DNA from: Candidatus Latescibacterota bacterium
GTDB lineage: Bacteria > Latescibacterota > UBA2968
NCBI GenBank assembly: GCA_965222605.1
Contig: OZ244960.1
Location: 6,080,001 to 6,144,000, forward strand
DNA length: 64,000 nt
Direction: 5' to 3'
Below the pieces are notes generated by a model. It was not told where the DNA came from and searched no databases. It saw only the letters and a program-made list of their open reading frames with translations. The position numbers and the translations under genes were made by a program. This document shows positions 1 to 64,000 of the stretch, one piece after another. Numbering within the stretch: position 1 is the first letter of the stretch; each line of letters begins with the position of its first letter.

Positions 1-26
1 GCTTGTTCATGTTTTGAAAGGGATCT

Positions 27-785
27 GTGATGAGAACGCCATTTGTGGCGGGAAATTGGAAGTTAAATAAAACATCTGATGAGGCGGAAACACTTGCGCG
101 ATACGTGGTGGATGCGGTATCGGGTGTGACAGGTGTAGATGTGGCAATATGTCCACCTTTTACGGCGTTGGAACGAGTTTCGAATGTGGTGTGCTGTACT
201 GGCGTAGGGCTGGGTGCTCAGAATATGTACTGGGAGGCTGAGGGGGCTTTTACAGGTGAGGTGTCAGCCCCCATGCTGTTGACTTGCGGTTGTGAATACG
301 TTATATTAGGACACTCTGAAAGACGGCAGTTTTTTGGCGAAACAGACGAGACTGTCAACCGCCGATTAAAAGCTGCCTTGAGTGCTGGTTTGAAGCCTAT
401 TGTATGTATTGGCGAGTCTTTTGACGAGCGTCAGAGCGATGTGACTGAGCAGGTGGTTGAGACGCAAACGCGGGGTGCTTTGGATGGCATATCCGCTGAT
501 GATGCACAGGGCATTACCCTGGCTTATGAGCCTGTTTGGGCCATTGGCACGGGGCTGACGGCGACGCCAGAACAGGCAGAGGCTGTCCATGCGTTTCTCC
601 GGCAGGTATTGGCGCAAATTTATGACGACGATGTCGCGCAGGCGGTTCGCATACAATACGGTGGGTCTGTGAAGCCCGATAATGCGGCGGAGTTGTTTGA
701 GCAGGACAATATCGACGGTGGATTGATCGGTGGGGCTTCGCTGGAAGCTGATGACTTTGCCGCTATTGTGAAAGCGGCTATATAG
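27..785 (+). CDS. tpiA: Triosephosphate isomerase
   Basis: AGNWK, GHSERR, AYEPVWAIGTG, YGGSV and GGASL motifs. Confidence 0.98.
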   Translation: MMRTPFVAGNWKLNKTSDEAETLARYVVDAVSGVTGVDVAICPPFTALERVSNVVCCTGVGLGAQNMYWEAEGAFTGEVSAPMLLTCGCEYVILGHSERRQFFGETDETVNRRLKAALSAGLKPIVCIGESFDERQSDVTEQVVETQTRGALDGISADDAQGITLAYEPVWAIGTGLTATPEQAEAVHAFLRQVLAQIYDDDVAQAVRIQYGGSVKPDNAAELFEQDNIDGGLIGGASLEADDFAAIVKAAI

Positions 786-793
786 AGGGTGAT

Positions 794-1183
794 ATGGAAA
801 TTTTTCTTTTGATTGTTCATGTGATAGTTTGTGCGGTGCTCATTTTGGTTATTTTGATGCAGCCCGGCAGAAGTGGTGGGCTGTCCGGCGGTGCTTTTGG
901 CGGTATGGGTGGTGGCACATCGATGTTTGGCGGTGGTGGTGCCGTGCCTATGTTGGCGAAAGTGACGACGTATGTGGGGATTATTTTTGCGATGACATGT
1001 ATCGGGCTTTGGTACGCGGGGCGTTCGACGGACGTGACACCCTCAACGGCTGCTGAGCGGTTAATGGAAGAAGGGCAGATGCCCATGCAGCAAATTCCTC
1101 AACCTTTGACCTTTCCGGAAACCACTCCCACCGAAGGAACAACCCAGACAGCACCGGCCGATACCGGCAGTACCACGCCGTAG
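794..1183 (+). CDS. secG: Preprotein translocase subunit SecG
   Basis: Two TM helices, ILMQ-Gly-rich loop, conserved tpiA-secG-tRNA-Leu synteny. Confidence 0.93.
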   Translation: MEIFLLIVHVIVCAVLILVILMQPGRSGGLSGGAFGGMGGGTSMFGGGGAVPMLAKVTTYVGIIFAMTCIGLWYAGRSTDVTPSTAAERLMEEGQMPMQQIPQPLTFPETTPTEGTTQTAPADTGSTTP

Positions 1184-1190
1184 ATATTGT

Positions 1191-1277
1191 GCCGAAGTGG
1201 TGGAATTGGTAGACACGCTGTCTTGAGGGGGCAGTACTCGAAAGGGTGTAGGGGTTCGAATCCCCTCTTCGGCACCA
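1191..1277 (+). tRNA. tRNA-Leu (anticodon GAG)
   Basis: GCCGAAG acceptor stem pairs with CTTCGGC-ACCA; D-loop TGGTAGAC; anticodon arm CTGTC-TTGAGGG-GGCAG; long variable arm; GTTCGAATC T-loop; encoded CCA. Confidence 0.96.
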
Positions 1278-1511
1278 CAATAAAAGCAAGGGCTTGTGAT
1301 ATGAATCGCAAGCCCTTTTTCTGTCGATAGGAGTAAAATGCCATGTGTTGGCATATCCTCGCCTTGCTATCCATCGCGCTTCTGATCCAACCACTTCGGG
1401 CCAGTGTCGCGTTACAACAAGACCCCAATCCAGATTTTGATAATAGTGGCGTGGTTGATTTTCCCGACTTTTTGCTATTTGCCGCCAGGTTTGGGGCGCG
1501 CCAGGGCGATG
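1231..1511 (+). repeat. Direct repeat copy 1 (tRNA 3' half, terminator and 5' end of EF-hand gene); attL-like
   Basis: Matches 2820..3100 over 281 bp with about 12 mismatches counted by eye. Confidence 0.93.
1289..1320 (+). terminator. Intrinsic terminator after tRNA-Leu
   Basis: AAGGGCTTGTGAT...ATCGCAAGCCCTTTTT hairpin followed by a T run. Confidence 0.75.
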
Positions 1512-1561
1512 TTAGCTGCAAGCAACGCAAGGTTTCCCAACCACACCACCCCGGCATATAG
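1343..1561 (+). pseudogene. Truncated duplicate of the 5' end of the EF-hand/BNR gene at 2932
   Basis: First ~56 codons are near-identical to the 2932 ORF, then the sequence diverges abruptly at 1511. Confidence 0.85.
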
Positions 1562-1618
1562 CGCACAAAAAACAAAGCAACAACTGCCTCATCTACTAAG
1601 GTTGCATACTTTCAGGGG

Positions 1619-1945
1619 ATGACAACTATGCAGAACGCACATCGACAACAGGAAGTCGTATACCAGTTGACACAGTGGGCAGAACATCAAGACTCGGTTC
1701 GGGCAATGCTCTTAACCAGTACACGCGCCAGTCCTCACGCTCAGGTAGATGTTTTCTCGGACTATGATGCCATTCTGGTGGTTCGAGACATCCGCCCGTT
1801 CTTCGAGAATAGAGCTTGGTTGAGTGCGCTCTACTTTTGCCCCTTTATAGCTCCGCTTTATTGGGGCGCGTTGCCAGCAGCTAACACAGTGTGCCCGATC
1901 CCTTCCGAACCACCACATCCCCACAAATGCAGTTTGATACATTGA
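1619..1945 (+). pseudogene. N-terminal fragment of an aminoglycoside 6-adenylyltransferase-like nucleotidyltransferase
   Basis: WA..VRAMLLTSTRA..VDVFSDYD..VV..F.ENRAWL resembles the AadK/ANT(6) N-terminus; resemblance is lost after ~70 aa. Confidence 0.65.
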
Positions 1946-1976
1946 CATAGCATGGATTCCGTGTTATTATGCTATC

Positions 1977-2270
1977 ATGATTCAATCGTTTCGGCGTGCC
2001 GGCGCAGAGGATATTTTTAATGGACGGGACACACGGGCCGCACGTGGTACTTGTCCATCGCAATTGTGGACTGTAGCTGCGCGAAAGCTCGAACAACTGG
2101 ACTCGGCCGATGAGCTGCGCGACCTACGCAGTCCACCTGGCAATCATCTCGAGGTCTTGCGGGGCAGGCGGTCTGGACAACACAGTATTCGGATCAATGA
2201 CCAATATCGTATTTGCTTTGTATGGTCGGATGCTGGTCCTCAGGATATCGAGATCGTCGACTATCACTAA
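1977..2270 (+). CDS. higB: HigB-family (plasmid maintenance killer) toxin
   Basis: MIQSF...RKLEQLD...DLRSPPGNHLE.LRG.RSGQHSIRINDQYRICF.W...EIVDYH; TTGACA at 1943 upstream. Confidence 0.93.
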   Translation: MIQSFRRAGAEDIFNGRDTRAARGTCPSQLWTVAARKLEQLDSADELRDLRSPPGNHLEVLRGRRSGQHSIRINDQYRICFVWSDAGPQDIEIVDYH

Positions 2271-2292
2271 CGACTAACGAGAGGTGTCGATC

Positions 2293-2607
2293 ATGGTGCG
2301 TATTCCAACAGATCGTGTTCCAACTCATCCCGGTGAGATGCTATTGGAGGAATTTCTGAATCCTTTGAATTTAACGCAGCGCGAATTGGCTTCCGCCATT
2401 CACGTTTCCTATCAAAGGGTCAACGAACTGGTGAACGGTCGACGTGGTATTACTCCGAGCACAGCCCTGCGCCTGGCGAGATATTTCGATGTGTCGCCCG
2501 CGTTTTGGCTGAATCTCCAACTTCGCTGGGATCTATATCATGCCATCCGATCTGATGCCGAGGAACTCGAGGCGATTGAGCCACGTGACATAGGACTTAA
2601 AGTATAA
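2293..2607 (+). CDS. higA: HigA-family HTH antitoxin
   Basis: PTHPGEMLLEEFL.PL...NELVNGRRGITPSTALRLARYF...FWLNLQ, directly downstream of higB. Confidence 0.93.
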   Translation: MVRIPTDRVPTHPGEMLLEEFLNPLNLTQRELASAIHVSYQRVNELVNGRRGITPSTALRLARYFDVSPAFWLNLQLRWDLYHAIRSDAEELEAIEPRDIGLKV

Positions 2608-2819
2608 GGACAAGGCCCCCTCAACCGCCCGCAGGCCACAGCTCCAGGTAACAACACCGTTCATGCATTCTTTATAGGTCTATGCTCTCCAATCTAGTGA
2701 ATGTGAATCGGACAACGCAAGGCGAGCCTCTGTCCAATTATTTTCAGTTAAGTCCTTGTTTTATAGGTAAATATATTAAAAATATAAGGTTGTGAAAACC
2801 TTGTGATGGTTTTGGGGGA

Positions 2820-3100
2820 GCAGTACTCGAAAGGGTGTAGGGGTTCGAATCCCCTCTTCGGCACCAAAATAAAAACAAGGGCTTGTGATATGAATCGCAA
2901 GCCCTTTTTCTGTCGATAGGAGTAAAATGCCATGTGCAGGCATATCCTCGCCTTGCTATCCATCGCGCTTCTGATCCAACCACTTCGAGCCGATGTCGCA
3001 TTAGAACAGGTCCCCAATCCAGATTTTGATAATAGTGGCGTGGTTGATTTTCCCGACTTTTTGCTATTTGTCGCCAGGTTTGGGGCGCGCCAGGGCGATG
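2820..3100 (+). repeat. Direct repeat copy 2, beginning with a displaced 3' half of tRNA-Leu; attR-like
   Basis: GCAGTACTCG...GGCACCA is identical to tRNA nt 1231..1277 but lacks the 5' half; preceded by an AT-rich segment. Confidence 0.93.
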
Positions 3101-4521
3101 AAAAGTATGATGATCGTTTTGATCTGGATGGCGATGGCGAGATTGGATTTGGCGATTTTGTGAATTTTGTCGCAAACTTCGGCAAAACGATCACGCCAAA
3201 TGGGGGGGCGAATCCGACAGTGGGTGATATAAAGATTCTGGGTTCGTTATTTGTCTCATCGGTCTGGGCTGGGCATCCCGTGGGGTTTGACCTGTTGACT
3301 TATGGTGATGTACAATTTGTCGCGTTTTACGATGCCGACCGCAAAATGACGGTGGGGATGCGAAATTTAGATGGCGAAACGTGGACATTTGCACAGCCCA
3401 AAGGTGTATGGTTGGAATATCGAGGCCGCCTGTCGTCGGAAATCGGGTGGGACACTCACAATTATCTAACTATGGCCATTGACGCCGACAATCACATTCA
3501 TTTGAGCGGGAATATGCATGTGGATCCGCTGATTTACTTTCGCACAACGCGGCCACTCGATGTGACGAGTTTTGAGCGCATCGCTTCTATGGTCGGCAAA
3601 AATGAAAATCGCTGTACCTATCCCGTGTTTATGCGCGGTCCGAATAATGAATTGATTTTCCGATATCGAGACGGCAGTAGTGGCAATGCTGTTGAATTTT
3701 ACAATATCTATGATGTCGAGACCAGAACATGGCGGCGGTTGCACGATACCCCGTTATTAGACGGATTGGGTCGGATGAATGCGTACGCGCGCGGGCCTCA
3801 GAAAGGTCCCGATGGGATGTACCACATGGTCTGGATGTGGCGCGATACACCCGATGCTGCAACCAATCACAGTATCTCATATGCCCGCAGCCGCGACCTG
3901 GTCGCCTGGGAAACGGGTGGCGGCGATGCGTTGGATTTACCGATTACAATAGAAAGCGGTGCCATCGTCGATCCCGTGCCGTCGAGGGGAGGGATGATCA
4001 ATATGACGCAGTCATTGGGTTTTGACCACCAGAAACGCCCGGTGATTAGTTATCACAAGCACGATGAGAGTGGATACACGCAAGCCTATTGTGCGCGGTT
4101 GGAATACGGCGAATGGGTCGTGTACAAGGTGAGCGATTGGACCTATCGGTGGGAATTTGGAGGGGGCGGATCAATTGTCGCAGAGATTCGGTTGGGCAGC
4201 GTAAAGGTGGCATCCGATGGGGGCCTGAGTATGAGTTATGTGCATGTAAAAGAAGGACGGGGAATCTGGAGGTTGGATCCCCAAACCCTGCAAGTGATCG
4301 GAACTTATCCGCCGCCTCAGAGTACGGTACCCAGGGAATTGGGGCGGGTGACTTCTCAGTATCCGGGCATGCAGGTCAACACGCGTGGAGCGCGGGGGTC
4401 GGGCACAAGGCCCGGCGAGCGATATATCTTGCGCTGGGAAACGCTGGGTCGCAATCGGGACCTGCCCCGAGAGGAGATCCCACCGCCGAGTGATTTGAGA
4501 CTTTATATTCTCGAGAGATGA
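2932..4521 (+). CDS. Secreted protein with N-terminal paired EF-hand/dockerin-like tag and BNR-repeat (beta-propeller) domain
   Basis: Signal peptide; DFDNSGVVDFPDF and DLDGDGEIGFGDF; WDTHN..HLSGNMH, TYPVF, FRYRDGSSG, SYARSRDL..W. Confidence 0.8.
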   Translation: MCRHILALLSIALLIQPLRADVALEQVPNPDFDNSGVVDFPDFLLFVARFGARQGDEKYDDRFDLDGDGEIGFGDFVNFVANFGKTITPNGGANPTVGDIKILGSLFVSSVWAGHPVGFDLLTYGDVQFVAFYDADRKMTVGMRNLDGETWTFAQPKGVWLEYRGRLSSEIGWDTHNYLTMAIDADNHIHLSGNMHVDPLIYFRTTRPLDVTSFERIASMVGKNENRCTYPVFMRGPNNELIFRYRDGSSGNAVEFYNIYDVETRTWRRLHDTPLLDGLGRMNAYARGPQKGPDGMYHMVWMWRDTPDAATNHSISYARSRDLVAWETGGGDALDLPITIESGAIVDPVPSRGGMINMTQSLGFDHQKRPVISYHKHDESGYTQAYCARLEYGEWVVYKVSDWTYRWEFGGGGSIVAEIRLGSVKVASDGGLSMSYVHVKEGRGIWRLDPQTLQVIGTYPPPQSTVPRELGRVTSQYPGMQVNTRGARGSGTRPGERYILRWETLGRNRDLPREEIPPPSDLRLYILER

Positions 4522-4626
4522 ATATGCCCTTGTTGATGTCTTTCTAAAACAAGTTGTAAAAGCCCGTTTGTTGCGTATATTTTAATGTGCGTAAAATTTC
4601 ATAGGACCCTGAATGGAGAATGCTTT

Positions 4627-5115
4627 ATGAAACGGCTCTATCTCGTGCGGCACGCGAAGTCGGATTGGAGTTATGTCGGGTTGGCTGATTTTGATCGGCC
4701 CCTGAACAAGCGCGGAAGAAGGGACGCAAAGCGCATGGGCAAATATCTGAAGCAGGCATGGAAGATCGAGCCAGATTACGTGTTGTGCAGCACGGCCAAG
4801 CGCGTGCGATCTACGGTCAAGCGATTGCGCAAATCACTCAATTTTTCCAAAAAACGGATTGTATGGCACGAGCGCATTTATTCGGGACATAGTGGGGATG
4901 TGTTGGATTTGATTCGACAGGTCGATAATCGGTATCGAGAGGTTATGGTGATAGGACACAACCCGGATATGACCGTATTGGTCAATAAATTGACGGGATC
5001 TACTATTGCTAATGTGCCGACTTGTGGTGTTGCGGGCATTGATCTGCCGATTGATGATTGGTCAGATGCGGTGTCGGGAGATCTGGTGTTTTTTGAGGTT
5101 CCCAAGTCGATTTGA
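4627..5115 (+). CDS. Histidine phosphatase, SixA family
   Basis: LYLVRHAKS, DRPLN.RG, CSTAKR and GHNP motifs. Confidence 0.9.
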   Translation: MKRLYLVRHAKSDWSYVGLADFDRPLNKRGRRDAKRMGKYLKQAWKIEPDYVLCSTAKRVRSTVKRLRKSLNFSKKRIVWHERIYSGHSGDVLDLIRQVDNRYREVMVIGHNPDMTVLVNKLTGSTIANVPTCGVAGIDLPIDDWSDAVSGDLVFFEVPKSI

Positions 5116-5272
5116 CTTGTCCGTAACTTATCCGAAACTTGATTGTCACAGAATGCGGGTATCTTCGCATCAGTCAGCTTCCGCGTGGGGTCGGTTCTTT
5201 ACTTGAGGATCGGCCCTCGATTTTTTTAGTGGTCAGCAGTCAGTTTTTGCACACAAAAAAGCCGAAATATCC

Positions 5273-6412
5273 TTACATCCCGATCCTGTTTTTTTCGATA
5301 TAATCCCAGTTGATATTCATGCCCAATCCCGGGTGCTGAGGGACGTGCACAAATCCCTGGTCATCCATGGGTTCGCCGTGTTCGTGAAGCCAGGGGGCGT
5401 GTTCGTCGAAGTCTATGAAGGGGTGGAGAAGGCCGCGTTCGTAAAATTCGCCATTGGACATGGCGCACAGGGCGTGCAGGTTGCCTGGTCCGCCCCCGTG
5501 GATTTCGCAGCGCATGCCAAAAGATTCGCACAGGTGAACGGTTTTCATGAGGGGGGTCAGACCGCCCACATCGCCGACGCCGCAGCGGGAAATATCGCAA
5601 GCACCGGCTTTGATCCATTCGGCGCGCACATACATTTTGCCTTCGCAGGTTTCGGGACCACATATCGGTAAGTGCGTTTGCTCACAGAGCCAGATGTATG
5701 ACGACATGCTGTGTTCGTCCATGGGTTCTTCCATCCAGTAATAGTCGAGTTTTTCAAGTCCTTTTGCCAGGGCGAGCGCGGCTTCGCGGTCGTAATAATG
5801 ATAGGGGTCGAGCATGAGGGGTACGTCGGGACCGACGGCTTCGCGCACGGCAGCGCAGGCTTCGAGGTCGCGTTTGACACTGGGAGCACCTTCGTAGGGC
5901 GGCTGCCAGGTGTGGAGTTTGAAGGCGGGATAGCCGCGTTTCATACACCATTCGGCAAAACGGACATAGTCTTCGGGCGTGGCCAAACCGCCTTCGAGGT
6001 CGTCGCCACACATGGTAGAGGCATAGGTGGGTACTTTGTCTCGGTAGCCGCCGAGCAATTTGTAAACGGGTTGGTTGAGGGCACGCCCGGCCAGGTCCCA
6101 GAGGGCGAGGTCAACGGACATGATGACTTTGTCGGTTATCGTGTCTGTGTTGATACGCTGGCGGTGGTTGAGGTCACGCCAGATTTGTTCTCGCATAAAG
6201 GGGTCTTTGCCGATGAGTTCTGGCTTGACCATGTTGTTGATCACCTGAGCATTTGCACCAAACCAGTATCCGGATATGTCTTCGTCGGTTGAAATTTTGA
6301 GCAGGGTTTGAACGGCTTCGCGGTCGGGACCCGGATGCCCGTGTCCATCGCTGTCCTGTTCGGTGTTGGCGATATATTTGAATTGAATAGTTTCGACATC
6401 GGTGATTTTCAA
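5273..6412 (-). CDS. Mandelate racemase/enolase-superfamily dehydratase
   Basis: VDLALWDLAG, PVYKLLGG, KxH, LMLD, WMEEP, PGLG. Confidence 0.92.
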   Translation of the reverse strand: MKITDVETIQFKYIANTEQDSDGHGHPGPDREAVQTLLKISTDEDISGYWFGANAQVINNMVKPELIGKDPFMREQIWRDLNHRQRINTDTITDKVIMSVDLALWDLAGRALNQPVYKLLGGYRDKVPTYASTMCGDDLEGGLATPEDYVRFAEWCMKRGYPAFKLHTWQPPYEGAPSVKRDLEACAAVREAVGPDVPLMLDPYHYYDREAALALAKGLEKLDYYWMEEPMDEHSMSSYIWLCEQTHLPICGPETCEGKMYVRAEWIKAGACDISRCGVGDVGGLTPLMKTVHLCESFGMRCEIHGGGPGNLHALCAMSNGEFYERGLLHPFIDFDEHAPWLHEHGEPMDDQGFVHVPQHPGLGMNINWDYIEKNRIGM

Positions 6413-6424
6413 GGGATGCTCCTT

Positions 6425-7876
6425 TCAATACAGCGGCCTGTAACGCAGGTTGCCGCCTTCTTCCTGTTGTTTTTTGTAATCGGCTTCAAGCGCCTCTCGC
6501 ACCCAGTATTGCGGTGCAGAGACGTAGTTCGATTGGTGTTCCTGGTTGTCGAGCCAGTGTCCGAGCAAGCGGGATTTGAGGTCGTGTTCAACATGGGAGA
6601 GATCCGCGTCGCCCGCGCGGTTGACAAGTTCGTCGGGATCGTTTTCGAGGTCGTAAAGTTCGGCAGATCCATCGGCGTAGTGCGCGTATTTGTAGCGTTC
6701 GGTTCGCACCATAACGCGACCGCCAATTTCGCAAAATGCAGCCTGTCGAATGGTCGCGGTGGGGTCTTTGAATAGTGGGCGAATGTCTTCGCCTTGAAGT
6801 GTACCGGGTGGTTTGGCATCGCAGGCGTGATAAAAAAGCGGGACGAGATCAATGATGCTGACAAGACCCGATGCGCGCTGATGGGCAGGGATATCGGGAC
6901 CGCGAATGATGAGGGGGACGCGAGACATGCAGTCGTAAAAGAAGCCTTTGAAGGGCATACCGTGATCGCCCAGTGCGTCGCCGTGATCGCTGGTGAAGAT
7001 GATGAGGGTATCGTCGAGTACGCGATGGGCTTCGAGTGCGGAGATGATTTTGCCAATGCCTTCGTCAATCAGGCTGATGTTGGCGTAGTAGTGCTCGCGC
7101 CATTTGCGGTAGTGCTCTGGCGTGGCCTGTGAATAGTCCAGGCGAAACATGGAGTTGGACAGGCTGCCGCTACCTCGGTCCCTTTGTGCGGGTGGTTTGT
7201 CGGCGAGTTCTTCTGCGGAGCCGACGGGTTCTGGAATGGGTGCGTCGGCATACATAAGGGCCATGTCTTCTGGGGGATCGTAGGGGTCGTGTGGTCCGGG
7301 AAAGCTGACCCAGGCGGCAAAGGGATCGCTCCCATTTTTTTGGAGCCATTCGGCTGCCTGGTCACCGACAAAGCCATCGACGTGGAATTTGCGGTCACGC
7401 GGTGTGATGGATGCGCCCAGATTTTCGTAATAACCCGGCAATGTGGTGGGGTGCGGCCGGTCGAGGCCGTGTGCAGCGAGAAATTGTACGTGGTGGTCGG
7501 GCAGGTATATGTGCCGTTTGTCTTCGGCCATGATGCGTTCGTCAAAGCCCTGAAGCGAATCCCAGGGATGAAAGTGCATTTTGCCAATGGCTGCGGTGCG
7601 TCGTCCAGTTTGTGCTATGACACGCGGCCATGTCGGCACATGATCGGGCAACCAGTTGCCATTGCCTGTCACGCCTGTCACGCTGGGGTATTGACCGCTC
7701 ATGATGGACGCGCGGCAAGGTACGCATACAGGGGATGGGACAATGCAATGGTCAAATACCATGCCTTCGCGTGCAAGACGGTCGAGGTTGGGGGTTTGCA
7801 TAAAGTCGAGGCCGTAACAGGGCAGGCTGTCCCAGCGCTGTTGATCGGTGGTAATTAAAAGGAGATTGCGAGCCAT
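6425..7876 (-). CDS. Sulfatase (FGly type)
   Basis: Start MARNLLLITTDQQ; CVPCRASIMSG (CxPxR), GKMH, GPHDP, FTSDHG, ELYDL. Confidence 0.93.
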   Translation of the reverse strand: MARNLLLITTDQQRWDSLPCYGLDFMQTPNLDRLAREGMVFDHCIVPSPVCVPCRASIMSGQYPSVTGVTGNGNWLPDHVPTWPRVIAQTGRRTAAIGKMHFHPWDSLQGFDERIMAEDKRHIYLPDHHVQFLAAHGLDRPHPTTLPGYYENLGASITPRDRKFHVDGFVGDQAAEWLQKNGSDPFAAWVSFPGPHDPYDPPEDMALMYADAPIPEPVGSAEELADKPPAQRDRGSGSLSNSMFRLDYSQATPEHYRKWREHYYANISLIDEGIGKIISALEAHRVLDDTLIIFTSDHGDALGDHGMPFKGFFYDCMSRVPLIIRGPDIPAHQRASGLVSIIDLVPLFYHACDAKPPGTLQGEDIRPLFKDPTATIRQAAFCEIGGRVMVRTERYKYAHYADGSAELYDLENDPDELVNRAGDADLSHVEHDLKSRLLGHWLDNQEHQSNYVSAPQYWVREALEADYKKQQEEGGNLRYRPLY

Positions 7877-8062
7877 AAAGTGCTCCAGAATAAAGGTGAG
7901 TTCAGGTGGATCAAAAGGACGGGACAAGATAGGATGGAGAAATAGGTATGGCAAAGTATTTCTGTTGGTCAGGTCAAAGGAATTGACGTTGACGCCAATA
8001 AGTTTTATGTTCAGGAATTGAACCCCACCCAATTTAGCGTCTGTTTGTCCAGGAGGCTTGCA

Positions 8063-8128
8063 ATGTTACAGGAATTTCGTGTCGATAATTTTAAGTCTTT
8101 GATTAATTTGGACGGGATTTTTGTATAG
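8063..8128 (+). pseudogene. N-terminal stub of an ABC/AAA-type ATPase
   Basis: AGGAGG RBS, then MLQEFRVDNFKSLINL.. (the NFKS start typical of AAA_15/AAA_21 ATPases), stopping after 21 codons. Confidence 0.45.
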
Positions 8129-8142
8129 GTAATGCTAGGTTT

Positions 8143-8355
8143 GTGAACCAGATTGCCATTGAGGCAACAGCGGACAATGTTGGCCCATTCTCCGATAGCG
8201 GTGATAGCGGAAGCGGTGTGTTGAACGACCGCCATGAACTCGTGGGCCTATTATTCGCCGGAAGTCCGGGGCGCACGTTGGTGAACCCGATTGCGGACGT
8301 GATTAATGAATTGCGCAATGCAACAGGTTTAAACCTGGATGTGGTTACTGGTTGA
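8143..8355 (+). pseudogene. C-terminal fragment of a trypsin-like serine protease
   Basis: FSDSGDSGSGV...VGLLFAGS contains the catalytic Ser motif; the His/Asp half is absent. Confidence 0.7.
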
Positions 8356-8367
8356 AGGAGGTACATA

Positions 8368-8658
8368 ATGAGACGAGCGACATTTAGCGAACTCCAAAAT
8401 TTACTGACGGCGAGACCAGCAAGAATTTTGGCCGAAATCGACAGTGCGGATGCACAGTTATCGATCCCCCTTGATGGACAAGGGGTGCGAGTCCTGGTGG
8501 AGACACGAACGGACAGCGAAGCTGAGCGTGTTCCTTCCTCGCTGCGCGTGTCGATTGGTGGCGAGCTAGTAGATGTTCCCCTGGAAGCGCGGGCAACGGC
8601 GCAAGACTACGAATTGTTGGATACCGTACAATCGCTAAACCTGACCTCGATGCAGTGA
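8368..8658 (+). CDS. Hypothetical protein
   Basis: AAGGAGG RBS 7 nt upstream; follows the protease fragment. Confidence 0.55.
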   Translation: MRRATFSELQNLLTARPARILAEIDSADAQLSIPLDGQGVRVLVETRTDSEAERVPSSLRVSIGGELVDVPLEARATAQDYELLDTVQSLNLTSMQ

Positions 8659-8731
8659 GGTGGCTGACATCATGATGAAATGCTCATTGGACAAATTCTG
8701 AAAAATTCTCCTGTAAGCACAGAGGAAGAAA

Positions 8732-9001
8732 ATGGATCAAAATGAACGAGGAACGATAAAGGATATTGTTAAAGTGATCTATCACTCCAGGGGTGACTGG
8801 CGCACGCCAGGGGGCATAGCGAGAGATCTCGAAATTCCTTCTGAAACAGTAACCCAAATCATCAAAGACCATCGAGAATTTTTTATTTTACCAGATGACG
8901 AGCCTGCGAAATTTGCTTTTCTTCCCAGCGGTTTCGATGCTGTGTCACTCACTGATCGTGCGCGAGATTTATATCTCCAGGAGCTAACGCTGAGTTCATA
9001 G
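8732..9001 (+). CDS. Hypothetical protein, possible winged helix
   Basis: GAGG RBS; WRTPGGIARDLEIPSETV is HTH-like. Confidence 0.5.
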   Translation: MDQNERGTIKDIVKVIYHSRGDWRTPGGIARDLEIPSETVTQIIKDHREFFILPDDEPAKFAFLPSGFDAVSLTDRARDLYLQELTLSS

Positions 9002-9143
9002 CAAACGATGTATCCCAGAGTGTTGTGGCCCTTATACCACATAACCACCCCTCAAAAAAAAATCGTAACCCCCCCGGGAAAACCCAAAACCCCCACCCCT
9101 CTCCCACTTCTACACAAGAGGTAAAGATGTAAGGAGACAAGAG

Positions 9144-11154
9144 TTAAAAACGCCGGATAACTCGAAAACCGAAGCTGCCGTCCCGGAGAACGGTGGTAAA
9201 CCCGCTGCGATTCGCCGAACGCAAGTCCCCCGGTTCGCCGTACCACGAACCACCACGCAACACGCGATAACCGCAGGCCCCAGACTCCCACTCACTCCCG
9301 TCTGTAGGAGCACCCACATAGCTATCATTCCAACAATCTTCCACCCACTCCCACACATTACCGTGCATGTCGTGAACACCCCAACCATTCGCGCTGAAGC
9401 TACCCACTGGTGCCGTCTCATCATTATCCCACCGACTGCCGCAACCATCGCAATTGGAACGGTTGCGACCTATCTCGTTACCCCAGCTATACCGCGTATC
9501 CGTCCCTGCCCGTGCCACATACTCCCATTCTGACTCGCTCAGTAAACCATACCTGTGACCCGTCCTTGCTGACAACCAACGCACATAAGACTCTGCATCG
9601 TCCCAACTCACATTGATCACTGGCCGATTACCTCAACCCCAGCCTCTATCCTCAGGACGATGCCCACCGCATCCTCCTGCATTTACACATGCATCCCACT
9701 CAGAAAACGTCACTTCATACACACCCACGGCCAGAGGATACCCTATATTCACGCGATGACGAGGTCCCTCATCATCATGACGGCCATCCTCGCCACTGGA
9801 TGACCCCATCGTGAATGATCCCGACGGCACTACCACCATCTCTGGGCATTCCGCACAGTCCTTACGTCCAATAATGCTATCCAGACCCGCGCTCGCTTTC
9901 TTATGTCCAGGCTCCAATGCCAATACCGCCTGATACTTCTCCCACGCATTCGCACCAGCAGGACTCGTCAGACGATCTCGTGCAAGATCTTCCTCTGCAC
10001 CTGATAACAGCGCAGACACCCTCGCTGCGTGTTCTCCTTCCTGCGCTTTAAGACGCTGATTGGGCACATATTCATATTGATAATATGAGACACCCCCTAT
10101 CAACACTGCAAGCAGACAGGCAATCGTAGCAAATAATTTCCCTTTAGATTTTTTGGGAGATTCTGATCGGTCATCGGTGCGCTGATGCACGGGGGACATC
10201 GACTTTCTGGCGATCCTGTCGTTCCGGTGGGGGAGTGGGTGGAGGCTCTGTCGGAGGAATACTCACGCCGCTTCCTGTTTCTTCTCCCAGCGCAACACGC
10301 CATTCAGCGATACTTTGTGGACGATTCGCCTTATGTACCTGCAACGACCTATCTATCGCTGAAAGAAATTCGTCACTCGCTCGACCCGCACATTGCTCAA
10401 CCACTGGCATCAGCGCGTCTTGGACTACTCTTTCTGTCGCATCCTCCGGCACTTGACCGGTCAACGCATGGTAGCACACGGCTCCCAATGCATAGATGCC
10501 TGTCCAGGGTCCTTGATCACCTCGACTTGAATACTGCTCTATTGGCGCGTAGCCCGGTGTGATGATGGACGTAATCGAACGGCTCTTCGTACTTATCGCT
10601 TGCCGCGCTGCGCCAAAGTCCAGCAACACAGGCGAATGGTCCGCATCCCGTATGATGATATTGCCCGGCTTGATGTCCCGGTGCAAGAAATCAGCCCCAT
10701 GCACCACCTCCAAACCTTCGAGGATCGGATACAAAATGGTTTTGAGTTCTTCTTCCCTCAGTGTCCCTCTGCTTTGAAGAAACTTCGATAAGGTGTCACC
10801 CTCGGCATATTCCATCACAATATACGCCGTGCCATGTGCCTGAAAAAAATGATGCACTTTAATAATGTGGCGATGGTCAAACCGGGCTAAGGTGCGCGCT
10901 TCGTCCCAAAAGCGATCCAATCCCCACGCAAAATCCGAGGCGGCCTGGGAGGACAGCGGTACGACCGACATATCGTGATCACGAACCGCAAGACCTTCGG
11001 GCAAATACTCTTTGATTGCCACGGGAATATCCAGTGTCATATTCCAGCCGAGATAGGTAATGCCAAAGCCGCCTTGACCTAAGATGCGGTGAAATTCAAA
11101 ATCCTGTATGCGCGTGCCCTGTGGCAGTGCCAATCGGTGGTGTGATTCGTTCAT
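9144..11154 (-). pseudogene. Ser/Thr kinase-TM-helical-FGE/C-type lectin receptor, DGR target 2, disrupted
   Basis: LGQGGFG, AIKE, HRDIKP, DFG; frameshift at the G5 run 10191..10195 relative to the paralog; TM helix; [13 protein letters not shown]; in-frame TGA at 9633..9635 in GWG*GNRPV; RGGSW...GFRV at the end. Confidence 0.9.
9159..9203 (-). repeat. DGR variable region VR2 (portion alignable to the surviving TR)
   Basis: Versus TR 12360..12404: 13 mismatches at TR adenines and 1 non-A mismatch in 45 nt. Confidence 0.9.
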
Positions 11155-12170
11155 CTCGTTCCTTTCGATTGGGTTGTGGTGTCGGGGGCTGTTAATGAAT
11201 TCGCGGGGGTGTCCTCAGTCTTTTCCTTTGACGATTCCTCGCTCACTTTGCCTGTATCGGTCTGCTTTGATTGCTGAACGGGAGACCCTGTGAGCTTTTC
11301 TTTAAAGGCAGACCAAAGTCCCGACAAGCCTGTTTCTTGTTTTGATTCTTGCGTCTCTTCGCGCGGACTGGATTCCTCATCGGGAAGCATGCCCTCCCCG
11401 CAATCGGCTTCTGGGCGGTAGAGCAATACCGTGGTATTGTCCTGATTGGGCCGTCCGACCTCTTCCACAGCATGGATGAGTGCCTCGGCGACTTCTTCAA
11501 GCGGCGCGTCATGCTTGTTCTCTATAATACGCGCGATCTCTTCATCCTCAAGGGTCATTACACCATCACTGGCCAATAACAGGCGGTCGCTTTTCCGTAT
11601 CGCAATCGGTTGGGATGAGACATCTATCAGGTGAATCTCATCGCCCATGACCGCTGACCGCAGGGCATGGCGGTTGGAATCCGTCGCCGCTTCTTCCTCT
11701 GTCATGCGCCCGACCGCCACCAGGTTTGCAAGCACGGGTGCCATGGAGTGATCGGCATTGAGGCGGTGCAATTTGCCGTCGCGAAACAGCCACAAGGGAG
11801 AATCGCCCACGCTGATCCAGTCGAGTCCATGTTGTGAAATGACTGCTGCGACCACGGTTGACCCCATGCCCTTCAGTTCGGGATTTTCGTCCGTTGCTTC
11901 GGCAAGGGCGTCATTGGCTGCGGTGAGACAGGCGCGCAGACAATCCGGTATTGGCCCCTCTGTGCTGTGATAGGTCTCCACAAAGGTCTTGACCACCATT
12001 CTGCTGGCCGTATCGCCGCTGACGTGTCCCCCCATCCCATCGGCGAGCAATAACACTTCGCCTCCGTCAGTGTCGGGATCGCCGCGCTCAATCAGGCCGT
12101 AATCGTCCTCCTGATATTCACGTCCGCCGGGAATTTGTTGTGCGGCAAATCGGCCTTTTAGTCGATTCAT
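11151..12170 (-). CDS. PP2C-family Ser/Thr phosphatase
   Basis: GREYQED, LADGMGGH, MGST, SVGDS, DHS, LASDG, DNTT; stop overlaps the kinase start (ATGA). Confidence 0.93.
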   Translation of the reverse strand: MNRLKGRFAAQQIPGGREYQEDDYGLIERGDPDTDGGEVLLLADGMGGHVSGDTASRMVVKTFVETYHSTEGPIPDCLRACLTAANDALAEATDENPELKGMGSTVVAAVISQHGLDWISVGDSPLWLFRDGKLHRLNADHSMAPVLANLVAVGRMTEEEAATDSNRHALRSAVMGDEIHLIDVSSQPIAIRKSDRLLLASDGVMTLEDEEIARIIENKHDAPLEEVAEALIHAVEEVGRPNQDNTTVLLYRPEADCGEGMLPDEESSPREETQESKQETGLSGLWSAFKEKLTGSPVQQSKQTDTGKVSEESSKEKTEDTPANSLTAPDTTTQSKGTR

Positions 12171-12227
12171 GGTGTTCCTCCATAACGGCGCAAGACCGCT
12201 GCTGTTTCGTAAGCATCGTAAAATATA

Positions 12228-12270
12228 GTGGTGTCCCTTCCTCACAGGTGCGAGGCAAAAGGAACACCAC
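12228..12270 (-). other. Long hairpin downstream of the DGR template repeat
   Basis: Minus strand GTGGTGTTCCTT..CCTC..GAGG..AAGGGACACCAC. Confidence 0.55.
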
Positions 12271-12358
12271 TCCTACCTCATCATGACCGCCCCTGGACGC
12301 CCCGTTGCACTCCCGGCAACATCCTGGTGTTATCGGTTCTGGCTAACGAGCGTGCGGA

Positions 12359-12404
12359 CAACTCGAAAACCGTTATTGTTGTTCCGGTTTTCGGTGGTAT
12401 TCCT
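12359..12404 (-). repeat. DGR template repeat (TR), 3' remnant
   Basis: Minus strand AGG AAT ACC ACC GAA AAC CGG AAC AAC AAT AAC GGT TTT CGA GTT G; AAC-rich; matches both VRs except at adenines. Confidence 0.92.
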
Positions 12405-12406
12405 GT

Positions 12407-12747
12407 GTGCGGGCACAGGCGATGCGCCGCCGCAGGTCACGCTTGAGGATTTCGTGGTCAATAGCAGGGAAGTAGCGATAGAGGTCGCAGCGCAATACAT
12501 GGCGAAAACGGTCTCGGAATGTTTCGTAGCGGGCTATGGCGCGATGGGTTCCCTTGCCCTTGCGATTGGCATAGGTATCATAAATAAAGCCGCGTTCAAA
12601 AATCGGCTCGCATACCGCGCAAAAAGCGTGATGCACCACCCGATCTCGAAAGGGCGCAGCCGAGACGATGCGGTGCTTGGGGTCGAATATCTCGATCTCG
12701 GTGTATCGCCCCGGACGGTATTGACCTGTTTTGAGTTCCCGCTCTAA
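12407..12747 (-). pseudogene. DGR reverse transcriptase, internal fragment (~113 aa)
   Basis: ELKTGQYRPG.Y..I.I.DPK.R.VSAAPFRDRVVHHA, FIYDTYANRKGKGTHRA, VLRCDLYRYFPAIDHEIL; N-terminus and the YxDD-containing half are missing. Confidence 0.92.
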
Positions 12748-12913
12748 GGGATTCCAACACGTTGAGGGCAGTACTTTGTATGCGGTCGCCCAGTAGGAAC
12801 TTCTGATTGCGGGGAAATCGCTCCAGTGTAGGCACGAGCCACAGGATGAACTGGTAATGTGCCTCCAGTGCCGGCCCAGTTTGACGTGCGTTGATCCTTG
12901 ACAGATCATTCAA
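12746..12913 (-). pseudogene. avd: DGR accessory protein Avd, N-terminal half (56 aa)
   Basis: AGGAG RBS and TTG start; GPALEAHYQFILWLVPTLERFPRNQKFLLGDRIQ..ALNVLESL; joined out of frame to the RT fragment. Confidence 0.88.
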
Positions 12914-13043
12914 AAGATGGACTCCTGATAAAACACCCCTCAAAAAAAATCGTAAAACCCCCGGGAAAACCCAAAATCAACCCCCTCAAAATCCAAAACT
13001 CTCCCTCCCCCAAAAAAGAGGTAAAGAGGTAAGGATAAAAGAG

Positions 13044-14978
13044 TTAAAAACGCCGGGCAACTCGAAAACCGTAATCGTCGTACCGGTATACGGTGGGATT
13101 CCAGAAGCGATTCGCCGAACGCAAGAGCCTCGGATAGTAGTACCACGAACCACCACGCAACACGCGTCTATCGCAATTACCAGACTCCCACGCAGACCCA
13201 TCTATAGGTGCCCCCACATAGCTGTCATTCCAACAGTCTTCCACCCATTCCCACCCATTCCCGTGCATATCGTGAACACCCCAACCATTCGCCCTGAAAC
13301 TTCCCACAGATACGGTATTCCCTCTATACACACCTTTCCGACCAGTACCGTAGGTATAATTACCATTGTAATTCGCTTGATCCGTCGATATTGTTGTACC
13401 AAAATGAAAGGGCGTCTCCGTACCCGCTCGCGCCACATACTCCCATTCCGATTCACTCAGTAAACCATACCGGTGACCTGTCTTTTGAGATAACCAACGC
13501 ACATAAGACTGTGCATCGTCCCAACTCATGCACACCACAGGATGGCTATCCGCCTGAGAATAATTAGGATTACGCCAACTTATCCCTCTTCGATTCTCCC
13601 ATTTAATGGAGGAACTATTCCAAACATAACAAGAATTTCCCGCATTGTACCCCGTATCTGACACAAAACTGGAAAACTCTCTTCGCGTCACTTCATACAC
13701 ACCCACGGCCAGAGGATACCCTATATTCACGCGATGACGAGGGCCCTCATCGTCATAACGATCTTCCTCGCTACTGGGAGAACCCATCGTGAACGATCCC
13801 GACGGCACTACCACCATCTCTGGGCATTCCGCACAGTCCTTGAATTTCCTGCCTGCGCGATGAAGCTCTGCCTCGCGCGCTGCTGACAACCGATCTTCCA
13901 GTTCCGATTGGTAATAATAGACACCCCCTATCAGCACGGTAAGCAGGCAGGCTACTGTTGCAATTAATTTCCCTTTAGGTTTCTTGGAAGATTCTGAGCG
14001 GTCATCGGTGCGCTGATGCACGGAGGGAACAGCGACTTCCTCTCGATCCTGTTTTTTTGATGGGGGAGTGGTTGGAGGCTTTCTCGGGCCGCTTCCTGTT
14101 TCTTCTCCCAGCGCAACACGCCATTCAGCGATACTTTGCGGACGATTCTCCTTATGCACCTGCAACGCCCAATCTATTGCCGATAGAAATTCGACACGCG
14201 CTTGACCCGCGCATTGCTCAGACGCTGGAATGAGCGGATCAAGGGCTACTCTGTCTGGTGCCTCATCAGGACCCTCACCGGCCAAGGCGCGATAGCACAC
14301 CGCACCCAATGCATAAATGTCTGTACCCGGTCCTTGTTCTCCCCGACTCGAATACTGCTCTATTGGCGAGTAAGGTGGTGAGATAATCGCATCAATAGAC
14401 TGGCTCCTAATACCGATCGCCTGACGCGCTGCGCCAAAGTCCAACAGCACAGGCGAATTGTCCGCATCCCGTATGATGATGTTGAGAGGCTTGATGTCAC
14501 GGTGCAAGAAATCAACCCCATGCACCTCCTCCAAACCATCCAGTATCGGATACAAAATGGCTTTGAGTTCGGCTTCACTCAGCGGCCCTCTGCTTTGCAG
14601 AAACTTCGATAAGGTCTCGCCCTCGGCATATTCCATCACGATATACGCCGTGCCATGGGTTTGAAAAAAGCGATGCACTTTAATGATGTGGCGATGATCG
14701 AACCGGGCTAAGGTGCGCGCTTCGTCCAAAAAACGATCCAATCCCCACTCAAAATCATCTCGAAACTGACTCGCTTGTGGAGCTACGCTGTTGTCGCCTG
14801 TGCGCGTGGCTATATCCGATGGCAGGTATTCCTTAATCGCAACGGCTTTGTCCAGGTTGTGGTCAAAGCCGAGGTAGGTCATGCCGAAGCCGCCAAATCC
14901 GAGCACGCGCACCAGTTCGTATTCCTGGAGCCGATGCCCCTGGGGCAGGGCATTGAGGGGGTGGTGTGCGTCGTTCAT
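13044..14978 (-). CDS. Ser/Thr kinase-TM-FGE/C-type lectin receptor, DGR target 1, intact ORF
   Basis: LGFGGFG, AIKE, HRDIKP, DFG, DIYALG; TM LIATVACLLTVLIGGVYYY; [59 protein letters not shown]. Confidence 0.95.
   Translation of the reverse strand: MNDAHHPLNALPQGHRLQEYELVRVLGFGGFGMTYLGFDHNLDKAVAIKEYLPSDIATRTGDNSVAPQASQFRDDFEWGLDRFLDEARTLARFDHRHIIKVHRFFQTHGTAYIVMEYAEGETLSKFLQSRGPLSEAELKAILYPILDGLEEVHGVDFLHRDIKPLNIIIRDADNSPVLLDFGAARQAIGIRSQSIDAIISPPYSPIEQYSSRGEQGPGTDIYALGAVCYRALAGEGPDEAPDRVALDPLIPASEQCAGQARVEFLSAIDWALQVHKENRPQSIAEWRVALGEETGSGPRKPPTTPPSKKQDREEVAVPSVHQRTDDRSESSKKPKGKLIATVACLLTVLIGGVYYYQSELEDRLSAAREAELHRAGRKFKDCAECPEMVVVPSGSFTMGSPSSEEDRYDDEGPRHRVNIGYPLAVGVYEVTRREFSSFVSDTGYNAGNSCYVWNSSSIKWENRRGISWRNPNYSQADSHPVVCMSWDDAQSYVRWLSQKTGHRYGLLSESEWEYVARAGTETPFHFGTTISTDQANYNGNYTYGTGRKGVYRGNTVSVGSFRANGWGVHDMHGNGWEWVEDCWNDSYVGAPIDGSAWESGNCDRRVLRGGSWYYYPRLLRSANRFWNPTVYRYDDYGFRVARRF
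13058..13103 (-). repeat. DGR variable region VR1 (portion alignable to the surviving TR)
   Basis: Versus TR 12359..12404: 8 mismatches in 46 nt, all at TR adenines. Confidence 0.92.
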
Positions 14979-15013
14979 AGTATTTCCCTTGATGGTGTGT
15001 TCTTATTCCCGGG

Positions 15014-15718
15014 TTATTGTCCAGCACTTTCTTCTGTATCCTGCCAGTCAAACGCATCGCCGCACAGGGGCACAAAGCGAAGAATCGTATTGCCGATGCT
15101 AATATGACTCAGTGCGGGCAGTTCAGTCGGAATGAGCACAGGTTCGTCGTTGAGGTAGGTCAGGTTGGTGCCGCCGCCATGCTGTACGTAAAATTTCTTG
15201 CCCCGGGGATCGTAGGTGACAACCGCATGTCCACCGCGCGAAATTTGATCATCACCAAAATTGAGTTTGACGCGTGCGGTTTCTCCGCGCCCAATGGGAT
15301 TGGAGCCATAGCCCAATTGCATGGCCCTGCCTTTGCCCGGTCCTTCGACAATGGCCAACCATCCCACAACGGGATCATCCATGCCATCGGCTTTCTCTGC
15401 GCTTTCTTCCGACGATTGCGGACCTTTCTGCCTGGTACGACCACCTGTGTTTATGCGCGTGCGTTCTTCTTCATCCGAACGTCCCGCGTCGGTGGCTCGA
15501 CCACCGCCTTTCGGTACTGTTGGCCGTTGTTGCATTGGCTTTGTGGGATCCTCTAAACGTCCCCCACCGGGGGCTTGACCACCGCCCGGTGGCACTGACG
15601 GCCTGTTTGCGCCATCAGGTTGTGGCAGGGTATTCTCATCACGCCTGACATTCGGTGATGGAGTCGGCTTGCTTTTTTCTTCAACGATATTGCCATCGGG
15701 ATCGCGATAAACAGGCAT
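15014..15718 (-). CDS. FHA-domain protein with a Pro/Thr-rich disordered N-terminus
   Basis: VVGWL.IVEGPGKG..IGRG..D.QISR..HA..YD..TNLTYLN..IG.T.L.FVPLCG. Confidence 0.88.
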   Translation of the reverse strand: MPVYRDPDGNIVEEKSKPTPSPNVRRDENTLPQPDGANRPSVPPGGGQAPGGGRLEDPTKPMQQRPTVPKGGGRATDAGRSDEEERTRINTGGRTRQKGPQSSEESAEKADGMDDPVVGWLAIVEGPGKGRAMQLGYGSNPIGRGETARVKLNFGDDQISRGGHAVVTYDPRGKKFYVQHGGGTNLTYLNDEPVLIPTELPALSHISIGNTILRFVPLCGDAFDWQDTEESAGQ

Positions 15719-15730
15719 AACACTATCCTC

Positions 15731-16515
15731 CTATTTTTCATAGAGTCGGTTGATTAAATTATCCAAACAGTACTGCCCCGATTGATTCAGGGCCATTTCT
15801 TCTTTTTGTTGCACGATATGCAGGGCAAAAACCAACAGAGCCGATTGGATCAGGGCGAGTAAGGTCGTGTAAAAGGCCACGCTTAGTCGCCCGGTGATCT
15901 CCGCCAGTAGCGTTGGATCCTGGGGCTTTTCATTGCTTCCCGCATAATCCAGGGCAAAGGCGATCCCCACAACCGTGCCAATAAAGCCCAACGTGGGGAT
16001 CAGCCAGACGAGGTACCGCAACATGGTATATTTGAGTTCAAGCTCGTGCTGAAATAACTCCAGGGAGGAATTTAATAGGGAATTGGTCTGATTGACCGAT
16101 CTGCTCCCTTGAAATTGCAAAATGCAGCGCATGGTTAAGCGCTGTAAAAAGAATGTCCGTTCTCCCACCACTGGGCGCATCCTGTTGTAGAGAGAACCCA
16201 GGTCTTGCGCCCGCAACATGGTTGTTTCGTCTTCCGGCAGGTATCGCTTTGATAGTTGCGCCAATTCCAAATTAGATTGATTAAATTGCCCCCAAATCTC
16301 GCCACAGCCAATAAAAAACATAATCCACATGACATTTTGGATCGTAAACGGATAGAGGAAACTTTTCGTATGCCGGTCGAGCAAAAAAGCACCGGCTTGT
16401 GAATCCTTGCAGACAAAAAAATGCTCATTAACGCAATGGCGATAATGCCAATAACCGTACTAACCCCAAGTGCGATGAGGCGTTGATTTGTCTCTGCATT
16501 TTGACCCTGTGTCAT
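15731..16515 (-). pseudogene. MotA/TolQ/ExbB proton-channel family protein, frameshifted
   Basis: WLIPTLGFIGTVVGI and AFYTTL.AL motifs; the N-terminal TM (ATG 16515) is in a different frame, with the shift near 16400..16421. Confidence 0.82.
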
Positions 16516-16516
16516 G

Positions 16517-16909
16517 TTAGTCCTCGTTTTGAATGATTTCACCTGTTTCTATTTTGCGACGCACCGCCCCCTCGGGTAAGTCATTCGTCGGCGATTTCTC
16601 TTCGCTCGAATGCTCATCCCCTTTATTATCACCAGCACCTCGAGCGACCATAGCGATAAGTTGTGGTGCGGTCGTCTGATAGCGACCAAGCAAAATAACG
16701 TCCGTCGGACGAATAAAATCCTGCCTGATGGGGATCCATTCGCCATTTCGCGCAACATAACTTCCGCCGCTACTGCCGCAATCGGTCAGATAGAACGTCC
16801 CTTTTGCAGTCATGACCAACTCGGCGTGGATGCGCGAGACTGTGATGTCGTCAAGGCGAATATCCATGTCCGAATTGCGACCAATTTTATACGTGGAAAA
16901 GTTGGACAT
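16517..16909 (-). CDS. Small FHA-domain protein
   Basis: KIGR..DI.LDD.TVSR.HA..LTDCGSSGG. Confidence 0.88.
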   Translation of the reverse strand: MSNFSTYKIGRNSDMDIRLDDITVSRIHAELVMTAKGTFYLTDCGSSGGSYVARNGEWIPIRQDFIRPTDVILLGRYQTTAPQLIAMVARGAGDNKGDEHSSEEKSPTNDLPEGAVRRKIETGEIIQNED

Positions 16910-16925
16910 TTCGAATCCTTTCTGT

Positions 16926-17306
16926 TCAACCGAGTTTAGCACCTACAAGGTACCCGACGTTCTGCTCTGTCAACTGTATTAAAAAATCGATACTGCCAGA
17001 CATATCTACTACGATTACAAACTTTTTTGCTATGGTCTTGATACCCAGTAAAACAGATGTACTATCTTTCTGTACCGCTTTGCCTCCGCCTCCTGCAAGC
17101 TTGTCTTTCTCTCCTATGAGTTTATCTTTCTCTCCCATGAGTTTGTCTCTCTCTTGGATGAGTTTGGCTATTTCTTCAGCATCGCCGGTATTTGGAAAGT
17201 ATGGAAACAGGACAAAGGCAATGAGTATGAACGCGCCCATTGCCGAAGCGAAGAGATCGAGCGCAGACATGCTGAAGATGTTCAGTTCTCGGTTGCGGGA
17301 TTTCAT
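16926..17306 (-). pseudogene. MotB/ExbD-like membrane anchor, coiled coil and truncated vWA domain
   Basis: IFSMSALDLFASAMGAFIL (conserved TM Asp), EKDKL heptads, FVIVVDMSGS (MIDAS DxSxS); ends ~20 aa later. Confidence 0.68.
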
Positions 17307-17321
17307 TACGAGGCACTCCTG

Positions 17322-18719
17322 TTAAAATTTTGAAACCATGACCTCCAGACCACCCAGCGCAACGGTAGCGCCATAGTCTAACTGCGCTAGGCGAAATGGA
17401 GACAAGCGATGACCATTCAAGAACGTTCCATTACTCGAGTACAGATCTTCGATATAAAATTGGTCATCCTGAACTGTAATTCTCAAATGGCGCCGGGATA
17501 CCTGTTCATCATGGATAACTTCATCTACCAGATCGGGATGCCTGCCCAGTGAAAGTCCCGGGCGTTGCTCTGCAAATTTTTCTGGCGATAGCGCGATGTG
17601 AATGCGGTTGCCCTGACCGTCAAATCCGGCCAGCACCAGTCCACGTGTTGGGCGTTGTTTTTCTGGTTGTTGTTTTTCTACTTGTTGTTGAACCGCGCCA
17701 TCGCGTTCTCGCCTTCTGATAGGGCGGCTCATCTGATCTATGACTTGAATGATCTGTTGCCGGGGTCTTCTTAAGCCAAGTAACAGGGCTGCCAATGTCA
17801 AACTGCCCAATAATATGCCCCAGACAAGAGTTTGCTGGCTCGCTTCTTCTGCACGACGCTTTGCTTCATCTGCCTTTTGTTGCGCCTTTTCCATTTCCCG
17901 GTTTGCTTCTTCTGATCGGCGTTTGGCTTCTTCTGCCTGACGCTTGGTCTCTTCCGCCTCTTGAAGTGCCTCTTCCGATCTTCCAGAATCTCCATTACCG
18001 ACATTTGACAAACACGGACTGTTCTCTGATTGGAAGGGAATAGTGTGATATTGCAAGAGCCTTACCAATTCCTGAATATGAGAGGCATAGAAAGCACCTG
18101 GTTTCTCTCCTTCGATTCCCTGAGTATTCACGCCAACCGCTCTGCCACAGTCATCCAACAAAGGCCCACCGCTGTTGCCGGGATTGATTTGTGCACTATG
18201 GTGAAGAATGCGTAATTGTTGATTTCTACCCTCAAGTCCCCAGGGAGCCGTATAATCTCGGCTAATGTCGCCACTTCGCGCTGTTGTATCTTTGGCTTTC
18301 TCGTGTATATCGCCAACACTGGGATAGCCGAGAGAATACACCTTTTGTAATTTTTTGATTGGCGCGAGCGAAAGAGTAATCGGCGAAAGATTTATATTTG
18401 GGACATGCAGGATTGCCAGGTCGCGTTGAAAGTCTCTGACGACCACTTTCGCATCATACGATGTACTGGAATTTGTTGGCACTACCACGATTTTAAGGCC
18501 ATTCTCAATCACATGGTAGTTTGTCGCAATATAACCACTACAGTTTATCACAAATCCAGAACCTGTACCGGTCCCTTGACTTGTCTCTGTTACAATACGC
18601 ACGACACTCTTCTCAATTACATCAATAGTATCGACCAGCGCGGCGGCTGCATCGTGCCCGTGAAGTAGAAATGCGAGAACAAGACCGGCAAGACGCCAAT
18701 ATTTGAGTTTGTTTGGCAT
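17322..18719 (-). CDS. Signal peptide-trypsin-like serine protease-coiled coil-TM-FHA protein
   Basis: GSGF, TNYHV, DLAIL, INPGNSGGPL (complete triad); TM; LGR..VSRRH..EDL.SSNGTFLNG. Confidence 0.92.
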   Translation of the reverse strand: MPNKLKYWRLAGLVLAFLLHGHDAAAALVDTIDVIEKSVVRIVTETSQGTGTGSGFVINCSGYIATNYHVIENGLKIVVVPTNSSTSYDAKVVVRDFQRDLAILHVPNINLSPITLSLAPIKKLQKVYSLGYPSVGDIHEKAKDTTARSGDISRDYTAPWGLEGRNQQLRILHHSAQINPGNSGGPLLDDCGRAVGVNTQGIEGEKPGAFYASHIQELVRLLQYHTIPFQSENSPCLSNVGNGDSGRSEEALQEAEETKRQAEEAKRRSEEANREMEKAQQKADEAKRRAEEASQQTLVWGILLGSLTLAALLLGLRRPRQQIIQVIDQMSRPIRRRERDGAVQQQVEKQQPEKQRPTRGLVLAGFDGQGNRIHIALSPEKFAEQRPGLSLGRHPDLVDEVIHDEQVSRRHLRITVQDDQFYIEDLYSSNGTFLNGHRLSPFRLAQLDYGATVALGGLEVMVSKF

Positions 18720-20075
18720 TTTTTATTCTCTGATCAAACGCACCTGAAAAACAACAGGCCCCAACTCGAGTTGATCGTTGTTTTGCAATACCACTGGTTC
18801 GCGCGGGTTGAGCGGGCTTCCATTGATCCGGGTGCCATTCAGGGCGTTCAGATCTTCTGCATATAGAGCCTCGGCGGTATAGACAAGCCTGACGTGCTCG
18901 CGGGATACGGCTTCGTGGTCGATAATATATTCGGCGTTGGCAGGGCTTCTTCCAAGCGTGACACCTGAAGACAGGGCCAATGCCGAGATATTCAACACAA
19001 AGGATTGGCCCGCGTTGTCCCGACCTTCTAATAGACATCTGTAAGGCGCGGGCTGTGGTGTCTGCGCGGCGGCTTGTTGCGCGGCTTCAGCCTTTTGTTC
19101 TGCTTCGCTCAAGCGAGAAGAACTCGTCTGCAATTGCGCCTTTTTCCTGCGCGCAAACATGAACCAGCCGAGAAGCACAAGGAGTATCAGGGCAGCCCCG
19201 GACACAATGGCCCATTTCAAATGTTGCGATGTTTCCTCAAGCGCCTGTATGATACTATCCTGTACTACTTTTCGTCTGGCGATACTATCCTGTATTGCTT
19301 TTTCCAGGGAATCGGTCCTTGCCTGTGCTCTTTTGAGGCGATCTTGTTCGGCTTGGAGACGGTCTTTTTCTGCCTGGAGACGATCTTCTGCCGCCCTTGC
19401 CGTCTTTTTTATAGAATCTTCTCGCGCTCGTGTTAAAGAATCGGTCTTTGCCTGTGCCCGTCTTAAACTGTCTTCTCGCGCTTCTGCGCGTTCAATAGCA
19501 CTCAAGCAGGCTTCTTCTTCTACTGTATGTGCAATTTCCCGGTCTTTGAGCACGGTAATGATATCGCCGCTGCGCAAGGCAAAAATTATTCCTCTGGGTT
19601 CCGCATCTCTCCGAAAGGGCCAGCGTGCGCTTTCCGGGTCCGGGAGGTTGATGGCGATGACATCCCCACATTCATTGAACAGGGGCATGCCGAATGCACT
19701 GGAAGTGATCAGGGCATTGTGCTGTAGCAGATGCACTACGGGATCGTCCGGGTTTTTGCCCGGCACATCCTGGTATGCACCAATGGTACCGCGAGCAATC
19801 TGGACACTATCCTGGGGAATAAACTTCAAAGTTTCCACACTCCGGCCCACATCAGCCCCTTGTTCGGACAAGTTGAGAGGCGGTAAATCCAGACCCTGCG
19901 CTTGCAATAAGGCGAGGTTCATTTCCCGGCTGGTAAAGATCTGCTGCGACGATAGTTCGGCACCGGTTTTCAGGGCCAGTACAGATAGTCTGTTTGCGTC
20001 CGATAGAAGGTGTGCATTTGTCAGCACATATCCCTCTGCATTAACGACAAAGCCGCTTCCTTCAGCTATTATTCT

Positions 20076-21123
20076 ACGTGATGTGTGACTTTAAATAGCG
20101 AAAAAGAGGTTCCTCGGCTATCTTGAATTGTTCACTAAACAAGAAGCCATTCAACGAAAGGAACCTCCGATGTATAATTTAGACCTTTTTGTCATTGCAA
20201 TCTACTGTTTTATTGAAGACGAACTCTATCCGGCTTTCTGTAAGGTGCATGGCAAGCCCCGTCGGGCAGGCTTTGACCCCGGTTTAAGTGATGCCGAATG
20301 CCTCACCATAGAAATCGTGGGTCACTTTTTGGGATATTCAAGCCAGAAAAAACTTTATGAGCAGATGAAAGAACACTTCATAGATTGGTTTCCCACTTTG
20401 AAAGACCGTCCTGCCTTTGTGCGTCAATGTGCCAATTTGTGGGTTGTCAAGATGTGGATGCAACAGCGGATTGTTGCCAGCTTGGAAGGGCATCAGGCAT
20501 CCTGCCAGATCATAGATACGCTACCCTTACCGATCTGTAAACTGGCAAGGCGACATTATCGCAAGATATTTACAAGAGAGCCAGTCTTTGAGTTCCCTCC
20601 CCCCTCAAAAGGCTTTTGTGCCGCCAAAAGTGAAGCATATTTTGGCTTTAAGGGTGGCCTTAGGATCACGGATTATGGTCTTATTGTCCACGCGCCGATC
20701 CTGCAAGCGTATGGACACGACAAGAACTGCCGAGACGCACTCCTGAATGGTACGATGGGAGAGACAACCGTCTTGGCAGATGCGGCATTTATGGACTTGG
20801 ACTGGCAAAAAAGGTGTTTTGATACCTACCGCATACGCATAAAGACACCCTTAAAGTCCAATATGAAAGAAAATCCTGAACGCACCCCTTTCATTTTGCC
20901 CAAAGCGAAGAAAGCCACAAGGCGATTAGTCGAAACCGTTTATGCACAATTGACAGAACGTTTACATATTGCCCGCATGAAAGTGCGAGATGCATGGCAC
21001 TTATTGAACCTGTGGCATACCAAAATCTTAACCCATACCATGTGTGTCTTTCTCAATATTATCAATTACAGAGACCCGCTGGATTTTGACGGTCTCGTAA
21101 AATTTTGAAGTCACACATCGCGT
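20076..21123 (+). mobile_element. IS982-family insertion sequence
   Basis: Terminal IRs ACGTGATGTGTGACTTTAA / TTGAAGTCACACATCGCGT; 8-bp target duplication ATTATTCT at 20068..20075 and 21124..21131; 1048 bp long. Confidence 0.92.
20128..21108 (+). CDS. IS982-family DDE transposase (start may be ATG 20170)
   Basis: LSDAECLTI, FPTL.DR..F.R, IIDTLPLPIC, YFGFK, LAD, RRLVETVYAQL. Confidence 0.9.
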   Translation: MFTKQEAIQRKEPPMYNLDLFVIAIYCFIEDELYPAFCKVHGKPRRAGFDPGLSDAECLTIEIVGHFLGYSSQKKLYEQMKEHFIDWFPTLKDRPAFVRQCANLWVVKMWMQQRIVASLEGHQASCQIIDTLPLPICKLARRHYRKIFTREPVFEFPPPSKGFCAAKSEAYFGFKGGLRITDYGLIVHAPILQAYGHDKNCRDALLNGTMGETTVLADAAFMDLDWQKRCFDTYRIRIKTPLKSNMKENPERTPFILPKAKKATRRLVETVYAQLTERLHIARMKVRDAWHLLNLWHTKILTHTMCVFLNIINYRDPLDFDGLVKF

Positions 21124-21268
21124 ATTATTCTGTTATTTTTGTACGCACGCACCCGCACAATGCTTTCAGATACGACATCGACATCTATTTCTGCAAACAC
21201 AGGACTGAGGAAAAGGAATACCACGAGATGCACAAACAGAGAAACACGCATGGCAATCTCCTATACCA

Positions 21269-21297
21269 GGGGGCGAACACAGGGGTTCGTCCCTGCG
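21269..21297. repeat. REP-like palindrome
   Basis: GGGGCGAAC-ACAGGG-GTTCGTCCC hairpin just upstream of the operon start. Confidence 0.5.
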
Positions 21298-21546
21298 ATG
21301 TCTGCCCCTATAATTGACAACTGACGTTACGCAATACCCAGGTATGGCGCGGCAAACAATTATCCACATACGATGTGGTTTACGTTGTGCATTTGGGTCA
21401 ACGAGGTTTATCTGGCAGAACCTGTACCCGTTTAGCTATTATTTTTTACTATATCGGTTTTAGACATACGTTTGTATTGATTTCGAAAATAATAATAATT
21501 TCTTCTTATAAGCCAATACCTGCTTTTAGCAAAATAATATGACTAA

Positions 21547-21840
21547 CTGATGTTACGCATGTCTCGCGTTTCTGTCATGCTGAGGCGGGCGCAATGAATC
21601 TCCTGCGCCCAACCCCCGATAGGCTGACGAAGCATCTTTTACCTCTGAAGTAATAGATGAACTGCTATCGCAGTTGTACAGGTATAAGAAAGTAAAGTAA
21701 AAAAAGTGCCAAATTCGAGAGTCGAGCGGGTGATCCTCACAGGTATGTCTCAGGGCTTTACACAGGTATGTCACCGTTCCTTCGACTCCGCTGCGCTCAG
21801 AATGACAGGCACATTATATTGTGCTTGTGCGTAACGTCAG
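21547..21840. mobile_element. Non-autonomous MITE-like element (294 bp)
   Basis: TIR CTGATGTTACGCA / TGCGTAACGTCAG (12/13 match); flanking direct repeat TGACTAA at 21540..21546 and 21841..21847; no ORF of note. Confidence 0.78.
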
Positions 21841-22068
21841 TGACTAAAAAAATTTACAAGCTAAGTTAATAATGCAAATTCAGGGGGGCAAGCGATTAAA
21901 AAGCAAGTGGCGAGCAAGTGGCTGAGGAATGTTGTATTCTTTTTTCTGCATTGTGCTGTTGCTAATCTCGAGGTCTAACACTATCTTGTGGGGCGATTTG
22001 TTTGCCTCGTTAAACTGCTGGACTAACGTTGTGCCATTTGCCTGGCGTTCTGGTCGGAAGGATGTGCT

Positions 22069-23880
22069 ATGGATGTGTTAGTGGATGAAGTCAAATTGCC
22101 GTCGCACTTAGATCGTCTGACAGATACGGCTCTGGATCTCAGGCGCGTACAGGGTATGGTGCGCGTTGGTCCAGAGGAGTTATTTGTGATACTGAGTGGC
22201 TCCTTGTTCAAGTTGACGACAGAGAGTGCCGTCCTCGAACCCGTGGATGCATTTGATTCTGTGACGCGCTTATGGCCGGCCGATGAAAATTGCGCGTTGG
22301 TCGAATCGGAAGGCGCGCTATGGCGGGTTGATCTGGATGGTACAAAGGGGCGTTTGCTCACTATTCCCAGGGGGACAATTTCCTGTGATGTCAAGTGGAG
22401 TGTGCGGGGATTGATCGTAGGTGCTCTTGTGGATCGCCGTGCGCCTGTGGATCCCAAAGTACCTTATTTTTATCCGACACAGAGAGAAAAGGTCACGCTG
22501 TGTCGATATGCTTCAATCGAGGGTTGGCACGATCTTGCCGATGTGCCAGAAGGATGCGGTAGTTTGAGTATGTGTCGGTATGGCCGTCGAATCGCGTGGA
22601 GAGAATCCCTTAATGTGGTTCCCGAAGAAGCGCAGCGGGGGGAGTTTTACGGTTTTGATTTGAATACAAATGAGGTACGGAAGCTGACCGAGGGCGCGGG
22701 CAAAGTCGGGCGCGTGGTGGTGGCCTCGGATGGCTCTGCGTTGCTTTACGAAGCCAATCACGAGGCAGAGTATCCCATTACAACGCATACAGATTTGTGG
22801 TGGTTGTCATGGGATGGCAGCGAACGGGTGAATCTCACAGAGGGTGGGCGCTGTATTGCGCGCTTTGGTTGGGGACCCCGCGAAAAAACCGCCTGGGTAT
22901 CGTTTGTGGAGGGGGTGGAAACGCAGACGGAAGTGCTGGCTTTGGACGGCACGCCAGAAGGGACATTTGGCGACCTGGACGCGGTATCAGATATTGTGTG
23001 GATGCCCGACGGTCTGGCTATTTTTGAGACCGAAAACGCGGAGCGATTCCCCGCAATTTGGACGGGAACGCGCCGTGTGCCCTTGCCTCAGCCAGCGAAT
23101 TACGAAGATTTGCGCGTTTTAGAAATGGAATGGGAAGCTCCCGATGGCATGGAGATCGAAGGGGTGCTCTACGAAGCAGATCGCCTGATAGGCTCTGCAC
23201 CGTTGCTGGTTTCGGCACACGGCGGGCCTGCCGCGCCAGTGGAAAATGTGCGGAGTGAGGCGGTCCGATATCGCCATTTGCTGCGGGCGGGCTACCGGGT
23301 TTTTCGTCCGGCATTTCGGGGATCTCTGGGGTTTGGAGACAATTTCGCACGGAGCAATATCGGATGCCAGGGGCGGGCTGATCTCGAGGATATTATTTCG
23401 GGTGTTGATTTTTTGATTGAAGAGGGGCTTGCATTAAAAAACCGGGTGGGTATTTTCGGTGGGTCTTATGGGGGATATATGACGTTGCGGGCACTAACTG
23501 TGACGGACCGATTCCATGCCGGTGTCGCGCTTTTCGGTTTTATCGACAACCGGCGGATGACCTTAGAGACGGGTGATTTTACGTATGAGACAGAGTATTT
23601 GGAACCGCTATCGTGGCCGATTACAGAGCGTACGCGCGGGGGCGATGTGTTTCCCAATTTGGGTGCGATTCGCACACCGCTTCTGTTGTTGCACGGCGAC
23701 CAGGATCCGATTTGTCCGCTGTCGGAATCCAAAGTCACCTGTCGCGCGCTAGAAGCACTGGGGGTGCCGGTGGGCCTTGTGGTGTATCCGGGCGAGGGCC
23801 ACGGATTTCGGAAAGAAAAAAATCGCCGAGATAGTGCGCGGCGGACACTGGCCTGGTTTTTGAATTATCTGCCGCCGTGA
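22069..23880 (+). CDS. S9 family (prolyl oligo/acylaminoacyl) peptidase
   Basis: HGGP, RGSLGFG, GGSYGG, HGDQD, YPGEGHGF; N-terminal propeller region. Confidence 0.92.
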   Translation: MDVLVDEVKLPSHLDRLTDTALDLRRVQGMVRVGPEELFVILSGSLFKLTTESAVLEPVDAFDSVTRLWPADENCALVESEGALWRVDLDGTKGRLLTIPRGTISCDVKWSVRGLIVGALVDRRAPVDPKVPYFYPTQREKVTLCRYASIEGWHDLADVPEGCGSLSMCRYGRRIAWRESLNVVPEEAQRGEFYGFDLNTNEVRKLTEGAGKVGRVVVASDGSALLYEANHEAEYPITTHTDLWWLSWDGSERVNLTEGGRCIARFGWGPREKTAWVSFVEGVETQTEVLALDGTPEGTFGDLDAVSDIVWMPDGLAIFETENAERFPAIWTGTRRVPLPQPANYEDLRVLEMEWEAPDGMEIEGVLYEADRLIGSAPLLVSAHGGPAAPVENVRSEAVRYRHLLRAGYRVFRPAFRGSLGFGDNFARSNIGCQGRADLEDIISGVDFLIEEGLALKNRVGIFGGSYGGYMTLRALTVTDRFHAGVALFGFIDNRRMTLETGDFTYETEYLEPLSWPITERTRGGDVFPNLGAIRTPLLLLHGDQDPICPLSESKVTCRALEALGVPVGLVVYPGEGHGFRKEKNRRDSARRTLAWFLNYLPP

Positions 23881-25073
23881 GGATAGTGGTCGTAGTTCGC
23901 CATGTCATAAGGCTGCGTTGAGATTGCCCAACTGCCGCCGAGTTCCGAGAAGAGTTTGCCCGTGCGAAAGCTGCGATCTAACAGGTCATCCAGACCGTTG
24001 ATGATGTGGAAGGTTGCGCCATCGCGTTCGACGACTTCAATTTCACGGCGATCAACTGCGGCGATATTGGGACAGCTTTCGTGTGCGCCATTGACACACA
24101 GGGTTTGTGCTCGCGCGACTTCTGGCGGGCACAGGGGCGTGGCGTTGTTTTGCAGTACGTCGATGGCGTTGTGAAATGGGCCGTGGTGGTCGCGCAAGTT
24201 GTGCTCTTCAAAGGATTCTGTACTGCCATCGTTATAGCGGATGATTGACCCTGGGCGGCTCCATTCGACCGTTCCACGCTCGCATTGGAGTTGCATGAGG
24301 GGGTTGAAGTTTTCGCGGGTGGAATGGGAGAGGCCGATGAGGACATCAACGCCATTTGCCAAAATGCGGAGTATGGCTGTGTCGAGTGTCTGGATATCGC
24401 GCGCGCGGTAGAGTTCGGCCTGTACGGTTTCGGGCATGGCCGATTCGTGATGGGTTGCGCCGCACAGAAACATCGCATTGTTGAGGTCGTGCGCCATGGC
24501 GTTGTTAATCGGGCTGTCGAGAACACAAGTGCCGTCGTCGAGTGTAAGCCGCCCTGCCCAGGGATTGCGGCTGTAATACAGGTTGTTGCGCGGCCATCCG
24601 CCTTTGATGCGAATGGCATGTAACTTGCCCAGCCGACCGTCCAGCAAGCGAATTTTGATGGTCTGGATGCTGGGAGCGTAGATCGATTGATACCCGATGA
24701 GCGCGATTTTGCCCGTTTTATTTTTTGTATTTATTAGATGATTAGCTTCCTGTACTGTGGCTGATAGTGGTTTTTCACATATGACATTGAATCCAGCTTC
24801 GAGTGCCGCGACGGAATAGGGTACGTGATAGTGAATGCCAATGGGCAAGGTGACGTAGTCTATGCCTCCTGCACTGAGCAGGTCGTCGAATGTATCGTAA
24901 ACGCGAACATTGCGGATTTCAAATTCGGCGAGTTTTTCGGGGTGGTTTTCCGGGTCAATGACAACGGCGGCGTCGAGGCGCGCGCGTCCCTCTCGTTCAA
25001 GTGCCTCGACAGAGCGTACGTGTGTCTGGCCAAATCCACCGATTCCAACAATGCCAAATTTTACGGGGTTCAT
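23865..25073 (-). CDS. Gfo/Idh/MocA oxidoreductase
   Basis: GIVGIGGFG, VICEKP. Confidence 0.9.
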   Translation of the reverse strand: MNPVKFGIVGIGGFGQTHVRSVEALEREGRARLDAAVVIDPENHPEKLAEFEIRNVRVYDTFDDLLSAGGIDYVTLPIGIHYHVPYSVAALEAGFNVICEKPLSATVQEANHLINTKNKTGKIALIGYQSIYAPSIQTIKIRLLDGRLGKLHAIRIKGGWPRNNLYYSRNPWAGRLTLDDGTCVLDSPINNAMAHDLNNAMFLCGATHHESAMPETVQAELYRARDIQTLDTAILRILANGVDVLIGLSHSTRENFNPLMQLQCERGTVEWSRPGSIIRYNDGSTESFEEHNLRDHHGPFHNAIDVLQNNATPLCPPEVARAQTLCVNGAHESCPNIAAVDRREIEVVERDGATFHIINGLDDLLDRSFRTGKLFSELGGSWAISTQPYDMANYDHYPHGGR

Positions 25074-25164
25074 AAATTGCTCCTTTGTATATTGAGAGAA
25101 TAATAAAGAAAACAAAAGCCATTACACGAGCAACTGAAATTAGCGGCACAAATCGCAGGAGGAC

Positions 25165-26154
25165 ATGATGAAAGACGTTTTATCTGTTGGACTGATTGGC
25201 GCAGGCTCGAATGCGGGGGGACATGCGCGCAGTATTAAAAACAATGACAATATCCGTCTGGCGGCGGTTATGGATATCGACCGCAGTCGGGCAGAGGCTC
25301 TTGCCGATCAGCACAACGCCCGCGCTTATGGGGTGTTGGACGATTTATTGAATGATCCCGAAGTGGATGCCGTGCATGTGTGTTCGATCCACAAAGCACA
25401 TGCCGAGCAGGTAGTTGCCGCAGCGCGTGCTGGGAAACATGTGCTGGTTGAAAAACCAATGGCGCTGTCTGTGGCTGAATGCGATCGCATGATTGCTGCG
25501 TGTGAAGATGCCGGTGTGGTGCTGATGGTGGGACAGGTGATGCGGCATTTTCCCGTAAATTTAAAGGCAAGGGCACTGATTCGAGAGGGTGCGATTGGCG
25601 AGGTTGGGCACATGATCCGCAGGCGATACGGCAATTTTGATCCGCCAGACCGATCATGGTATCTCGATTTGGAATTGGGCGGTGTTTGTGTTTTGTATTG
25701 TTTTGGTCCGCACGAGTACGATATTTTACCCTGGTATATCGATTCCCCGGTCGTAAAGGTATATTCACAGGGCAGCGAAAGCGCGGAGCGATACGCGGGA
25801 CAAAAGGATTCGTATTCGACGATTATGAATCACAAAAATGGCACAGTGAGTGTGCTGACACAAACTGTGGTGACGCATACTGGTGCGCACGATACGTATA
25901 TTATGGGTAGTGAAGGTTCTATTTGGATGACCAATCAAAAATTGATGGTCAATGGCAAAGAAGTGTCCATAGATGAGACAACGCGGGTGGGGATGCCCAA
26001 TCAGATTGGCGAATTTGTAGATTGTTGTCTCAATGGAAAAATGCCCGATGCCAATGGAAGATCTGCGCGGCATACGATGGCTGTGATTGAGGCGGCGAAG
26101 CTCAGTGCTGAGTCCGGTGAATCGGTGATAATAGCTAATGGAGAAGATAAATGA
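25165..26154 (+). CDS. Gfo/Idh/MocA oxidoreductase
   Basis: GLIGAG, AGKHVLVEKPMA. Confidence 0.9.
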   Translation: MMKDVLSVGLIGAGSNAGGHARSIKNNDNIRLAAVMDIDRSRAEALADQHNARAYGVLDDLLNDPEVDAVHVCSIHKAHAEQVVAAARAGKHVLVEKPMALSVAECDRMIAACEDAGVVLMVGQVMRHFPVNLKARALIREGAIGEVGHMIRRRYGNFDPPDRSWYLDLELGGVCVLYCFGPHEYDILPWYIDSPVVKVYSQGSESAERYAGQKDSYSTIMNHKNGTVSVLTQTVVTHTGAHDTYIMGSEGSIWMTNQKLMVNGKEVSIDETTRVGMPNQIGEFVDCCLNGKMPDANGRSARHTMAVIEAAKLSAESGESVIIANGEDK

Positions 26155-27611
26155 GTCAACCCAATGTGATTATTATCATGAGCGATCAGATGAAGGCAAC
26201 GGCGAGCCATTTATACGGTAGTGCGTTTTGTCAGACGCCGTCGTTAGAGCGGATGGCAAATGAGGGCGTGTTGTTCAAACACGCGGTCACACCGCATCCG
26301 CTGTGTGTGCCGTGTCGCATTTCATTTTGGACGTCACAGTTTCCGCATTCGCACGGTGGGCGGCGAAATCAGACGCTGATGCCGGGGGATGCCACGCATG
26401 CGTTTAAGCTGTGGAAAGCAGCGGGATACCGGTGCGGGTTGATTGGGAAAAATCACTGTTTTGAGCAACAAAGCGATCTCGATTTGTTCGATGTGTGGTG
26501 TGAGATTGCACACGGGGGATTGCCCAGAGATCCCGCGACAAAGGGGATGGATTGGTTTCGGTCTCTTGGGTCGATCGGGGCAGCACATGCGGTGAGGAAG
26601 AATATGCCGGATACCAGCCCGCAGTTTTCCTATGCGGTTAGCGATTTTCCTCTGGAGGATTATTCGACCGGGTTGGTGGCGGGGCAGACTGTGCGATTTT
26701 TAGAGCAATTTGGCAATGAGCCGTTCGCGCTGTGGGTTTCCATTCCCGATCCGCATACGCCTTATGAATGTCCCGAGCGATATGCGATTGCACCCGATGA
26801 TGTGGAGATGCCGCCCTGGCGAGCGGATGAGTATAGCGATGGTACAGCGCCCGAACGCAACCGGGTATTGCATGCGATGATTGGGGTGGAAGAGGATCCG
26901 ATTGAAGACGTAAAGGGTTGCGTGGGGGTGTATCACGGGATGGTGCGTTTTTTAGACGACGGCGTGGGGCAGATTTTAGATGCGCTGGATCGGCTCAATT
27001 TGCGCGAGAATACGATTGTGATTTTCTGCGCGGATCACGGTGATTTTTCGGGTGAACACGCGCAGATCGCCAAGGGGGGCGCGTTTTACGATTGTCTGAC
27101 GCGCGTGCCGCTTATTTTATCGTGGCCAGGGCAGGCTCCGCAGGGCGTGGTGGACGAGAGTTGTGTCAATTTGATCGATATTGTGCCGACGGTTTTGCAA
27201 TTGCAGGGGCACGATGTGCCGCGTTCTATGCACGGGGAGGGGTTGCCCACGGTTACGGATGCTGCACCGAGAGATGCGGCGTTTTCAGAATACGGCGCAG
27301 GAGGACCGGCATTTACAATGGCGGATTTGGAACAGCTTGAGAAACCCTGGGGGCGGCGGGCTATTGGACGGTCTCTGCAATGGCGCGAGGCCGAGGGCCG
27401 CCGCAAGATGGTGCGTACAGTCGAATGGAAGTATGTGCATGATCCTATGGGGGATCGGGATGAGTTGTATGATCTGGTGAATGATCCGTGGGAATTGTAC
27501 AATGTGATAGATAATGCCGATCACCGCGATGTCGTGACAGATTTGCAATTAAAATTGGCGGATTGGAGTATTCGCACAGAGGATGCGAGACCCGTTCCAA
27601 TACCGGCGTGA
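26151..27611 (+). CDS. Sulfatase
   Basis: PNVIIIMSDQ, CVPCR, DPHTP, ADHG, ELYDL.NDP.E. Confidence 0.93.
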   Translation: MSQPNVIIIMSDQMKATASHLYGSAFCQTPSLERMANEGVLFKHAVTPHPLCVPCRISFWTSQFPHSHGGRRNQTLMPGDATHAFKLWKAAGYRCGLIGKNHCFEQQSDLDLFDVWCEIAHGGLPRDPATKGMDWFRSLGSIGAAHAVRKNMPDTSPQFSYAVSDFPLEDYSTGLVAGQTVRFLEQFGNEPFALWVSIPDPHTPYECPERYAIAPDDVEMPPWRADEYSDGTAPERNRVLHAMIGVEEDPIEDVKGCVGVYHGMVRFLDDGVGQILDALDRLNLRENTIVIFCADHGDFSGEHAQIAKGGAFYDCLTRVPLILSWPGQAPQGVVDESCVNLIDIVPTVLQLQGHDVPRSMHGEGLPTVTDAAPRDAAFSEYGAGGPAFTMADLEQLEKPWGRRAIGRSLQWREAEGRRKMVRTVEWKYVHDPMGDRDELYDLVNDPWELYNVIDNADHRDVVTDLQLKLADWSIRTEDARPVPIPA

Positions 27612-27622
27612 GGGATATAACT

Positions 27623-28588
27623 ATGGGCCAACCACATCCGGAAATACAAAAATTCGTACAGACATTTGAAAATGCGATGCGCGGAGATGGGTTGACGGAT
27701 TTGCACAGCAGAGGGGTGGAGGCTGCAAGGGATTTTAACGATTCGCGCAAAATGCCAGATGATATGCTGCCGCCTATTTACCATGTAGAAGATAGCGCAA
27801 TCCCGGGTGCAGCGGGGGAGATCCCCATTCGCATTTATCGCCCCAATGATGACCGCGGGTTGCCGCTTCTCATGTGGTTTCACGGCGGTGGGTGGGTGCT
27901 GGGCGATCTGGATACGGGGGAGTTCAAGTGCAGAAAGCTCGCGCACGATGTCGGCTGTGTTGTCGTTTCAGTTGACTATCGCCGCGCGCCAGAAACGCCT
28001 TTTCCCGGTGCGATTGACGATTGTTTTGCCGCCACGTTATGGGCGGCGTCTTCAGCGGATGAATTGGGGACTGATCCCACCCGCATTGCCGTGGCTGGCG
28101 ATAGTGCCGGGGGCAATCTGGCCGCCTGTGTCGCCCTTCGCGCCCGCGATGCAGGACTAAATCTCGTTTTTCAATTGCTCGTGTATCCCGTTATCGAGGC
28201 AAATTTTGATCGTGCCTCTTATTCTGAAAATGCCGAAGGGTATTTGCTCACGGCCAGCGCGATGAAGTGGTTTTGGGATTGTTATATTCCCAATAGCGCA
28301 GACCGCACTCATCCCGATGTTGCGCCCATTCGCGCGTCTGATCTGTCTGGCCTTCCGCCCGCGCTGGTTATGACTGCTGAATTTGATCCTCTCCGCGACG
28401 AGGCTGAAGATTACGGCCATGCCTTAAAAGCCGCAGGTGTTGACGCTGTCACACGGCGTTATATGGGCATGACGCATGCGTTTTACATGCTGCCAACTGA
28501 AAATCCCGTTGATGAAATTGCCTCGGCGACGAATGAATCCACTGAGGCATTGCGTTGGGCTTTTACACGGGTATCGACATCGCATTGA
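27623..28588 (+). CDS. HSL-family alpha/beta hydrolase (esterase)
   Basis: HGGGW, VDYRRAPE, GDSAGG, DPLRDE, H.F. Confidence 0.93.
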   Translation: MGQPHPEIQKFVQTFENAMRGDGLTDLHSRGVEAARDFNDSRKMPDDMLPPIYHVEDSAIPGAAGEIPIRIYRPNDDRGLPLLMWFHGGGWVLGDLDTGEFKCRKLAHDVGCVVVSVDYRRAPETPFPGAIDDCFAATLWAASSADELGTDPTRIAVAGDSAGGNLAACVALRARDAGLNLVFQLLVYPVIEANFDRASYSENAEGYLLTASAMKWFWDCYIPNSADRTHPDVAPIRASDLSGLPPALVMTAEFDPLRDEAEDYGHALKAAGVDAVTRRYMGMTHAFYMLPTENPVDEIASATNESTEALRWAFTRVSTSH

Positions 28589-28630
28589 TGAACACAATAC
28601 AAATTACCGCCAAATACAGGAGGCCCTTAT

Positions 28631-29695
28631 ATGTCTTCTTTAAAAGAACAGTTCTGTGAAGAGGGATACGTCATTGTCAAAGATGTGCTCAATCCCGAGC
28701 AGGACATTTATCCCTTGCAAAAAGCCTATTCTGCGCTCTTAGACGCGCTGGCGCGGATTTATCTGGTTGAAACCAATGCCGAGGCGCTGGACAGATTTGA
28801 TGAGATGTCTTTTTCCGAGCGATTTGCGATGTCGCTCGGTGCCAGTCGGGGAACGGTTTTACACCATCTCGATCCCGTGCTGAATATTTTTGTTCCGACC
28901 TTTCAATGGCGCAAAGACCTACCCGATGCGCGCATTCCCGAAATGTTTGATCTTATGCGCCATCCAAAAGTCCTGGATGTTTTGGAAGTTCTTATCGGGC
29001 CGGAGATCGCCGCGTCGCCGATTTATCATTTCAATCTCAAACTCGCGCCCGATCATCTCAAGCTGGCAGATCAAGTGGCTGAGTCTGTGGGCGCGGATCT
29101 TTCAGAGGAAGGATTTTATACATTTCAGGTGGGCAAAACCGGATGGCATATGGACGCTGTTTCAGGGATAAAAGATTCTCATGAGAGCGAGATTGTCAAT
29201 GCGTGGATTCCGATTACCCATGCGACTGAAGAAAACGGCTGTTTGGTGGTCATTCCCGGGAGTCACAAAGAAGGCGTTAAATATCGTCCCTATCCAGAAG
29301 ATCTCGACACACAGGGGGTTGCACTGCCCGTTGATCCTGGAGATATTGTTTTTTTAGATAATAAAGTAATGCACAGCTCTGTTCCCAACACGAGTCGGGA
29401 AGATTATCGCTGGGCTTATAATTTCCGTTATCTGCCGATTGGGCAACCCCCTGGCCGTCCCTTTATACCGGGTTTTGTTGCGCGCAGCCGCTCGGCTCCA
29501 GAAACAGAATTGCACAATGCGTATTTGTGGAGCGCGATGTGGGTTCGCTGTCTGGATTATCTCACGGAAAGGGGCGCGCCAACATCTTATGAGGGCGTGA
29601 GCAAAATGGGTCTTGAAGAAGCACGGGCGATTACCAGCCATTGGCGCGAACTCGCACCCGATGTAGATGGCTGGTTGCGCCTGGGAAAGGATTGA
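28631..29695 (+). CDS. Phytanoyl-CoA dioxygenase-family Fe/2OG enzyme
   Basis: WHMD, NAWIP, ENGCL.VIPGSH, H.S.PN, R. Confidence 0.88.
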   Translation: MSSLKEQFCEEGYVIVKDVLNPEQDIYPLQKAYSALLDALARIYLVETNAEALDRFDEMSFSERFAMSLGASRGTVLHHLDPVLNIFVPTFQWRKDLPDARIPEMFDLMRHPKVLDVLEVLIGPEIAASPIYHFNLKLAPDHLKLADQVAESVGADLSEEGFYTFQVGKTGWHMDAVSGIKDSHESEIVNAWIPITHATEENGCLVVIPGSHKEGVKYRPYPEDLDTQGVALPVDPGDIVFLDNKVMHSSVPNTSREDYRWAYNFRYLPIGQPPGRPFIPGFVARSRSAPETELHNAYLWSAMWVRCLDYLTERGAPTSYEGVSKMGLEEARAITSHWRELAPDVDGWLRLGKD

Positions 29696-29696
29696 T

Positions 29697-30656
29697 ATGG
29701 AAAAAGTAAAAATCGGTATTATCGGCCTCGGATCTTTTTGCTCGGCCTATCACATTCCGAATTTGCTCAACAGGTCAGATGTGGAAGTCACGGCGGTTTG
29801 CGATAATACTCAGGAATGTCTGGATAAACGCGATAGGAGATTGCTCGACAGCCAGGAATTTACCGATTACCGCGATATGCTCGACCCCGATTTGATCGAT
29901 GGCGTTTTTGTCAGTACGCCCAATCGGGTGCATTTTGATCCCTGCAAGTTGGCTCTTGAGCGCGGTATTCCGGCGATTGTCGATAAACCGATTACGGTGA
30001 CAGTGGATGATGCCGAAGAACTCGTCGCGTTGAGCAAGTCGCAAAATTGCATTTTGATGACGGCTTTTACGCGCCATTTTATGCCCAGTACCGAGTATGT
30101 GCGCAGGCAAATCGCATCGGGGGCTGTCACGCCACAAATGTTCACGGCTGTCCAGCGGCGCAGTCCCGTAAAGCGCGGTACGGAAGACGGGGGCATGTTG
30201 CATCGGCGCACGATTCACATTACAGATGTTTTGCCGTGGATCACGGGCAGGCGCGTGGTCAGAGTGGAGGGCAAAATTCAATATGAGACCGGGCACATAG
30301 AGGAAACGCTGGTGGATATGCGTCTCGAATTTGAAGGGAGATTGTGCGCCAGTCTGCTCTGTATCAAGGCCTGCGACGAATATCAGGATGAGGTCACTGT
30401 GTATGCGGACACACAGAGTTATCGCCTGGAACGCGACCGCCTCTATACGATTACGCGCAGAGATGGCTGGCAGCGCGTGGAAAATCTGCCCGAGTACGGC
30501 AATTCGAGCGATCATTTTGTCGAGGCGATCAAAGGCAATCGATCCGCCTCCGATGCCCCCTTCGCCGATCCGCACAGCGAAGACGGCCTTCATGCACAGC
30601 GCGTTGTTTTTGCCATGCACAAGGCCGCACAAACAGGGCGTGTGGTGGATGTGTAG
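29697..30656 (+). CDS. Gfo/Idh/MocA oxidoreductase
   Basis: GIIGLG, STPN..H, VDKP. Confidence 0.88.
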   Translation: MEKVKIGIIGLGSFCSAYHIPNLLNRSDVEVTAVCDNTQECLDKRDRRLLDSQEFTDYRDMLDPDLIDGVFVSTPNRVHFDPCKLALERGIPAIVDKPITVTVDDAEELVALSKSQNCILMTAFTRHFMPSTEYVRRQIASGAVTPQMFTAVQRRSPVKRGTEDGGMLHRRTIHITDVLPWITGRRVVRVEGKIQYETGHIEETLVDMRLEFEGRLCASLLCIKACDEYQDEVTVYADTQSYRLERDRLYTITRRDGWQRVENLPEYGNSSDHFVEAIKGNRSASDAPFADPHSEDGLHAQRVVFAMHKAAQTGRVVDV

Positions 30657-30725
30657 TGGGGTACAAGAAAGTGGAAGATTGAAAATCGTTTAGAGGAAGT
30701 ACACACCTATAATAGGAAACAGGAA

Positions 30726-32246
30726 ATGCCTTCTCAACCAAATATCGTTTTTATTCATGCCGAGAGCATGGATGGGCGAAAGATGGGATGTATGGGGCAT
30801 CCCGCCCTGCAAAACGCCACGCCCAATATGGATCGCCTCGCCAGCGATGGGGTCCTGTTTACCAATGCGTACACCAATTGCCCGGTGTGCAACCCGTCGC
30901 GTGCGAGTATGTGGAGCGGGAAATACCCCAATTATTACGATTGCTGGAACAACCACGAAGGGTTGCACGAGAATGTGCCCACGTATCAAAATACATTTGA
31001 GAGCGCGGGCTATCAGACCTCTGCTATCGGTCCTATCGATTTTGCTTATGGCAAACACTCCATCCGAGACCGCATTGGTTCGTGGACGCGCGCGGCCAAT
31101 ATTCGCCGCCCCTTGTGTCGCACGCCCTTGCCGCAAGTCGTAGATGATGGCAAGGCCAATGGGCGCGATTGGGACCGCACGTATCAGGCTGTTGATCAAC
31201 TGCATCAATACGCCAGGAGCGACCGGCCTTTCTGGCTCTATCTCACTACGGGATTGGTGCATCCCGCGTTCACTGCTGAGAAACGCCACATGCCGCTGAT
31301 CGATGCGGATAAAGTCGATATTCCGCCAACGTTGATGCCGCTCGAAGCTACGCACAATGAAGCGATTGTGTACCAGCGCGTGACCAAAAATTGCGATAAA
31401 CAGTTCTCTGAGAATCTCGTTCGAGAGATTCGGCACACGTACTTTGCGATGATCGCCGCGCTCGATGAGATGGTCGGTCGGGTGCTTCAGACCGTCGATG
31501 ATCTGGGGTTGCGCGACAATACGTATGTCATTTTTTCAAGCGATCACGGTGAGATGGCCGGCGATCAAAACCAAATACTCAAACGCTCGATGTACGAGGC
31601 ATCCTCTCATGTTCCCCTCATTATCCGCGGTCCCGATGTGCAAAAAGGCGTTGTCGTCGATACACCCGTTTCTCTCGTTGATCTCTATCCCACATTTATG
31701 GATATGGCCCGCATCTGCTATGACGATTATGCGACTAATGCAGCGTATCCCGATGCGCTGGACGGGGAATCCCTATTTCCGCAACTCGTCGAGGGGGCGG
31801 GGCGCGAACGCGATTGGGCCATGTGCGAATACCACGGTGATCGCTGTGCCACAGGCACGTTTATGCTGCGCCAGGGCGATTGGAAATACGTCAAGCACAC
31901 GGGTTTTGACTCTGAACTCTTTAATCTCAAAGACGATCCCGACGAAACGACCGATCTCGTCCATGACAAACCGAATATCGCCTGCGAATTGGATCGGGTG
32001 CTGACCGAGAATTTTGATTGTGAAGGCATTGATGCGCGGGCAAAAGAATACGACCGCGAAAGTTTTGTCGCATGGCGCGAGCAGGCCCTAAAAGAAGGCA
32101 TTTACAAGGATACAATGGCTCTGGTCTATAGCGGTCACGATCGCGTTTGTATTGAGGATATTGCGCCGTGGACAGACGCAGATGAACAGCGGGTTGAAGC
32201 GTGGCTGGATGGTAGGGGGCGGGTTTCAAACCCGCCCGTACATTAG
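30726..32246 (+). CDS. Sulfatase (choline-sulfatase/ARSK-like)
   Basis: CNPSRASMWSG, SSDHGEM, ELFNLKDDPDE. Confidence 0.92.
   Translation: MPSQPNIVFIHAESMDGRKMGCMGHPALQNATPNMDRLASDGVLFTNAYTNCPVCNPSRASMWSGKYPNYYDCWNNHEGLHENVPTYQNTFESAGYQTSAIGPIDFAYGKHSIRDRIGSWTRAANIRRPLCRTPLPQVVDDGKANGRDWDRTYQAVDQLHQYARSDRPFWLYLTTGLVHPAFTAEKRHMPLIDADKVDIPPTLMPLEATHNEAIVYQRVTKNCDKQFSENLVREIRHTYFAMIAALDEMVGRVLQTVDDLGLRDNTYVIFSSDHGEMAGDQNQILKRSMYEASSHVPLIIRGPDVQKGVVVDTPVSLVDLYPTFMDMARICYDDYATNAAYPDALDGESLFPQLVEGAGRERDWAMCEYHGDRCATGTFMLRQGDWKYVKHTGFDSELFNLKDDPDETTDLVHDKPNIACELDRVLTENFDCEGIDARAKEYDRESFVAWREQALKEGIYKDTMALVYSGHDRVCIEDIAPWTDADEQRVEAWLDGRGRVSNPPVH
32212..32241 (+). repeat. GTAG REP-like palindrome inside the 3' end of the sulfatase ORF
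   Basis: GTAG-GGGGCGGGTTT-C-AAACCCGCCC-GTAC. Confidence 0.6.
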
Positions 32247-32283
32247 CGAGCCTCAGTACCCAACATCAGGTCAATTTTTATAC

Positions 32284-32643
32284 ATGCCTACCGCACTTCT
32301 CATTGTCGATCACGGTTCCAGGCGTGAAGAAGCCAACCAAATGCTTCACGGCGTTGGCGATATTTTGCGTCGAGCGCGCCCCGATATCATTGTCCACGTC
32401 GCGCACATGGAACTGGCCGAACCCACTATTAGACAGGGTATTGATGCATGTGTGCGCGAGGGGGCGAGCGAGATAATTGTTCATCCCTATATGCTTTCTC
32501 CCGGACGCCATGCCACAGAAGATATTCCGCGCATGGCAACAGAAGCAGGGGCTGTATATCCAGATGTGAATATCCGCGTTACCGAACCGCTTGGCTTGCA
32601 CGACAAACTCTGCGAGGTCATTCTCCAGCGCGCCGGGTTGTAA
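32284..32643 (+). CDS. Short CbiX/SirB-type chelatase
   Basis: LLIVDHGSR, AHMELAEP, PY.LSPGRH..EDIP, EPLG.H. Confidence 0.9.
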   Translation: MPTALLIVDHGSRREEANQMLHGVGDILRRARPDIIVHVAHMELAEPTIRQGIDACVREGASEIIVHPYMLSPGRHATEDIPRMATEAGAVYPDVNIRVTEPLGLHDKLCEVILQRAGL

Positions 32644-32653
32644 AGGCGATTCT

Positions 32654-33829
32654 ATGTCCACAGAAACCGCGCCATCCTTTCGTCCTGTTTTTTATATTAC
32701 CGCTGCACACATGGCGTTGGATTTTTACATGGTCCTCACGCCGCCATTGTGGGCTTTTTTTCAGAGTCATTTCAATCTCACGGTGGCGCAGTTTGCTTAT
32801 TTGCCCACGGTGATTATCTTTTGCGGTTCTATCGCTCAGCCCTTTATGGGCTATTTTAGCGATGGACGCGATCGCATGGCCCTCGTTGCGCTGGGGCTTT
32901 TTGTTACGGGTATTTTTGTCTCTTGTATCGGCTTTGCACCCACCGTTTATATACTCGCTGCATTTTTGATTTTCGCGTCTTTTGGGTCCTCTCTTTTTCA
33001 TCCCACCGCCGGAGGATTGGTCACGGCTTTAACGCCGCATCGAGCCAATCTGTCTATGGCTATTTTTCTGACTGGGGGAACACTGGGGATGGCGCTCGCT
33101 TCGATTACCGGGACGCAAATTGTCGAGCGATATGGCATCGAATATCTGTGGCTTATTGTTATCCCTGTCTTGATTCTTGCACCATTTATCCTGTGGCAGG
33201 CTCGAAAAGTTCCCGTACATGAACGCCGTATAACCGCGGGCAAAATCGATTTCTCCATTTTAAAAAAAACGCGCTCTTTGTGGACGCTTTTTGCCATTAG
33301 TGTTTTGCGCTCTATTATTCACACGGGGTTTGTCAGTTTTACGGCTATTTTGGGGGCGTCTCGCGGTTGGGCTACCAGTGAAATCGGCTGGATTTTTTCC
33401 GGTTATTTGCTTTCCAGCACGCTGGGGCGTATCACGGGTGGTTATCTGGCAGATCGCATGTCTCAGCGCAAACTTCTGGCTTTTTCGTGTGCTTCATCCG
33501 CAATTTTTCACGCGGGTTTTTGCGTGACAGACGGATACGTGTCGCTCATTTCGTTTTTTGTGGCGGGGTATTTGTTCGACCTCGGCATTACGACGAATAT
33601 CTCTTTGGCGCAACGCGCCTTGCCTCACAATACGAGTACGGCGACCGGATTGGTGATGGGTTTTTCCTGGAGTATGGCGGGCCTTGCTATGATCGGCGTA
33701 GGCAGTCTTGCGGAGTGGACTTCTACTGCTACTGCGCTTACGGTTGTCTCTATGGTGCTTATCCCGGCAACTCTTCTGGTTGGACTGCTGCCCTCTGAGT
33801 ATAGTGAGGCGAGAAGTAGGGAAAAATAA
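32654..33829 (+). CDS. MFS transporter (Fsr-like)
   Basis: About 12 TM segments; QPFMGYFSD, SLFHP, GYLADR. Confidence 0.88.
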   Translation: MSTETAPSFRPVFYITAAHMALDFYMVLTPPLWAFFQSHFNLTVAQFAYLPTVIIFCGSIAQPFMGYFSDGRDRMALVALGLFVTGIFVSCIGFAPTVYILAAFLIFASFGSSLFHPTAGGLVTALTPHRANLSMAIFLTGGTLGMALASITGTQIVERYGIEYLWLIVIPVLILAPFILWQARKVPVHERRITAGKIDFSILKKTRSLWTLFAISVLRSIIHTGFVSFTAILGASRGWATSEIGWIFSGYLLSSTLGRITGGYLADRMSQRKLLAFSCASSAIFHAGFCVTDGYVSLISFFVAGYLFDLGITTNISLAQRALPHNTSTATGLVMGFSWSMAGLAMIGVGSLAEWTSTATALTVVSMVLIPATLLVGLLPSEYSEARSREK

Positions 33830-33842
33830 AAGGCGAGGTGAG

Positions 33843-36800
33843 ATGGTTCACACGAAGACACAGAGACACAAAGAGAGGCGGGGGCTGGGGGCTGGGGGCT
33901 GGGAGCTGAGGTGGGGTTACGCGCTTGCTGTGGTTATCTGTGGTTTCTTTTCACAGATAGCTCACGCGCAACCCGCGTATTCTCCAGGGCAGATTCTCGT
34001 TAAGTTTCGTAGCGCAGGACGGGGTAAAACTGCGGTAGCAGTTCACCCGGCGCTTGCACAATTCCGCGATCTATCAGAGCGCTATGGCGTGACGGCGATT
34101 GAACCGCTTTTTACGCCGCGAAGTGCCAAGGCTGTTTATCCCCATCCTTTAAGTCAGGTGTACCGCGTGCGCTTGTCGGGCGATCCAATCGAAGCTGCAG
34201 CCGATTACGCATTGCGCCCCGACGTTGTGTACGCGCAACCCAATTATTTGTTTACGCACCAACAAGTGCCCAATGACCCGCGGTACAGCGATCAGCATAA
34301 TCTTCAGATCCTCGATTGGGAGATATTGCAACAAAACCTCGGTCCCATTCGAGAACAGATAATTGTCGCGATCATTGATTCCGGCGTTGATTATAACCAC
34401 GAAGACTTGCGCGACAATATCTGGCACAATGCCGCAGAAGTAGGCGGCTCGTCTGGCGTTGACGACGATGGGAATGGGTATATCGACGATATAAGGGGTT
34501 GGGATTTCACCCATGCGCCTGATCTGCCGGGGATGGGCGATTATCTCATGCGGGACAACGACCCACAGGATGAATCCTCGCACGGTACGCGCGTTGCAGG
34601 CATTGTTGCTGCCGCGACGAATAACAATAGGGGAATTGCCGGTATTGCGCCCAATGCACAGATTATGGCACTGCGGGCAGGTTTGAGACGGCTTGGAGGC
34701 ATTGGCTTTCTCGAAGAAGATGATATCGCTGCGGCCATTCTCTATGCCGTGGAAAATGGCGCGCATGTCATTAATATGAGTTTTGGGGGGCCTGAGCGCA
34801 CTTTTATCCTGGGCGATGTAATCCAATACGCACACGCTCAGGGCGTTGTGCTCGTCGCCTCTGCGGGTAACTCGGGCGATGAGTTGGAGTATCCCGCAGG
34901 CAATCACTATACGATTGCCGTAGGTGCGGTAAATTCCTCCGACCGTCTGGCGGGTTTTAGCAGCACGGGCGCGTCGCTCGATCTGGTTGCACCGGGTGTC
35001 AATATTCTCAGCATACGTCTCAACAATCGCTATGCCTCAGGCTCTGGCACTTCTTTTTCCGCGCCTCATATATCCGGTTTGGTCGCGCTGATTTTCTCGC
35101 GTCGGCCCGATCTTCCGCCTCACTCTGTACGCAATTTGCTCATCGCATCTGCAATTGACCTGGGTTCGCCGGGGCACGACAATGAGTATGGCGCGGGGCG
35201 CGTAAGTGGGACGGAACTCGCAAATCGCCTGAGTACTTTCGATTCGCTGACGGTTGCGATTCACACGCCCAACAACGATCAAGGAGAAGATACTGCGTTT
35301 GATATTCGCGCTTCTGTTGCGGGCGCGCAGGTTACGGGTTATCGCCTGTCTTATGGTTTGGGGCACAATCCACATACGTGGACACGTCTTGCAGAAGGAT
35401 TACCCTCTCTGGACATTCGCTATACGTGGGATGTTTCTGCTTTTACAAATTCTGATGTGGTTTTGCGACTCGAGGCAGATTTGTCGGATGGCGCGGTTGT
35501 GGAAGACCGCGTTCGCGTTGCCATTCAAAAAAGGGCACCCTCTATCACCGCGCTTGCGTGTGGCGATGTATTGGTGGGCGACCGCCGCGTTTTTGAATGT
35601 CGCTGGCGGACTGATCAGCGCGCACACGGGGGTATTGCCTATCGCTATGGCGCGGATTTTGATACCCTTTACACCGGCCTGGTGCAAAACAAACACCGCG
35701 TTGTTCTGCCCCACACATTGCCAGCGGGTGTTGTGACATTTCACGTTTTGGCTGATGGAGAAAACAATATCCGCGCGGTGCATCCGGCGCAGACAATTGA
35801 TTATGTTCCTTTTCGCGTCCCGCAAAATGGTTTTACAGAAATGGGTACATTGCCCGATGGTTTTTTGCCCGATCGCGCGTCGGATTTCGACCGCGATGGC
35901 AGGCTGGAAATCGCGCTTATGCCCTATGTTAGCGGCAGTTACGGACCCGTGCATATTTACGAACGCCAGACAGATGGCACATTTGCCGATGAATTTCAAA
36001 GCGATGAGCGTTTTTTGCCCTGGGCAATTGGCGATATTACGAATGATGGGACCGATGATTTGTTGGGCGTGACTTATGAGCGTCTTGTGCTTTTTACAGA
36101 TAGCTTCTCCAATCCCTATCCCGCGCAAGTGGAATTTGAACAGCGCGACACATGGGGCGGCGATTTTGCCGATGTGGATGGCGATAGCATTCCCGATATT
36201 ATCGCTCGTTCAGGTGGGCAGCGCGGTATCCGCGTGATTCGCAATCTCGGCAGTGTGATCCGCGAGGAGGCATTTCTCGCCGATCCCTCGCAAGGCACTG
36301 GCGACCTTGGTCCGCGCTTTGTGGTTGCAGACTTTGACCGGGATGAGCAGCGGGAAATTCTCGCTGGCGATGCCGATGGCGATCTCTGGATATACGAATA
36401 TCGCGCGGGGAAATACGTGCAGACATGGTCCTTGCCGGGAGATGGAGATGCGCGCTGGATTGGTGGGGGTGTGGATTTGGACGACGATGGATTGGTAGAA
36501 TTTGCCGTTGCTCGTGCATATACAGATGCCTATGAAGCTTCCAATGGTTTCTGGGAGTTGGAGATTTACAGCATGCGTGCGCCCGATACTTATGCACGCG
36601 AATGGACGACGCGGATCAATGGGGTGGCGACTACGGGCAATGGGATTTCAGCAGGGGATGTCGATGGGGATGGCCTGGCCGATTTGCTACTATGCCTGCG
36701 TCCCGATCTCTATGCTTTTCGCGCTGAAGAGCCAGATCACTATCGCCCGATCTGGCATACGCCGGTGGGTTTGATGCGTCGCGCACTCATTGCCGATCTG

Positions 36801-37589
36801 GATAAAGATTTTCGCAGTGAGGTACTTTTTAATTTTGATGGCGCAGTGCATATTGTTGAACGCGATGAACCGCCGGTTGCAGTAGGGTCGCCGCAGATTA
36901 TACGCGCGCGTCCCCTGGGACCAACCCGCGTTGAAATCGACTGGATGCAAGTGCCCGATGCATCTTCTTACCAGATTTATCGCGCTGTTGGCGATGGTGC
37001 GCTCGATTATTTCGATGAGATAAGCGACCGCACGGTGTATATCGATTCTTTGCTAACTGAAGGACAGACCTATCGCTACCAGATTGTCGCCGTGGCAGAT
37101 TGGGACCTGCGATCGGGTATTGTCTCTCTCACGCCAAACCGTGCGCCAGAAGTCGTGCGTGTTGAAACGTTGTCGGACAACCAGATTCAAATTTTCTTTT
37201 CAGAGGAGATGGGATCAGATGCGGCACTGCCATCGAGTTATCTGCTCGGCGGTGTTGGACAACCGACATCTGTGGTTCTCGATCAACAAAATACCCGAGC
37301 GGTTCTGTCCTTTGCCGTGCCTTTCCCAGCTCGCTATACACTGACTATTCTCAATGTATCCGATGCGAGCGGTACACCTCTTGGACTGACAACTATTGCA
37401 GATACTGTTGACCTAGACCTTCTTGCGCGAGCCGATGCCGATGGCAGTGGCGTTGTCGATTTTGCGGATTTTTTGGCTTTTGTCCACGCATTTCAAACTT
37501 CCGATTCCACATTCGATTTTGACGGCGATGGTATCGTCAATTTCCCCGACTTTCTCATCTTTGCCAACCTCTTTGGTCGAGCAGTATGA
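33843..37589 (+). CDS. Large secreted S8 subtilase with FG-GAP-like, FN3, Ig-like and EF-hand/dockerin-like domains (start uncertain)
   Basis: IIDSG, HGT.VAG, ASAGN, GTSFSAP; repeated DxDxDG motifs; C-terminal DADGSGVVDFADF / DFDGDGIVNFPDF. Confidence 0.9.
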   Translation: MVHTKTQRHKERRGLGAGGWELRWGYALAVVICGFFSQIAHAQPAYSPGQILVKFRSAGRGKTAVAVHPALAQFRDLSERYGVTAIEPLFTPRSAKAVYPHPLSQVYRVRLSGDPIEAAADYALRPDVVYAQPNYLFTHQQVPNDPRYSDQHNLQILDWEILQQNLGPIREQIIVAIIDSGVDYNHEDLRDNIWHNAAEVGGSSGVDDDGNGYIDDIRGWDFTHAPDLPGMGDYLMRDNDPQDESSHGTRVAGIVAAATNNNRGIAGIAPNAQIMALRAGLRRLGGIGFLEEDDIAAAILYAVENGAHVINMSFGGPERTFILGDVIQYAHAQGVVLVASAGNSGDELEYPAGNHYTIAVGAVNSSDRLAGFSSTGASLDLVAPGVNILSIRLNNRYASGSGTSFSAPHISGLVALIFSRRPDLPPHSVRNLLIASAIDLGSPGHDNEYGAGRVSGTELANRLSTFDSLTVAIHTPNNDQGEDTAFDIRASVAGAQVTGYRLSYGLGHNPHTWTRLAEGLPSLDIRYTWDVSAFTNSDVVLRLEADLSDGAVVEDRVRVAIQKRAPSITALACGDVLVGDRRVFECRWRTDQRAHGGIAYRYGADFDTLYTGLVQNKHRVVLPHTLPAGVVTFHVLADGENNIRAVHPAQTIDYVPFRVPQNGFTEMGTLPDGFLPDRASDFDRDGRLEIALMPYVSGSYGPVHIYERQTDGTFADEFQSDERFLPWAIGDITNDGTDDLLGVTYERLVLFTDSFSNPYPAQVEFEQRDTWGGDFADVDGDSIPDIIARSGGQRGIRVIRNLGSVIREEAFLADPSQGTGDLGPRFVVADFDRDEQREILAGDADGDLWIYEYRAGKYVQTWSLPGDGDARWIGGGVDLDDDGLVEFAVARAYTDAYEASNGFWELEIYSMRAPDTYAREWTTRINGVATTGNGISAGDVDGDGLADLLLCLRPDLYAFRAEEPDHYRPIWHTPVGLMRRALIADLDKDFRSEVLFNFDGAVHIVERDEPPVAVGSPQIIRARPLGPTRVEIDWMQVPDASSYQIYRAVGDGALDYFDEISDRTVYIDSLLTEGQTYRYQIVAVADWDLRSGIVSLTPNRAPEVVRVETLSDNQIQIFFSEEMGSDAALPSSYLLGGVGQPTSVVLDQQNTRAVLSFAVPFPARYTLTILNVSDASGTPLGLTTIADTVDLDLLARADADGSGVVDFADFLAFVHAFQTSDSTFDFDGDGIVNFPDFLIFANLFGRAV

Positions 37590-37620
37590 GAACCGAGGAC
37601 CAATAGGGAAGGACCTGGTC

Positions 37621-38265
37621 GTGAATATTGGTATTCCCAAACGCGCGTTTTTTCAGGTGGCTTTTCCCTGTGTATTCCGCGCAGATGCCCCGGTGATTGA
37701 TGGCGTGCTCAATGACTGGGAGGCGACTTATTTGGTGCCCGATTTGACCGGGGTTGAGGGCAAAAATCCCTTTGCCGATGTGTATATGGCATGGCACGAT
37801 ACCGGATTGTTTTTTGCCGTTGATGTAAAAGGTGCCGGAGGGCGTGCGCCCGATGTCCGCCGTCCATTGCGCGGTGATGGTTTTCAAGTGTGGATTGATA
37901 CGCGCGATGTGCGTAATGTGCCACGAGGAAGCCGCTATTGTCATCATTTTTGTTTTTGGCCGGGCAGGAAAGAGGGCCGGGCAGGGGGAAGGCAGTTTCG
38001 TTTGCGACGGGCAAGAACGCATCCGAGGTTGTGCGATCCCGAGCGTTTAGAGGTGGCTTCAAAGATGTACCAAACGGGGTACCGCCTGGAAGCCCATATT
38101 CCCACTGCTGCAATGACCGGGTTTGATCCCGATGAGAATAATCGGATCGGTTTTACTTATTTGCTGCGCGATAAGAATTTGGGGCGGCAAGTTTGGACGG
38201 CAGAGGAGATTTTGCCCGTGTCTTATGATCCGAGTTTGTGGGGTACAGCAGAATTGGTAAGGTGA
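37621..38265 (+). CDS. CBM9/DOMON-like domain protein
   Basis: PVIDG.LNDW, VYMAW..GL, VWIDTR, Y.LEA.IP, PSLWG. Confidence 0.7.
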   Translation: MNIGIPKRAFFQVAFPCVFRADAPVIDGVLNDWEATYLVPDLTGVEGKNPFADVYMAWHDTGLFFAVDVKGAGGRAPDVRRPLRGDGFQVWIDTRDVRNVPRGSRYCHHFCFWPGRKEGRAGGRQFRLRRARTHPRLCDPERLEVASKMYQTGYRLEAHIPTAAMTGFDPDENNRIGFTYLLRDKNLGRQVWTAEEILPVSYDPSLWGTAELVR

Positions 38266-38373
38266 GTGTCAAAAGGCGAGGAGGAGGTTTGTATTTCGTT
38301 AAATAGTTTTGTATATTGGAGGCATTGAACGATAGCTTCAAATCGGCAATGGGTTTGTATTCGAGGTTGGTAC

Positions 38374-39387
38374 ATGGCACAAGATAGCGAACTTTCTCAT
38401 GACCTCGCCGCTCACGTAGAGCGTTTGGAGTCGCTGTTGGCAATTAGTCGGTTGATGAATGCGACGTCAAACCAGGGGCGGTTGATCAGTGGTATTGCGC
38501 ATGAGATCTCCACGTATTTGGATGCGGATCAGTGTTCGATTTTTTTTCACAACCGCCTGACGGATGAGCTTTATACGCATGTTGGGGCAGGGGTCGAAAA
38601 AGATACGCAAGTGCGAATTCCGAGCAATAGGGGTATCGCAGGGCATGTGTTTAAGAGCGGCGATGTGAGAAATGTTTTAGATACTTCCAAAGACCCTTTG
38701 TTCACCAATGTACTCGGGTATGAAACGCATACCATGTTGGCCTTTCCGCTGCACAACAGACGCGGGGAGGTGATAGGTGTAATGGAACTCCTGAACAAGA
38801 AAGGTGATCCGGGGTATTTTACAAAAGATGATGAGGATTTTCTGCACGAGGTGGCCGCGCAAATCGGTGGGTTAGTCGATATGATGTTGCGGCGAGAGGA
38901 GATGGCCCACCGCAATGAGTTGCTCGAAGCACAGATGGAGCGCTTGTCGGGATTTGAGCATCTGGTGGAGGACCGCACGGTTATCAATACCGTGTTTAAG
39001 TACAATCGCAAGATACACTATTGGGCAGGGTTTATCGGCATGATTGTGCTGGCACTGATGTCTATTACCTCGCTGGTGATGGTGCGATCTGATGATTTCC
39101 GGTCTGTGATGCTGAATTTGCACACGGGGGCCATTTTTACGGGCCCGGAAAGAAACGATTATAAAATTTATACCGATATCGTTGCCTATGTTACGTTGAC
39201 AATTTGTCTTTCTGGTTTTCTAATGTATGCCTATCCACCGCTGAATCGCTGGATGAGGGCCAAAAAGGATCGGCTTTCGCGGTTTATGATTCAGGCGGGG
39301 GTGCGTCAGCTCAATCAAAATCGCCGGGTTCAGGAGGGGTTGCGAAAAGTACTGGGGGGCCGGGATAAGCCCTCTGGAAAAACTTGA
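38374..39387 (+). CDS. GAF-domain protein with a C-terminal PepSY-TM-like His-bearing membrane module
   Basis: ADQCSIF, GIAGHV, YET.TMLAFPL..GEVIGVMELLNK, FTKDD..L; RKIHYWAG..SITS and LNLHTG TM motifs. Confidence 0.8.
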   Translation: MAQDSELSHDLAAHVERLESLLAISRLMNATSNQGRLISGIAHEISTYLDADQCSIFFHNRLTDELYTHVGAGVEKDTQVRIPSNRGIAGHVFKSGDVRNVLDTSKDPLFTNVLGYETHTMLAFPLHNRRGEVIGVMELLNKKGDPGYFTKDDEDFLHEVAAQIGGLVDMMLRREEMAHRNELLEAQMERLSGFEHLVEDRTVINTVFKYNRKIHYWAGFIGMIVLALMSITSLVMVRSDDFRSVMLNLHTGAIFTGPERNDYKIYTDIVAYVTLTICLSGFLMYAYPPLNRWMRAKKDRLSRFMIQAGVRQLNQNRRVQEGLRKVLGGRDKPSGKT

Positions 39388-39455
39388 TTTTGTGTTGAGA
39401 AAAGTTTATTATCATGGTCCGCGATGTGAAACGAAAAGGAAAGAGGAGGAAGGTA

Positions 39456-39896
39456 ATGCGCTATTTGAGGTTTATGGCTTTGGGTTCGGTGATTTTGGGG
39501 GTTGTAATGGCTGGTATCGCTGGCTGTGGTGGAGGCAACGAACAGTCGAACAATCTGCCGGTGAGACGTGCGAAAATGCGCGAGATTAAGCTGAGTACAG
39601 ACCGGATTATGGTCGCGCTGAAAAACGGGACGGTTGACGGGGTTGCCGATGATGCCGGGAAGATTCAGGATGCGTTAAAAGCGGTGATCGATCTCTATCC
39701 GCCGGAACACGAAGAGAAATACACGATTTACAACCGGGCGTCTCAAACACTGGCTTTGGGGATTGCGTCGGCTGCTAAGGGGGGAAATGTCAAGGAGGCG
39801 AATAAAAAGTTCCGAGCCATGGTGCCTTATTGCGGCAAATGCCACGAAGATTGCGCGTTTATGCTGGCTCCCGCATTTCCCGAATATGAAGAGTGA
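39456..39896 (+). CDS. Lipoprotein with C-terminal CxxCH (cytochrome c'-like)
   Basis: Lipobox IAGC; helical body; CGKCH near the C-terminus. Confidence 0.78.
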   Translation: MRYLRFMALGSVILGVVMAGIAGCGGGNEQSNNLPVRRAKMREIKLSTDRIMVALKNGTVDGVADDAGKIQDALKAVIDLYPPEHEEKYTIYNRASQTLALGIASAAKGGNVKEANKKFRAMVPYCGKCHEDCAFMLAPAFPEYEE

Positions 39897-39924
39897 GTTA
39901 GTGTAACAAAAAACGAGTATAACG

Positions 39925-39957
39925 AAAAAGCGTCGGCTATATTAGCCGACGCTTTTT
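39925..39957. terminator. Bidirectional intrinsic terminator
   Basis: AAAAAGCGTCGGCTA-TAT-TAGCCGACGCTTTTT between convergent genes. Confidence 0.88.
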
Positions 39958-39993
39958 GTTTTGATTTTTTCCTAGCTCTGCCTTAATTGCAGG

Positions 39994-40281
39994 TCAAGAG
40001 ACTTGATGCATTTTTTTGTATTCATGGAGCACAGACCGGACAGTTGTTTCGATGTTTTTTCCTCGGCCCTGGTACCACTTAAAAGTGTCTTGGTCCAAGG
40101 GAATGGAGAGCACGATTTGCGCCTGGGATAGAAATTTGTCATCTGTCGGCTGAGCATCCGGGTCAGATCGTGCGGCCTCTTCAATATCCGCTTCGGTCAT
40201 TGATTCAACCCTTACCATATCTGATTCGGTATCTTCAGGAAGACGATCCCGAGTATATCTCACGATATTTTCTTCTCTCAT
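39994..40281 (-). CDS. BrnA-like antitoxin
   Basis: SD..RV..MTEADIE..A.SDPD; SIPLDQD...WY..RG; overlaps and follows brnT. Confidence 0.8.
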   Translation of the reverse strand: MREENIVRYTRDRLPEDTESDMVRVESMTEADIEEAARSDPDAQPTDDKFLSQAQIVLSIPLDQDTFKWYQGRGKNIETTVRSVLHEYKKMHQVS

Positions 40282-40519
40282 TTCGATTTGCCCTTCTACA
40301 AGAAATGATTCGATAGCGATTTTCTCGAATGGTATAAACGACATAGTACTCTAAGCTATCGACAATACCGATCGCCACATACCGAGTTTCGCCGTAATTT
40401 TTTCGATCATCAAGAAATTTCAATATTGGACCATCAAAAATCCTGGCAGCCCGTAAAAAGCTGATTCCGTGTTTCTCAATATTGGATATATTTTTTGAAG
40501 AATCCCATTCAAATTCCAT
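40235..40519 (-). CDS. BrnT-family toxin
   Basis: MEFEWD..KN..NI.KHGISF..A..IF..YGE.RY..IG..VVYT.R..RIIS.R.AN..ER. Confidence 0.92.
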   Translation of the reverse strand: MEFEWDSSKNISNIEKHGISFLRAARIFDGPILKFLDDRKNYGETRYVAIGIVDSLEYYVVYTIRENRYRIISCRRANRNERRKYREIYSGSSS

Positions 40520-40580
40520 TGTATAAATATACGTAAGTTCGCGCTCAGATGCAATTTACATACTTTACCATAGGCCGGGG

Positions 40581-41339
40581 TCAGAACCGCCAGGTTTTCA
40601 GGGCGGTTTTTCCGAATATCCATTCTCTGTCTTCTGCATTGAGGCCAGACAGGTAATCCATCGGGACTTTGAGACTATTTTCATAGCCTTCGCGTCTGCT
40701 CACGGGGGGATAATCGCTTCCCCACATGACCCTTTGAGGACCAAAGGCTTCAATGGCCATGTCGGCGAGTGGGGGAATGGGGTCAAAAGGCAAAGGGACG
40801 GGACAGATTTCGCCGAATCCGGGGAGTTTGATGGATAGATTAGGCTGTTCGGCGAGTTTGAGGATTTTTTTGAACGTGTCATAAGGGTGCTGTTGACCTT
40901 CTCCAATGCCCGCGAGGTGTTCGATCACAATGGATAGATTTGGAAATTCGCTGAGTACTTCTGCAAATTCATCGCTCAGAAGGCTCTGAGGACTGCTCGG
41001 CGCACTGACGACGAGGTCGAGCTCGGCTGCTGTGCGCCACTGCGCGAGGGGATCGGCGCAATCGGCGCGGCTGTTTGCCGGAAGACGAATGCCGACAATA
41101 CCCTGTTCTGCCCATTGTCGCATGGCTGTGCCATCGTCTGTTGGGTCAACGATCATGGCCGCTTGAAATTTTCCCGGATGTGCCGCCATGCTGTCGAGCA
41201 TATACTGGTTATCCGAGTTCCCCGCGTACTGGATGAAAACGGCTCGATCGACGCCGGATGTGTTCATGTGGTAGAGAAGAGATTCTACGGGTTCGTATTT
41301 GCGAAGTCCAATGTGGCAGTGCGTATCGACAATAGTCAT
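40581..41339 (-). CDS. Amidohydrolase_2 family protein
   Basis: DTHCH, IEHL, FGPQRVMWGSDYP, IFG.TA. Confidence 0.9.
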   Translation of the reverse strand: MTIVDTHCHIGLRKYEPVESLLYHMNTSGVDRAVFIQYAGNSDNQYMLDSMAAHPGKFQAAMIVDPTDDGTAMRQWAEQGIVGIRLPANSRADCADPLAQWRTAAELDLVVSAPSSPQSLLSDEFAEVLSEFPNLSIVIEHLAGIGEGQQHPYDTFKKILKLAEQPNLSIKLPGFGEICPVPLPFDPIPPLADMAIEAFGPQRVMWGSDYPPVSRREGYENSLKVPMDYLSGLNAEDREWIFGKTALKTWRF

Positions 41340-41365
41340 TGCGTTTTTACTCCGAAGGGGTGGGA

Positions 41366-42055
41366 TCAAAACAATGCGCCCTGTTCGGGCGGTTGCGCGG
41401 GTTTCAGACAGTCTGGCGTGTCATTCCTCGGACTGTTGACAAGGGTAGAAACAGGATGTGCGATCATCTCTTGTGCGGAATAGGAAACGAGAAGGTCTTG
41501 CAGGTCGGTTCGTTCTGCTGGATCGAGCCAGAGGTCATACGCGTTAGCCGGTAGAATGACGGGCATGCGATTGTGAATCGGTGCCATCAGGTCGTTGGGC
41601 TCGGTTGTGATAATGGTACAGGATTGGATGCTTTGTCCTTTGGGAGAATGCCACGATTCCCAGAGGCCAGCAAAGGCAAAGGGGGCGCCGGATTTGAGAG
41701 CGATGTACATAGGGGTTTTGGTTCTGCTGTCGAGATTGCTTTGCCATTCGTAAAATCCCGTTGCGGGAATTAGACATCTCCGCCTTTTGAAGGCCGTGCG
41801 AAATGAGGGTTTTTCCGCAAGGGTTTCGCCCCGCGCATTGATGAGTCGGTTGCCAATTTTGTGATCTTTTGCCCACGATGGAATAAGTCCCCATTTGAAG
41901 GTGTCTGCCCGCGGCTCGGCGGTGTTGGCAATCGCCGTGATATCCTGGCCCGGTGCGATATTGTATCGCAATGGCATCTCGTTGGGGAAAATAACTTGTG
42001 GAAATGCGAGTTGGTTTTCATCGCATTGGACAGCGTAAACAAATCGACCGCACAT
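41366..42055 (-). CDS. SOS response-associated peptidase (SRAP/YedK)
   Basis: MCGRF, YNIAP, WGLIP.W, INAR.ET, RRCLIPA.GFYEW, IHNRMPVIL. Confidence 0.95.
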   Translation of the reverse strand: MCGRFVYAVQCDENQLAFPQVIFPNEMPLRYNIAPGQDITAIANTAEPRADTFKWGLIPSWAKDHKIGNRLINARGETLAEKPSFRTAFKRRRCLIPATGFYEWQSNLDSRTKTPMYIALKSGAPFAFAGLWESWHSPKGQSIQSCTIITTEPNDLMAPIHNRMPVILPANAYDLWLDPAERTDLQDLLVSYSAQEMIAHPVSTLVNSPRNDTPDCLKPAQPPEQGALF

Positions 42056-42227
42056 GGTATGATTCCTTGTTCATAGTTCATAGATTATCTTCTCAAATAT
42101 GTATAGTCCCTTCTCGTCAAATGTCAAGGTCTTTCCCGTAATAATTTTGCTTGCCCGATGAAGAGTGTCTCATTAAATTGTGCCGCGTTTTATAGATTGA
42201 TCTTTACATTTCCGATTGGAGGATGTC

Positions 42228-43286
42228 ATGGCAGCAGAGCTGGGTTTTGGCGTTGTTGGACTGGGTATGGGCAAGAACCACTGTCGGTCTGTCACACGGG
42301 CCAAAGGCGCGAAGTTGGTGGCCGTGTGTGATGTGGATGAGGAGCGTTTGGGGCCGACGGCTGAGGAATACGGGTGCAAAGCTTATACGAGTTATGAAGA
42401 GATGCTTCAGGACGATGAGATTCAGATCGTCAACGTTTGCGTTGAGTCCGGAAAGCACGCCGAGCTGGGTATCCAGGCCGCAGATGCGGGCAAGCACCTG
42501 ATCGTTGAGAAACCCGCGGATATTACGCCTGAGCGCGTCGATCAGCTGATTGGTGCGGTGAAGGATGCCGGCGTAAAGGTCGGATGTATTTTTCAAGCGC
42601 GTTTGGAACCTCTAAACAAGCGGATTAAAGATGCTGTTGATAGCGGTAAGCTGGGCAAATTGATCGGCGTTCATGGCCATTTGCCCTGGTATCGAGCGGA
42701 CAGCTATTATCAGGGCGCGCATGGATCGTGGAAGGGAACGTGGGATCTCGATGGGGGAGGCTCGCTGATGAATCAAGGGGTACATACTGTCGATTTGATT
42801 CAGTGGCTCGCAGGCGGTGTCGAGTCTGTGATGGGCATGTTCGGCGTTTTTGGACACGATATCGAAGCAGAAGATCAGACTGTGGCGTTGTTCAAATTTA
42901 AGAATGGTGCGATTGGCACGGTTTATACAACGACTTGCTGCTATCCCGGGCTTCCGCAACTGGTGACGATTTACGGTGACAATGGGTCAATTATGAAAGA
43001 TGCTTCAAAGTTGATTTCCTGGAAAATTCAGGGTGAAAACGAGGCATCGGAAGAAGCAGAGATGCTGAGATTTTACGGCGGCCAGGAAGACAAACAGAAG
43101 AATATTTCAGCAGATCCAATGGCTGTCAGTTCCGATGGGCACACATTGATCATCGAAGACCTCATCGGGGCGATCAATGAAGAGCGCGAGCCTATGATTG
43201 GCCTGGAAAGCGCGCGCCATGCCGTGGAAATTATTACTGCGGTGTTTGAATCCGGGCGCACGGGACGGGAGGTTAAAGTGGGGTAG
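42228..43286 (+). CDS. Gfo/Idh/MocA oxidoreductase
   Basis: GVVGLGMG, GKHLIVEKP, W.GTW.LDGGG.LMNQGVH.VD. Confidence 0.92.
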   Translation: MAAELGFGVVGLGMGKNHCRSVTRAKGAKLVAVCDVDEERLGPTAEEYGCKAYTSYEEMLQDDEIQIVNVCVESGKHAELGIQAADAGKHLIVEKPADITPERVDQLIGAVKDAGVKVGCIFQARLEPLNKRIKDAVDSGKLGKLIGVHGHLPWYRADSYYQGAHGSWKGTWDLDGGGSLMNQGVHTVDLIQWLAGGVESVMGMFGVFGHDIEAEDQTVALFKFKNGAIGTVYTTTCCYPGLPQLVTIYGDNGSIMKDASKLISWKIQGENEASEEAEMLRFYGGQEDKQKNISADPMAVSSDGHTLIIEDLIGAINEEREPMIGLESARHAVEIITAVFESGRTGREVKVG

Positions 43287-43308
43287 TATAAATTCATCGC
43301 CAAAAATC

Positions 43309-43339
43309 AAAAAGCCAGACATTGTGTCTGGCTTTTTTT
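43309..43339. terminator. Bidirectional intrinsic terminator
   Basis: AAAAAGCCAGACA-TTG-TGTCTGGCTTTTTT. Confidence 0.85.
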
Positions 43340-43357
43340 ATTGAGTCATAGATGGCG

Positions 43358-43708
43358 TTAGCCGGGGAATGCCTCCGCCATCGCCTCTTTGTCCGTGCCT
43401 ACAAATAGCCGCTCGCCGGTGTGTATCAGTGGTCGGCGTATCAGCCGGGGCTGTTCAACCATGAGGCGAATGAGTTCGTCCGCCGACACTTTCTCCCGGT
43501 CGAGTTTTAGCGTTCGCGCCGAAGGACTTCGCCACGAGAATATGTCGAAGGGCGGGGTATCGCCGAGCAATTCCCTAAGTTCTTCCTCAGTGAATCCATC
43601 CCTGAAGAAATCCCTCTCCTCAAAATTCACGCCTTCTCGTGAAAGCCACGCTTTCACCTTGCGGCAGGTGCTTCACCTGTTCCAGGTGTAAAAGTTGATT
43701 TCGGACAT
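43358..43708 (-). CDS. ArsC/Spx-family thioredoxin-fold protein, probable selenoprotein (UxxC)
   Basis: AGGAG RBS, ATG 43708, MSEINFYTWNR-TGA-STCRKVKAWL..; P.LIRRP; hairpin GTGAAAGC-GTG-GCTTTCAC after the TGA. Confidence 0.85.
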
Positions 43709-43728
43709 TGATATCTCCTATAACTTTT

Positions 43729-43959
43729 TTAAGCGAACTCAAAAACCTTCAAGGGGATGGACTTTTTCGGTTTTGCCTGCCCGTGGACCATCAGGCGAAT
43801 CTTTTCCGCGGTTTCGCGGCTGAATGTCTCTTCGCCGCAGCGGTTACATACCGTAGCTGGAATGCGGTCTATCAGGACGTATTTCCCATCGATCTGGAAG
43901 ATTTCTTCTACCAACTCCTCACGGCTTTCCGCAGCACCACAAATCGAACATGTGAACAT
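43729..43959 (-). CDS. YgiT-type zinc finger protein
   Basis: CSICG...IPATVCNRCGE..FS. Confidence 0.85.
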   Translation of the reverse strand: MFTCSICGAAESREELVEEIFQIDGKYVLIDRIPATVCNRCGEETFSRETAEKIRLMVHGQAKPKKSIPLKVFEFA

Positions 43960-43979
43960 GCTCACCTCCGCTTTATTGT

Positions 43980-46673
43980 TTACATAGAAACACCCAGAAG
44001 CCCTCGGGTAAATTGGAAGTCTGTGTTACCTATCAGAGGTGTTTTGGGTGTGTATTGCCGAGAGGCGACGGAGATGATCTGTCGCAAGAGGGTGTCGGCA
44101 TTGTGTTTGGGGTCGGCGTTGAAGATGAGGTCAAAGTCATCGCCATAGGACTGGGCTACGCGCTCTTCGGCTGTTGTTTGAAGCATGGGGGTCAGGGGAT
44201 GGCCCTGCAAGGGGTGGTCACCCGAGTAAGCGACGATGATGTGGACGCCTGTGCCGCCCAATCCCGTGAGGGTTTCCACCCAGTGGTCGGTCTGGCTGTC
44301 CATGATGTGATAGCCCGGTTGGGCGGGATCTTGCCCGTGTGCAAGAGTGGGCGCAGGTGGCGTGCTGCCCAGAACTTCGGATTGGTAGATGGGATGGGAC
44401 AAAAAACCCGCATTGTCGGGTACAACAAGCGTGGCACCTGTGCCGATCAGGATTTGGGATAAAATAGCGAGCGATTGTGCGGCAATATCGGAAATAGAAC
44501 CAGAAGCGTGAAGCCCGATGCGGAGCGCGGACAGGCTGGCGGGAGTGATTTCGGGAGGAGGCGTCTGTGCGAACTGGTCGAGAAAATAGGCTTCGACCTT
44601 GTCCAAAACAGCCTCGATACCGCCGTCGAGTTGTACGCTGGCCCATCCAAATGCATTGGGGCTGACCCCTTTGTCGTCCAGTGCGTGCCGAATATAGTCG
44701 TTGTGGGTCTTTTCACAGCCGTGTTCCAACAACAGACATGTGTGTACGAGGGGGTGGGTGAGGTAGCCGAGCATGGTGCGCGTGTAGAGGCGTTCGGTGG
44801 CTTCTCCCGATACGCCGCATCCTTCGGTGTGTGCGAGGGCGACAAAGCGCGAGATGCCCTTATCGAGCCCTAGGCCCTTTTGCGTGAGGCGTTTTGTCGC
44901 CATCAGCGCGATTTGTCCCGAACACAGGCTGGTGGGCAGAATCAGGCCCAGGCGGTCGGTTGTAACCCCATCCTGGGTGCGAATGGCTTCAAATCTGTAT
45001 TCGCCAGCGTCCGATGTCTGAATCGCGAGTGGCACACCCTGGGGTTCTGGCCGGTTTTTGAGATCGGGCAGGTGATCTGTTGAGGTCTGTCGCCAGGTGC
45101 GCCATATCGAGACTTGCGCGTGCGCGGCCTTTTCTCCTTTGCTGCGTTCTCCCGAGGCGATTTTGCAGGTCAGGTCAAACATATCGCTGCCGAGATCGTC
45201 CATGGGCGTGCCATCTAAATACGCGCCCGCATTGACATCCATATCTTTGCTGAGCAACTGATAGCGTTCGGATGTGGTCACAATTTTGATGGTGGGTACA
45301 AAGGGAAAGTTTGTGATTGAGCCGTTACCAGTGACAAAGAAGATCATGTTGCATCCGGAAGCTACCTGTCCGGCGATGCTTTCGAGATCATTACCGGGGC
45401 TGTCCATGAAATAGTACCCAGAATCGGTCATTGGTGCTGCGTAGTCAATGACGGAATCAAGGCGGACATCCGGGTGGCGTTTCATGGCTGCGCCAATTGA
45501 TTTGAGAACGATATTATAGAGGCCGCGAAACTTGTTGCCCCCGGAAGGGTTGCCTTCTGCTGTTGTGCCGTGCCAGGCAGCGAGGGTTTTATAGGCTTCG
45601 ACTTTGTCGAGAAAACATTGGGCGACATCGTGAGACGAGACATTTTGGAGGACATAGGACTCTGCACCGATGAGTTCGTCGGTTTCGGCGAGGTTGGCCG
45701 AGCCGCCGTGGCGAATGATCTCTCTTGCTACCCACGAAGCCAATGGATTGCCGGAAATGCCTGAGAATGCATCTGAGCCGCCGCATTGCAGCGCGATTTT
45801 GATGTGCGATAGGGGTTCGGGTGTGCGGGCCATTGCCTGGACTTGTGGCAGCCATTTGGCAATGATGTTTTCGCCCTGTTGTAGTGCGTCTTCAAAGCTG
45901 CCTTCAAGCGTGAGAAAGTGGTGCAGAACGTAATCGATGGGATAGTTGTTTTGCGCGAGATATTCCCGAAGGTGCTGATTGGTGATGGCTTCGTGGCCGT
46001 AGTCGATTGCGAGCACTGCACCGACGTTTGGATGTACTGTAAATCCGGCGAGTGTACGCAATAAGATGTCTTTGTTGTTGGGGATTTCGGTGCCGCCGCC
46101 TTCGGTATGGGCTACTGCGACAATGCCATCGATGTTGTGATAATCTCGTACGCGGTCTTTTAATCGCATTTCGAGTTGCTTCGCATAGCTGGCTGTGCGA
46201 GAGGATGTTCCCAGTATGACAATATTATTTCGCGTACCTACGCCTCGGCCTCCCGATCTTCTGTACCCCTGAAAAGTACCGTACTGATCATAGCGCTTGA
46301 CTTGCTCACCCGCCTCAAAGGTGGTCGCATCGATCTGGTGTGGAACAATGCGATCTTCAAAGTTGGGCACACCTGGAAGCTCAAAGTCGAGATCGCGGAG
46401 TTTGAGGGCGTCGAGGATCTCGGGGTTGCAGGCATAATCTCCGGGAGAGATAGGGTGCGTTGCAATGCCAAAGGGCAAGCCCCACGAGAGAAGGGGTTCG
46501 CCAGGCGCGATGGGCTGGATGGCAAAGCGATGGCCTTCGAGGATGGTGTGCCGAAGCGCGAAGGTCCGATCTGAATGGCTAATCTGCGTGCCTTTGTCTA
46601 ACTTGCAGGTCGCAATGCCTACGTTGTCTCCCGGAAGAGGGAGGCGACCGATTTCAGAAAATTTATGTGTCAT
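43980..46673 (-). CDS. UxaA/GarD-family sugar-acid dehydratase with a duplicated large domain
   Basis: N-terminal SAF domain (DNV, GHRFA, WGLPFG), VGTRN, HTEG, QCGGSDAFSG.S.NP, GNPS.GN, F.TG.GS; second HTEGCG..HP..GCE unit. Confidence 0.88.
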   Translation of the reverse strand: MTHKFSEIGRLPLPGDNVGIATCKLDKGTQISHSDRTFALRHTILEGHRFAIQPIAPGEPLLSWGLPFGIATHPISPGDYACNPEILDALKLRDLDFELPGVPNFEDRIVPHQIDATTFEAGEQVKRYDQYGTFQGYRRSGGRGVGTRNNIVILGTSSRTASYAKQLEMRLKDRVRDYHNIDGIVAVAHTEGGGTEIPNNKDILLRTLAGFTVHPNVGAVLAIDYGHEAITNQHLREYLAQNNYPIDYVLHHFLTLEGSFEDALQQGENIIAKWLPQVQAMARTPEPLSHIKIALQCGGSDAFSGISGNPLASWVAREIIRHGGSANLAETDELIGAESYVLQNVSSHDVAQCFLDKVEAYKTLAAWHGTTAEGNPSGGNKFRGLYNIVLKSIGAAMKRHPDVRLDSVIDYAAPMTDSGYYFMDSPGNDLESIAGQVASGCNMIFFVTGNGSITNFPFVPTIKIVTTSERYQLLSKDMDVNAGAYLDGTPMDDLGSDMFDLTCKIASGERSKGEKAAHAQVSIWRTWRQTSTDHLPDLKNRPEPQGVPLAIQTSDAGEYRFEAIRTQDGVTTDRLGLILPTSLCSGQIALMATKRLTQKGLGLDKGISRFVALAHTEGCGVSGEATERLYTRTMLGYLTHPLVHTCLLLEHGCEKTHNDYIRHALDDKGVSPNAFGWASVQLDGGIEAVLDKVEAYFLDQFAQTPPPEITPASLSALRIGLHASGSISDIAAQSLAILSQILIGTGATLVVPDNAGFLSHPIYQSEVLGSTPPAPTLAHGQDPAQPGYHIMDSQTDHWVETLTGLGGTGVHIIVAYSGDHPLQGHPLTPMLQTTAEERVAQSYGDDFDLIFNADPKHNADTLLRQIISVASRQYTPKTPLIGNTDFQFTRGLLGVSM

Positions 46674-46772
46674 AGATTGCGTTCCTTTGAAAAGTTTGTT
46701 CACAGTTATACGGAAAAGAAAAAATGATGTCAAGGGGTATGAGATATGAGGTAAAAAGCAATAAAAAATACC

Positions 46773-46830
46773 TTGACAGATCACATACATTTGGTTTATG
46801 TTTCTATCAGTTGTTTTATTAGTAAAACAA
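46773..46830 (+). promoter_or_regulatory. Sigma70-like promoter and palindromic operator for dtxR-feoAB
   Basis: TTGACA (46773), 18-nt spacer, TATGTT; TTGTTTTATTAGTAAAACAA (46811..46830) is a near-perfect palindrome. Confidence 0.65.
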
Positions 46831-46872
46831 CGGTTAAACGGCTAAACATACTCGTTCGAGGGAGGTGGTCAG

Positions 46873-47397
46873 GTGATGGCATCAGATGTATGGAAAGAAT
46901 ATGAGAGCAACGAGATTTCTCACAGTGTTGCCCATCATTTAGCTGCCATTCACGAGTTGATGGACGATCTGGGCTATGCGCGGGTTTCGGATGTGGCGCG
47001 TGCGCTGGAGATTACCCGGGGCAGTGCATCGCTAACGCTCAAAGCCCTCAAGGCACGCGGGCTGGTCGTGGAAGATCACAATAAATTTTTGAAATTGTCC
47101 GAAGATGGCCGCCGCATTGTCGATTCTATTTTAGCCAAACGCGCCGTTGTTCGCAAATTTCTCAACGAGGTGCTCAAGCTCGACGAGCATCAAGCCGAAG
47201 TGGATGCGTGCAAGGTCGAGCATCTTTTGAGTGCGCAAACTGGTGAGCAATTGCTGCATTTTGTGCATTTTTTGCTCTCTGATGATCCCACTGCGCAACA
47301 ATTTCTCGCCGAATTCTGGAGCAAGTTGGGTCAGAATGAGGAGTGGCAGTGGCCCGTTCAGGATGTTGATCAATTATTCAATTTGGAGTCTCGATAA
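46873..47397 (+). CDS. DtxR/MntR-family metal-dependent regulator
   Basis: ARVSDVARAL...SAS..LK.L...GLV; FL.EVL...A..DACKVEH.LS. Confidence 0.9.
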   Translation: MMASDVWKEYESNEISHSVAHHLAAIHELMDDLGYARVSDVARALEITRGSASLTLKALKARGLVVEDHNKFLKLSEDGRRIVDSILAKRAVVRKFLNEVLKLDEHQAEVDACKVEHLLSAQTGEQLLHFVHFLLSDDPTAQQFLAEFWSKLGQNEEWQWPVQDVDQLFNLESR

Positions 47398-47639
47398 TGG
47401 CTTATGCAACGGAGGCTGCAACACCGCTTTCAATATGGGGCCGGGGTGATGAAGGTACTATTGAAGGGATTTCAGGTGCCAATCAACTGGCGGCCCGACT
47501 GCGCGAAATCGGTGCTATGCCAGGTGTCCCTGTGCGCGTGTTACGCGTTGGGAGTACTGTGGTCATTCAGGTGGGTAGTAGCAGATTTTGCTTGCGGAAA
47601 ACCGATGCTGCATGCATTAAAGGAATGAAAGCAGCCTGA
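47397..47639 (+). CDS. feoA: Ferrous iron transport protein A
   Basis: RLREIG.MPG..V.V; directly upstream of feoB. Confidence 0.88.
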   Translation: MAYATEAATPLSIWGRGDEGTIEGISGANQLAARLREIGAMPGVPVRVLRVGSTVVIQVGSSRFCLRKTDAACIKGMKAA

Positions 47640-47646
47640 TTTTATT

Positions 47647-49827
47647 ATGGCAATGGATATAGCAGATCGAGAGCGACCTTATGTGGGGCGTGCCACGGTC
47701 GCTGTGGTTGGCAATCCCAATACGGGTAAGACAACACTTTTTAACGCTCTGACGGGGCTTTCGCAGCGCGTGGGAAATTTCCCCGGCGTTACGGTTGAGC
47801 GCAAGGTTGGACAATTGGCATTGCCCGACGTCGGTGCGATTGACCTGCTGGATTTGCCCGGTACATATAGCCTTTCAGCCAAGTCTCCGGACGAACTTAT
47901 TGCTGTTGAAGCACTGATGGGTTTGTTGAAAAGCGAGAGCACCATTCAAGCTGTGCTCGTAGTTCTCGACGCCAGCAATTTGAGGCGCAGTTTATACATT
48001 GTATCTCAACTTCTCGAACTTGATTTGCCCCTGATCGTGGCCCTCAATATGTTAGATGTGGCCAAGGCCAGGGGCATTGTTATTGATGCGCCTGCCCTGA
48101 GCGAGTGTTTGGGCGTTCCAGTTATTTCCATACAGGCGAATAAACGCGTAGGGCTTGACGAGTTGAAAGAAGCACTTTCTCGAGCGGTAGAAAAAGGCAC
48201 AGTACCATCGCGCAGGGCGGTATTGCCGCAATCCTGGTGGGCAAAAGCCGAGCAGTTGGCGCGAAAATACAAAGGTGTATCTACGGGGCTGGTGCTGCGT
48301 GTATTGATCGACAATCAAAATGCCTTTGCATCCCATGTTGTGGAACGCTTTGGCGATGACTTTGCCGCTGATCTTCACGCGTTGCGTGTACAGGTCAATG
48401 CGGATGACGCGCTGGCAAATCGAGAGATCGAATTGCGCTATAGATGGATCGATGAGATCCTTGAAGGCGTGTTGCGCGATCCCGAACCGCTTCGCGTGAC
48501 CCGTTCTGATCGTTTGGACCGGGTTTTGACTCATCCGCTGTGGGGTAGCCTGAGTTTTGCAGTGATTATGGCCTTTGTTTTTCAATCGATTTTTTCGTGG
48601 GCCGTACCCTTAATGGACAGTATTGACGCGCTATTTGGGGCGGTCGGAGCATGGGCTTCGGGCTATCTTCCCGAGGGTGCGCTACAAAGTATGGTGGTGG
48701 ATGGGGTGATTACCGGGGTGGGAGGCGTGGTCATTTTTTTACCCCAAATATGCATTCTGTTTCTCTTTATTGCGATACTTGAAGATTGTGGTTACATGGC
48801 TCGCGCGGCGCTGTTGATGGATCGCCTGTTAACGCCGTGTGGTTTGTCGGGCAAGTCTTTTATCCCCCTTCTGTCGAGTTTTGCCTGTGCGATTCCCGGC
48901 GTGATGGCTACGCGAACGATCAATGATCCCAAAGACCGTATTGCCACGATGCTTGTTGCGCCGCTGATGAGTTGTTCTGCGCGGTTACCGGTGTACGCGA
49001 TTTTTATTGGGGCTTTTATTCCCGATCAAGATGTTTGGGGTGGGATTGGGGTGCAGGGACTTACGCTTTTTGCGCTGTATTGTGTGGGGATTTTTGTGGC
49101 TATTCCCGTTGCGTGGATTTTGAAAAAGACACTGTTGAGGGGGCAACCCACGCCTTTTTTGCTCGAGTTACCGTCTTACAAAATTCCAGATATGGGCACT
49201 GTTGGGATGCGTATTTATCAAAGTGCGCGGCATTTTCTCGAAAGAGCGGGTACATTGATTCTCGCCGCGACGATTGTGATGTGGGCACTGGCGTATTTCC
49301 CGCGGTCTGAAACGATTGCCACACATTACGAGGCTGAGCGCGAGCGGTTAGCTGGGACGTCGGAGGAGATTTTGGATGATTTGCGTTCGAAAGAAGCTGG
49401 CGACATGCTCAAGCAGAGTTTTCTGGGACGGATGGGGCATGCTATTGAACCCGTCGTAGAGCCATTGGGGTGGGATTGGCGCATTGGGATGGCGGCGCTG
49501 GCATCTTTCCCCGCGCGGGAAGTGATTGTCGCCGTTTTGGGCACGATTTACAGTCTGGGAGAGGTGGATGAGGAGTCGACGTCGCTTAGAGGCGCGCTTC
49601 GGGCTGCGACATGGTCCGACGGACGGAAAGTGTTTAATATCTCGGTTGCGCTGTCTATTATGGTGTTTTTTGCACTGTGCGCGCAGTGCGTTTCTACACT
49701 TGCGGTTATTCAACGCGAAACAGGTGCCTGGCGATGGCCTATTCTGACTTTTGTTTATATGACGGTGCTCGCCTATATCGGCGCATTTGTGACTTATCGA
49801 CTCGGTATGGCACTTGGATGGGGGTAA
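47647..49827 (+). CDS. feoB: Ferrous iron transport protein B
   Basis: GNPNTGKTTLFN.LTG, VGNFPGVTVE, DLPGTYSL, NMLD, LEDCGYMARAA, MSCSARLPVY. Confidence 0.97.
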   Translation: MAMDIADRERPYVGRATVAVVGNPNTGKTTLFNALTGLSQRVGNFPGVTVERKVGQLALPDVGAIDLLDLPGTYSLSAKSPDELIAVEALMGLLKSESTIQAVLVVLDASNLRRSLYIVSQLLELDLPLIVALNMLDVAKARGIVIDAPALSECLGVPVISIQANKRVGLDELKEALSRAVEKGTVPSRRAVLPQSWWAKAEQLARKYKGVSTGLVLRVLIDNQNAFASHVVERFGDDFAADLHALRVQVNADDALANREIELRYRWIDEILEGVLRDPEPLRVTRSDRLDRVLTHPLWGSLSFAVIMAFVFQSIFSWAVPLMDSIDALFGAVGAWASGYLPEGALQSMVVDGVITGVGGVVIFLPQICILFLFIAILEDCGYMARAALLMDRLLTPCGLSGKSFIPLLSSFACAIPGVMATRTINDPKDRIATMLVAPLMSCSARLPVYAIFIGAFIPDQDVWGGIGVQGLTLFALYCVGIFVAIPVAWILKKTLLRGQPTPFLLELPSYKIPDMGTVGMRIYQSARHFLERAGTLILAATIVMWALAYFPRSETIATHYEAERERLAGTSEEILDDLRSKEAGDMLKQSFLGRMGHAIEPVVEPLGWDWRIGMAALASFPAREVIVAVLGTIYSLGEVDEESTSLRGALRAATWSDGRKVFNISVALSIMVFFALCAQCVSTLAVIQRETGAWRWPILTFVYMTVLAYIGAFVTYRLGMALGWG

Positions 49828-49831
49828 TGGT

Positions 49832-49993
49832 ATGACCGACTGGCAAAATTGGATTGTGATTGCTGTGGCACTCTGGTGTGCCTATCGCGTTATTGGCGAG
49901 GTTGTGAGGCCGTTTTTAGCTTCGTCCTGTACGGGTTGTGGTGGCGCATGTGAAGAAGAAGAGAAGCGCGAGGATTTGATTGAGATTGAATAA
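49832..49993 (+). CDS. FeoB-associated Cys-rich small membrane protein (53 aa; missing from the ORF track)
   Basis: MTDWQNWIVIAVALWCAYRV...SSCTGCGGACEEEE; starts 4 nt after the feoB stop. Confidence 0.78.
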   Translation: MTDWQNWIVIAVALWCAYRVIGEVVRPFLASSCTGCGGACEEEEKREDLIEIE

Positions 49994-50026
49994 GCTATGG
50001 AAGTAAGGTCTTTCTTCTGCCACTTT

Positions 50027-50064
50027 GTAAAAACCCCCCAATCTACTGGATAGGGGGGTTTTAC
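50027..50064 (+). terminator. Terminator of the feo operon
   Basis: GTAAAAACCCCCC.ATC...GATAGGGGGGTTTTAC hairpin. Confidence 0.7.
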
Positions 50065-50069
50065 TTTGC

Positions 50070-50113
50070 TTGACCAGATCTTCTGATTTTCATATATTTA
50101 GTTATAACTAAAT
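50070..50113 (+). promoter_or_regulatory. Promoter and DtxR/TroR-type operator of the tro operon
   Basis: TTGACC-17nt-TATATT overlapping the perfect 18-bp palindrome ATTTAGTTATAACTAAAT (50096..50113). Confidence 0.78.
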
Positions 50114-50182
50114 TTAATTTTAGCAATATTATATTACGTATTGTAGGCATGGATAATTACAGAACTTTTGTGGAGGATGTTA

Positions 50183-51097
50183 ATGTACCGTTTTTTTATG
50201 ATTGCTGGTGTGGTGTTATTGTGTGCGTGTGGTGGAGGCGAAACGCCGCCGGTTGCACAAAACGAGAAGTTGGTGGTGTGTACGACGGGGATGATTGGCG
50301 ATTTGGTGCGCCGTGTTGCTGGGGATCGCGCAGGGGTGATTTCCCTGATGGGACCTGGGATTGATCCGCATTATTACAAGGCGACGCAGGGCGATTTGCA
50401 GAAACTGTCTCGAGCGGATGTGATATTTTACAATGGTCTCTTTCTGGAAGGCAAGCTGGAGGGGATTTTTAAAAAGATGGCGCGCATCAAGACGGTAATT
50501 GCCGTATCGCGGAATATTCCCAAGGATAGGCTGCGGGAACCGGCTGCGGGGCAAGGGGAGCACGATCCGCATATCTGGTTTGATGTCGGCCTGTGGGCAG
50601 AAACCCTGCCCGTGGTTGTCCAGACCCTGAGTGGCATTGACGCCGAAGGTGCCGATGTATTTCGCGCCAATGCCGAGGCGTATCGCAAGCAATTGCTCGA
50701 TCTTGACGCCTGGGCAAAAGCGCAGATTGAACTCGTTCCCAGCGACCAGCGTGTGCTGATTACAGCACACGATGCCTTTGGATATTTTGGTCTTGCTTAC
50801 GGTATTGAAGTGCGAGGGCTTCAGGGGATTTCGACTGTGGCCGAATACGGGGTCAACGATGTGTCGCTGTTGGTAGATTTTATTGTTAAACGGCAGGTGA
50901 AAGCCATTTTTGTGGAAAGCAGTGTGCCCGAGCGCTCAATCAATGCCGTGCGCGAGGGGTGCAAAGCGCGAGGATGGGATGTCGCAATCGGTGGCACGCT
51001 GTATTCCGATGCGATGGGACCTGCGGGCAGTGGGGCCGATACGTACATCGGTATGGTGCGGTCAAATGTGAACACAATTGTCGAGGCGTTAAAATAA
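50183..51097 (+). CDS. troA: Mn/Zn/Fe ABC transporter substrate-binding lipoprotein (TroA-like)
   Basis: Lipobox; GPGIDPHYY, YNGL.LEG, DPHIWFD, TAHDAFGYF, LYSDA. Confidence 0.9.
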   Translation: MYRFFMIAGVVLLCACGGGETPPVAQNEKLVVCTTGMIGDLVRRVAGDRAGVISLMGPGIDPHYYKATQGDLQKLSRADVIFYNGLFLEGKLEGIFKKMARIKTVIAVSRNIPKDRLREPAAGQGEHDPHIWFDVGLWAETLPVVVQTLSGIDAEGADVFRANAEAYRKQLLDLDAWAKAQIELVPSDQRVLITAHDAFGYFGLAYGIEVRGLQGISTVAEYGVNDVSLLVDFIVKRQVKAIFVESSVPERSINAVREGCKARGWDVAIGGTLYSDAMGPAGSGADTYIGMVRSNVNTIVEALK

Positions 51098-51882
51098 TGT
51101 TACACGCAGTTGATGAATCGGTGACGCCCATTCATATTCACGATATGACGGTGGCGTATCACAAAAAACCCGTTTTGTGGGATGTCGATCTCGCCGTGCC
51201 AGAAGGTAAGCTCGTGGGGGTTGTGGGGCCCAATGGCGCGGGCAAAAGCACGATGATCAAAGCCATTATGGATCTCGTGCCCAAGGCTTCGGGATGGGTT
51301 CATATCTACGGCAAGCCCTATTCGCGCATGCGCCGGGCCATCGGCTATGTGCCGCAACGCGAGTCGGTGGATTGGGATTTTCCCATCAATGCCTTAGATG
51401 TGGTGCTTATGGGGCGCTATGGGCATGTCGGGTGGGTGAGGCGCCCGGATAAAATTGACAGGGAACTTGCTGAGGAAGCACTTGAAAAGGTTGGTATGAC
51501 TGATTTTGGACATCGGCAGATCAATCAGCTTTCGGGAGGCCAGCAACAGCGGGTTTTCCTTGCTCGCGCCCTGGCGCAAGATGCACAAATTTATTTGATG
51601 GACGAACCCTTTGCCGGCGTGGATGCGGCGACCGAACGCGCCATTATCGACATTTTGATGGATCTGAGGACGCGAAAAAAGACCATGCTGGTTGTGCATC
51701 ACGATTTGCACACGGTGAACCAGTATTTTGACTGGCTTGTTTTGATCAATATGCGGATCGTTGCCGCGGGAGAAACAAAAGATGTATTCACAGAAGATAA
51801 TTTGAACAAAACTTATGGCGGGCGGTTGACGGTGCTTTCGGAAGCTGCGCAGGCTGTTGCCCATCATCAGCGGGGGTTATGA
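51097..51882 (+). CDS. troB: Metal ABC transporter ATPase (TroB-like)
   Basis: GPNGAGKST, YVPQR, LSGGQQQR, MDEPFAGVD, VHHDL. Confidence 0.92.
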   Translation: MLHAVDESVTPIHIHDMTVAYHKKPVLWDVDLAVPEGKLVGVVGPNGAGKSTMIKAIMDLVPKASGWVHIYGKPYSRMRRAIGYVPQRESVDWDFPINALDVVLMGRYGHVGWVRRPDKIDRELAEEALEKVGMTDFGHRQINQLSGGQQQRVFLARALAQDAQIYLMDEPFAGVDAATERAIIDILMDLRTRKKTMLVVHHDLHTVNQYFDWLVLINMRIVAAGETKDVFTEDNLNKTYGGRLTVLSEAAQAVAHHQRGL

Positions 51883-51883
51883 G

Positions 51884-53170
51884 GTGATTTGGGACGCGAC
51901 ATTTCAGTTGGTTTTGCTCGGTTCGCTGTTGATCGGAGCGACATCGGGCACGCTGGGCGCATTTGCCGTGTTGCGCCGGCGCAGCCTTTTGGGCGATGCT
52001 TTGGCGCATGCAGCACTTCCGGGTGTCGCACTGGCATTTCTATGGACGCAGAGCAAGGCATTACCCATTCTGCTTTTGGGCGCGACTATTTCCAGCGTGG
52101 TGGGGGTGCTTATAATTGAGGCCATTGTCAATTACACGCGCATCAAAGCAGATGCTGCGCTGGGTATTGTGCTTTCGGTATTTTTTGGTGGGGGAATTGT
52201 GTTGCTCACGCATATTCAGCAGAGCGAGGTGGGCAATCAAAGTGGTCTGGATAAGTTTCTTTTTGGTCAGGCAGCTTCTATCGTGCGCGCTGATCTATAT
52301 GTGATGTGCATTGTGTCTGCGCTGGTTATAGTTGCGGTTTTTCTTTTTTTTAAGGAATTTAAAGGGCTAATTTTTGATGCGGAATTTCTCTCTGCGCTGG
52401 GATTTTCCCAGCGTGTGGTCGATCTTTTGTTGATGGGATTGATCGTGCTTACCGTTATGGTGGGGCTTCAGGCCGTGGGGGTTATTCTCATTGCTGCGAT
52501 GTTGATTACCCCGGCTGCTGCTGCGCGGTTTTGGACAGATCGGCTGCATGTCATGGTGCTGGCGTCGGGCATTTTAGGCGCGTTGTGCGGTGCGCTGGGA
52601 GTTGGTCTGAGCGCGCTAGCACCCCGAATTCCGACGGGGCCGGTGATGGTGCTGGTTGCAACGGCTGCATTTCTCGTTTCTGTGCTGATTGCCCCCAGGC
52701 GTGGAGTGCTCGCCAGGTGGGCACGGCTCAGGGCAAATGCGTTGCGAGAGAACGGTCAGCATTTTTTGCGGGCCTATCTCGCGTTGCAGGCGCGGGGCAA
52801 GCGGGAGATCGTGTTGTTGGACCTCGCCAGCGAGCTTCAGTTGCCGCTTTACCACGTGCGTCGGCTTGCAAAGCGTCTCGCGCGTGATGGGTGGGTGGGC
52901 TTGCAAAATGGGGCGTGTTATTTGACAAAACTGGGACAAAAAGAGGCGGATTTTGTGGTCAAATCCCATCAGCTATGGGAATATTATCTGGTTTATCGGT
53001 CTATCTTAGAGGAAGATCACGTGGATAGACCCGCCGACGAGGTCGAGCATATTTTAACGCCTGAGATTATTGAACAACTCGAATCGATTTTGGCGCAAGA
53101 AGGTATAGCTGTTGTTGGGGATATCCACAAAACGCACAGTGGCTATCGGAGGACCGGCGAAGATGAATGA
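51884..53170 (+). CDS. troC: Metal ABC permease with C-terminal DtxR-like domain (TroC-like)
   Basis: SLLGDALAHAALPG, FLFGQ; C-terminal HTH-like segment and HQLWE.YL..VD..ADEVEH. Confidence 0.88.
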   Translation: MIWDATFQLVLLGSLLIGATSGTLGAFAVLRRRSLLGDALAHAALPGVALAFLWTQSKALPILLLGATISSVVGVLIIEAIVNYTRIKADAALGIVLSVFFGGGIVLLTHIQQSEVGNQSGLDKFLFGQAASIVRADLYVMCIVSALVIVAVFLFFKEFKGLIFDAEFLSALGFSQRVVDLLLMGLIVLTVMVGLQAVGVILIAAMLITPAAAARFWTDRLHVMVLASGILGALCGALGVGLSALAPRIPTGPVMVLVATAAFLVSVLIAPRRGVLARWARLRANALRENGQHFLRAYLALQARGKREIVLLDLASELQLPLYHVRRLAKRLARDGWVGLQNGACYLTKLGQKEADFVVKSHQLWEYYLVYRSILEEDHVDRPADEVEHILTPEIIEQLESILAQEGIAVVGDIHKTHSGYRRTGEDE

Positions 53171-54437
53171 GTTTTGGGGACCATTTTGGATTGTGTTTAC
53201 AGGTGCGCTGGCCGGGGCATCGTGCGGTTTGTTGGGTGCGTATCTCGTGTTGCGCAAGATGTCGCTTTTGGGCGATGCACTAAGCCATGCTGTTTTGCCG
53301 GGCATTGTTATTGCGTTTTTGCTTTCGGGCAGTCGCGATGTGATTCCGATGTTTATTGGTGCTGCTGTATGTGGAGTGATTGCCACGGTGTTGATTGAGA
53401 CATTTCACCGCAGGTGGCGCGTGCAAGAAGATACGTCAATTGGCATTGTTTTCACGATGCTTTTCGCGCTGGGGGTTGTTTTGATCACGGCATTTGCCGG
53501 GCAGGTCGATCTCGATCAAGAATGCGTTCTTTACGGGGAGATCGCGTACACGCCCTGGGATCGTCTGTTCTGGGGAGAATGGGATTTGGGACCGCGCCCT
53601 GTATGGATTCTCGGAACGGTGTTTGCGCTTAATCTCGCGCTTGTTCTGGTGTTTTACAAAGAGCTTTTGATCGCGTCTTTTGATGCCGAGATGGCGCTCT
53701 CTGTGGGTGTGAGTGCTGCGCTGGTGCATTATGCGCTGATGGGAGCCGTTTCTGTGACAACGGTGGCCGCATTTGAGTCCGTGGGGGCTATTCTCGTCGT
53801 GGCGATGCTGATTGTTCCCGGTGCTTCGGCCTATTTGTGGAGCGATCGGTTAAAAGTCATTTTGACGCTGTCTGCGCTGATCGGCGTTATTTCTGCAATT
53901 GCCGGGTATTTTCTGGCAGGAGTTTGGAATAGTTCTATTGCCGGGGCGATGGTCGTCGCTATGGGTGTGCTATTCGCGCTTTCCCTGATTTTTGCGCCCC
54001 AATATGGTTTGCTGGGGCGATTCGTGCGGCAAGTACGGCTCTCTTTGAGGGTTGCTCGAGACCACGTTTTGTTAAAGTTGCTTCGCGATAGGGAATCGCG
54101 TCGCGTCTCTGCGCTCAGTTGGGGCGATCTGGTCGATACGGCTGCACGCCGGGTGTCTGGTATTGCGATTCGGTCGTTGATGTGGCAAGGGCTGATCACG
54201 CGGGAGAATGGACATTTTTCACTGGGAGAACAGGGGGTTGTGTATGCGACCAGATTGCTCCGCAACCACCGGCTTTGGGAGTCCTACCTGAATCAATTGG
54301 GGCTTCCGCCAGATCATGTACACGACCCTGCCGATGCGCTGGAACACTTTACGGATGACCATCTGAGGGAAGAAATTCGAGCGGCATTGCCCAATATCGC
54401 AACCGATCCGCAGGGTAAGCGCATTCCCGAAGGGTAG
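53163..54437 (+). CDS. troD: Metal ABC permease with C-terminal DtxR-like domain (TroD-like)
   Basis: GDALSHAVLPG, VDLD.ECVLYGE; C-terminal HRLWESYL..VHD.ADALEH, DPQG..IP. Confidence 0.88.
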   Translation: MNEFWGPFWIVFTGALAGASCGLLGAYLVLRKMSLLGDALSHAVLPGIVIAFLLSGSRDVIPMFIGAAVCGVIATVLIETFHRRWRVQEDTSIGIVFTMLFALGVVLITAFAGQVDLDQECVLYGEIAYTPWDRLFWGEWDLGPRPVWILGTVFALNLALVLVFYKELLIASFDAEMALSVGVSAALVHYALMGAVSVTTVAAFESVGAILVVAMLIVPGASAYLWSDRLKVILTLSALIGVISAIAGYFLAGVWNSSIAGAMVVAMGVLFALSLIFAPQYGLLGRFVRQVRLSLRVARDHVLLKLLRDRESRRVSALSWGDLVDTAARRVSGIAIRSLMWQGLITRENGHFSLGEQGVVYATRLLRNHRLWESYLNQLGLPPDHVHDPADALEHFTDDHLREEIRAALPNIATDPQGKRIPEG

Positions 54438-54498
54438 GATATACTTGCTTGTATATGAGGTTTATCTTACTTTGTTTGATAGTTATTGGGGTAAAAAT

Positions 54499-55176
54499 AT
54501 GATTAGTCAATCGTCACAGGATTATTTGAAAACGATCTACAAGCTGACACACGGGCAAAATCCCGTTGCATCTGTGACGACTTCGCTTATTGCAGAGCAC
54601 AGGGCGGTTGCACCTGCTTCGGTCACCAATATGCTGAAGAAACTCGCCGCGATGAAGCTGGTGGAACACACGCCTTATCAGGGTGTTGTGCTCACATCGA
54701 CGGGAGAACGCATTGCCCTCGAGGTCATTCGCCACCACCGTTTGCTGGAGCTATATTTGTCAGAGGTGCTGGGATTTGATCTGGATAAGGTCGATGAAGA
54801 GGCGGATCGGTTGGAGCATGTTATCTCTGAGGAGTTTGAAGATAAAATTGACCGAATGCTGGGGTATCCGACAGTCGATCCTCACGGCGCTCCGATTCCA
54901 CGCAAAGATGGTTCAATAGAATACGACCATTATGTGTGTTTGGCAGATATTCCAGCAGGTGCAAATGTATGCGTCAGGCAGGTAAGTGATCAAAGCGCGG
55001 AGATGTTGCGCTATATGGCGACGATGGGTATTAAACCCAATGTCGAGATCGAGGTAGTGAGTCGCGCGCCTTTTAACGGCCCGCTGGAAATTGTAGTCAA
55101 TGGCAAGGCCACATATTCACTCGGGCTTGAAGTAGCCGCACATATTTATGTTTCATCATTGGGGGAAGAGGGCTGA
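54499..55176 (+). CDS. DtxR/TroR/MntR regulator with C-terminal FeoA domain
   Basis: QDYLKTIY, SVTNMLKKL, RHHRLLE.YL, EA.RLEH, DPHG.PIP. Confidence 0.93.
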   Translation: MISQSSQDYLKTIYKLTHGQNPVASVTTSLIAEHRAVAPASVTNMLKKLAAMKLVEHTPYQGVVLTSTGERIALEVIRHHRLLELYLSEVLGFDLDKVDEEADRLEHVISEEFEDKIDRMLGYPTVDPHGAPIPRKDGSIEYDHYVCLADIPAGANVCVRQVSDQSAEMLRYMATMGIKPNVEIEVVSRAPFNGPLEIVVNGKATYSLGLEVAAHIYVSSLGEEG

Positions 55177-55177
55177 G

Positions 55178-56794
55178 ATGGGGAGGTTTGCTGTTTTGTT
55201 GGCAATTGTTTTGTTGGTGGGCGGATCTGTGCATGCACAAGTTCCGCCCATTTTTGCGCCCGGAACTGAACTTCACGATATTTACTGCCGCGCATGTGCC
55301 CATTTTTTTCCCGAGGTTCTGCCTGTTGACAGCGAGTTTCGGCTGGATAGAGCTATTTGTGGGACATCGGCGATAAGGGGATTGACCGCGAATTGGGATC
55401 GTTTGCCTCCCGCGGCAAAAGAGGCGTTTGCGTTTCTCCAGCAGCGTCCCATCCTGAGTCATTCGATTCTGTCTTCGGGTGGTCGTTTCAAAATTCACTA
55501 CAATACCACGGGGACTCACGCCGTTGCTCCAACCGATACAGATGCCAATGGCGTGCCCGATTATGTCGATGAATCCGCGCGCGTTTTTGAGGCGATTTGG
55601 GATCTGGAGATCAATCAGTTGGGCTACCATCCCCCTCTGTCCGATGGCGATGGTGTTTACGATATTTATATTAAAAATCTCGCCCTTCAGTCAGCTTATG
55701 GCTTTACATATCCGATTGTATATACGGAACTGACGACGCCGAGTTATATGGAGATTGACAATAATTTTACGGATAATATTTACCCTCTAAATTCACGCGG
55801 ATTCAATGGATTGCGCGTGACGGCTGCACACGAATTTTTTCACGCGATTCAATTTGGGTATTATGCCGACTTTGGCGCTGCGTGGTGGCAAGAACTCACG
55901 GCGACCTGGATGGAGGATGTGGCCTATCCCAGTGTGAATGATTTTTATCAGTACATGAGTTGCCCGCGCAATTTTTCGTGTATTTACGACGATCCCGAGG
56001 CGTCATTGGACAAATTTTCTGGTAGTCTTCATCCTTTTGGCGCTGCGGTTTTTGCCCATCACGTCGAGCAGGTTTACGGTGCGGATGTGATCAAAAGCGT
56101 TTGGGAGTTGCTCAAAAGACGCGATCCGAGCAGATATAGTTTGTCGCTTATTGATGATGGGATGCCCTTGGGCGGATTTGCCCAGGTGATGCCGCGGTTT
56201 GCCGCGTGGAATTATTTAACTGATGTGCGTGCCCGCCCCGGATATTATGTTGAAGCGCGCGATTTGCCCTCTATAAAGCATGCCGATATTGGCCTCGGTA
56301 CAGGTGGCTTTTTTGAAGGGTCTGAAACGGTTGATCATTTGGGGACTACATATTTGCGCGTATCTACTTCGAATATTGCTGGCGGGCTTCGGGGAACATT
56401 TGCACTGGACAATCAGGGGCGGTGGACTTTGCTGGTTATGCTGATCTCTCCGTCTGGCGTCGAGCTATTGTATCCACGCGGGACAACGGTGGTGATTCCA
56501 AGAGCCAATCGTTTTGACGAGGTTGTATTTATTGTGATGGAAACATCGCTTTCGGGTGAAAGGCGGCGCGTGAATTACACGCTGTCAACTGGCGGAAGTA
56601 CGGCGACGGATATCGTGGGCGATGTCGATGGCGATGGGCGCGTTGCATTTTCCGATTTTCTGAAATTTGCGGATGGTTTTAAACTCTTGCATACGGATAA
56701 TAAGTACAATCCAAAATTGGATTTCAATGGGGATGGACCTGTTGATTTTCGTGATTTTCTCATTTTTGTTTCCCATTTTGGTGAATCGCGTTAG
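55178..56794 (+). CDS. Secreted zinc metalloprotease (HExxH) with C-terminal EF-hand/dockerin-like tag
   Basis: Signal peptide; CGT; F.IHY; TAAHEFFHAIQFGY..W.E.TATWME; DVDGDGRVAFSDF / DFNGDGPVDFRDF. Confidence 0.87.
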   Translation: MGRFAVLLAIVLLVGGSVHAQVPPIFAPGTELHDIYCRACAHFFPEVLPVDSEFRLDRAICGTSAIRGLTANWDRLPPAAKEAFAFLQQRPILSHSILSSGGRFKIHYNTTGTHAVAPTDTDANGVPDYVDESARVFEAIWDLEINQLGYHPPLSDGDGVYDIYIKNLALQSAYGFTYPIVYTELTTPSYMEIDNNFTDNIYPLNSRGFNGLRVTAAHEFFHAIQFGYYADFGAAWWQELTATWMEDVAYPSVNDFYQYMSCPRNFSCIYDDPEASLDKFSGSLHPFGAAVFAHHVEQVYGADVIKSVWELLKRRDPSRYSLSLIDDGMPLGGFAQVMPRFAAWNYLTDVRARPGYYVEARDLPSIKHADIGLGTGGFFEGSETVDHLGTTYLRVSTSNIAGGLRGTFALDNQGRWTLLVMLISPSGVELLYPRGTTVVIPRANRFDEVVFIVMETSLSGERRRVNYTLSTGGSTATDIVGDVDGDGRVAFSDFLKFADGFKLLHTDNKYNPKLDFNGDGPVDFRDFLIFVSHFGESR

Positions 56795-56806
56795 GGGAGT
56801 ATCACT

Positions 56807-57571
56807 GTGATTGTATTGCGAACAGATCGAGAGCTGGATTTGATGGTTGAGGCAAACCGCATTGTGGGGCTGGTACATCGCACACTCAAACTACTTGTCA
56901 AGGTGGGAACGACGACCAGAGAACTGGATGCCGTGGCTGAAGATGTGATTCGCTCGAGCGGCGCAGAACCCGCATTTAAGGGCTATAAGGGATATCCTGC
57001 AGCGAGTTGTATTTCTATTAATGAACAGGTCGTACACGGGATTCCCGGATCGCGGAAGCTGGTGGATGGCGATATTGTCAGCATTGATATCGGCGTGAAA
57101 TTGCGAGGCTACTACGGCGACCAGGCGATTACGCGCGTTGTTGGCAATATTTCGGAGCGAGAGAAAGAATTGCTCAAAGTGACGCGAGAAGCTCTGTTTA
57201 AGGGGATTGAGCAAGCTGTTGCCGGAAGACGCCTGAGCGATATTTGCGGTGCGGTACAAAACTGGGTTGAGCAATTTGGATTTTCTGTTGTACGGCAATT
57301 TGTAGGACATGGTATTGGGCGCAGGTTACACGAAGAACCCGCCGTGCCCAATTATGTGCCCCCAGAGCGCAATCCGCGTTTGCGAAAGGGGATGGTGCTC
57401 GCCATTGAGCCTATGGTCAATTTGGGAACGCACGAAGTTGTGGTAGCGGATGACGGGTGGACGGCATCGGCAGCCGATGGGTTGCCTTCGGCGCATTTTG
57501 AACATGTGGTAGCAATTACGCGTGGAGAACCCAGGATTTTGACGATGTTCGAGGAAGAGATCGATGCGTAA
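56807..57571 (+). CDS. map: Methionine aminopeptidase type I
   Basis: CISINEQVVHGIP, DIVSIDIG, GHGIG..LHEEP, AIEPMVN, SAHFEH. Confidence 0.97.
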   Translation: MIVLRTDRELDLMVEANRIVGLVHRTLKLLVKVGTTTRELDAVAEDVIRSSGAEPAFKGYKGYPAASCISINEQVVHGIPGSRKLVDGDIVSIDIGVKLRGYYGDQAITRVVGNISEREKELLKVTREALFKGIEQAVAGRRLSDICGAVQNWVEQFGFSVVRQFVGHGIGRRLHEEPAVPNYVPPERNPRLRKGMVLAIEPMVNLGTHEVVVADDGWTASAADGLPSAHFEHVVAITRGEPRILTMFEEEIDA

Positions 57572-58046
57572 ATCTATTCTCTTATGCGTTCTTATGTGGT
57601 TGATATCTTGTAGTCAGCACTATGAGGAAGGGGCGCATCCGCCGCCAAAGCCTCCACCTGTTCAGACCACAGAGGATAAAGAAGGACCACAGGCATCAGA
57701 TGCTGTGGTTTCTGGGACGATTCGACTGGCCGATGGGTTGGACGAACGCATCGGAAGCAATGCCGTGCTATTTGTTATTGCGCGACCTGCCCCTGTTGGC
57801 GGGCCACCGCTGGCAGTGAAGCGGCTCGACATTTCCGATTTCCCCCTTTCGTACACACTAACGCGCGGAGATGCGATGATCGAGATTGACTGGTCTGAGA
57901 TCGATGCGTTGTACGTTTCTGCAAAAATTGATGCAGACGGACGTGTGGGTGGTTCCAAAGCAGGGGATATGGAGGGAATTTATCCGCAAAATCCCGTTGC
58001 ACCCGGGGCCGTGGAAGTGGATATTTTGATCGATACGGTACATTGA
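57564..58046 (+). CDS. Lipoprotein with a CcmI C-terminal-like domain
   Basis: Lipobox LISC; VSGTI.L..VLFVIAR...PPLAVKRL...FP..YTL..DAM..SAKI..G..GDM.G. Confidence 0.65.
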   Translation: MRKSILLCVLMWLISCSQHYEEGAHPPPKPPPVQTTEDKEGPQASDAVVSGTIRLADGLDERIGSNAVLFVIARPAPVGGPPLAVKRLDISDFPLSYTLTRGDAMIEIDWSEIDALYVSAKIDADGRVGGSKAGDMEGIYPQNPVAPGAVEVDILIDTVH

Positions 58047-58049
58047 GTT

Positions 58050-59792
58050 ATGAGCTATACGGTGATTCACGCGACACACGAAGCGGTGCGCAAGGCCGGT
58101 GGTATCGGGACGGTTCTCGAGGGCTTGATGACCTCTTCTGTGTACCAGAGAGCTGTGCGGCGATCTTTTCTCGTCGGTCCGCTTTCGCGCCCAGAGGATG
58201 AAGATCTTCTTGCGGAAAGTGGCGAGGTAATTTTTTCGACTATTTCCGGGGTGCAAAATGTGGATTGTGCCGACGCGCTCAATCTCGTAGCAGAGCGGTA
58301 CAATGTCAATATCATTTATGGGATACGCCAATTCACGGGGGGATATGAAGCCGATGTATTGCTCGTCGATGCCGAAGATATCAACCCGCGGCGGTCCCGC
58401 AATTTTAAGTACAATCTCTACCGGTACTTTGGCCTTACGTCTGACCGATACGATACGGTTGCGGATTACGCGCTGTATATCGACAGTGCCGAAGCTATTT
58501 ACGACGCTGTTACTGCGCTCATTGGAGAGGCACCTGGTCCGCATATTGTGCTGGCTCATGAGTATATGGGCATGCCTGTCGCGCTCAAAGCTATTGCGGA
58601 AAATGATCCGCGCTTTTGGGCAATTTTTTACGCCCATGAAGTTTCAACGATGCGCGGAATCACAGAGGGCAACCCGGGGCACGATGTGATGTTTTACAAT
58701 GCGATGTCGCAGGCACTTGCACAGGGCGAAGTGGTTGAGGATATATTTGGAGATCAGTCCGATTATTATCGGCACGCGCTGGTTCAACTGGCGTCGCACT
58801 GCGATGGTATTTTTGCGGTGGGCGATCCAACGCTCGATGAGCTTCGATTTATGGGATTTGAGGCGCAGGCAATAGACCTGGTGTACAATGGGATTCCCTC
58901 TCTGCAGATTTCTTATGCAGAGAAATTGCAATCTCGTACGCGCTTACAGGATTACGCGCAAAACTTGCTCGGGTATGAGCCAGATGTGGTGATGACACAT
59001 GTTACGCGCCCGGTGATTAGCAAGGGAATATGGCGCGATTTGCTCGTATTGTCGCATCTCGATAACTTGTTGGGGGACAGGGGGCAAGCAGGCGTGTTTT
59101 TTGTGCTTACAACAGCAGCAGAACAGCGCGGTGCACGAGATATCGAGATTATGGAGTCCGAATATGGATGGCCGGTTGTACACCAGATAGGGCCGCCTGA
59201 TCTGGTTTCAAATGAGGTGGATATCTGGCGGAATATGGAAGCGTTTAACCGCGAGGCTGTTGCCATTCAAGCCATTTTGGTCAACCAGTTTGGATGGGAC
59301 CGGGCGAGTTGCGGGCAGCGCATGCCGCAAGATATGACATTTGAGGATTTGCGGCGGGGCACGGATGTCGAATTCGGACAATCAATTTACGAGCCGTTTG
59401 GCATTGCCGTGCTGGAACCTCTGACTTTTGGGGGGCTGTGCGTGCCGAGTAGTGTGTGCGGGTGTTGCGGATTTTTGGATCTCGTGACAAAAGAACAGGC
59501 AGGTCCTCCCGTCGTGGTGGCTGATTATACGACGGATGTCGCATTGGAGAGTGCCGCGTCTGCTCGTGTGATAGGCGAGTATGAACGCCGCATTCAGGAA
59601 GGCAAAGTAGCAGAAAAAGTCGCGTGGGATATCGCAGATGCGTTGCCATCATCGGATAGAGAACGCGCGGTGCGATTGCATTCGGGTTACAAGTTGGCCG
59701 CACAAATGAGCTGGGATCGCGTGTGCGAAGCATTTTTTTTCCCCGGTATAGAACGCGCGATCTCTCGTCGTCAAACACAACGAAACGTTTGA
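58050..59792 (+). CDS. Glycogen/starch synthase-like GT-B glycosyltransferase
   Basis: EAV.KAGGIGTV (KxGG), AHE.M, NG, SIYEPFG..LE. Confidence 0.75.
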   Translation: MSYTVIHATHEAVRKAGGIGTVLEGLMTSSVYQRAVRRSFLVGPLSRPEDEDLLAESGEVIFSTISGVQNVDCADALNLVAERYNVNIIYGIRQFTGGYEADVLLVDAEDINPRRSRNFKYNLYRYFGLTSDRYDTVADYALYIDSAEAIYDAVTALIGEAPGPHIVLAHEYMGMPVALKAIAENDPRFWAIFYAHEVSTMRGITEGNPGHDVMFYNAMSQALAQGEVVEDIFGDQSDYYRHALVQLASHCDGIFAVGDPTLDELRFMGFEAQAIDLVYNGIPSLQISYAEKLQSRTRLQDYAQNLLGYEPDVVMTHVTRPVISKGIWRDLLVLSHLDNLLGDRGQAGVFFVLTTAAEQRGARDIEIMESEYGWPVVHQIGPPDLVSNEVDIWRNMEAFNREAVAIQAILVNQFGWDRASCGQRMPQDMTFEDLRRGTDVEFGQSIYEPFGIAVLEPLTFGGLCVPSSVCGCCGFLDLVTKEQAGPPVVVADYTTDVALESAASARVIGEYERRIQEGKVAEKVAWDIADALPSSDRERAVRLHSGYKLAAQMSWDRVCEAFFFPGIERAISRRQTQRNV

Positions 59793-59845
59793 CGCTTTGA
59801 AACGTGTAAGAAGCTGACCGCTATTTTTACCCATTGAGTGATAAT

Positions 59846-61018
59846 ATGATGAGAAAACGATTTTTACTGATTTTTGTGTTCGCGGCATTTCTCACGGGTT
59901 GCAATACCGAAAAGCGCAACCCGTTGGGCGAGGGCTTTGTTGTTGGGCGCGATCCCGGCGATACAGTAGCATTGCCCGCTGTTCCGCTAAAGTCGGCGCG
60001 ATCCTTTCATTCTCTGGTTTTTCCCACTGTGATGGGGGAACGAGAGGAATTGTTAGTCGGGCAGATGAATGGGTTTTTGTTGCGCAGTCTGTTGCGTTTC
60101 AATGTGCCGGATGAGTTGTCTGGCGGTGTGCCGCTGGTACTCGATTCCCTGCGCGTCAATCTGGGTATTCGATCGGCGCGGTTGGTCGAAAATGCGTCGC
60201 TGATTGCGTTGCGACCCGATTCGCCGTGGGAAGAACTTCAGACCTATGTCGATACGCTCTCGCTGGTCGAGACCGAGGTCCTTGCAACGCCAATTCCCGA
60301 TGCTGTGGCGCAGGTGTTTGAAGATCGCGTACGGATTGATTTACCTGCGTCGCTCTTGAAAGATGCGATAGATGCGGGTTCTCCGTCTTTAGATATCCTG
60401 TTGCAACCCGATGGGGAGGCACCTTTTTTATTGGATATTTTTGCACGCGAAGCGAATGCTATCCGTCCCGATGCGCCGATTCCCGAATTGGAAGCGGTAT
60501 ATCGGGTGGGGGATGTGATAGAGCGTGCGGCTGTTCAAGCCGATGCAGATACCTATTGGAGTGCACGGGTCAATGGCGGTCCACCAGAAGATCTAATCAT
60601 TCTTTCCGAGGGTTTGTTTTACGGCAGTGTCTTGAATTTTGATCTGCCCAATATTCCGCAAGGCGCGACGATCAATTTGGCTAAATTGCAATTGGATATC
60701 GATCTTGATCATTCCTATTTTTCGTCTTTTCCCTTTGAAGTATATCGCCTGACAATTGCAGAAGGCGATACCTCGTTTACGCGGTATAATGAGCCGTTGC
60801 TCATCGAACCGACAACGGCGACTTATACAATTAATCATACTTTGATTCAGTCATGGATATCTGGTGCGCGATTAAATCATGGGTTGGCGCTTTCGCCCCT
60901 CAATTTTACTTCTACAACGGGTTTGCCCGCGCTCTTAAATTCGCCCCCGCTCATCCAATGGATTGTGTTGAAAGATGTGCGTTTAAACCTCATTTACTCT
61001 TTTCCTCCGGAATTGTAA
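59846..61018 (+). CDS. Hypothetical lipoprotein
   Basis: Lipobox LTGC; long ORF in operon context. Confidence 0.7.
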   Translation: MMRKRFLLIFVFAAFLTGCNTEKRNPLGEGFVVGRDPGDTVALPAVPLKSARSFHSLVFPTVMGEREELLVGQMNGFLLRSLLRFNVPDELSGGVPLVLDSLRVNLGIRSARLVENASLIALRPDSPWEELQTYVDTLSLVETEVLATPIPDAVAQVFEDRVRIDLPASLLKDAIDAGSPSLDILLQPDGEAPFLLDIFAREANAIRPDAPIPELEAVYRVGDVIERAAVQADADTYWSARVNGGPPEDLIILSEGLFYGSVLNFDLPNIPQGATINLAKLQLDIDLDHSYFSSFPFEVYRLTIAEGDTSFTRYNEPLLIEPTTATYTINHTLIQSWISGARLNHGLALSPLNFTSTTGLPALLNSPPLIQWIVLKDVRLNLIYSFPPEL

Positions 61019-61019
61019 T

Positions 61020-62183
61020 ATGATGCGAATAATTTTCGTTTTGGGTTTTATTTGTACACTGGTGCTGCCAGCTTGCGCCAATACAATTTTTTCTTTTTAC
61101 GGTGTTGGCGATCCAGTCAGGCGCGTTGATGCACGGTCTCGAAGTATGGGTGGTGCTGGGCGGTCGCTGGCCGATGGTCTCAATTTTTCTTCCCACAATC
61201 CCGCATTGTTGGGCGCTTTCCGCAGGATGTCTGTGAGTGTGCAATTTGTGGCTCAACACCGATTTCTGAATGGCGGAAACATCGTGAATGACGGGGATGT
61301 CGGGGCTTTTCAAATCGCGCTCCCCCTGGGGCGAAGTCTTATTGTGGGTGCGGGACTTGAACCGCTTACCGATATGGATTTTGGAGCGATAGAAGACCGC
61401 GGCACGGGCGATTTGAAGTATCAACTGGAAGTGGAAGCGACCGGGGGGATCCAGGCTATTTCTCTGGGGCTGGGACATCGGATCGGGCGCAGGCTCTTTG
61501 TGGGAGGGCGTATAAATTGGGTAGCTATGGGAACGCTTAACGAGTCCTGGATCAAAAATTTCGACAATGAGACGATCTTCTTTTCTCATGACGAAATCAC
61601 GCGTACCCACCGCGGATGGTTGCCATCATTCGGGATTGTCTATACCCCCACTTCGCGGTGGAGTCTGGGTGCCAATGTCGATATCGGAGGCAGTATCAGG
61701 CAGCGCCAGATTCAAAGAAATCGTTTTGTGGAACAGCGCGAAGCCATTGAAGTGATGACGGAAAGCGATGTGGAGTTTCCCCGGGAATTTGGGATGGGGA
61801 TAACGTATCTGGCGGGTTATCGCTGGCTGGCGTCTGTCGATGTTTCTCGGGGGCTGTGGCACGCGACGGGGGATGGGCGGTTTGATACCTGGGATGTGAG
61901 TGCTGGAATGTTGTGGCGCACGGGAAATCCCGATGTGCTGGTGCGGAGCCGACGCTTTGAACTCAGCGCGGGTTTTCATTATCGATCGCTTTATTTTCCG
62001 ACGGCTTCTAATAGTCAGATTGACGAATTGGGTGCCAGCTTTGGCATGGCGTTGCCATTTGTGAATAATAGCGGTCGTTTTCGCTATGTGCTCGAGGTGG
62101 GAAGGCGTGGCGACCATTCAAGACACGGCGCGTCAGAGCGGTTTATTCAGCACTCTTTTTCCGTAGTCGGTTTTGTAAGGTAG
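61020..62183 (+). CDS. Outer-membrane beta-barrel protein (FadL/PorV-like)
   Basis: Signal peptide; S.YG.GD, ARS.SMGG.G, NPA; alternating beta-strands. Confidence 0.72.
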   Translation: MMRIIFVLGFICTLVLPACANTIFSFYGVGDPVRRVDARSRSMGGAGRSLADGLNFSSHNPALLGAFRRMSVSVQFVAQHRFLNGGNIVNDGDVGAFQIALPLGRSLIVGAGLEPLTDMDFGAIEDRGTGDLKYQLEVEATGGIQAISLGLGHRIGRRLFVGGRINWVAMGTLNESWIKNFDNETIFFSHDEITRTHRGWLPSFGIVYTPTSRWSLGANVDIGGSIRQRQIQRNRFVEQREAIEVMTESDVEFPREFGMGITYLAGYRWLASVDVSRGLWHATGDGRFDTWDVSAGMLWRTGNPDVLVRSRRFELSAGFHYRSLYFPTASNSQIDELGASFGMALPFVNNSGRFRYVLEVGRRGDHSRHGASERFIQHSFSVVGFVR

Positions 62184-62199
62184 TTTACAGCAGGACAAT

Positions 62200-63375
62200 T
62201 CAAACGGCCTGTGTTCGGCGCGCGAGCGCTCGAATGCGGCCGTTTTTGATTTTTTGGACAATTTGATCGGCTAAAAGGTGCAGAATGGGCAGACAAATCC
62301 CCGTGCAAACAAAGTACAGGGGAGCTGTCTCGGGTGCAATAGATTCAAAGCAGACAATTGCAAGGAGGCCCTGTGGCAAGAGCGGGAGCCAGGTTTGAAC
62401 GGGTTGTAATGTGAAGCGACTGGATAGCAGGCCACCTGCAATTTTGCCCAAAATCAAGGCTGCGATCAGGGGGAAAAAATGAGGAGGCACGGGGGATATT
62501 TGCCAGTCTAAAACAAGGCCACTAACATAGTGTGCGAGAGCAAAAGCAATAAGTGCTTCGGCTTTTGGCGGGCGCATATTGGGTCTCAGTCCGCGTTTGG
62601 TACGCAAGGACAATGCAAGGCCCACTGTCCAGGCCAAAATAAGAGGCTGAATCCAAACGTGCCACGAAGCAAGTACGAGCAGGAATGATAGGGCAAACCA
62701 ACTCGTAAATTGACCTGTGGGGGTGTGGATATGTCGCAGCCAGCGATGCACAAGTTCAATGCCAATAACTCCGATCAAGACAGCCAGCGCGATATCGGCG
62801 GCGAGATCCAGGAAGGGACCAAACCCATCTTTCTGTATAAATTGGACGCCGAAGATGAGCAAAAAGAGCAAACAGAGGCCGATCGCCGTAACGTACAAAG
62901 AAAAAGGCCATGTGTCGCGCAGGTTGTGTTCTGTGCGGTCTAAAAATATGGGGGACGAGATGCCCGATAGGATGGCGAGTTGCAAGGTGGTGACCAGGTG
63001 AAGGTCGAAGAAGATGAGCATGGAAAAGGTGGTGAGAACGGGTACTGTATATAGGTAAAGACTGCCCTTAAGCAACCGCTGATTTGCCAGGATAGGGCGG
63101 GAGAGCGATGTGCCCAAATAAAGGCCGATCCAGGCCATTGCGATATCTGCAAAGGGTTTTATACTCTGGTGGTTTTCAGCGGTTGTAATAGGTGCGAAGC
63201 CGATGGCGAGACCCGCAGCAATCATGCCCAGGACATCGGGCAATTTAGCGCGATTAGCCAGTCGCGCACCCACGATAGAGGCCGTCATGAGAAAGCCGAC
63301 CCAGATCATTTCGGGAGGTGATTGGAGCTTCCAGATCAGGATACCGATACCAAGTGTAATGCACAGAAGGCGCAT
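62200..63375 (-). CDS. Cation:proton antiporter-like membrane protein
   Basis: Multiple TMs; KLP.VLG.I.AG..IG; LLPQG. Confidence 0.65.
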   Translation of the reverse strand: MRLLCITLGIGILIWKLQSPPEMIWVGFLMTASIVGARLANRAKLPDVLGMIAAGLAIGFAPITTAENHQSIKPFADIAMAWIGLYLGTSLSRPILANQRLLKGSLYLYTVPVLTTFSMLIFFDLHLVTTLQLAILSGISSPIFLDRTEHNLRDTWPFSLYVTAIGLCLLFLLIFGVQFIQKDGFGPFLDLAADIALAVLIGVIGIELVHRWLRHIHTPTGQFTSWFALSFLLVLASWHVWIQPLILAWTVGLALSLRTKRGLRPNMRPPKAEALIAFALAHYVSGLVLDWQISPVPPHFFPLIAALILGKIAGGLLSSRFTLQPVQTWLPLLPQGLLAIVCFESIAPETAPLYFVCTGICLPILHLLADQIVQKIKNGRIRALARRTQAV

Positions 63376-63385
63376 GGAAATCGTC

Positions 63386-64000
63386 TCAGGTGTGAGATTG
63401 CGGCGAATTTGCGGGTGGAATAATTACTATTTGGCTCAAAAAAACAGCGATCACGAGGCCTGTGATAAGCGTATAGTGCTGAAAGTCGAGGAGATAAATG
63501 GCCTGTACGCCAACAGCGATACTCAGAGTGCCCTGAGGATGCCAACTCATGGCGAGTAATTCTCGCCAGGTCTGCGGTATTTGCCAGAGGGTTTGGGAGA
63601 CCGTGAAACCGATTGTGCGGCCCATTCCGCGCACGAGTATCATTGTGAGGGCAAGTGGAAAAAGAGGGGACCAAATAAAAAATATATCGCCTCCAAATTC
63701 TCCTATGATTGTACCGATCAATGCGAAAAAGATCGGTTCAATCACGCCATTTGCGCGTGTTGTAAATTCGACGACCTCGCGTTTTGCCACGGTTGTGTTA
63801 ATCAGCCAGATACCCGATAGAAATCCTACAGCAAGAGATGGCAAGCCCGGTGCCTGGCACAAGCCAGAAAGGGCGATCACAATGCCGAGGACGAGGCTTA
63901 GTGCGCGAGCACCCGTGCGGTGACTGCGAAAAGAAAAATCGAGCGCGATACCTCCGGCTACGCCTGCGCCGAGCATGAGCAGTGCAATACCAGTTGCGCC
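63386..64000 (-). CDS. Cation:proton antiporter-like membrane protein (5' end lies outside the window)
   Basis: Frame is open to the window edge; EPIFFALIG, VRG.G, PQG..SIA. Confidence 0.62.
   Translation of the reverse strand, partial: GATGIALLMLGAGVAGGIALDFSFRSHRTGARALSLVLGIVIALSGLCQAPGLPSLAVGFLSGIWLINTTVAKREVVEFTTRANGVIEPIFFALIGTIIGEFGGDIFFIWSPLFPLALTMILVRGMGRTIGFTVSQTLWQIPQTWRELLAMSWHPQGTLSIAVGVQAIYLLDFQHYTLITGLVIAVFLSQIVIIPPANSPQSHT

Follow-up and report, generated by a model that had tools for sequence, protein, structure and literature searches.

A DGR-written variable region and its conserved 3′ flank beside a dead DGR cassette in a Candidatus Latescibacterota chromosome

DGRs that serve more than one target have been described repeatedly. 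In the sections of Wu et al. (Nucleic Acids Res 2018, PMC5758913) drawn on here, about 15 % of the DGRs come with two or more targets, with up to eight in tandem; one target type carries a kinase domain, and the 5′ boundaries can differ between targets. The same sections describe target recognition in the DGR of Bordetella phage BPP-1 as depending on the IMH and a downstream GC-rich inverted repeat. Degenerate DGR loci with kinase/STAND-CLec targets are described for Thiohalocapsa PB-PSB1 in the excerpts used of Dore et al. (PNAS 2024, PMC10907252). Among publications judged by their titles and the beginnings of their abstracts, no literature on DGRs in sponge symbionts was found.

The window analysed here is a stretch of 64,000 nt corresponding to positions 6,080,001–6,144,000 of a single contig of 6,338,376 bp, the only chromosome in the assembly of a Candidatus Latescibacterota bacterium (98.68 % complete, 5.41 % contamination, 1 contig). 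The DGR-related features of the locus are all located on the minus strand, in the 5′ to 3′ order FHA-domain gene, target 1, its flank, fragments of avd, RT and template repeat (TR), post-TR region, PP2C phosphatase gene, target 2 and its flank (Table 1). The stretch at the end of target 2 is read, with a probability of roughly 85 %, as the variable region (VR2) and 3′ flank of the second target gene of a DGR that is now dead and whose variable regions are frozen.

Table 1. Positions of the features of the locus, counted from the first nucleotide of the window
Feature	Position (nt)	Strand	Remarks
FHA-domain gene	15718-15014	-	First in the minus-strand order of the locus
Target 1	13044..14978	-	Intact ORF, Ser/Thr kinase of 644 aa
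VR1	13059..13166	-	Limits set by homology to the intact TR of relatives
3′ flank of target 1	12931..13043 (113 nt)	-	Heptamers TTACCTC (13032-13026; 13024-13018) followed by G-rich block and T run
avd remnant	12747..12913	-	N-terminal half only, start uncertain; matches residues 14-68 of the 132-aa Avd of G016
RT remnant	12406..12748	-	Residues 63-176 of 375; 94 % identical to the RT of G016
TR remnant	12360..12412	-	45 nt at 12360-12404 and deletion junction at 12405-12412
Conserved post-TR region	12226..12359	-	81-84 % identical to G016
PP2C-type phosphatase gene	11151..12245	-	PP2C_2, E=2e-13; stop codon overlaps the start of target 2
Target 2	9144..11154	-	Kinase-TM-FGE-sulfatase paralog, split into ORFs 11154-10171, 10199-9633 and 9620-9144
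Frameshift site in target 2	10191..10195	-	Run of 5 C
In-frame TGA in target 2	9633..9635	-	Arg in paralogs, in GWGRGNRPV
VR2	9159..9266	-	Adenine-site mismatches to the TR remnant in the last 45 nt
3′ flank of target 2	9043..9143	-	Heptamers TTACATC (9132-9126) and TTACCTC (9124-9118) followed by G-rich block and T run

Target 1 matches the Pfam families Pkinase (E=2.2e-34) and FGE-sulfatase (E=6.4e-60), the latter, of predicted C-type-lectin fold, being its C-terminal domain, and it contains one transmembrane segment, recognized as a hydrophobic segment. The C-terminal fragment of target 2 matches PF03781 at E=1.5e-39, and this match reaches the last residues, as it does in target 1; according to the Pfam matches, the VRs sit at the C-terminus of the FGE-sulfatase domain in both targets. 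The two kinase domains are 72 % identical, with the next-best kinase in the genome at ~29 %, and neither target has another close kinase paralog there. The region downstream of the TR is found after every TR-type end of the DGR family, and in the relative G048 a PP2C gene likewise follows the TR. Because the window keeps fragments of both the RT and the TR, a direct test of TR against VR is possible.

A repeat finder recovered a three-copy repeat family at 9154–9202, 12355–12403 and 13054–13102. In an ungapped alignment of 45 nt, VR2 (9159–9203) mismatches the TR remnant at 13 of 18 adenine sites and at only one of 27 other sites (Fisher p = 1.4e-6), exactly the 13 mismatches at TR adenines and one T>C counted in the preliminary description of this DNA. 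VR1 (13059–13103) mismatches the remnant at 8 of 18 adenine sites and at none of the 27 others (p = 2e-4). The adenine-specific mismatch pattern is thus seen directly, and VR2 is a genuine DGR-written variable region; with the TRs of this DGR family 80–88 % alike, the pattern does not tell the TR of this cassette from that of another, lost copy.

The 5′ part of the TR is lost from the window, and for this part the intact TRs of two relatives, G016 and G048, serve as reference. Over the 60 nt homologous to the lost part, VR1 and VR2 differ at seven positions (read from alignment strings), and all seven coincide with adenines of both the G016 and the G048 TRs; with the G016 TR as reference, the differences occupy 7 of 13 adenine sites and 0 of 47 non-adenine sites. 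A scripted count on a stretch of 75 nt, 15 of them outside the TR, gives 9/16 adenine sites against 6/59 others (p = 2.5e-4). The expectation that VR1 and VR2 would differ at TR adenines is therefore borne out by the three-way alignment, lost TR part included, and the lost TR codons that had been deduced in advance (AAC AAA CCG AGG AAC) are identical to five codons of the intact G048 TR. The third-position bias of ordinary paralog drift, named beforehand as evidence that would speak against a DGR, is absent from the VRs: their differences are distributed 13:11:6 over codon positions 1:2:3. The rest of both target genes is third-position biased, with third-position identity of 64–68 % vs 74–77 % overall. 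The synonymous p-distance between the targets is 0.41–0.55 (dS 0.6–1.0) and is highest in the C-terminal part adjoining the flank. Given this synonymous distance and the location of the VR1/VR2 differences at TR adenines, the pattern exceeds both chance and neutral paralog drift.

The single non-adenine mismatch of VR2 in the 45 nt, T>C, changes the codon AAT to AGC. C is present at this site in the TRs of G016 and G048 and in four of the six other VR-like tails of the genome (B, C1, C2 and D1), and VR1 carries T, the same as the window TR. This fits the suggestion, made earlier, that the mismatch records an older TR. The simplest reading would be a C>T change in the TR between the last rewriting of VR2 and the last rewriting of VR1. 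The codon past GTT mildly conflicts with this order. At this codon VR2 shows GTC>ATC, its second non-adenine difference, and VR1 shows GTC>GCC, such that the T of the window TR (GTC) recurs in VR2 (ATC) and not in VR1 (GCC). The codon is located where VR–TR homology ends (...GTTGYCCG), and is probably outside the transferred segment.

The 3′ flanks of the two targets are identical in 87 of the 100 ungapped columns of their alignment, which also has 14 gap columns; a blastn comparison of flank against flank gives 76.9 % over 117 columns. Both contain CTCTT/ACCTCTT units, a G3T4C3G5 block and TTACGA with a T run behind it, which is 8–9 T long in both. The preliminary description had reported about 100 bp conserved after each stop, and both the conservation and the sequence units it named are recovered in the two copies. 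Compared with 59 % identity at neutral sites (binomial p about 1e-9), the flank is kept far better than the neutral sites of the two genes. A third copy of the flank is located at genome positions 5844440–5844552, after a VR-like tail, and a decayed locus at 5844599–5845081, about 235 kb upstream, holds VR-like tails of the same family together with an avd remnant. Unlike the window, that locus has kept neither RT nor TR. Searching the rest of the genome for genes with such a tail and flank, as had been proposed, was productive. The genome contains eight VR-like tails, of which four (W1, W2, C1 and C2) have the full flank pattern of two TTAYNTC heptamers at +11 and +19 past the stop, a G-rich block and a T run. 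One of the others has a single heptamer before a deletion into avd, and three are without any.

The heptamers extend well beyond this genome. In 30 related loci a heptamer pair, defined as at least two motifs within 70 nt, is present after 28 of the 46 distinct VR-type ends and after none of the 22 TR-type ends; the search expression was defined after the sequences had been inspected, and 18 of the 46 VR-type ends are without the pair. Among the related loci compared, which span phyla, the heptamers occur after VR ends and never after TR ends. A perfect stem of at least 7 bp follows 27/46 VR-type ends, and also 6/22 TR-type ends, at other positions. The consensus of 38 VR ends from outside the genus consists of TGA, two heptamers (the pair at 60–80 % or more consensus), a G run and a GC hairpin whose loop is variable and whose arms co-vary; the hairpin has a 9–11-bp GC stem and is followed by a T-rich stretch in relatives. 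In the genus of the window (represented by the window, L014, L042 and L043) the heptamers are kept and the hairpin is lost, with stems of 2–6 bp.

Folding of the flanks, suggested earlier as a check, gave no support to a structural signal in this genus. Relative to shuffled sequences, the two window flanks have z = −0.40 and +0.30 when folded as DNA and z = −0.41 and +0.23 as RNA, and three flank copies of G016 likewise fold no better than shuffles as DNA or RNA. A hairpin or cruciform reading of the flank was therefore dropped for the genus of the window. A G-quadruplex reading of the G-rich block was also set aside: by eye, four G3+ tracts with short loops are present in the W2 and C2 flanks only (and nearly in one L042 flank), and the flanks of W1, C1 and G016 are without them.

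By alignment, the flank is homologous to the target-side element of the family, and its conservation together with its restriction to VR ends would point to a role as homing signal. Of the earlier proposal that the flank is a retrohoming signal, the conservation stands; the role was deduced from conservation only, and a terminator or regulatory role is also possible. The flank may instead be a transcription terminator or a translational control element of the target operon with no part in retrohoming, a reading regarded as somewhat unlikely. It is favoured by the GC hairpin and succeeding T-rich stretch in relatives, which resemble an intrinsic terminator, by the run of T kept in both window copies, and by a gene tail in G003 that bears both heptamers in a genome where the RT-remnant query is unmatched. 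However, pair and hairpin follow VR-type ends and not TR-type ends, and an inverted repeat downstream of the VR enhances homing in the Bordetella phage DGR, according to the sections used of PMC5758913. Terminator and homing roles are, moreover, not exclusive: a terminator role appears equally compatible with the hairpin and T run of relatives, and both roles may coincide in one element.

A more specific proposal, at present rather doubtful, is that targets of this DGR family (avd–RT–TR) are marked by a sequence-specific tag, two TTACCTC immediately after the VR, and not by a cruciform alone. In the intact relative G016, several VRs differ from the TR of that genome almost only at adenines. 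On this account homing in the genus apparently continued even though the GC hairpin had been lost or replaced by the G-tract block. If the proposal is true, the heptamer tag would be a portable address letting one element serve many dispersed receptor genes, and the heptamers kept in both window flanks would be the footprint of selection for it.

The intact form of the system can be seen in relatives. When 61 related genomes were searched with the RT fragment, an intact RT came to light in G016, of the same genus (93 % identity, open frame of 387 aa), and a second in G048 (same order, 83 %). Locus L011 of G016 consists of three tandem kinase–FGE genes, an avd of 132 aa, an RT of 375 aa and a TR of 118 nt just downstream of the RT. 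Two further kinase–FGE genes lie farther downstream, giving at least five targets on both sides of the cassette, and all four of the target ends that fall inside the analysed DNA have the same 3′ flank. Twenty other species genomes of the genus were searched with the RT remnant; an intact close RT was found in one (G016) and a remnant in one (G008), and G015 gave weak matches only, to a different, longer RT. Counting that of the window, 21 of 21 genomes of the genus match DNA of the locus, mostly in kinase, PP2C and FGE-domain parts, and no genome in this search is closer than about 84 % over the locus. The loci analysed covered two further gene tails. The DGR family further occurs in MAGs (38 loci in all) whose titles name Binatia, Dehalococcoidia, Alphaproteobacteria, Nitrospira and Acidobacteriota, among others, and its TRs are 80–88 % identical to that of G016; the family is taken to be horizontally spread.

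That one DGR served paralogous receptors, as had been proposed, is supported by this intact cassette of the same genus with its five or more kinase–FGE targets, and both VRs of the window fit the local TR remnant. VR2 could nevertheless have been written by another copy of the DGR, with target 2 merely near the adjacent cassette. Candidate writers would be the cassettes whose avd remnants persist at genome positions 2698662–2698823 and 5844605–5844733, or one that has wholly vanished. The one or two non-adenine mismatches of VR2 to the local TR are in keeping with this, as are the numbers of VR-like tails (at least eight) and avd remnants (three) in the genome, the age of the target duplication (dS 0.6–1.0) and the similarity among TRs of the family, any of which would fit. 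On the other side, the targets have no close kinase paralogs in the genome but each other, a single cassette of the intact relative is flanked by targets on either side, and the T>C mismatch is explained by an ancestral C in related TRs. A writer other than the adjacent cassette is therefore considered improbable, and service of both targets by that cassette remains the preferred reading.

The cassette itself is no longer functional. Aligned with the intact G016 cassette, the window forms four colinear blocks with gaps of 331 bp and 657 bp. The 331-bp deletion took avd's 3′ part together with RT codons 1–62, and the 657-bp deletion took RT codons 177–375 and the first ~60 nt of the TR, such that the last ~45–50 nt of the TR survive fused to the RT remnant. 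At the two deletions the block ends have 2 and 7 nt in common, suggestive of microhomology. The RT segment bearing YVDD in the intact G016 protein is among the deleted parts, and the RT remnant has no Pfam match. A scan of the whole genome with the profile PF00078 (RVT_1) returned 0 matches at E <= 0.01, a null result that is meaningful because the intact G016 RT does match this profile (E=8.6e-17). In a tblastn search of the whole genome, the intact 375-aa RT of G016 matched over residues 63–176 only, the next match having E = 1.9. For Avd, of which the intact G016 protein matches Pfam bAvd at E=2.2e-18, the genome holds the part in the window and the two shorter remnants named above. The preliminary description had recommended looking for an intact TR and RT elsewhere in the genome; no RT was found. 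With avd, RT and TR all truncated, and the RT catalytic part, full Avd and full-length TR all missing, the cassette fails as a functional DGR, and the DGR in the window is dead. Since this engine is gone and the genome offers no second RT, VR1 and VR2 are taken to be frozen.

Related populations were compared at the level of Logan contigs, for 40 of 376 differing places. A contig from X9 is colinear and gap-free over 11377–13300, hence shares the cassette deletions, which are thus older than the divergence of X9. A contig from X3 covering 13044–13300, that is VR1 and its surroundings, has one difference, as expected for a frozen VR1. A second X3 contig, with a depth of 17.6 of 37.9, departs from the VR1 sequence at 13086–13090 and joins to 9240, and may represent another paralog or a VR variant.

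Target 1 is intact, and target 2 is not an open reading frame, owing to its frameshift and in-frame TGA. Contigs from X1 reproduce both lesions and the RT/TR junction without difference (0 of 36.5 at the insertion site and 0 of 28.7 at the TGA site), an agreement that is not independent insofar as X1 is possibly the source sample of the window. In X7, from another study, ‘GG’ is inserted behind 10190 at a depth of 26.5 of 26.5, restoring the reading frame, and G replaces A at + strand position 9635 at a depth of 25.4 of 25.4, giving CGA. In X9 a single base is inserted at each of two positions, 10192 and 10195 (depth 2), and X3 has G at 9635 in 2 of 5.7 and no insertion at 10190 (0 of 79.2). 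Missing from related populations (X7), the lesions are young and strain-specific, and target 2 is a recent pseudogene.

It is very improbable that the DGR still works, with an unassembled plasmid or phage providing RT and TR in trans and with VR1 and VR2 still diversifying. The assembly does consist of the chromosome only, one X3 contig does differ inside VR1, and in Thiohalocapsa, in the excerpts used of PMC10907252, degenerate loci stand beside one complete locus of the same class. Yet there is no RT in the genome, the other X3 contig is nearly identical through VR1, and target 2 is decaying. Ordinary paralog divergence of VR2, under which the two genes would be old paralogs and nothing more, is refuted by the concentration of its mismatches on TR adenines and by VR codon-position counts opposed to the third-position bias elsewhere in the genes.

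What has been observed comprises the adenine-specific pattern, the deletions, a genome in which no RT is found, the lesions of the gene and a conserved flank; from these, a homing mechanism, an order of events, a topology and role for the receptors and a function for the flank may be inferred. The ancestral minus-strand locus would have comprised one or more kinase–FGE targets, avd, RT, TR, PP2C and a further kinase–FGE target. RT and Avd would have copied TR RNA into cDNA, misreading adenines, and the cDNA would have replaced the last ~108 nt of coding sequence in targets that end in ...GGTTTTCGAGTTGYCCGG and share the flank. Such rewriting could have reshaped the ligand pocket of the putatively extracytoplasmic lectin-fold (FGE-sulfatase) domain of membrane Ser/Thr kinases, receptors that may work with the neighbouring PP2C phosphatase and FHA protein. 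VR2 was presumably last rewritten from the older TR (C), and VR1 after the C>T change of the TR. Two deletions took the 3′ half of avd, RT residues 1–62 and 177–375 and the 5′ half of the TR. The frameshift and nonsense codon of target 2 would have been acquired afterwards, in this strain. The flank may have been kept for a target-side signal, perhaps a terminator too, made up of two TTACCTC and then, in most relatives, a GC hairpin.

Multi-target DGRs, kinase–lectin targets and degenerate DGR loci are already in print, and the system as such adds little to them. The locus can be regarded as a dated fossil, in which a DGR was lost and its receptor-kinase targets persist with frozen VRs, and in which one TR point mutation would order the last rewriting of the two targets. 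The heptamer pair found after VRs across phyla, of which the sections and excerpts used here give no description, is a cheap, testable candidate for DGR target addressing. To our knowledge, there is no bench study of the DGR class that bears it.

The described systems, as far as the sections and excerpts used here portray them, compare with this locus as follows. As in the multi-target DGRs of PMC5758913, one cassette would have served several VR targets, at least five in the intact relative and two in the window. Unlike in those DGRs, the cassette of the window is destroyed, one target is a pseudogene, and one is placed downstream of the TR, with a PP2C gene in between. In common with Thiohalocapsa PB-PSB1 (PMC10907252), key machinery is missing or pseudogenised at the loci, signalling domains (Pkinase included) are combined with a C-terminal FGE/CLec domain, there are several targets per locus, and a trypsin-like peptidase gene is found nearby, here in G016. 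Thiohalocapsa has one complete locus per class, which could act in trans, whereas no complete locus or RT was found in the genome of the window. The nearest likeness to BPP-1 (PMC5758913) is that VR–TR homology ends at a short GC-rich stretch and that, in most relatives, a 9–11-bp GC hairpin follows the VR and not the TR. Unlike BPP-1, the window and its genus are without the hairpin, and the TTACCTC pair and G-rich block are kept instead.

Decay of the diversity-generating retroelement (DGR) is recurrent in the genus of the window. In one same-genus genome (G008) avd is intact and the reverse transcriptase (RT) is cut after ~110 residues; at a further locus (L042) the RT match is confined to residues 227–346, and in G017, another genome of the genus, the template repeat (TR)/post-TR region is matched and the RT fragment is not. 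Elsewhere in the window's own genome, six additional FGE-sulfatase genes or fragments carry GFRV[AV]RSF ends with variable region (VR)-like tails. Two more avd remnants also lie outside the window, one of them joined in frame to an FGE tail. No RT or TR was found at any of these genes, fragments or remnants.

Coordinates of the features discussed (G016, same-genus genome with an intact avd–RT–TR cassette; L014, a locus of G016; C2, a VR-like tail and flank outside the window)
Feature	Location	Strand	Remark
Conserved post-TR region, ~130 nt	window 12226–12359; L014 9235–9371	(−) in window	sequence conservation
VR-tailed FGE-sulfatase genes/fragments and avd remnants	genome 2697800–2698823; 5842773–5845081; 1442796–1445957		all outside window
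G-rich block after heptamers, flank 2	window 9075–9110	(−)	by eye
G-rich block after heptamers, C2 flank	genome 5844470–5844510		by eye
FHA protein, upstream	window 15014–15718	(−)	
PP2C, downstream	window 11151–12245	(−)	
Two trypsin-like protease proteins	L014 9506–12601		intact relative G016
292-nt direct repeat	window 1220–1511 and 2809–3100		95 % identity
49-nt repeat family, six copies	window 1433–1481, 3022–3070, 3121–3169, 37434–37482, 56621–56669, 56720–56768		

By eye, the 3′ flank of the second target (flank 2) and the C2 flank each contain a G-rich block with at least four G3+ tracts separated by short loops, so the coding strand appears quadruplex-prone there; four such short-looped tracts are absent from flank 1 and the G016 flanks.

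The DGR targets are surrounded by a Ser/Thr-signalling neighbourhood. The C-terminal regions of the two G016 protease proteins resemble FHA domains by eye. Among the other repeats of the window, the six-copy family appears to encode Asp/Gly-rich repeats, which might, at a guess, be calcium-binding or dockerin-like.

In this DGR family the TR is positioned after the RT. The region downstream of the TR is 81 % identical over 137 nt between the window and G016, most related loci retain parts of it, and a GAGCGTCCAGGG...GGTCATGATGA block is present 3′ of every TR-type end. The post-TR region is a likely candidate for the RNA element for cDNA priming in the family.

The same family is carried by MAGs titled Binatia, Dehalococcoidia, Alphaproteobacteria, Nitrospira, Acidobacteriota, Pseudomonadales and others (L015–L041), with RT identities of 67–79 % (best segment; one truncated match reaches 86 %) and TR nucleotide identities of 80–88 %. 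This distribution suggests that the cassette as a whole has moved horizontally between phyla.

Follow-up and report, generated by a model that had tools for sequence, protein, structure and literature searches.

The 64,000-nt stretch of DNA analysed here (the window; all coordinates are positions within it, position 1 being its first letter) carries a row of genes on its minus strand between 9144 and 21251. Every gene named in a first-pass annotation was recovered there from open reading frames (ORFs) and Pfam matches, in the order proposed and with short gaps, and the proposed end of the cluster, 21251, falls exactly on the codon with which the first trypsin-FHA gene starts. In gene order, the features are as follows.

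21117-21251, minus strand: 5′ fragment of TrypA, with a signal-peptide-like N-terminus and the start of a dead trypsin domain, cut by the IS element
20075-21124, plus strand: IS element inside TrypA, with a DDE transposase ORF at 20128-21108 (Pfam DDE_Tnp_1_3, DDE_Tnp_1)
18723-20090, minus strand: 3′ part of TrypA, with a dead trypsin fold, coiled region, transmembrane helix (TM) and cytoplasmic FHA domain (Pfam, ORF 18723-20027: Trypsin_2 1.3e-10, FHA 3.6e-15)
17322-18719, minus strand: TrypB, intact, 465 aa, with a signal peptide, HtrA-like active trypsin domain, coiled region, TM and cytoplasmic FHA domain (Pfam Trypsin_2 3.9e-26, FHA 4.7e-17)
16926-17306, minus strand: remnant of an ExbD/TolR-like transpore-helix-vWA gene, 126 aa, most of the vWA domain lost in frame
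16517-16909 (scanned ORF to 16942), minus strand: FHA1, a small soluble FHA protein, overlapping the start of the TolQ-like gene (Pfam FHA 5.8e-14)
15731-16542, minus strand: predicted TolQ/ExbB/MotA-like proton-channel subunit, frameshifted near 16408-16420
15014-15718, minus strand: FHA2, with a disordered Pro/Gly-rich N-terminal half and, C-terminally, an FHA domain (Pfam FHA 1.3e-6)
13044-14978, minus strand: receptor kinase 1, intact, 644 aa, with a cytoplasmic Hanks kinase, TM and outside FGE/CLec domain (Pfam Pkinase 2.2e-34, FGE-sulfatase 6.4e-60)
12355-12909, minus strand: DGR remnant, comprising Avd residues 14-68 (12725-12889), reverse transcriptase (RT) residues 63-176 (12406-12747) and the 3′ end of TR (12355-12403)
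11151-12245, minus strand: PP2C Ser/Thr phosphatase, intact (Pfam PP2C_2 2e-13, SpoIIE 2e-10)
9144-11154, minus strand: receptor kinase 2 pseudogene, in three pieces (Pfam), its 3′ end carrying VR2 (about 9147-9266)

This is a decayed copy of a gene cluster that is intact in many bacterial phyla. The annotation was right about the presence and order of the genes, several of which are broken: an IS element sits in TrypA, the vWA gene has an in-frame loss, the TolQ-like gene is frameshifted, kinase 2 has a frameshift and a stop codon, and scraps remain of the DGR.

Lesions in the window copy

The N-termini of TrypA orthologues from two relatives (G009 and G017) map to 21117-21251, translated from a Met at 21251, in the same frame as 18726-20090 (tblastn). 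The IS element that interrupts the gene is 1,050 bp long, has 21-nt terminal inverted repeats (20075-20095 and 21104-21124, 90% complementary) and is one of six genomic copies, of which five share at least 99.9% identity. Contigs from sequencing runs X3 and X8 join across the site (20066 to 21123 and 20063 to 21127), so an IS-free form exists. The vWA remnant corresponds in a single frame to residues 1-147 and 286-306 of the 306-aa G009 orthologue (tblastn); it lacks residues 148-285 (~138 codons) but retains the helix at its N-terminus, the linker and the initial MIDAS residues. The gene described as MotB/ExbD-like-vWA survives as a 126-aa stub. The assignment of the next motor gene to the MotA/ExbB family was sound (ORF 15731-16384, MotA_ExbB 4.4e-11, 43 bits against a cut-off of 22.9), but the gene is not intact, its frame shifting between orthologue residues ~36 and ~43 (tblastn), next to a T7 run. 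It is present in a single copy genome-wide. The second kinase-TM-CLec gene likewise has the predicted domains (Pkinase at 10171-11154, FGE-sulfatase at 9633-10199 and 9144-9620) but is disrupted: near 10190 its frame shifts at a C5 run, and the triplet at 9633-9635 is an in-frame TGA.

The DGR was mapped with tblastn queries from a relative (G016) in which Avd and RT are intact. All three of its proposed elements are traceable, each in part: a 55-residue stretch of the 132 of Avd, part of the 375-residue RT without its YVDD region, and the last ~49 nt of TR. The bAvd Pfam match is weak (E 0.0084, below cut-off), and Pfam found no RVT_1 domain in the entire genome. TR and VR form one repeat family (D7) in the window. 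VR1, at the 3′ end of kinase 1 (about 13047-13172), has 8 mismatches to the TR remnant over 49 positions, 7 of them at TR adenines as read off the alignment. In G016, where Avd is intact and the RT has YVDD, mismatches between TR and each of three VRs fall on 18 to 19 of the 33 TR adenines and on 0 to 1 of the 80 other positions.

The lesions are no artefact of assembly: contigs from run X1, possibly the source sample, are identical to the window over 15728-17019, and a contig from another study (run X7) covers 14709-17871 with no gap and four differences (4/3183 positions). In run X8, the kinase 2 stop codon reads CGA and two extra G are present at 10190. The annotation had seen a complete circuit; with at least four genes and the DGR broken, and with neither an RT nor a second TolQ-like copy in the genome, the circuit is not complete in the window. 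With lesions in the motor genes and no live DGR, the copy in the window has probably lost its function.

Conservation of the module and occurrence of the DGR

The gene set was found with full-length matches in 9 of 20 genomes of the same genus, with a fragment in a tenth, and in the sister family in 1 genome out of 16; synteny was found in the loci of 10 relatives (tblastn). We then considered 80 loci collected through the TolQ-like protein, a choice that makes the resulting counts silent on parts occurring without it, and defined a full unit as TolQ-like, vWA, trypsin-FHA, PP2C, kinase and soluble FHA genes within 10 kb. Such a unit is present in 41/80 loci, and in 40/50 outside Gemmatimonadota, from at least seven phylum- or class-level groups (Latescibacterota, 21/25; Gammaproteobacteria, 10/13; Acidobacteriota, 4/5; Binatia, 2/2; Rhodothermales, 2/2; Alphaproteobacteria, 1/1). 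In the cultured Aliiglaciecola lipolytica E3, the module genes abut or overlap in an operon-like arrangement. These distributions leave standing the proposal that the genes form a conserved unit.

The TolQ-like gene, as the selection criterion, occurs in 80/80 loci and vWA in 75/80; a kinase gene adjoins the TolQ-like gene in 55/80 and a PP2C gene in 49/80. The most constant block across phyla is FHA1, TolQ-like, FHA2 and PP2C. Trypsin-FHA genes are absent from the two Desulfobacteraceae-type loci, both on short contigs, and both vWA and trypsin-FHA genes from one Latescibacterota locus (L036) and three gammaproteobacterial loci (L039, L044 and L045). Locus L045 is on a complete chromosome. 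Loci L052-L055, of the fourth and fifth subtypes in Latescibacterota, carry at most one trypsin-FHA gene. Within 10 kb, nothing of the module but the TolQ-like and vWA genes is present in 29/30 Gemmatimonadota loci, indicating that the motor pair can exist without a neighbouring kinase, FHA or PP2C gene. The cytoplasmic YPFTIQN loop of the TolQ-like protein is invariant, Gemmatimonadota included.

The cluster had been described as built around a DGR, which the comparison does not bear out. Kinase-FGE fusions occur in 14/80 loci, and of 90 loci searched in relatives, only 2 have a full RT and Avd next to the module. DGR-varied sensors are a sporadic, optional addition to the module.

The proposed circuit and its alternatives

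Topology, assigned heuristically from hydrophobicity and positive-inside charge rules rather than by a trained predictor, places the kinase domains and every FHA domain in the cytoplasm and the trypsin, vWA and FGE domains outside. The FHA-tailed proteins have a signal-peptide-like N-terminus, a single TM (TrypA residues 273-291, followed by 5 Lys/Arg; TrypB residues 298-316) and basic residues before the tail. The kinases would have their N-terminus inside; in kinase 1 the TM (338-356) is preceded by 6 Lys/Arg. Kinase and FHA domains are thus predicted on the same side of the membrane, as a signalling relation between them demands in the annotation. The FHA1 orthologues (n = 43) are encoded directly upstream of the TolQ-like gene, with GR and SxxH residues invariant in 26 aligned sequences, and FHA2 is immediately downstream in 50/80 loci (tblastn). 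Translation of PP2C probably starts near 12170, where the orthologue alignment begins; the G009 orthologue has an Stp1/IreP-type NCBIfam match (3.7e-42, below cut-off).

An AF2 model of a TolQ-like orthologue (pLDDT 86.8) has as top Foldseek matches TolQ, ExbB, MotA, PomA and ZorA chains, with probabilities of 0.96-1.00, TM-scores of 0.33-0.61 and no E-value ≤0.001. The motifs PxxGFxGTxxGI in TM2 and AFxTT in TM3 are invariant (40 sequences). For a vWA orthologue (pLDDT 87.8), Foldseek returned vWA and integrin I domains with E-values down to 2e-8, and all 36 orthologues share the transpore-helix Asp and the first Asp of the MIDAS. No exbD-, tolR- or motB-like gene was found among the cluster ORFs scanned by Pfam.

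TrypB, whose closest PDB sequences are Deg/HtrA proteases, retains H69, D100 and S183; in TrypA, the catalytic Asp is replaced by Asn and the Ser by Phe. Among 72 trypsin-domain ORFs across loci, 32 keep His-Asp-Ser and 39 lack the Ser, and both kinds occur together in 27 loci. One trypsin paralogue is, judging by these residues, always catalytically dead. The annotation of FHA-tailed proteases holds for TrypB, but the more widely retained paralogue is a dead trypsin fold. Of 12 loci with the dead kind only, 8 encode an HExxH peptidase with a TM-FHA tail, matched by Pfam M4 in 6 and seen by the HExxH motif alone in 2 Vicinamibacteria loci. Since metallopeptidases of the M4 family bear the same tail in other lineages, a non-homologous replacement, the idea that FHA tails couple extracytoplasmic peptidases to the kinases gains support.

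Comparison between loci supports a signalling logic, for which we infer the following mechanism. One to six receptor Hanks kinases, each with a cytoplasmic kinase domain, one TM and a variable outside sensor (FGE/CLec, PDZ plus FGE, or ankyrin repeats), would be activated by a ligand at the sensor. The kinases would write, and PP2C would erase, cytoplasmic phosphothreonine marks, to our knowledge the sole ligand of FHA domains. The marks would be read by two small soluble FHA proteins, whose genes flank the TolQ-like gene, and by the cytoplasmic tails of single-pass proteins with, outside, a dead HtrA-like trypsin fold or an active peptidase (HtrA-like serine, or M4 metallopeptidase elsewhere). 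The TolQ/ExbB-like protein would pair with a partner in which a variable linker joins an ExbD/TolR-like transpore helix, with its conserved Asp, to a vWA/MIDAS domain in the periplasm, the two making up a 5:2 motor driven by protons. Through the phosphothreonine marks, the FHA-flanked motor and the (pseudo)peptidases with FHA tails would be gathered; a target in the periplasm or outer membrane would then be acted on by the peptidase and by the vWA domain that the motor bears, and PP2C would return the system to its start state; a DGR may optionally vary the FGE sensor. In some lineages the module kinase is soluble.

We regard it as probable, if not strongly so, that the decaying genes of the window derive from an envelope signalling module with this kinase-FHA-motor-peptidase circuit, conserved across several phyla. 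From the earlier sensor-effector interpretation, conservation, topology and the novelty of the full combination are retained; completeness, construction around a DGR and active proteases throughout are not.

The signal could instead flow in reverse, which we consider unlikely. The dead trypsin fold or the active peptidase would then sense envelope peptides in a DegS-type manner, its FHA tail and the soluble FHA proteins would report to or scaffold the kinase and PP2C inside the cell, and the motor would be an envelope tether or a Tol-Pal-like maintenance device tuned by phosphorylation, with the kinases' outside domains as secondary inputs. The dead trypsin fold, retained across phyla, resembles a binding domain, DegS and HtrA are among the best matches, and the Aliiglaciecola module kinase, of 295 aa, has no TM helix and so cannot itself sense outside the cell. 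However, most modules bear kinase arrays with elaborate outside domains, some DGR-varied, pointing to the kinases as sensors. PDZ, the peptide-reading part of DegS, was found in none of the trypsin-FHA proteins scanned by Pfam, and exchange of the active peptidase for an unrelated M4 enzyme on the same tail fits an interchangeable output rather than a conserved sensor.

More doubtful is that kinase 1, PP2C, TrypB, FHA1 and FHA2 survive here as a reduced, motor-free working circuit, with the fossil VR1 as a fixed binding site. None of the five ORFs is broken, and their catalytic or binding motifs are retained. The other-study contig, with its 4/3183 differences, also shows the frameshift in the motor gene, the deletion in the vWA gene and the remnant of the DGR, so the decayed state persists in more than one sample. 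Yet the TolQ-like (80/80) and vWA (75/80) proteins are the parts most often kept, in loci selected through the former, and lesions are still accruing: the IS insertion is polymorphic across runs, and the kinase 2 nonsense codon and frameshift are missing from other runs, which fits relaxed selection on the whole locus. A chance adjacency of two unrelated systems, a DGR with kinase-CLec and PP2C beside a TolQ-like/vWA motor with FHA proteins and peptidases, would agree with the solitary motor pairs of Gemmatimonadota (29/30 loci) and with DGR-targeted kinase-CLec proteins described elsewhere without such neighbours (PMC7517822, in the portions available), but is highly improbable given the kinase (55/80) and PP2C (49/80) genes beside the TolQ-like gene even in lineages without a nearby FGE or DGR, the constancy of the FHA1, TolQ-like, FHA2 and PP2C order, and the dependence of the FHA ligand on a kinase.

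Comparison with known systems

Searches of NCBIfam, PADLOC and the full-text literature returned no characterised system matching the module, in keeping with the novelty claimed for it. The whole set has apparently not been described before; its TolQ-like/transpore-helix-vWA pair, however, was predicted in print in 2025 as a 5:2 motor of unknown function (PMC12204202, Mol Biol Evol, as far as the accessible sections tell). As in the module, those motors have a TolQ homologue without a tolR or exbD neighbour and a vWA partner whose N-terminal helix has the proton-binding Asp of MotB/ExbD/TolR; the prototype in that paper is from Idiomarina. Their vWA genes are described as lying mostly in heterologous pairs, with Proteobacteria and Verrucomicrobia listed as carriers, whereas each module has one vWA gene, and in the main text of PMC12204202 "kinase" is absent and "FHA" matches FhaC only.

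Zorya ZorA/ZorB is also a MotA/ExbB-fold 5:2 motor outside motility and transport, and a ZorAB structure is among the fold matches. PADLOC matches are nevertheless marginal (ZorA, E 2.8e-4; ZorB, E 9.7e-4), the module lacks the long ZorA tail, and the ZorC and ZorD models matched none of the eight module proteins scanned. The pairing of active and degenerate HtrA-like proteins recalls MamE/MamO of magnetosomes, an active HtrA-like protease and a membrane-anchored paralogue with a degenerate triad; those proteins, however, have no FHA tails, NCBIfam scores are 30-55 bits against cut-offs of 800, and the module has no magnetosome context. The H1-T6SS of Pseudomonas aeruginosa has a threonine phosphorylation pathway (PpkA, PppA and Fha1) in which a Hanks kinase in the membrane, together with a PP2C and an FHA protein, likewise gates assembly of an envelope machine on an extracytoplasmic signal. 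The module has no T6SS genes, and the TagH-type FHA model scores far below cut-off; the machine controlled would instead be the TolQ-like motor with tethered peptidases.

Operons combining vWA, kinase, FHA and PP2C-type genes include the "TerY-P triad". The Deinococcus operon DRA0331-0334 also encodes a vWA protein, Hanks kinase, FHA protein and PP2C together but, as described in the available text, operons of this type lack the TolQ-like gene, the transpore helix on the vWA protein and the FHA-tailed peptidases (bioRxiv 10.64898/2026.01.23.701218). DGR-diversified kinase-CLec proteins of cyanobacteria share with the module an N-terminal Ser/Thr kinase, a C-terminal FGE/CLec domain with VR and adenine-specific variation (BMC Genomics 2020, PMC7517822, from the part consulted). 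These and the DGR targets in conflict systems (PMC7159879, eLife; PMC10907252) are, where the accessible text describes them, accompanied by cytoplasmic MoxR-vWA, STAND NTPases or caspase-like effectors, unlike the module. MotA/ExbB is absent from the main texts of all three papers and FHA from those of PMC7517822 and PMC10907252; PMC7159879 names FHA three times, each time as a sporadic effector domain. The Esr threat-sensing systems of Actinomycetales, linked by experiments to defence against epibionts, resemble the module, as far as the accessible part of the preprint goes, in their variable surface sensor, vWA protein, Ser/Thr kinase and phosphatase, and FHA output protein, which is threonine-phosphorylated in Esr (bioRxiv 2026, PMC13622651). 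According to the same text, Esr has a MoxR AAA+ ATPase, a cytoplasmic vWA protein and an output through transcription or Esx secretion, whereas the module lacks MoxR, its vWA domain would be periplasmic on a proton-channel helix, and its FHA domains are on peptidase tails (PMC13622651). In the module, receptor kinases and readers of phosphothreonine would be linked with a membrane motor driven by protons and with extracytoplasmic peptidases anchored in the membrane.

The gene cluster of the window and its decay

The gene content and order listed in the first-pass annotation were recovered on the minus strand between 9144 and 21251, with intergenic gaps of a few to ~40 bases, and the end coordinate that it gave, 21251, is exactly the start codon of the first gene, TrypA. 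The genome is 6.34 Mb on a single contig, and the window represents its bases 6,080,001-6,144,000. The genes are as follows.

Genes of the cluster, with their Pfam families
18723-20027, minus strand: TrypA, a dead trypsin-TM-FHA protein; Trypsin_2 and FHA
17322-18719, minus strand: TrypB, an active trypsin-TM-FHA protein; Trypsin_2 and FHA
16926-17306, minus strand: vWA stub, an ORF of 126 aa containing a DMSGS motif and, at its N terminus, a hydrophobic helix; no Pfam vWA family
16517-16942, minus strand: FHA1; FHA
15731-16384, minus strand: TolQ-like protein; MotA_ExbB
15014-15718, minus strand: FHA2; FHA
13044-14978, minus strand: kinase 1; Pkinase and FGE-sulfatase
11151-12245, minus strand: PP2C; PP2C
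9144-11154, minus strand: kinase 2, in three ORFs; Pkinase, then FGE-sulfatase

Sulfatase and S9 prolyl-oligopeptidase-family genes (Pfam) flank the cluster in the window, at 6425-8032 and 22069-23880. The closest relative, G017, has these two genes on either side of its cluster as well. These common flanks mark the locus as syntenic rather than newly acquired. The N terminus of FHA2 (window 15674-15718) opens with a conserved short motif, MPVYR.PDG.., a diverged form of which is also present in FHA2 of Aliiglaciecola and at the N termini of several receptor kinases of the relative G016 (loci L023/L111). This motif may be a shared docking peptide.

The circuit had been described as complete. 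Mapping of intact orthologues onto the window revealed instead that this copy is broken by five lesions that had been overlooked. TrypA is interrupted by a 1050-bp IS (20075-21124) with 21-nt inverted ends, of which the genome holds six copies, five of them at least 99.9% identical. Contigs of two other public sequencing runs, X3 and X8, run across the site without the insertion, showing that it is polymorphic and arguing that the element was recently active. The vWA gene has lost residues 148-285 in frame, the TolQ-like gene, of which the genome has only one copy, changes frame next to a T7 run, and kinase 2 is shifted in frame at a C5 run and interrupted by a TGA at 9633-9635.

Both frameshifts lie at homopolymers, but assembly error was rejected, as X1 and X7 contigs match the MotA region of the window without gaps. 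Contigs of X1, which is possibly the source sample, are identical to the window over 15728-17019, and an X7 contig, from another study, covers 14709-17871 ungapped, differing at 4 positions. Runs X1 and X3 also share the kinase-2 frameshift at 10190; in X8, the stop codon of kinase 2 reads CGA and two additional G are found at the frameshift site. The lesions of the motor genes and of the diversity-generating retroelement (DGR) are thus common to near-identical strains, whereas those of TrypA and kinase 2 vary between runs, indicating that the latter are more recent. The value of the window copy lies mainly in exemplifying the decay of such a locus and of a genome's DGRs.

The DGR as an accessory

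We measured the DGR remnant of the window against the intact element of G016, which has an Avd of 132 aa and an RT of 375 aa with YVDD. In the window, residues 63-176 of the RT are left and the YVDD region is absent, so the RT lacks an intact catalytic core. Avd is reduced to residues 14-68, a remnant that scored 17 bits with the Pfam bAvd model (cut-off, 40). Only the last ~49 nt of the template repeat (TR) survive; in an alignment read by eye, seven of the eight differences between this stretch and the variable repeat (VR) at the 3′ end of kinase 1, and most of the differences from that of kinase 2, fall on TR adenines. Kinase 1 has the features of a DGR target, namely a C-terminal FGE-sulfatase domain (6.4e-60) with the VR at its 3′ end.

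No match to PF00078 (RVT_1) was obtained in the whole 6.34-Mb genome, while control genomes did match, and a search for further pieces of the G016-type element in this genome yielded no RT and only two more scraps of Avd. The genome thus seems to have lost all its DGRs. The two scraps adjoin FGE-domain genes without an RT (genome positions ~2,697,941-2,698,827 and 5,842,893-5,844,946), a diverged copy of the IS lies close to the second, and the genome keeps 19 FGE-sulfatase domain matches. Each of the two kinase-FGE genes of the window is followed, after its stop codon, by a 55-nt element with many runs of A and C (9043-9097 and 12930-12984; repeat family D9; copies 76% alike). A similar repeated stretch, visible as antisense ORFs of 93-98 aa, follows each VR in G016. 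The 55-nt element may be a DGR target-recognition region.

In G016, comparison of the TR with each of three kinase VRs revealed changes at 18-19 of 33 adenines, against 0-1 of the 80 remaining positions, a pattern indicating that this DGR is acting, or has recently acted, on several of the module's receptor kinases. Besides G016, a Terriglobia MAG is the only carrier of a full RT and Avd next to the module, and its RT is 75% identical to that of G016; remnants were found in the window and in the relative G029. The DGR is therefore an occasional, readily decaying accessory, and the earlier view of a module built around it does not hold.

Conservation of the gene set and features of its proteins

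Orthologues of TrypB were full-length in 9 of 20 genomes of the same genus, fragmentary in a tenth, and present in 1 of 16 genomes of the sister family. At ten fetched loci, tblastn aligned TrypA, TrypB, vWA, FHA1, the TolQ-like protein, FHA2 and one to six kinases in a row, usually with PP2C. Decay was observed in relatives too, as the vWA gene is split in G010 and lost in G016. Two peptide patterns from nine TolQ-like orthologues were used for a wider scan of one genome per species, which confirmed 147 relatives and from which we retained 80 loci. Their ORFs were searched with profiles iterated from the proteins of the relative G009, and parts were counted within 10 kb. As the loci were selected through the TolQ-like protein, the counts are conditional frequencies.

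Parts of the module at 80 loci selected through the TolQ-like protein
TolQ-like: 80/80
vWA: 75/80
Kinase: 55/80
FHA2 (tblastn): 50/80
PP2C: 49/80
Soluble FHA: 47/80
Trypsin-FHA: 43/80
Kinase-FGE fusion: 14/80

The full set was present within 10 kb at 41 of these 80 TolQ-like-selected loci: 21/25 in Latescibacterota, 10/13 in Gammaproteobacteria, 4/5 in Acidobacteriota, 2/2 in Binatia, 2/2 in Rhodothermales, 1/1 in Alphaproteobacteria (Nioella), 0/2 in Deltaproteobacteria-type genomes, on short contigs, and 1/30 in Gemmatimonadota. The other Gemmatimonadota loci have the TolQ-like and vWA genes only, mostly on opposite strands. The most constant gene order is a block of FHA1, TolQ-like, FHA2 and PP2C genes, and in the cultured bacterium Aliiglaciecola lipolytica E3 the module genes abut or overlap across 10.6 kb, at 9648-20229 of locus L101. 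Together with the ten loci of relatives, these data establish the gene set as a real and widespread conserved unit. When 1.84 billion cluster representatives were searched with a profile, 237 TolQ-like clusters were obtained at E <= 1e-30; the family is of wide phylogenetic spread and modest size.

TolQ-like proteins ~80% identical to those of Latescibacterota were found on contigs labelled Gammaproteobacteria and Gemmatimonadota (L039, L041, L044, L045 and L105), one of the former being a complete 3.77-Mb chromosome. Such similarity of TolQ-like proteins and RTs across labels may stem either from horizontal transfer among co-occurring lineages or, for short contigs, from mis-binning. Downstream of the module in the relative G013 (L027, ~9700-20000), repeats give rise to ORFs in which one peptide recurs, and an RT-like match was observed at 25% identity; the stretch resembles a CRISPR-Cas locus with an accompanying RT.

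The TolQ-like protein matched PF01618 (MotA_ExbB) with 43.1 bits for the C-terminal piece in the window and 39.5 bits for the G009 orthologue (cut-off, 22.9). No relevant PDB chain was found in sequence searches with its profile and no NCBIfam family matched, indicating a distant branch of MotA/TolQ/ExbB. Sequence searches of PDB chains with the vWA protein returned coiled-coil noise only. As these searches were uninformative, both folds were tested with AF2 and Foldseek. For the TolQ-like model (pLDDT 86.8), TolQ, ExbB, MotA, PomA and ZorA chains occupied the top ranks, with probabilities of 0.96-1.00, modest TM-scores of 0.33-0.61 and no E-value <=0.001. Motifs with Thr in TM2 and TM3 and a cytoplasmic YPFTIQN loop are invariant in 40 sequences.

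The vWA partner starts with a near-invariant helix that contains an Asp invariant in 36 partners and is preceded by basic residues, making it N-in by the charge rule. By analogy, drawn from PMC12204202 rather than from an ExbD alignment, this residue may correspond to the proton-binding Asp of ExbD/TolR. A variable linker (coiled-coil, Pro-rich or Cys-Pro-rich) leads to a C-terminal domain in which the first MIDAS Asp is invariant and whose model matches vWA and integrin I domains in Foldseek, with E-values down to 2e-8. Pfam scans of the cluster ORFs detected no ExbD-type family. Thus, as in the family of PMC12204202, a TolQ homologue adjoins a gene for a transpore helix-vWA (TPH-vWA) protein without tolR/exbD, the partner being present at 75 of the 80 loci. 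Nearly every locus has a single vWA ORF; Parabeggiatoa (L062) has a second vWA protein, with a TM-FHA tail and no N-terminal match to the module vWA profile. Complex prediction for one pairing, the TolQ-like protein with FHA1, gave a score of 0.00 in two runs made without controls, a result that weighs neither way on binding.

In the trypsin-FHA proteins, a signal-peptide-like N terminus is followed by one TM helix and, ahead of FHA, by a basic stretch, and the receptor kinases have basic residues ahead of a single TM helix. By simple hydrophobicity and charge rules, the FHA and kinase domains are thus predicted on the same side of the membrane, in line with the proposed circuit. The kinases are of Hanks type (Pkinase, 2.2e-34 and 2e-36; VAIK, HRDIKP and DFG in the translations). 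In the kinase arrays of relatives, the outside domains are FGE, PDZ plus FGE, or ankyrin repeats, and the module kinase of Aliiglaciecola has no TM helix. The ankyrin repeats follow the kinase TM helix in place of FGE (L024, 10410-12566 and 16231-18264); such repeats are unusual outside the cytoplasm.

TrypB keeps the His-Asp-Ser triad and TrypA lacks it. No PDZ domain was detected by Pfam in either protein, and the NCBIfam HtrA/Deg models all scored far below cut-off. A canonical HtrA/DegP identity was therefore rejected; both are HtrA-like in fold only. Among trypsin-domain ORFs, 32 keep His-Asp-Ser (TrypB type), 39 lack the Ser and one is a fragment; 22 of the 39 read His-Asn-Phe and the remainder have lost more. 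Both kinds occur at 27 loci, the dead kind only at 12 and the active kind only at 4. Eight of the 12 dead-only loci encode a protein composed of a signal peptide, an HExxH peptidase, a TM helix and FHA. A Pfam M4 peptidase-TM-FHA is present in Aliiglaciecola (three loci), Halioxenophilus, Cellvibrionaceae and Terriglobia; in the FHA-tailed peptidases of two Vicinamibacteria loci the HExxH motif only was seen, and Parabeggiatoa additionally has its vWA-TM-FHA protein. That an unrelated active peptidase bears the same tail argues that the system needs the FHA tail and not a peptidase family, and is the strongest comparative argument. Of the FHA-tailed proteases initially described, the most widely kept one is a dead trypsin fold.

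Proposed working and comparison with known systems

Phosphothreonine, the ligand of FHA domains, is placed by Hanks kinases and removed by PP2C. In TolQ/ExbB/MotA pentamers with an Asp-bearing partner helix, ion flow is converted into movement, and vWA/MIDAS domains bind protein ligands. We consider that the parts probably form one system of kinase, FHA, motor and peptidase logic, which is broken in the window. In this system, the outside domains of the kinases would sense a ligand, and the FHA-tailed (pseudo)peptidases, like the FHA-flanked motor, would be recruited or activated through phosphothreonine marks. The peptidase and the vWA domain that the motor carries might then act on an envelope or foreign target, and PP2C would reset the system. 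Of the sensor-effector circuit proposed in the first-pass annotation, the unit stands, its DGR turns out to be peripheral and its most-kept protease dead, and the mechanism is a matter of prediction.

Signal flow could be reversed, with the dead trypsin fold as a sensor, a reading that we regard as unlikely. That a reduced circuit still works in the window's genome appears distinctly improbable; TrypB retains its triad there, and the single TolQ-like gene and the vWA gene are both damaged. Mere adjacency of two systems, as the two-gene loci of Gemmatimonadota might suggest, is very improbable.

For the single system of phosphorylation-controlled parts, we tentatively propose a more specific role, doubtful as yet, in which the intact module would serve the cell envelope as a "capture, pull and cut" machine, powered by protons and gated by phosphorylation. 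Recognition of a foreign or host molecule on the extracytoplasmic side would fall to a variable receptor, which in some lineages is rewritten by a DGR, and the kinase signal would gather the TolQ-like/vWA motor and FHA-tailed peptidases where that molecule is met. The vWA domain might grip and strain the target for cleavage by the tethered peptidase. Such a machine would be an extracytoplasmic counterpart to ATP-driven unfoldase-protease machines, with receptor diversification reminiscent of adaptive immunity, for defence or dealings with a host.

Should the parts cooperate, as their gene neighbourhoods suggest, the module would provide the first case of a 5:2 proton motor controlled by Hanks kinases, PP2C and FHA proteins, and the first functional or regulatory context for the TolQ-like/vWA motors predicted in 2025. 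It would also represent one way to steer the peptidases of the ATP-less periplasm from inside the bacterial cell, and a defined downstream machine for DGR-varied receptor kinases. Its presence in harmless, cultured marine bacteria (Aliiglaciecola, Halioxenophilus and Nioella) makes the module directly testable.

The control logic is akin to that of the T6SS threonine phosphorylation pathway, which was rejected as the identity of the module. Zorya was rejected as well, as PADLOC gave marginal matches to ZorA (E, 2.8e-4) and ZorB (E, 9.7e-4) and to no other Zorya model among eight module proteins. The control logic also resembles that of the Esr pathway as outlined in PMC13622651, which comprises MoxR-vWA, a kinase, a phosphatase and an FHA output; Pfam scans of the cluster ORFs in the window and G009 revealed no AAA/MoxR family, and a MoxR-vWA ternary or Esr-type system was rejected. 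For the module proteins, no NCBIfam model reached its cut-off and PADLOC returned generic domain-level or marginal matches only. Full-text searches, covering main texts outside subscription journals, found no description of the full combination, which is apparently undescribed, as had been supposed. DGR-varied kinase-CLec proteins are known in cyanobacteria (PMC7517822), and the main texts of papers on DGR conflict systems (PMC7159879 and PMC10907252) do not mention MotA/ExbB. A TolQ-like/TPH-vWA pair of unknown function was predicted in 2025 in a paper whose main text makes no mention of kinases (PMC12204202). The vWA genes described there form predominantly heterologous pairs, which the module does not match, nearly every locus having a single vWA gene. 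The module apparently represents a new combination of known kinds of parts.
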